From contig JBHLRO010000004.1 in assembly GCA_048882505.1 (NCBI GenBank), positions 50,193 through 82,192 of the forward strand: a stretch of DNA of 32,000 nucleotides, written 5' to 3'. Origin of the DNA: Candidatus Thorarchaeota archaeon (GTDB lineage: Archaea; Asgardarchaeota; Heimdallarchaeia; Hodarchaeales; Hodarchaeaceae). The position numbers were made by a program, and so were the translations under genes. Every line of letters starts with the position of its first letter. Position 1 is the stretch's first letter. The notes under the pieces are model-generated. The model made no database searches. It saw only the letters and a program-made list of their open reading frames with translations, and was not told where the DNA came from. Below, piece after piece: positions 1 through 32,000 of the stretch.

Positions 1-445
1 TAAAGAAATCTTTCAACGTTTTTATTACTTCATCCTGCATCTGAGGAAGCAGAAGGTCTGCCTTATGGAAAAAACAAAAAGCAATCGCATCATGGGAAAA
101 TTCACTCAATCTATTAATTGCATGGTCAAAATAGAACTTTGAAGTAGAAACCTGATCAAAATTACTTACATCTACGACCCAAACCAAAATTTGAACATCG
201 GAGAATATGAATTCCGCCTGTTCACCAACAAAAACGGAAATAAAGCTCTCCTGGCCCCCACAATCAAAAATCTGAAAGGCAGAATCGACAACGCTTTTCG
301 TTGAACGGGTATAATTGATCGTAGCATGATAATCCATCACTTCATCCGGAGTCTTTCCCTCAAAAACAACTGATCGTATACTACTCTTACCCGATGCGCC
401 TAATCCCATGAATAAAACTTTTTGTGGTAGAGGGGCAGTTTTCAA
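1..445 (-). CDS. Rag/Gtr1-family small GTPase (3' end runs off the window; missing from the ORF track)
   Basis: Manual translation from a TTG at 445 (RBS GTGGAG upstream) gives MKTAPLPQKVLFMGLGASGKSSIRSVVFEGKTPDEVMDYHATINYTRSTKSVVDSAFQIFDCGGQESFISVFVGEQAEFIFSDVQILVWVVDVSNFDQVSTSKFYFDHAINRLSEFSHDAIAFCFFHKADLLLPQMQDEVIKTLKDFF. It has G1 GLGASGKS, G2 AT, G3 DCGGQ and G4 HKAD. The frame is open to the window edge. Confidence 0.9.
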   Translation of the reverse strand, partial: MKTAPLPQKVLFMGLGASGKSSIRSVVFEGKTPDEVMDYHATINYTRSTKSVVDSAFQIFDCGGQESFISVFVGEQAEFIFSDVQILVWVVDVSNFDQVSTSKFYFDHAINRLSEFSHDAIAFCFFHKADLLLPQMQDEVIKTLKDFF

Positions 446-670
446 TGGTGATCTCCACTTTCTTGACTGATCCAACAAAAACCAAATTATGTCTGGTTTA
501 TAACGCTATCTCAATAAGATTATAGAACGTTTTATATTTCACCTAACCCTGTGTTATAAGAATTTCAGAGCATTTATATTGCCGAATAATGTGGGTGTGT
601 CACAGTATAAAAGGTTCTCAAAAGGCCACTCTCCTTGCTCAGAAGGATAACGTCTCAGGATCAATAGATT

Positions 671-2890
671 ATGTCAGACTGGGTGTCTCATGCTGATATC
701 AGTGCTCGATTAGGATATAAGATCTTGTTAGCTGGACTAAGTGAGGCTGGCAAGACCGCAGTCAAACGAATATTCTTTTTAAAACAATCTACGGCAGATG
801 TGGATAGTTTAGGTGCCACTATCAACTATGAACGCATGACAATGAACATTAAAAATACTCCCGTGACGATCGTAGATCTGGGCGGCCAAAAAATCTTTCT
901 CAAACGATTTCTGAACAATTTCAGCCCATTTGTTTTCAGTTCTGTAAGATCGTTTATTTTCCTTATCGATGTGGCGAATAAGACCTCACGGAACAGTGCG
1001 ATCCAATATTTTTGCGGTTGCTTGGAACGATTAGAGGAATTTTCACCCAAAGCGAACGTATTTGTTTTTCTCCATAAAAATGACCTGGTTCGGAATCTTC
1101 CCAATTATGAAAGTATACATTCTCAGCTGAAAGAACAATTCCAGCTGGAATACAAAACCGGTAATTTGCCCTTCTTTCGTACAACAATCTATAAACCTGA
1201 GACTGTAATCCGGAGTTTTGGGCGTATTTTTGAGCTCTCGTCGCCAGAACTGGCTGAAAGCGAGTTCGTTGATCATGAAAGGATTGGAACAATCGAAGAA
1301 TATGTGAAAGAGAGCATGGTTATTAGGAAAGAAGTTGAAACAGTTGAACGAGCTCAATTGGGAGGAACCCCTCAGGATGAGCTTCCATTAACCCCCTTTG
1401 ATGCCACAGTAATCAGACAATCATCTCCCTCGCCTCTGGCCGGGCATAAGACGGTAGGTAAATCAGAAGTATTATCTAAGCTTCAAAATCTGATGAGAGA
1501 TGCAACCAAGGTTGAGAAACCAAAGGAAGCAGATGACCTAGTTCTAGATAAACTACAGCATCTAATGAAAAAGGCGGTGAAACCAGAGGGTATTGATCAA
1601 GTCCAAGCTACGGGGAAAGTGCAAGAAACTATGGTAGATCATCGCGAACCTTTAATTGAAGATGTACCTTCTCCTAGTTCATCAGTTTCAGAGGTCGTCG
1701 GGAGCGATTTTCAGGTTGAAGAGGAGCCGGGCGAAATCACTTTTATCGATGACGATAAAGAAAATCAGATATCTCATCTAATCAGTTTTTATGACGTTGA
1801 GAAAGATCAAGCAGTGAGAATTGTTGAGCTTGGGTACGCGGATTTGTTTGAATCTGTTGCAGCAACCTCTGCCGTAGATATACCGCTGATAATCGATGTG
1901 CTCTTAAAATATCTGCCCTTAATCTCTCATCAAGTTGATGTGAGCAATTTAAATAAGGATCGTCTCTTTCTAATCTTTTTTGCGATTATGAAGGGCGATC
2001 TCCAACGGGAAATCCTCGCGGAATGCTTGATATTGGCCGCTAGCAAACCTGACCTTAGTATAGACGAAGTAATTGCAGAAATCAAGAAGGAAAAGACTAC
2101 GGAAGTGGTAGATTTTGAAATCCCCAAAAAAGAATATGAGACCAGCCTCCTCAAGGTTCCTCTCGCGATTACCAATACAGAAGGCGTACTGTCCGTTCCA
2201 GAGCTTCCTAAACTTGGTTTCAAGTGTGTAAGAGATAATTCAAATTTTGAACTTGAATTTCAACGTCTTGGTGAACCTGATTTAGATAAAAGGATTATTG
2301 GGCACACTACGGTTGCTCCCGACATCAAACCTGGAGAGTTGACCTATCTCCTCGCTTATGAATCTAATTTGTTTTCAATGGGGTTTTTTGATGGTTTGGA
2401 CACTTCTATTGACATATTTGCGCGCCTTATCTATAAGACCATTGAAAGAATGAAAACTTCAAACATCTCTTCGTCTGAAAGCATAGAACCTGACATGGAG
2501 ATCACTGTACCAATCCGAATTGAGATGGACGGAGACTTTATTCTTATTCCAGAAGGCCGCGGGGAGGTATTTAGCGTCCAAAAGACTAGATCGGGCTTTG
2601 ATGTCCTTTTCAAGAAAGATGAGCAGCCTTTAGGAAAAATTCAAGTAAGTACCGATCTAGATTTATCTTTAATACACACAAATCTCAAAGAAAGAATTGA
2701 ACTGCCATTAAGGTTGGAAAAGGATTGGGATTTGGCATCTCGAATCATTTATGGGGCAATAAACGTCCTTAAACAAGCTAGTGAAGCATTAGTTGATAAG
2801 GATCAAAAAATGAAACCTGAAGAGCTAGTAGAAGAAGTAGATGAAAGTTCAGAAAAGCTTAAGGAGTTTCTCAGATTATTACAGGAGTAA
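671..2890 (+). CDS. Rag/Gtr-like GTPase with ~550-aa C-terminal extension (acidic linker, helical domain, tandem-duplicated domain)
   Basis: N-terminal G1 GLSEAGKT, G2 LGATINYE, G3 DLGGQ, G4 HKND and G5 RTTIY. The HKxD and LGATI motifs are characteristic of Rag/Gtr1 proteins. No recognisable family in the remainder. Confidence 0.85.
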   Translation: MSDWVSHADISARLGYKILLAGLSEAGKTAVKRIFFLKQSTADVDSLGATINYERMTMNIKNTPVTIVDLGGQKIFLKRFLNNFSPFVFSSVRSFIFLIDVANKTSRNSAIQYFCGCLERLEEFSPKANVFVFLHKNDLVRNLPNYESIHSQLKEQFQLEYKTGNLPFFRTTIYKPETVIRSFGRIFELSSPELAESEFVDHERIGTIEEYVKESMVIRKEVETVERAQLGGTPQDELPLTPFDATVIRQSSPSPLAGHKTVGKSEVLSKLQNLMRDATKVEKPKEADDLVLDKLQHLMKKAVKPEGIDQVQATGKVQETMVDHREPLIEDVPSPSSSVSEVVGSDFQVEEEPGEITFIDDDKENQISHLISFYDVEKDQAVRIVELGYADLFESVAATSAVDIPLIIDVLLKYLPLISHQVDVSNLNKDRLFLIFFAIMKGDLQREILAECLILAASKPDLSIDEVIAEIKKEKTTEVVDFEIPKKEYETSLLKVPLAITNTEGVLSVPELPKLGFKCVRDNSNFELEFQRLGEPDLDKRIIGHTTVAPDIKPGELTYLLAYESNLFSMGFFDGLDTSIDIFARLIYKTIERMKTSNISSSESIEPDMEITVPIRIEMDGDFILIPEGRGEVFSVQKTRSGFDVLFKKDEQPLGKIQVSTDLDLSLIHTNLKERIELPLRLEKDWDLASRIIYGAINVLKQASEALVDKDQKMKPEELVEEVDESSEKLKEFLRLLQE
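2150..2773 (+). repeat. Internal tandem duplication of a ~95-100 aa domain in the 739-aa GTPase
   Basis: Copy 1 (~2150-2457) VPLAI..EG.LSVPE..F..FELEF..IG...V.PD..DIFARLIYKTIERMK aligns by eye to copy 2 (~2500-2773) VPIRI..DG.ILIPE..F..FDVLF..LG...V.TD..DLASRIIYGAINVLK. Similarity is at the protein level only. Confidence 0.7.
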
Positions 2891-2966
2891 TTGAGGGCCT
2901 TATTCCTTCTAGAGGATGGATTCCGAGTAAAAGTGATTTTGATACTGAATCGTTCACAGATTCGGC

Positions 2967-5900
2967 CTAAGAAGTATCGCCTCCAAGAAGTTCGATAGTT
3001 CCGTAAAGGTTTTGATAGGAAAGTGTAATAGATGTTACCAATTCCCGAACTTCAACGATTTTTCTCGCTATTAGTTCCTTGTTTTGGTTCTCGTCGTTCA
3101 TGAGAAGATGTGCTTCGTGCACTTTTTCCTGAATTTCATCCTTAAATTGGTTTAATAGCGGGAAAACTTCCTGATGGATGAGAATATTCAATGTGATATT
3201 CTCCTGCCCCCCTCTGGCCTCAGGACGACTCAAAAAATAGCCAAAAGATAAGATACTAATTCTTATTCCCCGAACCAGCACAAAATCAAAACTAGAATAA
3301 ATTTCAGCATCAAGCGTGTCAGCGAATCCCGTGACAGAGAATGAGCGGTCAGACAGCTCTACCAATTTAGAGAAATTGTCTTTGAGGATTTCGGGTATCA
3401 CAATGATTGGAATTGGTCCGTGCGCTTGATCGAAATAGGAAACAACAACTCCAACCGAATGGCTGTCCAAACTGTTCCTAACAACTGTATCGGAAAAGTT
3501 ACTGGTATTCTGCATTACTAGGCCTTTATCTAGACCAACTAACTCTGGTTTACGGAAAAATCTCACATAAACAATTGCACCCACGAAGATCAAGATGACG
3601 GCAATGCCAGCTACAAGAAATAGTTCGGTGGGGAGACTTGGAGGAACATAGGGAATACGTTGCTCCGCTAAGTTCAGATTGGTGAATGCTAAAGTATTGA
3701 AATTCCCGTCATTGTCGCGGGTTGAGATTTGGAAAATTACATCCAGTGATGAAGTGTATTCATTCAGTAAAACGGTAATGATATAGCGATCATACGCTCC
3801 ACTTTTTCCCACAAATTCCATAGTTATGCTTGCAGTTTGCTGGAAGGTAGATGCCCCTCCTCCACCATTCTGGATTGGTTTGAAGTCGTACGCCAGAATC
3901 ACTTCAGCAATACCCGATCCTTCTTCAACTATATCAGCATAGAAGGTAATATTGGATGGATTCTGAACATCAGGAGTTGTATACCACGCATCAACCACCC
4001 GTGGGGGGGACTCATCCTTGATCACTAAGTTGAAGGACTCTGACTTACTAATCTCATATGATAAAATATGAACTACCTCTGTTACCACGGTAATATTAAC
4101 TGTTGCCACCATATTTAAGTAGGTAAGGTTTTGTAGTTGAAAATCTAGCTCCCATAAATTTAGACTTCCGGAAGTTATGATACGTCTCTCTTCGAGAGAA
4201 CCAATGTAAATTAAGACCTCTACCTGCTTGATATTGTTGCGTGAATCCGTAATATTGAACACAAAGCTATAGTGTCCCTCTGTATCATTTTTAGGTATAA
4301 ATTGAGCATCATTAACAACTGGCCTACTTTCTACGAAGACAGAAACAGAAACAATCTTCCCATAGTCGCTGCCATCATAAGGGTGTATTTCCGCTCTCCA
4401 GGTTTCGCTATGTTTGGTTCTGTTAGCAGGAATTATCATCAGGCCATTGAACTGAGTTTCCAGGACACCATCAACATACCACTGAACAGAGGATGCATCA
4501 AGGTCATTATCAATGTCAGAATAAGCATAAGTCAGAATAATCTCTTCGTCTTCCACGATTATCCCAGGAACGGATGGATTTCCCATTTCAAAAGTAGGAT
4601 TTATTACTTGAGGAGCGGTGTTTTGGATCGTGACGGTCAAACTGGTTGCTAATGGCCCAAATAGTTGCCCATCTTTGGGGCGTATTGTCGCATACCATTG
4701 ATCATTCTTAATTAATGCAGATGCCGGTATGGTATATGAATCATTAAATGTGGGTTGCAGGTTGAGGTTCTTATACCATCTAATCTCTGTTCCTCCTTCA
4801 CTGTCCTCAGGTGAATCGGAGAAATCGTAGGATAACGTCAAGCTTTCATTACTATGTATTGGGTTTGGGGTCAGAGTGATATTTTCAACTGAGGGCGGAG
4901 CGTTGAATCCTCTGTATGAAACAAATTCAGTCGAAGTAAAAACATTGTTGCTTGTATCGTTCACAATGATCCTAAACTTAACCAAACCATTTGGCATCAG
5001 GATGGTATCATTGATGAACCCACTAGAGGTATTTCTCATCACGGCGAGAACTCCTGTCTGGGCAGAACCACCAAAATAAGTTACATTGAGGAGAACCTTG
5101 TCAATAACACCCCAAACGTCCATTACAGTTGTATTAAAGGTACCATTTACACCTATCGTATGATCATATGTTCCAACGAGAACCGTTGGGGGGTTAGTAT
5201 CTTTTAAAAACGTGTGAGTCTTCACTGTTGGATCTGTGACATTGTTTCCAAAAATATCGGAGGTGTTAACAATCTGATAGGTATAAAAACCACCGTATTC
5301 TATTGGTACGGAACTATTCGTCCAGTACGTTCCATTAAAACTCATAGAATATGCTGAACTATTTACCAAAAGAGTCGCATTCTCAATCGCTGATCCAAAA
5401 TCTACAATATCGGCCCAGAAATTAGCCTGCCCTGTTCCTGACTCATCCACTCCAAAATTTACGAGTTGGGGAGGGGTAAAATCGCCATAAAGCGTTAACG
5501 CATGTATATAAACATTAGAATCCGTATTTTCCGCATTGACTTCGATTTCATGGTTCGGATTCATCCCACTTCCTCCCATGAGCCACGTACCACCGCCCAC
5601 ATCATATTGAGGAAATTGCCAGGATTGACCTTCTTTTCTGGCAATACCACGACGATCCCCTCCGACAGATTCAAATTGTAGGATTGCTCCCGTAGCATTG
5701 GATGGTACGGCAACATAAGAATCGAGGTCCCGGGTTGTCCATCCGTTTGATGTACCGGAAATATCATCCCGATTGGTGTCTAACCAATCGATACTGTCAC
5801 CGACCTCTGCAATTAAATAAAAATGAGCTGTGTTATCAAGGAAATATTCAAATTGATCGTTATTATCGATTTTAACAAAAAATACTCCTGAATTGAAGGG

Positions 5901-7631
5901 TTCCCAGTATCTAAAGCTTCCATCGGTTGATCCAGTCGCCCTCACCGTAATTCTGGAAACGGAAAGGCTATCGAGCTGTGCGAACAGAATAACCCCGGTC
6001 GTGTTTTCATCCACTCCAGGTACCGTCAAGGTATTCCAATTTGAATTCGCGGTTAATAACCCTAAATCTAACGATTCAGGCCTAAACCTCGGATCCGCTC
6101 CCACCGTATATCCCATCACATAGAGTCTTTGTCTGTTATGTTCCCTCCAAGTGTCAATATATTTGTGGGTACCTAGTTTTACGACTTGCATCCTCCAGGT
6201 ATCGGCCTCTAGTTGGTTTTGAATTAACCCGCCTTGCATGTAATCGTGCGCCTTGTCTTCGGATCCACGAGCGACTGCGTGTCGATTGCTGCCGCTATCG
6301 TCTACCCAGCCCAAAATAACTCCCGTAGCATAGCTGGGTACACTATCATCCGATAAATCTTGATTATTCACCCAAGAATCGACGGTTGAACCTAAATTTA
6401 CTTCGTCAGGAGAATCTAACCAAACGAAACCATTATCATTACCCATAATGGGGTTTTGATCTTGTATTCGAAGTAACACTGCATCTATCTCCCACCAATC
6501 TTGAATACTATCACCAGAGGTGTTGGATCCCCCAAATTTAATCGTGAATGTTGAACTGCTAAGATTAACTGTAAAATTGTTCCATGAATTGGGATTTAAA
6601 TCGGCAGCAATGGATGACCAAGCAGAACCAGTCCAATACGATATGTTGATGTCTTCGGAGCCACCAAACGAACCCGTTCTGATAGCTAGCTCTTCTAGAT
6701 CTAAGAAGGAGACCACATCAGTGAATTGAACCTCTAAATCTAAATTTAAACCACCCAATTCCTCTTTTTTAATGTTGACATAATCTATGTAAGCATTTTC
6801 GTTTTGAAAGCCGTTTGCGCGCCATCGGATTTGGAAATCTGGGATATAGTAGGAAGCATCAGTAATCTTCTGTGAATAAAAAACCCATTGGAACTCGGAA
6901 TGTGGCAATAGGTTCATATCCTGATATGTATTCCAAGCAGTTCCGTCCCATAATTCCAAATAGAGCTCACCATCATCAAACCATTCATCTCTCCACCAAA
7001 ACTCGATATAAATAGCATTTGAGCCCGAGGTATTCATTGCAGGCGACACTAAAACTCCAAACTGAATGGTATCCGTGGCATCAAAATCTGCAGAGTAAAC
7101 TCCATGATATGCTTGGTCGGCTTCTTTATTCCAGCGTCCTGTCCCGCTCCAACCTGTGGGGATCCAAGCTCCTTCAAAAGATTCGAGACCAATTAGTGTT
7201 GTGTTAAAATCGTAACCTTCCGTCATATTATTGTAACTAGAGTCATTGTCCTGGAGATTAGAAAAAATGTTATGGTATCCACGATCTGAGGAAGCATCCA
7301 CATCGCTTCTCTGATCAACATAATGTTCAATTACGGGAGCAATTTCTTTTGAAAGACTCCTCCGAATTCCTAAAGTTTTTGTTTTTTCTGAGGTAATAGC
7401 TGAGGTTTCGGTTGGTGAGGAAGTTCCCGCAATCCTTGATTTAGCGGCAATCCCATTTCCGGTAAATGATAAACTTTTATCTCCTTTTAAAGAATCTAGC
7501 GTAACTGATTGTAATCCTAGGTGCCGTTCATCATGAATGTACTGAATCATTGGCAATAGCTGGATGAAAAAGATGGCGAGACATAATCCTGCGGAAATTC
7601 TCTTACTTAGATTCATGTGATTGATCACCAT
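2967..7631 (-). CDS. Large single-pass surface glycoprotein (jelly-roll and Ig-like ectodomain) with cytoplasmic folliculin/SMCR8-like uDENN (longin) domain
   Basis: N-terminal hydrophobic signal and many N-x-S/T sequons. Beta-rich repeats begin DFTPP, DTNPP, NAPP, NTAP and DESPP. A TM helix LFLVAGIAVILIFVGAIVYV (~aa 1337-1356) is followed by RFFRK. The tail carries YFDQAHGPIP...IP and LSRPEARGGQE motifs. RBS GAGAGG upstream. Confidence 0.8.
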   Translation of the reverse strand: MVINHMNLSKRISAGLCLAIFFIQLLPMIQYIHDERHLGLQSVTLDSLKGDKSLSFTGNGIAAKSRIAGTSSPTETSAITSEKTKTLGIRRSLSKEIAPVIEHYVDQRSDVDASSDRGYHNIFSNLQDNDSSYNNMTEGYDFNTTLIGLESFEGAWIPTGWSGTGRWNKEADQAYHGVYSADFDATDTIQFGVLVSPAMNTSGSNAIYIEFWWRDEWFDDGELYLELWDGTAWNTYQDMNLLPHSEFQWVFYSQKITDASYYIPDFQIRWRANGFQNENAYIDYVNIKKEELGGLNLDLEVQFTDVVSFLDLEELAIRTGSFGGSEDINISYWTGSAWSSIAADLNPNSWNNFTVNLSSSTFTIKFGGSNTSGDSIQDWWEIDAVLLRIQDQNPIMGNDNGFVWLDSPDEVNLGSTVDSWVNNQDLSDDSVPSYATGVILGWVDDSGSNRHAVARGSEDKAHDYMQGGLIQNQLEADTWRMQVVKLGTHKYIDTWREHNRQRLYVMGYTVGADPRFRPESLDLGLLTANSNWNTLTVPGVDENTTGVILFAQLDSLSVSRITVRATGSTDGSFRYWEPFNSGVFFVKIDNNDQFEYFLDNTAHFYLIAEVGDSIDWLDTNRDDISGTSNGWTTRDLDSYVAVPSNATGAILQFESVGGDRRGIARKEGQSWQFPQYDVGGGTWLMGGSGMNPNHEIEVNAENTDSNVYIHALTLYGDFTPPQLVNFGVDESGTGQANFWADIVDFGSAIENATLLVNSSAYSMSFNGTYWTNSSVPIEYGGFYTYQIVNTSDIFGNNVTDPTVKTHTFLKDTNPPTVLVGTYDHTIGVNGTFNTTVMDVWGVIDKVLLNVTYFGGSAQTGVLAVMRNTSSGFINDTILMPNGLVKFRIIVNDTSNNVFTSTEFVSYRGFNAPPSVENITLTPNPIHSNESLTLSYDFSDSPEDSEGGTEIRWYKNLNLQPTFNDSYTIPASALIKNDQWYATIRPKDGQLFGPLATSLTVTIQNTAPQVINPTFEMGNPSVPGIIVEDEEIILTYAYSDIDNDLDASSVQWYVDGVLETQFNGLMIIPANRTKHSETWRAEIHPYDGSDYGKIVSVSVFVESRPVVNDAQFIPKNDTEGHYSFVFNITDSRNNIKQVEVLIYIGSLEERRIITSGSLNLWELDFQLQNLTYLNMVATVNITVVTEVVHILSYEISKSESFNLVIKDESPPRVVDAWYTTPDVQNPSNITFYADIVEEGSGIAEVILAYDFKPIQNGGGGASTFQQTASITMEFVGKSGAYDRYIITVLLNEYTSSLDVIFQISTRDNDGNFNTLAFTNLNLAEQRIPYVPPSLPTELFLVAGIAVILIFVGAIVYVRFFRKPELVGLDKGLVMQNTSNFSDTVVRNSLDSHSVGVVVSYFDQAHGPIPIIVIPEILKDNFSKLVELSDRSFSVTGFADTLDAEIYSSFDFVLVRGIRISILSFGYFLSRPEARGGQENITLNILIHQEVFPLLNQFKDEIQEKVHEAHLLMNDENQNKELIARKIVEVRELVTSITLSYQNLYGTIELLGGDTS

Positions 7632-8034
7632 GGACCTCTCTGAGTAGGATTGAGATTATCTTGCGGACAAATGAGGATTCTCAGTGATGAGTTTTTTCAC
7701 TTTATTTAGAGTTAACTGAATAAACTCTTCCATATTACCTTTTGAGAAGGATGGAAATCGCAATCTTGATTCAGGGGTCTCACTCGATCTTTAATAAAAT
7801 TCAAATTATGAAAAACGTAAAACCACGGGAACCTAATACAGCAGATTGATTTACACCATCAGAACTTCAGAGAAGAAGATAACAGGAGAAATGTCAGAAT
7901 ATCCAGAGAGGATTCTTCCCCTAGTCATCTCCCATTGATAAACGGATATGTGAAGAATCCTCAGTCCAAACCATCTATGGTAGTGGTAAAAAATGGCGTA
8001 TTTCTTACCTGAGAAACCGAACCTTAAACAGAGG

Positions 8035-10161
8035 TCATTTTCTCTTCTTCTTATTTCGGGATGTAATATATAGGCACCAAAGCCCTACGAGGAGTAAAAT
8101 CCATTCAACGAAGGAAGTAGGCCCGCCAATACCACTTGTAAAATCTGCTGTGTAATATGGATCTGTGTCTATAACCGCAGATCCACTTAAGACAATATGA
8201 AATTCACCTGTTCTCAAAGTTGCCCAGATAACAACGTAATAGGTATGGTTTTCAATTATTAAAAGACTTTCAGCAACCGAAAAGCGGCCGGTATACTCCC
8301 ATTCATCATCATAGACCTCGCCATAAACTACAAGTGGAGCACCAGGCTCCATTTGGATAGTCAGATAGGTTCCATTTGTTAGATCCCATTGCACGCCGCG
8401 AACACGGATTTTTTCTGTCATTTGCCCCGTAAAAACCTCTTCTGTCATATTATCCAAAGTTACCCAAACATACGAGAAGGAAAAATTCCCCACAGTGGCG
8501 GGAATGGATAGGTTAAGCTCATAAAGCCCCTTATCCAGAGAAAAGGAATAAATTCTGCGCCAATTCGTGCTAGAAACGTTCTGTACAACGCTGAGATCAG
8601 GAATAACCGAACTCATATCATCCTTGAGCCAAATATCCAACACTAAAGGTTTAATCTGATCCGAACCACCTAGGAAGAGATAGTAGAGCCCATTTGCCTC
8701 TGAATTAAAACGGGATAAAACTACGTCGTTTTTTTCTGCCCAGATTGTTATTTCTTCACCGATATTGTGCTTTGGGGGTTCAACAATAAGCCATTGAGTT
8801 GGCGTTGAACCAACATTCTTAAGAATATCAGAAGACGTAATCCAATAGCTTAGATTTTTTCCTTCTGCTACATTATCAATTTGGGCCACCCAGTACGAGG
8901 TGTCTGAGATGGGTTTCATATATATCGTATTCCAAGGTCCAGTAGCATCATGATAAAGCGTAACAAAACTGATTGCTGAAAAATCAGAAACCTCTGCCAG
9001 TAGTTCGACAGAATACATACCTTGTCCCGCAGGAGTGATCTTTGGGGATATGATCACGGATGGGAACGTTAGATCCAACCAAAACTCTACAAGTTTAGTA
9101 TTGGTGGAAGTTGTACCTCCACCGTCCTCCCAAGTAACGATGATATTCATTTGCTTATGAAATTCACGACCCAATTCAATTGTCCATTCCTCGATCAGTG
9201 TTGGTAAATCGATTCCTTCTGCTTCCATTTCAGGAAGGTACACCGATGTTCCGCCCGCATATTCCGCCACCCATTTGAATTGATCCTCAATATTACTATC
9301 TGCAATATCTGAAATCACCGTATTGATGATAACTCCTTTGTCCTTTAAACTCGAGAGCACGCTTAATAGTTGGCTTCCATTATAATAATTGCTATCTGTA
9401 TAATCTGTCCCCACAACTTTCCCTGGGTCACAATCCTCGTCACCAACCATAATTATCAGTTTTTGAGCCGTTTCTCTCCAGTCCCATGTGTTTCCAAGAT
9501 GGAGAGCGTCTCCCCAGGGTTCTGTACCGCCACCGGCATAAAGGGAGTTAATGAACGTTTTTACCGCATCAAAGTCCGCCGTAAACTGTAACTGATTCCC
9601 TGGGTGATCCATCGGATAGTTTGAGTACTTTTCCCACCCGTAGATTATAATCCCTATCCGTAAGTTTGGAATCTCTTGCGAAATATTATTGATCAGATCA
9701 GTAATCTTTTGTTTGACCGATGCAATTTCATTTCCCATACTTCCACTGGCATCCATTATAAGTAGAAGGTCAACCGCAGAAGTAGTGTCATTGCTCTTTA
9801 GGCTCGCTACTAAAGATACAATATCAGAGGTATCGGGTTCAATCTCAGGGATTGTTGGGATTGGTGTTGGGGTGATTTCAATATTCGTGAAAGTATGTTC
9901 CACATCCATATTGACATTATAAACTGAATTGGGTAAGGTATTTTTTAACGTAACCCGGAATTCTAGCGTTGAAAATTGACCAAGACCAGTAGCGTTCTTA
10001 GCTATCGAGATTGTGACGTTGCTGCTGTCATTTTGACCTGTTACAGCGAAATTCCCCTTAAATTGTACATTCGTGGTCCTAAGATTCGATATCAGCAGAA
10101 AAAATAGAATTAACCAAGTCGTCATTATCAGATAAGAATATCTCTTTCTTCTCACGACCAT
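8035..10161 (-). CDS. Secreted, membrane-anchored von Willebrand factor A (MIDAS) domain protein
   Basis: Signal helix, then DLLLIMDASGSM (DxSxS), GGGTEP and IMVGDE completing the MIDAS motif. Ig-like/beta domains follow, and the protein ends in a TM helix plus the basic tail RNKKKRK. Confidence 0.85.
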   Translation of the reverse strand: MVVRRKRYSYLIMTTWLILFFLLISNLRTTNVQFKGNFAVTGQNDSSNVTISIAKNATGLGQFSTLEFRVTLKNTLPNSVYNVNMDVEHTFTNIEITPTPIPTIPEIEPDTSDIVSLVASLKSNDTTSAVDLLLIMDASGSMGNEIASVKQKITDLINNISQEIPNLRIGIIIYGWEKYSNYPMDHPGNQLQFTADFDAVKTFINSLYAGGGTEPWGDALHLGNTWDWRETAQKLIIMVGDEDCDPGKVVGTDYTDSNYYNGSQLLSVLSSLKDKGVIINTVISDIADSNIEDQFKWVAEYAGGTSVYLPEMEAEGIDLPTLIEEWTIELGREFHKQMNIIVTWEDGGGTTSTNTKLVEFWLDLTFPSVIISPKITPAGQGMYSVELLAEVSDFSAISFVTLYHDATGPWNTIYMKPISDTSYWVAQIDNVAEGKNLSYWITSSDILKNVGSTPTQWLIVEPPKHNIGEEITIWAEKNDVVLSRFNSEANGLYYLFLGGSDQIKPLVLDIWLKDDMSSVIPDLSVVQNVSSTNWRRIYSFSLDKGLYELNLSIPATVGNFSFSYVWVTLDNMTEEVFTGQMTEKIRVRGVQWDLTNGTYLTIQMEPGAPLVVYGEVYDDEWEYTGRFSVAESLLIIENHTYYVVIWATLRTGEFHIVLSGSAVIDTDPYYTADFTSGIGGPTSFVEWILLLVGLWCLYITSRNKKKRK

Positions 10162-10379
10162 TCATGTCCACCCATCAATATTTCAGGTCACCAATTCACA
10201 CCTGATGATCTGCTTTTTTCCTGGTTTTTCTATTTCAAATACCTTTGCAAGTACGCATGAAATATCGTATCAATGCTTTTTACCCATACGACTGGATTCT
10301 CTTATTCTAAATTGAACTGGTAAAAAAACTTAAGAAGAAGGTTATGGACTTTTGTAGAAATTCATACAGAGGCGATTTT

Positions 10380-11192
10380 ATGTCTACATGCGAAGAGACA
10401 ATATGTACTGGCGCCTGTGAGGCATGTACAATTGCGATCTGTTCCGAGGCCCTCGCTGGATGTCAGTGTAATCAAACTCCTCAGTGCAATACGAACTGCA
10501 ATCCCCAATGCAGCGGATCATCCTGTCGCTGTGGATCTTCCAGTTCAATAATCCTACCAGGAATTCTTGGGATAATTGGAATCTTCCTGACTGGGATTTT
10601 GGGAATTGGAATCTTGAGCACTTTTGGAGCGAAGAGCCCATATGTTCTGACTGTCGTGGGTGCAATTGGTATCGGTTTTAGCCTTTCTGGATTTAGGTAC
10701 GATGTTAATCCCTCGCAATGTCCTGATTCTGCCAAAACCCGTACAAGATGGCACCGGCTTGTGGTTATCCATTCTCATCATCCCCCAGCTCAACGAATAA
10801 CGGGACATGAATTCAAGATCGGGGAGAAGTACTTTTGTACTGGTTGCTACGGCATTTTAATAGGTATCATTCTGGCCTTACTCATCGCGGTTTTTTATCT
10901 CGTATTTGGAATTGCAGAATGGATGGGGCCCTTAGTTTTGGTTGCCGTTCCCATAAGTTTCATCCCGATAATATTGCGCTACACAAAATACCGAAACGGA
11001 TCTTCGATATTTCGATTAATTTCTAACATTCTTCTTCCAGTGGGTTGCTGCCTGGTATTCGTGATTTTCGATGCTACCTCACAGGGATTAACCAATAATG
11101 TCCTGTTAACCTTGGGGATAATGTTAATCGCATTATTGCGAGGTTTTGCAGGCGCTAGATCTAATCGCAGCCTAGGGTTAGTGAAATCCTAA
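10380..11192 (+). CDS. Multi-pass membrane protein with a 12-Cys N-terminal domain and a His/CxxC motif (DUF2085-like)
   Basis: Likely start is the ATG at 10380 (GAGG upstream; the ORF track starts at 10344). There are 12 Cys in the first 51 aa, about 6 TM helices, and the motif HSHHP...HEFKIGEKYFCTGCYG. Confidence 0.65.
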   Translation: MSTCEETICTGACEACTIAICSEALAGCQCNQTPQCNTNCNPQCSGSSCRCGSSSSIILPGILGIIGIFLTGILGIGILSTFGAKSPYVLTVVGAIGIGFSLSGFRYDVNPSQCPDSAKTRTRWHRLVVIHSHHPPAQRITGHEFKIGEKYFCTGCYGILIGIILALLIAVFYLVFGIAEWMGPLVLVAVPISFIPIILRYTKYRNGSSIFRLISNILLPVGCCLVFVIFDATSQGLTNNVLLTLGIMLIALLRGFAGARSNRSLGLVKS

Positions 11193-11402
11193 AAAAAGCC
11201 TTAATTTATCTTCTTTTCGGCCGTATAAGACTGTTTCGTATTTGAAAGACCATTCTCTTGATTTGGGAATCATTTTAAGGATGATAGGGCAATATTATGG
11301 GCAGAGAAACTTCGAGAGAGGTTTTAGTTACGATGTATTCACACAACACACAAAAAAAACACGTCTGGCCGTGAACGCAATAGGTGAGTCGAGGCTAATT
11401 CA

Positions 11403-12632
11403 ATGAAACAACTTATGAAGATTTTTAAAAACTTCAATTGGACAAAAGAACAGCAAGAAGAAAACCAAATGATCTTGGAGATGGTTTACGATCTGGCAAT
11501 GGGAGAAATCTTCGAAAAAGATCAGGAATGGGATATGGAAGGGGCACAGTTTGATTCTGCCACCAAAAAGACTTCTTATCCACCTGGAATGATGGAACTT
11601 TATGGAAAATGCCAAGAAAACGATGTCTTGAACGTGATCGTGCCCGAAGAGTACAACGGATTTGGACTATCATATTCTCTCTGGTGTGCTATAATTGAAC
11701 TAATGGCCCGGGCCTCCTTGTCATTTTCGATGTTCTTTCCCAGTCAAGGTCTTGCGATTGAGATTATTAACCATTTTGCTACCAAAGAGGCCAAGCAGAG
11801 CTATCTTCCACGTTTAGGAAGTGGAGACGTGATTGGGGCAATGGCATTCTCGGAACCTAATGCAGGCTCTGACATCTCCGGTGTTGCCACAAAAGCTGAG
11901 CGAGATGGTGATAGCTTTTATCTGACGGGAAACAAAATTTGGCTGTCTCATGGAGGAGCAGCTGGGCTCTACATTCTTCTGGCGGTAACTGATAAATCAA
12001 AGGGTCCTAAAGGTCTGTCTGCTTTCGTGTTGGATCCTAAAATCGCACAGGATGGCTTTGAAGTAGTTCGAATTGAGGAAAAAATGGGGCTCCATGGCTC
12101 AATCACAGCTCAAATCGCCCTTGATCGAGCTGAAGTTCCTAAAGAAAACTTACTCGGTCAGCAGAATAATGGATTAAGACTCGTGTTAGGGAGTCTTGCC
12201 TCAAGTCGGATAGGTATCGCTGCACAAGCGGCAGGGATAAGCGAGACCGCCTTACAGGAAAGCATTAACTATGCAAACCAACGAGTCCAGTTCGGAAAAC
12301 CAATAGGTCGCCATCAAGCCATATCTTTTATGCTCGCAGATATGGCTACAAAAGTTCATAATGCACGTCTCCTGTACTTAAATACGGCACGAACCAAGGA
12401 TAACGGAGAAGATACGCAAATTGAATCTTCTTATGCGAAATATTACGCTACTGAAATTGCCCAAGATGTAACCTATAACGCGGTTCAAATCCACGGTGGA
12501 TTCGGATATTCGAGAGAATACCGCGTAGAACGGTTGTTCCGCGATGCTCGTGTCCTTACCATTTATGAGGGAACGTCTGAGATGCAAAAAACAATCATTT
12601 CTCGTGGAACACTTTCACGGGTTCAACAGTAA
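11403..12632 (+). CDS. Acyl-CoA dehydrogenase
   Basis: Motifs AFSEPNAGSD, GNKIW, KMGLHGS, QRVQFGKPI, QIHGGFGY and the catalytic IYEGTSE. Confidence 0.97.
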   Translation: MKQLMKIFKNFNWTKEQQEENQMILEMVYDLAMGEIFEKDQEWDMEGAQFDSATKKTSYPPGMMELYGKCQENDVLNVIVPEEYNGFGLSYSLWCAIIELMARASLSFSMFFPSQGLAIEIINHFATKEAKQSYLPRLGSGDVIGAMAFSEPNAGSDISGVATKAERDGDSFYLTGNKIWLSHGGAAGLYILLAVTDKSKGPKGLSAFVLDPKIAQDGFEVVRIEEKMGLHGSITAQIALDRAEVPKENLLGQQNNGLRLVLGSLASSRIGIAAQAAGISETALQESINYANQRVQFGKPIGRHQAISFMLADMATKVHNARLLYLNTARTKDNGEDTQIESSYAKYYATEIAQDVTYNAVQIHGGFGYSREYRVERLFRDARVLTIYEGTSEMQKTIISRGTLSRVQQ

Positions 12633-12672
12633 TCAAGGTTAAATTAACAAAAATAGATTTGGAGTGATTGCT

Positions 12673-13470
12673 ATGAATATACTCGTATTTGTTAAAGCTA
12701 CTCTGTCTCGTACGGCAGAGCTCGACCCTGATGAAATTTTTCCTGGGGACATGGATGACTCGTCAGAGGTACAAACCAATCCCTACGACAAACATGCAAT
12801 TGAAGCCGCTTTGCGACTCGTTGAAGAAAAAGGTGAAGGAAAGGTAACAGCAATCTGCCTTGGATCTGATATGGCTGACAAGGTGGTGAAAGAAGCAATC
12901 GCCATGGGGTGTGCTGAAGCCATACGAATTGAAAACAGTGATGCGGAAATCACCCATTTCTTTTCAGTCGCGAAAATCCTGGCTGCCGCCGCAAGGAAAC
13001 TGGAATTCGATCTCCTTTTGTTTGGAATGCAATCTTACGATTATGGCACAGCTGCCGTCGGTCCGATGGTGGCGGAGTTTCTGCAGCTCCCCTCCGCGAC
13101 ATATTGTGAGAAAGTAACAATTACTGATGGAAAGGCCACAGTTCGCAAGGTTATTGAAGGAGGAACGCGAGATGTCCAGGTCCAACTTCCAGCTGTTTTA
13201 ACCATTGCAAGCACAGGAGATTACGAGGAACCGCGTTACACTCCTGTTCGTCGTATAATGCAAGCTAGTAGAACCAAGGTCCCTATTTGGGATATCAGGG
13301 AACTGGACACTGGTGATTATGAGCCAAGTGTCGTATTTGACGACATCGAACAACCTCCTGTAAGGACAGAAGCCTGTGAGGTTTTTAAAGATGCAGATGC
13401 AAGTGAACTTGTCACTCAGCTACTAGAAGCCCTGAAAACCAAAGGCCTTAATTTGGCAGCTTACAAATAA
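12673..13470 (+). CDS. etfB: Electron transfer flavoprotein beta subunit
   Basis: NPYDKHAIEAAL, AMGCAEA, GPMVAEFL, EPRY. The ATG at 12673 follows RBS GGAGTG. Adjacent to etfA. Confidence 0.93.
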   Translation: MNILVFVKATLSRTAELDPDEIFPGDMDDSSEVQTNPYDKHAIEAALRLVEEKGEGKVTAICLGSDMADKVVKEAIAMGCAEAIRIENSDAEITHFFSVAKILAAAARKLEFDLLLFGMQSYDYGTAAVGPMVAEFLQLPSATYCEKVTITDGKATVRKVIEGGTRDVQVQLPAVLTIASTGDYEEPRYTPVRRIMQASRTKVPIWDIRELDTGDYEPSVVFDDIEQPPVRTEACEVFKDADASELVTQLLEALKTKGLNLAAYK

Positions 13471-13484
13471 CGGAGGTGTCAATC

Positions 13485-14444
13485 ATGATACTGGTAATTA
13501 TTGAAATATCTCAGGGAAAGATTGTCGGATTATCAAAAGAATGCATTAGTGCTGGCAAGAACCTTAGCACAGACCTGGGAACCGAACTCCATGGGGTTAT
13601 TTTGGGTCAGGGTATTGAGAGATTGGCTACCGAAGCCACTCAATATGGATTAAATAAGGTTTACGCGGTTGATGACGAATCCATGGCAAGAACCAACATC
13701 CTATACCACGCTCGAACGCTAGAGGCATTGATCAAGCAACAAAATCCCCAAGTTGTCCTTGCGGGAGCCACGCTTTATGGACAGGAGTTGGTACCGCGTC
13801 TAGCAGCGCGTTTTGACAAGGCAATGTTTGCATCCGTTGACCGGATAACGGTCAGTGCTGGAGAGTTCAAAGGAGTACACCCGTTATTTGAAGAAAAGCT
13901 CCTTGCTGCCATGGAGGCCGATACAGATCAGTTGACCTTTGCAACCATTCTAAGTGGTAAGAATGCGGAAGTCGAACTGGATACTTCGGTATCAGGAGAA
14001 GTTATTGCCTTCGCTCCCGTAATTGAGGAAAGCGATAAGCGTGAAACGTTTGTTTCAGATACTATTGCCAAAGTTTCGGTCGATATTACCAAAGCGAAGC
14101 TTATTGTCTCGGGCGGCCGTGGTGTTGGCTCGAAAGAAAAATTTGCCATTATTTTCGAAGCGGCAAAGGCCTTAGGGGGTGAAGTGGGTGCAAGTCGTGC
14201 CGCAGTCGATGCAGATTGGGTTGATTATTCGCGAGAAATAGGGCAGACGGGAAGAACAGTAAGCCCTGATTTCTACATCGCGGCCGGAATCTCTGGAGCG
14301 ATTCAGCATTTAGTTGGTATGCGAAATTCAAAGACAATCATTGTGGTCAACACCGACGAGGAAGCGCCAATAATCGAAATCGCCCACTATGCCATCATCG
14401 CAGACCTCCACGAGGTACTTCCTGAGTTAATAAAACAGGTATAA
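13485..14444 (+). CDS. etfA: Electron transfer flavoprotein alpha subunit
   Basis: FAD-binding motifs SGGRG, GASRAAVD, IGQTG, GISGAIQH and VNTD. The ATG at 13485 follows RBS GGAGGTG. Confidence 0.96.
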   Translation: MILVIIEISQGKIVGLSKECISAGKNLSTDLGTELHGVILGQGIERLATEATQYGLNKVYAVDDESMARTNILYHARTLEALIKQQNPQVVLAGATLYGQELVPRLAARFDKAMFASVDRITVSAGEFKGVHPLFEEKLLAAMEADTDQLTFATILSGKNAEVELDTSVSGEVIAFAPVIEESDKRETFVSDTIAKVSVDITKAKLIVSGGRGVGSKEKFAIIFEAAKALGGEVGASRAAVDADWVDYSREIGQTGRTVSPDFYIAAGISGAIQHLVGMRNSKTIIVVNTDEEAPIIEIAHYAIIADLHEVLPELIKQV

Positions 14445-14485
14445 CCCTTCTTCCTCTTTTTTTCCTTCATTCTTCAAAAAAAAAT
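14445..14485. terminator. Probable bidirectional archaeal oligo-T terminator between convergent genes
   Basis: A pyrimidine run with T7 (14457-14463) follows the etfA stop. An A9 run (14476-14484) reads as T9 on the minus strand after the 7TM gene stop. Confidence 0.55.
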
Positions 14486-14499
14486 GGGTTTCCAGGTTT

Positions 14500-15198
14500 T
14501 TAAACCTGAGGGACTGGCTTAGAAGTTTGAGCTCTGGCGGTTTTGATTAAATTCGTGATATTAGTAAAAGATACGGACGCAACCAATACGCCGAAAATAA
14601 TAGTGGCCAAAGCTATATAGTTTAAAAGATCACCTAAACTAAAGAAAGTTATGACAGTAGTTGCTAGTTGTCCCGTAGTGCCAATTAAGATGCCTGCTTC
14701 CAGGAAGTGTATTTTTGAAACGTCCTCCATCTCGCCATAAAGTTTACCGAAAAGCATCATTGAAATAAACAATGGAACGCAAATGAGGAGATTGAATGCC
14801 GCGTCACTGATAGCGAAATCAACATACATTAAATTAAACATCTCATTTCCGGATAAACCTAAACCTAAGAAGATATAAATCCCTGAAAACCAAGTTATAG
14901 TGTGATTTCTCCACGCATAGAATCCATTGACAATCATATAGGATGAATATACAAGACCTAACGGGGCGAAGAGAAATATAACCATCCCAAAGTTTGATAA
15001 CAAAGTGGGATCGCCCAAGGGGAGGATGTTTAGTTCATGGAGTTGAAGAACTCCGGAAATAGCTGTGTTGAATGCGTAAAACGAGGTAGTTGTTGCAAAC
15101 GCTATGTTTGCAGGATTCTGTGATTTTCGTAAGACAAGGAAGGTTAGAAAGGAAAATGATGCTGAAAGACCTGAGTAAAGGATTAGTAGTTCCAACAT
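14500..15198 (-). CDS. Stand-alone 7-TM membrane protein (resembles archaeal histidine-kinase N-terminal 7TM sensor domains)
   Basis: Seven hydrophobic segments, with RKSQNPANIAFA after TM1 and no cytoplasmic output domain. The family call is tentative. Confidence 0.6.
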   Translation of the reverse strand: MLELLILYSGLSASFSFLTFLVLRKSQNPANIAFATTTSFYAFNTAISGVLQLHELNILPLGDPTLLSNFGMVIFLFAPLGLVYSSYMIVNGFYAWRNHTITWFSGIYIFLGLGLSGNEMFNLMYVDFAISDAAFNLLICVPLFISMMLFGKLYGEMEDVSKIHFLEAGILIGTTGQLATTVITFFSLGDLLNYIALATIIFGVLVASVSFTNITNLIKTARAQTSKPVPQV

Positions 15199-15745
15199 GA
15201 CTGATCACGGTTTTCCTAGTTGAATTCAATATTTTAAATCGTATTTTTACGAATTCAGAAAGTATTGAATGGCGGATGGATTCCTCATGGCGCCTTTTAA
15301 ATCGGGGTGCCAAAAAGAAGGAAAATCCAGGGACCTCATAGGAATGTAACCATATCCAGCAGAAAGTATGCATGAGAGGGGTCGAAACGGATTTGGAACT
15401 ACGACGTTGAGTTAGGCAACTGTTCTTATTTCTTCTGGAGGGAGAATAGCTCTTAGGCTTCAAGAAACGGAAAATGAACTCCCAAATATTCTACAGAAAT
15501 CGCCAGCTTTTATTCTCAATGGTATTCCTCCTTGTGATTGTATGATAACGACAATAGATTCAAAAAAGAACCTAAATTTATTAACACGGGTGGCTTATAA
15601 CTCCCTTATGATGCTTCTGTATTAATCGCTCTCCTTAGCCAGAATTAAAATGGAACTCACTGTGAACTGGTTAACTAAATGATTGTTCTTACTCTTAAAC
15701 TACTTCAGGAAGAGATTAATGAAGCTTCACGCAATGGTGATTTTA

Positions 15746-17905
15746 ATGATTGAGCTTCTTCTTACCATACTTCAGGAAGACATAAATGACGCTCGTAGAG
15801 AGCTTTTCTGGCCTGGAAGGGGCGTTTCATATGCTGACCAAATCGGGTTTCTGATCTATTTCGGATCGGCCATAGTCGTGGTATTGATACTTCTAGGGAT
15901 TCTCCGCCATATGCGCATATGGTTTCATGGGAAATATGACCGCGAGGAGCAAGGATTCTTGTCTTTCTTCGTGGGACTTATCAATAGGACGCTCAGAAAC
16001 ATTTTTTCCCGTTCGTTTCCGACTAGGCTATCGTACAGTTTAGGAGCGGGGATTAAAAACAGACAAACCAAGAAGAAAGGGAGTTTTCTTGCTCATACTC
16101 TGATGATGTGGGGTTTCATAGGATCCGCGATTGCGACTACCATTTTGACAATTCATGAGTACATATTTCATGAAGAACTTCTTGTAGGATGGTTATATCT
16201 AATCTATTCTTTTGGAGCCGACATGGCTGGAGTAATCCTTGTTGTAGGAACAATAATGGCCTTCGTACGGAGATATATTACGGATCGCGATTATTATGTT
16301 GACACAGGATTTGAGGATATCTTCCTATTGGCTCTGTTATTCTGGGTAGGCGTATCTGGCTTTCTTATGGAGGCTGCAAGGATCACATATGGTTTTATTA
16401 ACACCCCAGATCTGGTGAAGTATGAAATCTTTTCTGTTACAGGATGGCTAATTGCCCAATTGCTTTTTATCCTAGTGGCAGCTTCTAATGATCCGAACTT
16501 TCTGATCCTTGGTTTTCACCTAATAATATATCTAACACACCTTGCAACTGTTTTTACGTTACTGGTATATGTAGTTCTCAGCAAGTTTCTCCATATTGGA
16601 GTTGGTGTAGCTAACATCGCATTAAAGGATCTCGGCCAGCCCCGTGGACAATTAAATTTTGGTGAGGAGGGGCTTTCAAAAATCGAAGATTTTTCCTTTT
16701 ACCAGCTCCTGGAATCTTCGGCATGCATGAAATGTCACTTTTGTCACAACTACTGCCCAGCACAGGATACAGGCGAACCCCTTTCGCCGATGAAAGTGAT
16801 TCAAGATGTGGTGGCATGGGGAAAGAAACAGTATACTTTGTTGGGAGGCAAAAAGGACGTTTCAATGCTCGGTGATGTTCCAGACAAGTCAGGGATAACC
16901 AAGGACGTTCTTTGGGCATGTGTGACCTGTTACGCTTGTGTGGAGGCTTGCCCCGTCCTGATTGGACACGTAGATATGATTGTAGGAATGCGGGCATCTC
17001 TTCTGGAATCAGGGGATATACCAGCAACTTTCACAACAATGCTTGAGTCAGTCTATCAAAATGGCAATGTATGGAACCAACCCAAAAGGGAACGTACCAA
17101 ATGGCTTAAAGATGCTAGTCTCCCGAGAATCAAAAAATCTGAGTCCAAACTGCTTTGGTTGCCGGGCGATACACTTGCTTATGACCCACGGAACCAAAAA
17201 GTGGCTCGTGCGACATACGATATTTTTTCCAAAATAGACCTCGATTATGGAACATTTGGAGATGCAGAGAAGAGTGATGGGAACGAAATTCGTCGTTTAG
17301 GCGAAGAAGCGCTGTTTCGTATGCTCGCCGAAGAAAATATCAAAATGTTTCAAAAAAGGGACGTTCAACGAATTGTATGCTCATCACCCCATGCCTATAA
17401 TACCATCAAAAATGAATATCCAGCATTCGGAGGAGTTTTCGATGTTGTTCACATTACCCAGTTCCTCTGGGAATTGATCCAAGTCGGAAAGATTGAATTT
17501 ACAAAAGAGCTGAATTACGATGTGACCTTTCACGATCCTTGTTACCTTGGAAGGTATAATGGGGTCTTTGATGAGCCACGGAAGATAATTGAAAGGCTGC
17601 CTGGGGTGATTATTTCCAAAGAAATGCCGAATCATAAACAATTCTCATATTGCTGTGGTGGCGGCGGGGGGGGAATGTTTCGAGAAACCCCGAAGTGGGT
17701 CGAAACCCGGATTTCTGAGCGTCGTGTCATGGAAGCCAAAGAAACCTTTGATTCTATGGCAGTGAGTGATCGTAAGAAGATATTGATAACAGCCTGTCCT
17801 TTTTGTACCAGTATGTTGGTTGATGCCACCAAAACCAGGCAATTGGAAGATGAAATTGAAGTAAAGGACATAGTAGAATTAGTTAGTGAAGCCATGGGGC
17901 TTTGA
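15746..17905 (+). CDS. FadF/HdrF-like membrane-bound Fe-S oxidoreductase (NarI-like TM domain, 2x[4Fe-4S], CCG domains); probable ETF:quinone oxidoreductase
   Basis: TM N-terminal half, then CMKCHFCHNYCP and CVTCYACVEACP, then HDPCYLGR, CCGGGGG and ACPFC. The likely start is the ATG at 15746 after GGTGA (ORF track 15683). Confidence 0.88.
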   Translation: MIELLLTILQEDINDARRELFWPGRGVSYADQIGFLIYFGSAIVVVLILLGILRHMRIWFHGKYDREEQGFLSFFVGLINRTLRNIFSRSFPTRLSYSLGAGIKNRQTKKKGSFLAHTLMMWGFIGSAIATTILTIHEYIFHEELLVGWLYLIYSFGADMAGVILVVGTIMAFVRRYITDRDYYVDTGFEDIFLLALLFWVGVSGFLMEAARITYGFINTPDLVKYEIFSVTGWLIAQLLFILVAASNDPNFLILGFHLIIYLTHLATVFTLLVYVVLSKFLHIGVGVANIALKDLGQPRGQLNFGEEGLSKIEDFSFYQLLESSACMKCHFCHNYCPAQDTGEPLSPMKVIQDVVAWGKKQYTLLGGKKDVSMLGDVPDKSGITKDVLWACVTCYACVEACPVLIGHVDMIVGMRASLLESGDIPATFTTMLESVYQNGNVWNQPKRERTKWLKDASLPRIKKSESKLLWLPGDTLAYDPRNQKVARATYDIFSKIDLDYGTFGDAEKSDGNEIRRLGEEALFRMLAEENIKMFQKRDVQRIVCSSPHAYNTIKNEYPAFGGVFDVVHITQFLWELIQVGKIEFTKELNYDVTFHDPCYLGRYNGVFDEPRKIIERLPGVIISKEMPNHKQFSYCCGGGGGGMFRETPKWVETRISERRVMEAKETFDSMAVSDRKKILITACPFCTSMLVDATKTRQLEDEIEVKDIVELVSEAMGL

Positions 17906-18063
17906 TGACTCATGAAATAATCGTGTCCGGTCCATGTAAGGGCTAGTTTTTCAGATTTTTCGTGAAATCTGTCCTCATTGGATTGAAATACCAACAAGAC
18001 TTATGACCTATTTCTTGAAATGGGCATTAATCTCACACAAGTGTCAACTGAGTTAGAACTATA

Positions 18064-19026
18064 ATGGAAACAGAAGTCTTTTTTGTTGTTAATCCCACTG
18101 CAGCAGGAGGACGTGTTGGTAAGATTTGGACCAACCAAATTCACCCATTACTTGAAGCAAATGGCTTGGATTTTGACTTTGAGACTACCATAGACCGAGG
18201 AAATGCCATAAATGTTGCTCAAGAACGCGTGAATGAGGGTTACCGAATCATATGTTCTGTGGGTGGCGATGGAACTTCAAATGAGGTTTTAAACGGGGTA
18301 TTGAAGGCAGAAAAACCAGGAATTTTTGCAGCATTTCCTGTTGGGACTGGTAATGACATTCCAACCTCCTTCGGAATTCCTGACACTACTATAGAAGAAA
18401 TGTATGAATGTGTGGTTTCAGGTCAGGATAAGCAGTTTGACGTGGGATATTGTGAAAAAGCGGACCGCTATTTTGGGGGGGTAGCATCTATGGGGTTTGA
18501 TGCAGAGGTGGCAGCTCGTACACAAACCAAGAGACGATTATTTGGTCGATGGAACTACGAACTTGCCCTCTTGAAGACCATCCTTAACTTCAGGCCATAT
18601 AATATCAAAATCGAGTACGACAATGAGTCTGTTCTCGAAGGGCAAAGAATGATTGTTGCTATCGGCAATGGCAAGAGGTACGGTGCCGGTATGCATATAT
18701 GTCCCAAAGCTAAGGTGACAGATGGCAGATTTTTCGCGGTTACCCTTTCTAAGATCAGTCGTTTTACTTTACTTCTTCGAGTTTTTCCCAAAATTTACGA
18801 CGGCAAGCACATTGAACACAAAAAAGTGCTTTCAATGGAAGGAAGCGTTTTCCATGTGGAATCACTGGATAAGGAATGCCTTTACCAAGCAGATGGAGAA
18901 ATACTCGGGTATTTACCAGAAACTTTCGTCACCAAACCGAATCTATTGACCGTTCGTGTACCTAATCCTTGGATATCCTATACAGAAACTTGGGAAAAAA
19001 AACTGAAAGCAAAAGGTAAGAAATGA
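18064..19026 (+). CDS. Diacylglycerol/lipid kinase family protein (YegS/DAGK)
   Basis: NPTAAGG, VGGDGTSNEVLNG, PVGTGND, GFDAEV, GNGKRYGAG, QADGE. Confidence 0.93.
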   Translation: METEVFFVVNPTAAGGRVGKIWTNQIHPLLEANGLDFDFETTIDRGNAINVAQERVNEGYRIICSVGGDGTSNEVLNGVLKAEKPGIFAAFPVGTGNDIPTSFGIPDTTIEEMYECVVSGQDKQFDVGYCEKADRYFGGVASMGFDAEVAARTQTKRRLFGRWNYELALLKTILNFRPYNIKIEYDNESVLEGQRMIVAIGNGKRYGAGMHICPKAKVTDGRFFAVTLSKISRFTLLLRVFPKIYDGKHIEHKKVLSMEGSVFHVESLDKECLYQADGEILGYLPETFVTKPNLLTVRVPNPWISYTETWEKKLKAKGKK

Positions 19027-19047
19027 ACTGTAGCTGAGGAGACAAGT

Positions 19048-20322
19048 TTGAAAATCAAAAACATATATGCACGAGAAATCTTCGATTCACGGGGAAATCC
19101 CACTATCGAGGTTGAGTGTAACCTGGAGGATGGTACCTATACTCGGAGTATGGTGCCCTCTGGCGCTTCTACTGGTATTCACGAAGCTCTAGAATTACGA
19201 GACGGGGGTTCTCGCTTGATGGGAAAATCCGTTTCCCAAGCTGTTGTGAATGTTAATCAAGTAATTGCTCCAGTCCTTGTTGGAAAGGATCCCGTGGATC
19301 AAAAGGGCATTGATCGCATGCTTGTTGAGCTTGATGGATCTAAAAACAAATCAAAATTGGGCGCAAACGCGATTCTCGGCGTTTCTATGGCAGTGAGTAA
19401 AGCTGGAGCAAAGGCTCTTCATATCCCATTATATCAACACTTAGGTTCTCTCTGTGGCAAAACAAAATTTGTTTTGCCTGTTCCCAGCCTTAATGTGATT
19501 AACGGGGGAAAGCATGGTGGAAATGAAATTGCTTTTCAAGAGTTCATGGTCATGCCTGTGGGAGCGAAGTCATTCAAAGAAGCTATGATATTGGGGGTAG
19601 AAGTTTATCACACGTTGAAAGATATCATAAAAAAGAAGCATGGAATCACCGCAATAAATGTTGGAGACGAAGGGGGCTTTGCTCCTCCTCTCAACAAGAT
19701 TGAAGAGCCTTTAAAGCTGATTATGGAGGCCATAAATGAAGCCGGGCATACCGAACTAATTAAAATTGCTCTAGATCCAGCAGCTTCCGAATTCTATAAA
19801 TCGGGAAGATATGTGGTGGATGGGACTCCCATAAGTTCGGAGGACTTCATTCAACTTTACGAGGAACTCCTTGAGGAATACCCGATAATTTCGATTGAGG
19901 ATGCTTTTGATCAAGATGACTGGGAAACATTCACTGAATTTACACGGCGCAATGGAAATAAAATACAAATTGTTGGTGATGACCTTCTTGTTACGAACGT
20001 AGAACGAATTCAAGAGGCCATCAATAAGAAAGCATGTAATGCCTTGCTATTAAAGGTGAACCAAATAGGTTCGGTCTCTGAAAGTGTTAATGCTGCCATG
20101 TTAAGTCAGAACAACCGGTGGGGGGTGATGGTATCACATCGCAGCGGCGAAACCGAGGATCCATTCATTGCTGACCTAGCTGTTGGCTTAAAAACAGGTC
20201 AAATCAAAACGGGGGCACCTTGTCGTTCTGAGCGTCTGGCCAAGTATAATCAGTTAATCCGTATTGAAGATCGCCTCGGAACAGCCGCTCAATATGCAGG
20301 CATCGATTTTAGGCAAGTCTGA
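19048..20322 (+). CDS. eno: Enolase (phosphopyruvate hydratase)
   Basis: [49 protein letters not shown] start after RBS GAGGAG. Confidence 0.99.
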
Positions 20323-20545
20323 TTGGCTATGAACATATGAAGATGGAAATCGCTACAGTTTACCCACCCATGTCATCGATACAGTTTTGAAGTTTTTATT
20401 CTAACTTCCCAAAATGTAGATCTTGCCAAAAAAGGTGTATGAAGAAGGAAACTACGCTAAATATCCAACTGATAATCTCATCTCAGTAAATTTTTCCGCG
20501 CAATTATGTCCTTTGAACCGTTTGATGTGTGGAGTAATCAGAACA

Positions 20546-22984
20546 ATGTCAAAAAAAGATAGATTTATCCTTTGGTATCACGAAATTGAAAATAAAGATC
20601 TTCCACTTGTTGGGGGGAAAAATGCTTCCCTAGGAGAAATGTATAGTCAACTTAATCGATTTGGAATACGGATCCCCAATGGATTTGCGATCACTGCAGC
20701 CGCTTATCGGCATTTTGTTCAAACTACTGGCATCGAGGAGAAAATTCACGCGACCATTCAGGGGCTTGATGCTCATAACCTTAATGATCTCCAGATCCGT
20801 GGGAGACGAGTTCGCGAAATCATCAGATATGCTCAATTCCCACCTGATCTAGAACAGGAGATTCGAGAAGCTTACCGCTCTTTATGCATGGAACATCAGA
20901 AAGTTGACATTGACGTAGCTGTCCGATCAAGTGCCACTGCGGAAGATTTGCCTGATGCAAGCTTCGCTGGCCAGCAAGACACATATTTGAATGTTCAGGG
21001 CGAAGATTCGCTACTAGCAGCTTGTAAGGCCTGCTTTGCCAGCCTTTTCACTGATCGTGCAATAAGTTACCGTGAGGATCGTGGATTTGACCATTTGGAT
21101 GTCTATCTTTCTATCGGAATACAGATCATGGTACGATCGGACGTCGGATCATCTGGCGTAACTTTCACCCTCGATACAGAGTCGGGCTTTCGAGATGTCG
21201 TTTTTATTACGGGTTCATACGGGTTAGGCGAACCCGTCGTACAAGGAACAGTTAACCCTGATGAATTCTATGTATTTAAACCAACTCTTAAGGAAGGTAA
21301 GAAACCAATCATCGGGAAAAAGCTGGGTACAAAAGAACAAATGATGATTTATTCTCCTAATCCACAACGGCCAACGAAACTAGTCGATACAACAGAATCA
21401 ATGAGGAACAGCTATTGCTTAAGCGACGACGAGATATTACAGCTGGCTAAGTGGGCAATGGTAATCGAGGATCATTATGGAAAACCAATGGATATCGAAT
21501 GGGCAAAAGACGGAGACGGCTTGTTTTCGGGATCCGGTGACCTTTTCATTGTTCAAGCGCGTCCTGAAACAATACACTCCCAAAAAAAAGGGAATGTCTT
21601 AGAGACCTATGTGCTAGAAGAGAATGGGGAAGTGTTAGTAACAGGACAAGCCGTGGGGTCAAGGATTGGTCAAGGGAAGGTAAATGTCATCGAATCATCC
21701 TCGCGAATCTCAGAATTCAAATCTGGAGAAGTCCTGGTCACGTCTATGACCGATCCAGATTGGGAACCGATCATGAAAATAGCTGCGGCAATTGTTACGG
21801 ATCGTGGAGGGAGGACGTGCCATGCAGCCATCGTTTCTCGTGAATTGGGAATTCCCGCTGTCATCGGTACAGAGTTAGGATCACGAATTTTGCAGGACGG
21901 TCAGCAGATAACTGTTAGTTGTGCTGAAGGTCAAGAAGGCCGTATTTACAAAGGTTCTTTGCCGTTTCGCATTGATACTGTTCAATTAGACGTGATTCCT
22001 AAGACCAGAACTAAAATAATGATGAACGTTGGGATACCTGACAAAGCTTTTGTACAGGCCCAAATTCCAAATGATGGTGTTGGCCTCGCGCGAGAGGAAT
22101 TCATCATAAATTCGTACATCGGAATTCATCCATTGGCACTTGTCCACTATGACAAACTTAAAGAAAAGCCAGAGTCGAATCCAGAAATTCATGACGTTTT
22201 GCAAAAAATCGATGACCGCACAATATCCTATAAGGATAAGACTGAGTTTTTCACTGATCAGTTATCGATGGGAATCGGGAGGATAGCCGCTGCTTTTTGG
22301 CCAAATGATGTGGTGGTTAGGCTTTCAGATTTTAAATCAAACGAATATGCCAACCTGATTGGGGGATCAATCTATGAACCCACGGAATCCAATCCTATGA
22401 TTGGCTGGCGTGGGGCCTCCCGTTATTACGACGGTACATACAAACCCGCATTTTTCTTGGAGTGTGAAGCTTTGAAACGAGTACGGGACGTGATGGGGCT
22501 TACTAATGTCATTGTAATGGTGCCATTTTGTCGTACCGTAGAGGAAGGTAAGAAAGTAGTTGAAGTGATGGCGGAGGCTGGTTTGAAACAGGGGGAAAAT
22601 GGCCTCCAAATTTACGTTATGGCCGAGATACCTTCAAATGTTATTCAAGCAGATGGATTTGCAGAGGTATTTGACGGTTTTTCAATTGGATCAAACGATT
22701 TAACTCAGTTAGCTCTGGGATTGGATCGGGATTCGGAGCTAATTTCACATATCTATGACGAACGTAACGAAGCAGTAAAACGATTGGTAAAGGCGGTTAT
22801 TGAAACCGCGAAAAAATACAAGCGAAAGATTGGGATATGTGGACAAGCACCTTCAGATTTTCCGGAGTTCGCAGAGTTTCTGGTAGAATGTGGTATTGAC
22901 TCCATGAGCCTGAATCCAGATACTGTTGTTAAAACACGAATTGAAGTGGCTAGAAAAGAGAAGAGTCTGGGAATCTCGCCTTAA
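20546..22984 (+). CDS. ppsA: Phosphoenolpyruvate synthase
   Basis: VGGKNASLGE, VRSSATAED, SFAGQQDT, QARPET, GGRTCHAAI (phospho-His), NPMIGWRG, SIGSNDL, ICGQAP. The likely start is the ATG at 20546 (MSKKDR, GGAG upstream). Confidence 0.98.
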   Translation: MSKKDRFILWYHEIENKDLPLVGGKNASLGEMYSQLNRFGIRIPNGFAITAAAYRHFVQTTGIEEKIHATIQGLDAHNLNDLQIRGRRVREIIRYAQFPPDLEQEIREAYRSLCMEHQKVDIDVAVRSSATAEDLPDASFAGQQDTYLNVQGEDSLLAACKACFASLFTDRAISYREDRGFDHLDVYLSIGIQIMVRSDVGSSGVTFTLDTESGFRDVVFITGSYGLGEPVVQGTVNPDEFYVFKPTLKEGKKPIIGKKLGTKEQMMIYSPNPQRPTKLVDTTESMRNSYCLSDDEILQLAKWAMVIEDHYGKPMDIEWAKDGDGLFSGSGDLFIVQARPETIHSQKKGNVLETYVLEENGEVLVTGQAVGSRIGQGKVNVIESSSRISEFKSGEVLVTSMTDPDWEPIMKIAAAIVTDRGGRTCHAAIVSRELGIPAVIGTELGSRILQDGQQITVSCAEGQEGRIYKGSLPFRIDTVQLDVIPKTRTKIMMNVGIPDKAFVQAQIPNDGVGLAREEFIINSYIGIHPLALVHYDKLKEKPESNPEIHDVLQKIDDRTISYKDKTEFFTDQLSMGIGRIAAAFWPNDVVVRLSDFKSNEYANLIGGSIYEPTESNPMIGWRGASRYYDGTYKPAFFLECEALKRVRDVMGLTNVIVMVPFCRTVEEGKKVVEVMAEAGLKQGENGLQIYVMAEIPSNVIQADGFAEVFDGFSIGSNDLTQLALGLDRDSELISHIYDERNEAVKRLVKAVIETAKKYKRKIGICGQAPSDFPEFAEFLVECGIDSMSLNPDTVVKTRIEVARKEKSLGISP

Positions 22985-24036
22985 ATTCCTTTCAAGCCAA
23001 CACCTGGATTGAAAAGCGGCATTATGATCTTATGATCAGTTTCCTCGACTTTTGTTAAAATTCGCGTGAAACCTTTCCAGTTTTTTATCTGTGAGGAAAC
23101 CAAGTTTATGTATTCGACCCGGTCTCCAGACATACCGAGAGTTAGATAGGTATGACCCAAGGGGCTGGGAAGAAAGACCGTGGCATCCCCACTAATAGTC
23201 CCTAGATGGTCTGAATCCAGGTGCAACAAAGGTGGATCATATTCCTTAAGTAGAAAAACGAGGCGGTTTAAAGCGAGATAGAGTTCCCCATAGCATACTC
23301 GATATGCATGCCAAAGAACTGGATCAGAGGAACTTGATAAAGCATATTGGTAAATGAATTCGATCGATTTGTTTGGATATAGTGGATCGCGCTTTGGTTT
23401 GCTTGAAATCAATCCCGCAGCTCTTTTAACTGGTCCTGTTAAACCCGTATCTAATACATCTTCTTGAGAAATAATTGGAATGGATTTCAGGTTATTAACA
23501 AGTCTCGGATCGAATTCAATCATTCTTGCGATCTTTTTCGCTACATTAATCTGGGATGAAAGAATGGTTACCCCTTTAGAGACGTTTCGTATATCAAACG
23601 GTTTGCATATTATGCCAGGCCTTACAAGTTGCCGAAACCCGCCGCCCCATAACAAATTTGTCAAATCCTGGAGGGAGGAAATACCATTCGACGCAATGGC
23701 GGCAGAATGTGAATGATTAAGGTTTGTAAACAGCAATTCAAAAACAGAATAGAGAACTTTCGCTCTTTCAAGACAAGCGAGAAACGCACGATGAAATAAA
23801 ACGGATTCAGGGATTAAAATACCCGTAATCTGCTCTATAGCCTCCGAAATGAGAAGTTGTAGAGTAACTGGAACAGTAGGATCCATTTCTTCGAATATTG
23901 AAAATGTAGTAGCCAAGGGTTTGTTAATTAAATCATTAAATTGAGCATTTCTTTTCTGAAATAAGTCAGGTAACTTTAGGGGTGTCCTGTCTTCTTTTGC
24001 GGTGAGCATCCAGTTATCAGCATCCGTTGAAGGCAT
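22981..24036 (-). CDS. Degenerate NuoD / group-4 [NiFe]-hydrogenase large-subunit homolog lacking metal-binding Cys
   Basis: AIEQITGILIPES..HRAFLACLER, GLTGPVKRAAG...RDPLY and SPLG resemble conserved NuoD/EchE segments. The CxxC ligand motifs and the N-terminal GPxHP region are absent. Its stop codon overlaps the ppsA stop (shared TTAA at 22981-22984). Confidence 0.7.
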   Translation of the reverse strand: MPSTDADNWMLTAKEDRTPLKLPDLFQKRNAQFNDLINKPLATTFSIFEEMDPTVPVTLQLLISEAIEQITGILIPESVLFHRAFLACLERAKVLYSVFELLFTNLNHSHSAAIASNGISSLQDLTNLLWGGGFRQLVRPGIICKPFDIRNVSKGVTILSSQINVAKKIARMIEFDPRLVNNLKSIPIISQEDVLDTGLTGPVKRAAGLISSKPKRDPLYPNKSIEFIYQYALSSSSDPVLWHAYRVCYGELYLALNRLVFLLKEYDPPLLHLDSDHLGTISGDATVFLPSPLGHTYLTLGMSGDRVEYINLVSSQIKNWKGFTRILTKVEETDHKIIMPLFNPGVGLKGI

Positions 24037-24048
24037 AATTTACACATC

Positions 24049-24921
24049 TTAAAGGAAAAGGAGTATGGCCCCTATTACAATGAACCCAGCAGCTACCCAA
24101 CGTTGATTAATCTCTTCGTTCATAAATCGTGACGCAATTATCATGGCAATAAAAATATTGAGAGTACTAGCGGGCTCTGCCAGTGCTATATCAATCCCTT
24201 CCGATACCGCAAGGATAAGGCAAAGATAGGACAGTCCGTTCACGGCTCCTGAAGCGATGGCTACTTTAGGGGCATCTAAGAAAACCTGAGCGCAAACTGA
24301 AAGTCTTCGACTCACTAGTAAGACCAAAAACAAATCTATGGTAACAATCGCGTAAATATAGAAAGAGTAAACAAATGAATTCACCTGCAAACTTGCGACA
24401 GTGAAAGCATCAATTATTCTTCCCAGGGCCATGAGAACTGATGCTGATATCATGTATTGGGCCCCTCTGTTGGTTAGAACACTTTTAATTGAATTAACCA
24501 TTGTCGTACTCTTTTCTAGATAGGAAAGGCCTACAAACATAAACAAAATACCAATGATTGAAAAAACAGAAAATTCAGTGCCAAGGAACACCGCGGAAAG
24601 TATCAGAAGGAATAGAATATTAAAATTGTAAAGGGGAGCTACAAGACTGACCGCTTCTTGTCGTAAAGAACTTGCATATAGGACGAAAGCTCCCGAATAA
24701 AAGATGCACGCTAAGAAAGCGTTTAGTAACGCTGATGACAAGGTTAAGGCAGGAAATCCCAGTACAAATAGTATTAATGCGCCAATGCCAAAAAAAATCG
24801 TAGTAACGGCTATGGATTGGTCTGTTTCGCTTTTTTCTCCAAAAATCTTGAGAATTACACGTTCGAATCCCAGAAGTACAATTCTAATCCCTAGGAACGT
24901 TCCCGCGAGAAGGACCGACAT
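24049..24921 (-). CDS. EamA/DMT family transporter
   Basis: About 10 TM helices in two repeats. VSLVAPLYNFNILF...LGTEF and IALAEP...NIFIAMIIA...MNEEI..RW match EamA repeat ends. Confidence 0.88.
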   Translation of the reverse strand: MSVLLAGTFLGIRIVLLGFERVILKIFGEKSETDQSIAVTTIFFGIGALILFVLGFPALTLSSALLNAFLACIFYSGAFVLYASSLRQEAVSLVAPLYNFNILFLLILSAVFLGTEFSVFSIIGILFMFVGLSYLEKSTTMVNSIKSVLTNRGAQYMISASVLMALGRIIDAFTVASLQVNSFVYSFYIYAIVTIDLFLVLLVSRRLSVCAQVFLDAPKVAIASGAVNGLSYLCLILAVSEGIDIALAEPASTLNIFIAMIIASRFMNEEINQRWVAAGFIVIGAILLFL

Positions 24922-25116
24922 TTATTCAGAGCGGGTGATAGGTATTGAAATGATTTTTGGACGTGGTTTTTTTATGAGCACGTTTGATGGTCTAGAGTAA
25001 ACTTCAACAGGCGCTTGATAAGTTGTCCAATTTATTCCTGGAAGATCCTCTTGTATTCAAGATATATTAAGAGTTCTCCCTAACCTCTTCTTAACGGGTT
25101 CCGTCGCGTTTTGGTG

Positions 25117-25128
25117 AAAAAAAGAAGG
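25117..25128 (-). terminator. Probable oligo-T terminator of the por operon
   Basis: CCTTCTTTTTTT on the minus strand, starting 5 nt after the porB stop. Confidence 0.5.
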
Positions 25129-25133
25129 ATGAC

Positions 25134-26078
25134 CTAAACGCCACATTTGGCTTTCAGTTCTTCCCATCGCTGATCGATGTCTTCTTGGAAGGAGTCAATG
25201 AGATCTTCACGATAATCTGGCTTGAAAATGTGCTTGAAACGTCCTTGAGTCTTTAAGTACTCCTCAATAGGCTTCTTACGAGTTTCATCTTTAGCAATAC
25301 GAAGACTGGCGCGGTCCATTGTATATTCACCGTCAACCACGTGGTATAGAGGATGAATACATGTTTCAACAGCCAATCGAGTAATGGCGATGGACATGGC
25401 GGGATCAAAGCGCTGGCCCCGCGTGCAGGATGCATCTACATGCATAAAAGCAGGGCCTTCAACATCTAGTCCCATACGGACTTTTTGAATCAGGTCTTTT
25501 GGTTCAGCAGGCACAGCAGTAGCCACAAATGGAATGCGATGGGCGGTAATTATATCCATTAGAGGTTTCTTGAACTGTGTCTTACCAGGAACGACGGATC
25601 CTGCAGGAGAGGTCGTTGTACTCGCTGTAAAAGGGGTTCCACCACTACGTTGTATACCAGTATTCATATAAGCCCCGTTATCGTAACAAATGTAAAGAAA
25701 GTCATGTCCGCGTTCAAGGGCTCCCGATAGCGATTGTAGACCTATGTCGAACGTTCCACCGTCGCCGCCAAGGACCACGATATCGATGTACTCGTCTTTG
25801 ATCATCCCCTTTTTTCGCATGGATTTGTAGGCGGCTTCGACTCCACTAGCAACAGCAGATGCGTTTTCGAATGCAACATGGAGCCAAGGAACCTTCCATG
25901 CTGAGAATGGATAGATCGTGCTTGCGACTTCTAAACATCCTGTAGCTTGGCAGACAACGGTTGGTTTATCGAAAGCCATTGTAAGCTGTCTCGCCATACT
26001 CCCTGCAGCGCATCCCGCACATAATCTGTGACCTCCGGTAAATTTAACCTCTTTCTGAGCATAATCTTTGAGCTTCAT
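25134..26078 (-). CDS. porB: Pyruvate/2-oxoacid:ferredoxin oxidoreductase beta subunit
   Basis: GHRLCAGC, ATGCLEV, the TPP motif GGDGG...DNGAYMNTGIQRS, and RBS GGAGG. Confidence 0.95.
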   Translation of the reverse strand: MKLKDYAQKEVKFTGGHRLCAGCAAGSMARQLTMAFDKPTVVCQATGCLEVASTIYPFSAWKVPWLHVAFENASAVASGVEAAYKSMRKKGMIKDEYIDIVVLGGDGGTFDIGLQSLSGALERGHDFLYICYDNGAYMNTGIQRSGGTPFTASTTTSPAGSVVPGKTQFKKPLMDIITAHRIPFVATAVPAEPKDLIQKVRMGLDVEGPAFMHVDASCTRGQRFDPAMSIAITRLAVETCIHPLYHVVDGEYTMDRASLRIAKDETRKKPIEEYLKTQGRFKHIFKPDYREDLIDSFQEDIDQRWEELKAKCGV

Positions 26079-26090
26079 TTTATCTACCTC

Positions 26091-27266
26091 CTATTCCCGA
26101 AGCCCCCACCAAAAGTATGGTAAGTTATTGCCAGCCAAGAACGCTTGTTTTGAACGGTTGTAAATGGCAATCCATTCCTTCACCAAACAATCACGCCCAC
26201 CTAGTCCGTAGCAGTATTCAGCTATGGATGGGGTTAATTTAGCATCAAACAAACAGGATTTGACATCTTGACCGAGAATTCCACCTGGACTTCCGAAGGA
26301 GTGTGCCCGTTCAACGCTGATCACCCCTTTTAGGTTTTGAGCATATTTCTGGAATATTTTTCCGAACCAAGGACGGTAGACACGAATTTTTAACAATCCT
26401 ACCTTTTCCCCTTTCGCTCGGAGTTCATCAACGGCCGTTCTAGCATTGCCTGCTCCACTGCCCATTGTTACAAAAGCATATTCAGCATCGTCTATCTGAT
26501 AACCTTCAATAGGATTGTATTCACGCCCCGTCAATTCCCTCCATTCTCGGAATGTATCTATAATGATTTGCTTAGCTCTTTGTTGTGCATCACGTACCTG
26601 ACTGCGGGCTTCCATATAGTAATCCTGAAGATGTAATAAGCCTATACTAACCGGATTATCAGGATTAAGGCGGAATGTCGATTTTCTGTTTCCACCAAGG
26701 AAATTCCAAACCTTTTCTTGAGAAATTGGTTCTATTCCTTCAATAGCGTGACTTACAATGAATCCATCTAAACCAACCGCAACTGGCAATAGAACTTCAG
26801 GATGTTCTCCGATTTTGAATGCAAGGCACGTGTGATCATAAGCTTCTTGATTTGTTTCTGAAAAGATGCTAATCCAGCCACTGTCGCGGAAGAGAAGTTG
26901 GTCTGTTTGTTCTCCATGAATGTTTATAGGACCACTGATTGCTCGGTTTGCTATGGCCATAACAATAGGGGTTCTAGAAGAGGACGCAATTTGGATTATC
27001 TCATACATTAACATTAAACCTGCAGATGCAGAAGATGTGAAGACTCTACCCCCAGCTGTGCTAGCCCCGATACAAGCGGACATCGCTGAGTGTTCGGATT
27101 CAACACAAACATACTCGGTATCAACTTCTCCATTGGCTACAAACTCAGAGAACTTCTCTACAATGATTGTCTGGGGTGTGATTGGGTAAGCAGCAACGAC
27201 ATCAGGATTGGCCAGTTTTGCAGCCAAAGCTACTGCATCATCACCAGTCACTGCAATACGGCTCAT
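26091..27266 (-). CDS. porA: Pyruvate/2-oxoacid:ferredoxin oxidoreductase alpha subunit
   Basis: AYPITPQT, ESEHSAMSA, ANRAIS, RVYRPW, GLGGRD. The likely start is the ATG at 27266, overlapping the porD stop (ATGA). Confidence 0.95.
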   Translation of the reverse strand: MSRIAVTGDDAVALAAKLANPDVVAAYPITPQTIIVEKFSEFVANGEVDTEYVCVESEHSAMSACIGASTAGGRVFTSSASAGLMLMYEIIQIASSSRTPIVMAIANRAISGPINIHGEQTDQLLFRDSGWISIFSETNQEAYDHTCLAFKIGEHPEVLLPVAVGLDGFIVSHAIEGIEPISQEKVWNFLGGNRKSTFRLNPDNPVSIGLLHLQDYYMEARSQVRDAQQRAKQIIIDTFREWRELTGREYNPIEGYQIDDAEYAFVTMGSGAGNARTAVDELRAKGEKVGLLKIRVYRPWFGKIFQKYAQNLKGVISVERAHSFGSPGGILGQDVKSCLFDAKLTPSIAEYCYGLGGRDCLVKEWIAIYNRSKQAFLAGNNLPYFWWGLRE

Positions 27267-27619
27267 TCGATGGCCTCCATCACTATTGCCGACTCTTTCT
27301 TCCTTCCTGGACATTCGTGTGCACAGACTCCACATCCTTTACAATAAAAAAGGTTAAATTCCGGAAATTCTTTACCACTCTCATCGGGCACCATTTCAAT
27401 TGCTGAATCGGGACAGTATAAGAAGCAAAAGTAGCAGTTGATGCAATTTTCTTTTATTAATTTGGGAATTTGAGCCGCCCAGTCACCGGTTCGAAAGAAT
27501 TGAGCAGTTCCTGCTGGTGTGCTTCCAGCCATAGGTAGCTTTTTTGCCCCCCACTTCTCTTTTACCCATTGTTTGAATTCTTCATCAGAAATTTCGGTTG
27601 GTAAGACATCAGGTGACAT
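27263..27619 (-). CDS. porD: 2-oxoacid:ferredoxin oxidoreductase delta subunit (2x[4Fe-4S])
   Basis: RTGDW, CINCYFCFLYCPD, YCKGCGVCAHECP. Confidence 0.95.
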   Translation of the reverse strand: MSPDVLPTEISDEEFKQWVKEKWGAKKLPMAGSTPAGTAQFFRTGDWAAQIPKLIKENCINCYFCFLYCPDSAIEMVPDESGKEFPEFNLFYCKGCGVCAHECPGRKKESAIVMEAIE

Positions 27620-28198
27620 TTAATTAACGACCTCCTGATATGACCGCTTTATAGCATTAATATTTTTGTGAGCAATGTCTAACTTATCTTTAAAACGGTT
27701 TTTTACGGCCTCTTCTAGTGCTTTTAGCGTTATCACTCTTTCACCTGTTATTTTGCACATGGCGCCTAATATAGATGTATTGGTTACAGCAAGTCCAATT
27801 TCCTCCCGGGCAATTTTTGATGCATTCACCGTCGCTAGTTTCACGTCAGGTCGTTTCTCACGAACTATCTTAATTGATTCAGAGAAAGGATCACTTGTAT
27901 TAATCAGAATAATCCCATTTTCTAGTAAGCCTGCCGTGACATTTATCTGACCTAGTAGCGAAGGATCTTGAACAACAACGATATCAGGTTCATAGATTTC
28001 TGACTTGATATAGAACTTTTCATCAGAAATCCGTGCAAAGGCAGCAATTGGCGCTCCTGATCGTTCAGGGCCAAATGTGGGGAACGCATGAACATATTTA
28101 TCTTCTAATAAGGCAGCTTCAGCGATTAAATAGCTGCTGGTCATGACCCCTTGCCCTCCTCTCCCGTGTAGTCTGATATCCACAATTTTATCAGTCAA
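27620..28198 (-). CDS. porC: 2-oxoacid:ferredoxin oxidoreductase gamma subunit
   Basis: IRLHGRGGQG, FPTFGPERSGAP, PDIVVVQD, NTSILGA. TTG start after RBS GAGG. Confidence 0.95.
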   Translation of the reverse strand: MTDKIVDIRLHGRGGQGVMTSSYLIAEAALLEDKYVHAFPTFGPERSGAPIAAFARISDEKFYIKSEIYEPDIVVVQDPSLLGQINVTAGLLENGIILINTSDPFSESIKIVREKRPDVKLATVNASKIAREEIGLAVTNTSILGAMCKITGERVITLKALEEAVKNRFKDKLDIAHKNINAIKRSYQEVVN

Positions 28199-28572
28199 AA
28201 CAAGTACCTCTTCTAGTTTTTTTTCTTAATGGTCCATCAAGAGCATGAACCAGGCTGATGAATACGTGGAAGGTGGGGAATAATATTGTATTGATTAACA
28301 ATAGTAAAACAAGCCGAGAATGAATTCCTACTGACTCTATGGAAGTTTAAGTAGATATAAACAGCTTTGATATGTGGATGTAATAATGCAGTATACAATT
28401 GAAGTAATAAAGCGATAGGTCTCCTCCTTTCCGCTCCTTCTGTTTTCTTCCTTTTTTCGGTTTTACCTGAGGTGCCTTGCCTAATAGAAGCTACGTACGG
28501 TTCTTCTGATTCAGGAATATATAATAACAATGTCCTTAAGCGATCAAATAACGGCCGCATTTTCTACTAAGG

Positions 28573-29001
28573 ATGTACATGGTTATGGGCCTTTACGATC
28601 AATCCGCTCCTCTTTCTCATGGTGACTTAGTAGCAGTCATGGAAGAAGCATTGTCAGGGATGGAACTCCCTGCGTGTATATCTTTAGTTGATTCCGATGG
28701 TTTGGTTGTATATAGTATTGGAAATTGTCTTGAAACAGTTATTCTGGAAAGTTTTAATGCCTACCTTATTATGTCGTTTGAATCCACTACAAGTAAACTT
28801 GAGAGTATGAACGAGATACTGGATTATCAGATTTTGAATACTGGGGACAAATCCATCTATGTGGATGATTTACGGGGAAGTGAAGGTCTTTTTATTATTG
28901 TACAGGCAGGTCCTGCCGTTATGACTAAAATTCTACCCTTTTTGAAATCCTTCGTTTCCACAGTTGAATCTGCGTTTGAAAGATCTCTTAGCGTGAAATA
29001 A
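28573..29001 (+). CDS. Roadblock/LC7 (MglB/LAMTOR-like) fold protein
   Basis: 142 aa with the alpha-beta-beta-alpha-beta-beta-beta-alpha pattern: ISLVDSDGLVV, helix, YQILNTGDKSIYV, LFIIV, C-terminal amphipathic helix. Fold inferred by eye. Confidence 0.65.
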   Translation: MYMVMGLYDQSAPLSHGDLVAVMEEALSGMELPACISLVDSDGLVVYSIGNCLETVILESFNAYLIMSFESTTSKLESMNEILDYQILNTGDKSIYVDDLRGSEGLFIIVQAGPAVMTKILPFLKSFVSTVESAFERSLSVK

Positions 29002-29211
29002 TGAGTAAGTTATAACTCACAGTGGATGAATAGTATCATCTTACCTTCAATACATCGGATTTTACCTTCAATCTTTTTGGAGGGATGAAATGTTCATAGA
29101 AATCTTCTTGAGCATGCTCTATTTTACCACATTGTTAGGTTCTCTATATCGAAAACATAATTTATTTTTGATAAATCGGAAGGCTGTTTCTGATATTCAG
29201 GATGGTACAGG

Positions 29212-30297
29212 ATGACAAAGATTCGAGTCGCTATAGCCGGTCTAGGTAATTGTGCTTCCGCTCTCATTCAAGGAGTTCATTATTATCGCAATGAAAAGGA
29301 TGATACCCGTGTCCCAGGGCTCATGCACGTTAGGTTCGGGGAGTATCATGTCAAGGATTTGGAATTTGTTGCTGCTTTCGAAGTCAATCGGGACAAAATC
29401 GGGAAATCGATTAGTGAGGCCATTTGGGTGCCCCCAAATTGTACCCCGAAATTCAGTGATGTGCCTCAAATGAAGGCTCGAGTATATCCAGGTCCAATTT
29501 CTGACGGTGTTCCTGAACACATGGTGAAATCATTTCACTGCTATAATCCCAAGGAAACGAAAACAGCTGACATCGCTCAAATCCTAAAAGAGACACAAGC
29601 TGATATCCTGGTAAATTTTCTTCCTGTTGGAAGTGAGCAGGCTACTCGTTTATATGTTGAAGCGTGTTTGGATGCAGGCGTGGCCTTGGCTAATGGGATT
29701 CCGTCATTCATCGTTTCCGATTCTTCGGAAATTTGGCCAAAGAAATTCGAAGCCAAGGGGATACCCTGTGCCGGAGACGACATCAAATCACAGGTAGGGG
29801 CCACTATTCTACATCGGGTGTTGGCAAAACTAATGTTGGATCGGGGAGTCGAAATTAAGAAGACATATCAACTTAATGTGGGTGGTAACACCGATTTTGA
29901 GAACATGAAATACGAATCCAGGCTAAAAACTAAGCGGATCAGCAAAACGGAAGCAGTTACTAGTCTGATACCACATGATGTACCAACTCGAATCGGACCC
30001 TCGGACTATGTACCTTTCTTGAATGATCGCAAGATTTGCTATCTCTTATTGGAAGGAGAAAAATTCGGAAGCCAGCCACTTTCAATCGAGGTAAAGCTCT
30101 CAGTTATCGATTCCCCCAACTCAGCCGGTGTGATGATCGATGTAATCCGAGCCCTTAAGATAGCACAAGATAGAAACGTGGCAGGGCCCTTAACCTCTAT
30201 TTCCTCATATGCATTTAAGCATCCACCGAAACAGGTGCCCGATTTCGAAGCACGCGATTTGGTTGAGCAGTTTATAGCGGGAGAGGTGGAGAGATGA
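29212..30297 (+). CDS. ino1: myo-inositol-1-phosphate synthase
   Basis: AIAGLGNCAS, VNFLPVGS, GDDIKSQVGAT, YQLNVGGNTDF, SKTEAV, DSPNSAG. Confidence 0.97.
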   Translation: MTKIRVAIAGLGNCASALIQGVHYYRNEKDDTRVPGLMHVRFGEYHVKDLEFVAAFEVNRDKIGKSISEAIWVPPNCTPKFSDVPQMKARVYPGPISDGVPEHMVKSFHCYNPKETKTADIAQILKETQADILVNFLPVGSEQATRLYVEACLDAGVALANGIPSFIVSDSSEIWPKKFEAKGIPCAGDDIKSQVGATILHRVLAKLMLDRGVEIKKTYQLNVGGNTDFENMKYESRLKTKRISKTEAVTSLIPHDVPTRIGPSDYVPFLNDRKICYLLLEGEKFGSQPLSIEVKLSVIDSPNSAGVMIDVIRALKIAQDRNVAGPLTSISSYAFKHPPKQVPDFEARDLVEQFIAGEVER

Positions 30298-30332
30298 TCA
30301 ATAAGTTGGCAATATTTCAGTGAGAGGATTAA

Positions 30333-31271
30333 GTGAACATAAAAGGCGCTCTTCGGGATTTTTATGACCTAACCCGACTCCCGCTTGGCATAATGGCAGG
30401 GATCATGGGACTAACAGCAGGGATGATTGTCGTTCTCGTTCAGCGAAAAGCACCTGGCGAGCATGCGATCCTGGCAGTCTTTCGATTGTTACCTGAATAC
30501 TGGGAACTCGCGGTCCTAGGACTTACTGTTCCATTTTTAATCGTGGGCGCATCGATGGCAATAAACGATTTCTATGATTTTTCTTCCGATCGGATCAATC
30601 AGCGAATGGATCGCCCCTTGGTTCGCAATCCCTCCCTGAACCCCCAGTACGTCCTCTTCTTGGCCCTTTCGATGATCGCCATTGGAATAATTATCTCATT
30701 CTTTCTGTTTGTGGACAATCTGTTGGTTACGATTGGCGTTGCAATATTTAGCTTCTTGTCGATATCTTATAATCTATGGACCAAAGAGATGGGTATTATT
30801 GGTAACATGACGGTGGCCGCAAGCGATACTGCGCCTGCTATTTTGGCTCTGATTGCACTAAGGGGAACTGATCCTTCCACAGTCCTCCTAGTTCTTTCAA
30901 TGTCTGGTATCACCTTTTTTGGGGTTGTTGGTCGTGAGCTAGTTAAGGGAGTGATGGACATTGAAGGGGATAGAATTACTAGATCAAATACATTTGCTGT
31001 GAGGTTTGGACCCATAAGAGCGGTTCAATTGGCATCCGTATTTTTCGTTATATTAGCAATTATCGCGCCTGTTCCGTTATTTGTGAAGTTTTACAATAAT
31101 TTGCTCTATGTGATTCTCATGGGAATTACTCTTGGCCTCTTTTTCTATAGCATTACTATTCTATATAAAGATCCGTCGGTAGAAAACGGAAAGAAGGCAA
31201 GGTCATACACTCGATTAGCGCTCTGGACAGGGGCATTATCCTTTTTGGCAGGTGCCCTCTTCTTACCTTAA
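30333..31271 (+). CDS. Digeranylgeranylglyceryl phosphate synthase (UbiA prenyltransferase family)
   Basis: INDFYDFSSDRINQRMDRPL and RELVKGVMDIEGD motifs, multi-TM. GTG start. Confidence 0.8.
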   Translation: MNIKGALRDFYDLTRLPLGIMAGIMGLTAGMIVVLVQRKAPGEHAILAVFRLLPEYWELAVLGLTVPFLIVGASMAINDFYDFSSDRINQRMDRPLVRNPSLNPQYVLFLALSMIAIGIIISFFLFVDNLLVTIGVAIFSFLSISYNLWTKEMGIIGNMTVAASDTAPAILALIALRGTDPSTVLLVLSMSGITFFGVVGRELVKGVMDIEGDRITRSNTFAVRFGPIRAVQLASVFFVILAIIAPVPLFVKFYNNLLYVILMGITLGLFFYSITILYKDPSVENGKKARSYTRLALWTGALSFLAGALFLP

Positions 31272-31295
31272 TGTCATCCAATCTAGGTTGAAACG

Positions 31296-32000
31296 ATGTT
31301 TGGCGATCCGAGTTCATTCTGTCAACGGATAGCTAAACAAAGTCGACTTCTTGAAGGTGAAGAAGGGGTCAGAAAGATAATTTTGGAAATGTACCGCAGG
31401 CAAGACCATAAGATCTCAAACAAAGAACTCGCAAGACTTGTGAAGATTCCTGTCCCAGTGTTATCTGCTGTAAGAAGTGAGTTGTTAAATGCAGGATTCC
31501 TTGAAACGAAGAGTATAATATCTCCAGATGCCCTTAAATGGATCAAAACCGCCCTAAAGTTAGCCTACCCGTTTCCTTTCTTTCAGGAGTTTATTTCATC
31601 TCTGGATAGCCCCCTCTCTCAAACTTATTATGATTTTTTCAAACCAGTTGTCACCTATCTAGATCAAAGACCACCTCCTGCTTACGAATATGATCAGTCA
31701 AGAAGTACATTTGAAACTGTCCTGAAAAGGGCCTTGTTAATGCTTCTGAATGGAGATGTAGAGGGAAAAAAAATTGCTATTCTTGGTGATGATGATGGCG
31801 TCTCATTAGCACTCGCCCAGTTACAGTGCGCTGAAAGAATACTTGTTTTGGATATAGACCCTAGAGTTGTCGAATACATCGAGTCTTTTGGTACAGAATA
31901 TGGGTTGACTTCCGTTTTAGAAGCACGCAACTATGATATACGAGGGACATTGAGTGACCCCTGGCTTCACGGGTTTAATGTGTTCGAAACAGATCCCCCT
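31296..32000 (+). CDS. bpsA: BpsA / bis(aminopropyl)spermidine synthase family protein with N-terminal HTH-like region (truncated by the window; missing from the ORF track)
   Basis: Manual translation from the ATG at 31296 gives 235 open codons to the window edge, including RPPPAYEYDQ, NGDVEGKKIAILGDDD, VLDIDPRV, YDIR and FETDPP, all matching BpsA/DUF43 motifs. Confidence 0.85.
   Translation, partial: MFGDPSSFCQRIAKQSRLLEGEEGVRKIILEMYRRQDHKISNKELARLVKIPVPVLSAVRSELLNAGFLETKSIISPDALKWIKTALKLAYPFPFFQEFISSLDSPLSQTYYDFFKPVVTYLDQRPPPAYEYDQSRSTFETVLKRALLMLLNGDVEGKKIAILGDDDGVSLALAQLQCAERILVLDIDPRVVEYIESFGTEYGLTSVLEARNYDIRGTLSDPWLHGFNVFETDPP

Follow-up and report, generated by a model that had tools for sequence, protein, structure and literature searches.

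In eukaryotes, FLCN-FNIP (Lst7-Lst4) acts on RagC/D (Gtr2), NPRL2-NPRL3 of GATOR1/SEACIT acts on RagA/B (Gtr1), and Ragulator/EGO keeps the Rag/Gtr heterodimers tethered at the lysosome or the vacuole. Both Rag GTPases and longin proteins are numerous in Asgard genomes, and it is hard to tell which regulator is paired with which GTPase; in MK-D1, genome layout was unhelpful for such pairing (Tran et al. 2024, PMC10933270). Soluble Asgard proteins of the Folliculin/SMCR8 longin type have been described, are enriched in Heimdallarchaeia and carry a GP motif and an arginine (PMC12290439; AFDB A0A842RCD3, A0A523THY3). This pair of features is specific to GAP-type longins and is missing from the longins of FNIP2, NPRL3, TRAPP, adaptin and DENND, and the same 2025 Traffic paper posed outright whether the target of the FLCN-type Asgard longins is an Arf-related or a Rag GTPase (PMC12290439). 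GP and Arg are likewise present in the longins that Liu et al. described as FLCN-like and NPRL2-like, and the one FLCN-like operon in that work encodes a LAMTOR1-like protein, a Rab-like GTPase and a DENN protein, so that the GTPase in it is not a Rag (bioRxiv 10.1101/2020.10.19.343400). From Lokiarchaeota, structures of Rag-like GTPases (PDB 8yl2, 8zla, 9m28) and of a Roadblock-Longin protein, crystallised as a longin dimer (PDB 8yqg), have been deposited; our literature search found no paper on these entries.

Here, we describe a locus of an Asgard archaeon, a Hodarchaeales / Heimdallarchaeia MAG, in which a longin domain forms the cytoplasmic tail of a surface protein encoded beside Rag genes. 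The tail is of the same structural class as the soluble Asgard longins and those of Liu et al., but the soluble proteins are short and cytosolic and have the longin at the N-terminus, while here it is a C-terminal receptor tail with Rag neighbours. The Loki proteins are likewise soluble and come from another Asgard class, and 8yqg is only 15% identical to the tail. The locus shares with eukaryotic Rag GAPs a longin fold with top structural scores, GP before β2, an Arg conserved in the loop next to it, and a genetic association with Rag/Gtr-family GTPases. It differs from them in that its longin is followed neither by a DENN domain nor by an NPRL2-specific C-terminal domain, that similarity is absent at the sequence level, and that no TOR pathway lies downstream; the GAP role of the tail is putative. 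Moreover, the eukaryotic GAPs are soluble and recruited to lysosomes, whereas this longin makes up the cytoplasmic end of a giant single-pass surface protein. Soluble FLCN-type longins were already known in Asgard archaea; for a longin fused to a receptor in this way, or linked as such to Rag genes, our literature search found no report.

Organization of the locus

The window, which is the whole stretch of 32,000 nucleotides that was analysed, contains the following features at its left end.

2-478, minus strand: Rag1, a Gtr1/RagA-type GTPase of which the N-terminal 159 codons lie in the window (Pfam PF04670, E 2.7e-30)
479..670, no strand: divergent intergenic region of the head-to-head Rag1 and Rag2 genes (ORF map)
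671-2890, plus strand: Rag2-ext, 739 aa, Rag/Gtr G domain with a 550-aa extension (Pfam PF04670, AF2 model)
2891..2966, no strand: spacer of 76 bp that separates the stop of Rag2-ext from that of the convergent receptor gene (coordinates)
2967-7631, minus strand: receptor, single-pass surface protein of 1554 aa (ORF map, hydropathy)
7536..7631, minus strand: receptor N-terminus, a signal or anchor segment with a hydrophobic stretch at aa 11-32 (hydropathy)
3624..7535, minus strand: ectodomain, aa 33-1336, free of cysteines and without a Pfam match
3555..3623, minus strand: single transmembrane helix, aa 1337-1359, followed by a basic RFFRK stop-transfer (hydropathy 2.92 over 19 residues)
2970..3554, minus strand: cytoplasmic tail, aa 1360-1554 (195 aa), predicted longin of the FLCN/NPRL2/SMCR8 class (AF2 and structure search)
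3414..3419, minus strand: GP motif, G1405-P1406, within FDQxxGPxP at the start of longin strand β2 (family alignment)
3213..3215, minus strand: candidate arginine finger R1473, ARGG motif, β4-β5 loop (family alignment)
8035-10161, minus strand: vWA/MIDAS surface protein, 708 aa, with N- and C-terminal hydrophobic segments (Pfam VWA)

The ORF map and Pfam agree with the initial annotation on the four genes and their positions, namely two Rag GTPases, the receptor and the vWA protein, and on the convergence of the second and third genes, whose stops lie exactly 76 bp apart. Its assignment of both GTPases to the Rag/Gtr family holds as well, from Pfam Gtr1_RagA and from sequence and structure matches in the PDB. 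Taken as a whole, its interpretation of the locus as a signalling unit is partly supported.

The Rag GTPases

Proteins were counted as Rag GTPases when they scored above the Pfam Gtr1_RagA (PF04670) cut-off of 22 bits and better than with Arf/Ras/Roc. The two GTPases of the window score 105.9 and 104.5 bits, versus 38-39 bits for Arf, and both match the Loki Rag-like structures. The motifs G1 (GxxxxGK[ST]), G3 (DxxGQ) and the Rag-type G4 (HKxD) are intact in both proteins, as GLGASGKS, DCGGQ and HKAD in Rag1 and as GLSEAGKT, DLGGQ and HKND in the G domain of Rag2-ext (aa 1-190), at positions that are invariant in the family alignments. The Rag1 gene extends beyond the left edge of the window; in full (contig C4, 49729-50670) it encodes 302-313 aa, comprising the G domain and a C-terminal roadblock domain. 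The profile of its family aligns to residues 2-285 of yeast Gtr1, roadblock domain included, with an E value of 6e-39, and to RagA with 1.5e-36.

Rag2-ext matches Gtr1_RagA over residues 17-187 (E 7.3e-30), and the best structural matches of its G domain are Gtr1 and RagA (E 5.6e-10). In the AF2 model, the G domain is followed by a disordered linker (about aa 215-360), a helical domain (aa 361-476) and two tandem domains made of a β-sheet plus helix (aa 490-597 and 608-712) with no recognised fold. These tandem domains could not be matched to the roadblock fold, and no canonical roadblock domain is seen in the model. The extension gave nothing significant in Pfam and no usable lead in the ESM Atlas, and a Foldseek search with the whole model returned a list filled by GTPase matches. 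Members of the Rag2-ext family are common throughout Hodarchaeales. For the distant Rag-ext genes, an orthology to Rag2 was considered and is not established, as BLAST places both distant Rags closer to Rag1-type paralogs than to Rag2. Within the genus, the divergent Rag1/Rag2 pair recurs (loci L019, L020, L021, L023, L024 and L025), and this conservation of gene order suggests a Rag1/Rag2 heterodimer.

The receptor and the fold of its tail

The publicly called protein of the receptor begins 5 codons further downstream than the frame given here. The ectodomain has 31 N-x-S/T sequons where 17 are expected, and it shares with giant paralogs common blocks that are 30-50% identical. Pfam searches with its two halves gave nothing significant, and the ESM Atlas gave no usable lead for the ectodomain. 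In relatives, the receptors have LamG, DUF2341 or InlB-repeat ectodomains. The giant ectodomains are also compatible with adhesins that are positioned from inside the cell, an observation that we counted against a GAP reading.

The tail belongs to a small family of 141 clusters. It is located at the extreme C-terminus in all 104 family representatives, and a TM segment lies directly upstream of it in 93 of these 104. The AF2 model of the tail (pLDDT 92.6, pTM 0.89) has the topology β-β-α-β-β-β-α-α, which is that of a longin. In an exhaustive structure search, the best match was the Lokiarchaeota longin 8yqg, with a Z score of 13.3 over 141 residues and an rmsd of 3.0. FLCN follows with Z scores of 11.3-12.4 (8dhb_J, 12.4) over 135 residues and an rmsd of 2.6-2.7, then Lst4 (10.6-11.3), C9orf72 (10.7), and SMCR8, Npr2/NPRL2 and FNIP2 (about 9-11). 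Trafficking longins score 8 or less. DENND1 uDENN and roadblock proteins are also among the structural neighbours, with Z scores of 6-8.7. Matches in the AFDB carry the name Folliculin/SMCR8 longin. From the AF2 model and the structure search, the tail is predicted to be a longin whose nearest structural neighbours are the GAP-class longins.

Sequence comparison gave no such relation. The tail has no Pfam match even at E values up to 10, the Folliculin, NPR2 and uDENN-type models included; a profile search of the PDB with the tail alignment returned no longin, its best hit being to unrelated helical proteins (E 0.07); and an hhalign comparison of the tail profile with a GP-like protein of 266 aa, encoded in the upstream Rag cluster, found no match. 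The DENN core and dDENN that could follow a longin are absent, and the protein ends about 10 residues past the two C-terminal longin helices. The label uDENN, which the initial annotation gave to the tail, calls for qualification: the tail has no Pfam match, its predicted fold is a longin of the FLCN/SMCR8/NPRL2 class, and it is not a full DENN module.

A GAP-type signature in the tail

In the tail model, the GP motif is located at the beginning of the strand formed by tail residues 46-53. Among 80 family members, G1405 (tail G46) is invariant and P1406 (tail P47) is kept in at least 90%. R1473 (tail R114) is invariant in the same 80 members and in class-level relatives, and the class as a whole retains both FDQxxGPxP and ARGG. 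By longin topology, the β4-β5 loop that carries R1473 adjoins the GP loop. From this loop topology and the likeness of the motifs, R1473 is a candidate equivalent of FLCN R164, NPRL2 R78 or SMCR8 R147, the last of which is directed at the γ-phosphate position in PDB 7MGE. In a class of divergent paralogs, found in 9 genomes, the GP motif and the Arg are lost together, as would be expected if both form one functional site; these paralogs recall FNIP and NPRL3, the non-catalytic partners of the eukaryotic GAPs. The structural class, the GP motif and the conserved Arg all agree with the earlier proposal that the tail is a GAP-class longin.

The tail could instead tether the Rags at the membrane or act as a GEF, with no stimulation of hydrolysis, after the model of the Ragulator/EGO roadblock dimers or of the TRAPP, Mon1-Ccz1 and DENN longin platforms. 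Most platforms of longin and roadblock domains are GEFs or scaffolds, roles that are commoner than GAP activity for these domains, and this we counted against the GAP reading. The DENND1 and roadblock proteins among the structural neighbours of the tail point the same way, and the synteny described below fits a tether or GEF equally well. Ragulator/EGO resembles the tail as a membrane-attached module of longin/roadblock fold beside Rag GTPases, and such a module would solve their recruitment to the membrane; lacking a lipid anchor, Rag GTPases require tethering to a membrane (PMC10933270). However, Ragulator/EGO consists of roadblock dimers that are held by lipidated LAMTOR1 and contact the C-terminal roadblock domains of the Rags, and it has neither the Arg/GP signature nor an ectodomain. 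We regard a pure anchor or exchange platform as unlikely, given that the best structural matches of the tail are GAP-class longins and that it keeps the GP and Arg pair, which is specific to GAP longins (PMC12290439).

Conservation of the gene neighbourhood

Three of the four Rag loci of this genome lie less than 500 bp from a gene for a tail-bearing receptor, with P ~1.4e-4 under random placement. In other families of the class, Rag genes are directly adjacent in 21 of 26 assessable receptor loci. This count joins two samples of relatives, with 8/8 loci in the first and 13/18 assessable loci in the second, where the other five lack an adjacent Rag gene; these other-family relatives have 1-3 Rag genes per genome. 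Within the genus, the adjacency survives in convergent, co-directional upstream and co-directional downstream orientations. Between families, it persists where the tails are about 30% identical, the ectodomains unrelated and the other flanking genes different. The conserved core is made of three genes, which encode a longin-tailed single-pass surface protein and two Rag/Gtr GTPases. The refuting condition that the initial annotation had set, a lack of conservation of the neighbourhood in relatives, clearly does not apply, as receptor and Rag genes are neighbours in several families and several orientations. On the other side, 7 of the 10 tail-bearing genes of this genome are located away from any Rag gene, which, like the five loci without a Rag neighbour in the second sample, we counted against the GAP reading.

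These isolated paralogs would also fit a receptor/Rag adjacency that has no functional meaning and comes only from shared descent and segmental duplication. Related genomes are non-independent samples, and duplication of a single segment could account for the window and contig C50, the two loci of this genome that are most alike. This explanation is nevertheless very unlikely, because the adjacency survives inversions and reorderings, persists between families across the divergence of tails, ectodomains and flanking genes given above, and would arise by chance in this genome with P ~1e-4.

No other recurrent neighbour theme was found around the receptor loci, and no trafficking machinery was seen in the conserved neighbourhood. 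This bears on a control from inside to outside, in which the tail would serve the Rags as a tag marking cargo or address, and the Rags would direct the delivery, positioning, clustering or turnover of giant adhesins, the surface protein being an output rather than a sensor. Longin domains are known in SNARE and SRP-receptor targeting, one tail type is common to many receptors that face few GTPases, and the ectodomains, which reach about 10,000 aa, vary widely and resemble adhesins, with LamG, DUF2341 and InlB repeats among them. On the other hand, an invariant Arg and a GP signature of catalytic type would be superfluous in a pure sorting tag, and the conserved neighbourhood has no trafficking machinery; we hold this control to be quite unlikely.

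Proposed mechanism

The analysis directly shows the gene content, topology, fold, motif conservation and the conserved gene neighbourhood. This arrangement, conserved throughout the class, points to a membrane receptor that would directly control Rag switches. The best explanation of the whole, to which we give a probability of roughly 0.5, is that the membrane-tethered longin tail is a GAP-type regulator of the adjacent Rags. From this reading we infer binding, GAP chemistry, dimer-dependent activation, an outside-in direction and a downstream output. The tethered tail would dock onto one Rag or both, at the G domain, and act as their GTPase-activating protein through the invariant R1473 beside the GP loop. 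The nucleotide state of the Rags would be determined where the receptor sits in the membrane. Receptor pairing or clustering, mediated by the ectodomain, may form a two-longin catalytic platform, and it would be a simple trigger because in every longin GAP known to us two longin domains work together. This genome encodes about ten receptors whose ectodomains differ greatly and whose tails are near-identical, and they may all converge on a small pool of Rags. To our knowledge, Asgard archaea are reported to lack TOR. A complex prediction that combined the tail, full-length Rag1, the G domain of Rag2 and GTP gave a score of 0.21, below the mark of 0.32, in a run made without controls, and we count it neither for nor against binding.

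The conserved neighbourhood of a GP/Arg longin and Rag genes offers a concrete pair for testing, and does so in the archaeal lineage that is closest to eukaryotes. That the longin is fused to a transmembrane surface protein suggests how Rags that lack a lipid anchor could reach the membrane, and would give archaea a eukaryotic-style pathway from a receptor to a small GTPase. It is conceivable, if on balance doubtful, that the locus is a surviving archaeal form of the Rag/longin-GAP switch at the cell surface, in which ectodomain pairing builds a two-longin platform that turns the Rags off. Catalytic tails, with GP and Arg, and pseudo-catalytic tails, with both lost, would then prefigure FLCN-FNIP and NPRL2-NPRL3, and the lysosomal GAPs would descend from receptor tails of the plasma membrane.

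The vWA/MIDAS neighbour

The vWA/MIDAS gene, which had been placed in the signalling module, does not belong to the conserved core. A search of 29 related loci found no homolog of it, and it lies beside a tail-receptor gene only in the closest relative (G016); for this lack of conservation we rejected it as a co-receptor. The C-terminal half of the protein gave nothing significant in Pfam. The vWA domain scores 29.6 bits with PF00092, for which the cut-off is 23.8, and its DxSxS motif is intact, reading DASGS at residues 137-141.

Genes of the locus

The host genome is a 4.3 Mb assembly of 83 contigs from the Hodarchaeales (Heimdallarchaeia, Asgard), in which the window spans G000:C4:50193-82192. 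The initial annotation had grouped two Rag GTPases, a surface receptor and a vWA/MIDAS protein into one receptor-GAP to Rag GTPase locus, and all four genes are present in the first 10.2 kb of the window.

Genes and domains of the locus and its right flank (window coordinates, strand, product)
2-478, minus: Rag1; the full gene extends leftward past the edge and encodes 302-313 aa
671-2890, plus: Rag2-ext, 739 aa, with a Rag G domain (E = 7.3e-30)
2138-2806: tandem domains of Rag2-ext (aa 490-712), two of ~100 aa each, five strands then two helices
2967-7631, minus: receptor, 1554 aa
8035-10161, minus: vWA protein, DxSxS motif intact
20423-22984: PPDK/PEP synthase

Rag1 matches the Pfam family Gtr1_RagA (E = 2.7e-30), and its family profile aligns with residues 2-285 of yeast Gtr1, which include the C-terminal roadblock domain (E = 6e-39). 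The profile matches RagA with an E-value of 1.5e-36, compared with 1e-13 to 1e-18 for RagC and Gtr2. Gtr1 and RagA are also the closest structural matches of Rag2-ext, and the G1, DxxGQ and Rag-type HKxD motifs are intact in both proteins. In Rag2-ext, the tandem domains stand where a roadblock domain would be expected after the Rag G domain. Between the G domain and the tandem domains lie a 150-aa disordered linker and then a helical domain (aa 361-476); neither the helical nor the tandem beta/alpha domains could be matched to a known fold. The receptor, whose stop codon lies 76 bp from that of Rag2-ext, is composed of an N-terminal hydrophobic segment, a 1300-aa ectodomain that lacks cysteines and has 31 N-x-S/T sequons (17 expected), a single transmembrane helix at 1337-1359, an RFFRK stop-transfer sequence and a 195-aa tail.

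The genes to the right of the locus are metabolic (acyl-CoA dehydrogenase, ETF, enolase, PPDK). The set at 11403-17905, which consists of acyl-CoA dehydrogenase, the ETF beta and alpha subunits and an Fe-S/CCG-domain protein, is likely electron-bifurcating or involved in beta-oxidation. Just left of Rag1, at G000:C4:47577-49694 of the source genome (L009:17385-19502), lies a gene whose 705-aa product contains a WD40 propeller of seven blades (Pfam WD40, E = 1.6e-77). Further left, 13-17 kb from the window, a co-directional four-gene cluster (L009:3016-6857; G000:C4:33208-37049) encodes a Rag of 309 aa, a 266-aa protein, a degenerate Rag-like protein of 307 aa (Pfam E = 5e-4) and a Rag of 337 aa. 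The 266-aa protein has no Pfam match and starts with ...TDMGPFPLL, a GP-like first-strand motif; its comparison by hhalign with the profile of the receptor tail was negative.

Predicted structure of the receptor tail

The tail (aa 1360-1554) has no match in Pfam or among PDB sequences. An AlphaFold2 model based on an 80-sequence alignment (pLDDT 92.6, pTM 0.89) has the element order of a longin domain. The same nearest structures emerge from Foldseek, from re-alignment with VIA and from an exhaustive comparison with 48,161 chains by VIA. Among AlphaFold DB clusters, the best matches are archaeal proteins that bear the name 'Folliculin/SMCR8 longin domain-containing protein'.

Structural similarity to the tail (structure, Z score)
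8yqg, Lokiarchaeota Roadblock-Longin protein: 13.3 (141 residues, rmsd 3.0), the nearest structure
FLCN: 11.3-12.4
Lst4: 10.6-11.3
C9orf72 and SMCR8: 9.4-11
NPRL2/Npr2: 9-10.5
FNIP2: 9.1
DENND1: 8.6-8.7
SNARE, adaptin, TRAPP and roadblock proteins: at most 8

The label 'uDENN' given to the tail initially is thus correct as a fold class, but the tail has no DENN core.

HMMER, run in full against 1.84 billion representatives, yielded only 141 related clusters, in which the tail domain forms the extreme C-terminus of proteins of 200 to 5809 aa. It is terminal in all 104 judgeable representatives, with a TM-like segment at most 60 residues upstream in 93. The other 11 (P0062, P0063, P0073, P0074, P0078-P0080, P0082, P0130, P0143 and P0145) are short, of 280-590 aa, and carry the same C-terminal longin with no upstream TM segment, as soluble variants. 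Public labels of tail-bearing proteins are hypothetical, DUF2341, LamG-like or InlB-repeat, and the tail itself is not annotated. Some tail-coding frames, two of them directly beside Rag genes, are interrupted by at least one in-frame stop or reduced to fragments (G007:C6:244769-245341, G011:C18:70582-71154, G010:C14:6499-7059, G017:C101:14866-15132 and G020:C41:26818-27036); these are probably pseudogenes or assembly errors.

Two sites mark the family. Gly1405 (tail residue 46) is invariant and Pro1406 (tail residue 47) is present in at least 90% of members, within the motif FDQxxGPxP at the start of strand 2; Arg1473 (tail residue 114, codon 3213-3215) is invariant within ARGG in the beta4-beta5 loop. 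Relatives with only ~30% tail identity retain the GP motif as well as the arginine. The two sites match the signature of the catalytic longins FLCN, NPRL2, SMCR8 and C9orf72, in which a GP motif precedes strand 2 and an arginine finger lies next to it, and which is missing in the longins of FNIP2, NPRL3, TRAPP, adaptin and DENND (PMC12290439, 2025). Soluble FLCN-type longins of Heimdallarchaeia also bear this pair (PMC12290439). By loop topology and motif likeness, Arg1473 is a putative counterpart of the arginine finger Arg164 of FLCN.

Linkage of receptor and Rag genes

The source genome has ten tail-bearing genes, of 823 to 10,062 codons, and its seven strong Rag genes fall into four loci. 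Three of these four loci (the window and contigs C1 and C50) are at most 500 bp from a tail-receptor gene, for which random placement gives P of about 1.4e-4. On C1, 57 bp separate a 3671-aa receptor from the Rag1-type gene downstream of it, and on C50 a Rag2-type gene is convergent with the receptor, as in the window. For the remaining seven receptors, the adjoining genes are unrelated and encode, for instance, an MFS transporter, peptidases and a thioredoxin-like protein.

Related loci of the genus have the same receptor and Rag partners in several layouts.

Layouts within the genus (genomes)
Convergent: G001, G013, G020, G016
Rag-ext upstream, co-directional: G012, G007
Rag1-type directly upstream or downstream at 25-71 bp: G011, G018, G016

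Genomes from other families of the class often have just one copy of the tail, and only 1-3 strong Rag genes; Rag genes directly adjoin the receptor in 8 of 8 loci of a first sample and in 13 of 18 assessable loci of a second. The commonest layout comprises a ~240-aa Ras/Roc-like GTPase, a receptor of ~1450-1620 aa, a Rag with a 490-690-aa extension and a convergent ~410-aa Rag, and in a second layout the partner of the receptor is a Rag G domain of 180-199 aa that stands alone. Ectodomains and outer flanking genes vary among these loci. The ~240-aa GTPase, with a weak Pfam Ras/Roc match, lies directly upstream of the receptor gene (L012:4595-5314, L015:3836-4567, L034:1859-2590 and equivalents), so that the ancestral-looking locus has three GTPases around one receptor; the window contains no counterpart of it. 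In one complete genome of another family, a TnpB/Cas12f-like gene of 485 aa (L012:13346-14803) lies beside the receptor-Rag locus. Outside the class, a 250-genome sample of the phylum gave weak matches only (E about 1e-13), besides one 9%-contaminated genome.

Mere co-inheritance of receptor and Rag genes is unlikely to explain their adjacency, which is class-wide and tolerant of rearrangement. Structure prediction, motif conservation and deep synteny together give good support to a link between the receptor-longin and Rag GTPases, as initially proposed. The vWA gene, which was proposed to be part of the module, is a local neighbour outside it: none of 29 related loci contains a homolog, and within the genus the gene adjoins a tail-receptor only in the closest relative.

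The presence of Rag/Gtr GTPases and of longin and roadblock proteins in Asgard archaea is well established (PMC10933270; 10.1101/2024.02.28.582541). Liu et al. described Asgard longins that resemble FLCN and NPRL2, along with an operon encoding a LAMTOR1-like protein, a DENN protein and a GTPase that is Rab-like and, as they noted, not a Rag (10.1101/2020.10.19.343400). In MK-D1, GTPase genes generally lie outside operons of roadblock or longin genes (Tran et al., PMC10933270). In the literature searched, of which coverage was incomplete, we found neither the receptor fusion nor its conserved linkage to Rag genes described. The PDB has entries for Loki Rag-like GTPases and a Roadblock-Longin protein, and others are thus active on nearby ground. 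Whether FLCN-type Asgard longins partner with Arf-related or Rag GTPases was left open (PMC12290439), and the receptor-Rag locus makes this question a simple biochemical experiment.

Possible mode of action

The simplest reading of a predicted membrane-tethered, GAP-type longin encoded together with Rag GTPases is that it acts on Rag. The tail would dock onto a Rag G domain and stimulate GTP hydrolysis via Arg1473. Pairing of receptors through their ectodomains would be an attractive trigger, since all known longin GAPs work as two paired longin domains (PMC8213707; PMC12290439) and 8yqg, the structure nearest to the tail, is a longin dimer. We infer this whole chain, from docking to trigger; a GAP mechanism, signalling from the outside in and the initially proposed role as a precursor of the Rag-FLCN switch are putative, though plausible. 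Alternatively, the tail could be a Ragulator-like tether or a GEF platform, or the Rags could control adhesin placement, from the inside out.

A second tail subtype bears on a GAP-type action with paired receptors. At least ten genomes of the genus have a tandem trio of tail-receptors, made of a giant gene and two smaller ones, of ~1550 aa and ~1000 aa (G000:C9:121065-126896, L007:9066-15032; also L054-L061), with no Rag gene close by. In the third, ~1000-aa member, on contig C9 and in nine other genomes, the GP motif and the arginine have both been lost from the tail. This member resembles the non-catalytic partners FNIP and NPRL3, and such a pseudo-GAP-like longin would fit a trigger by receptor pairing.
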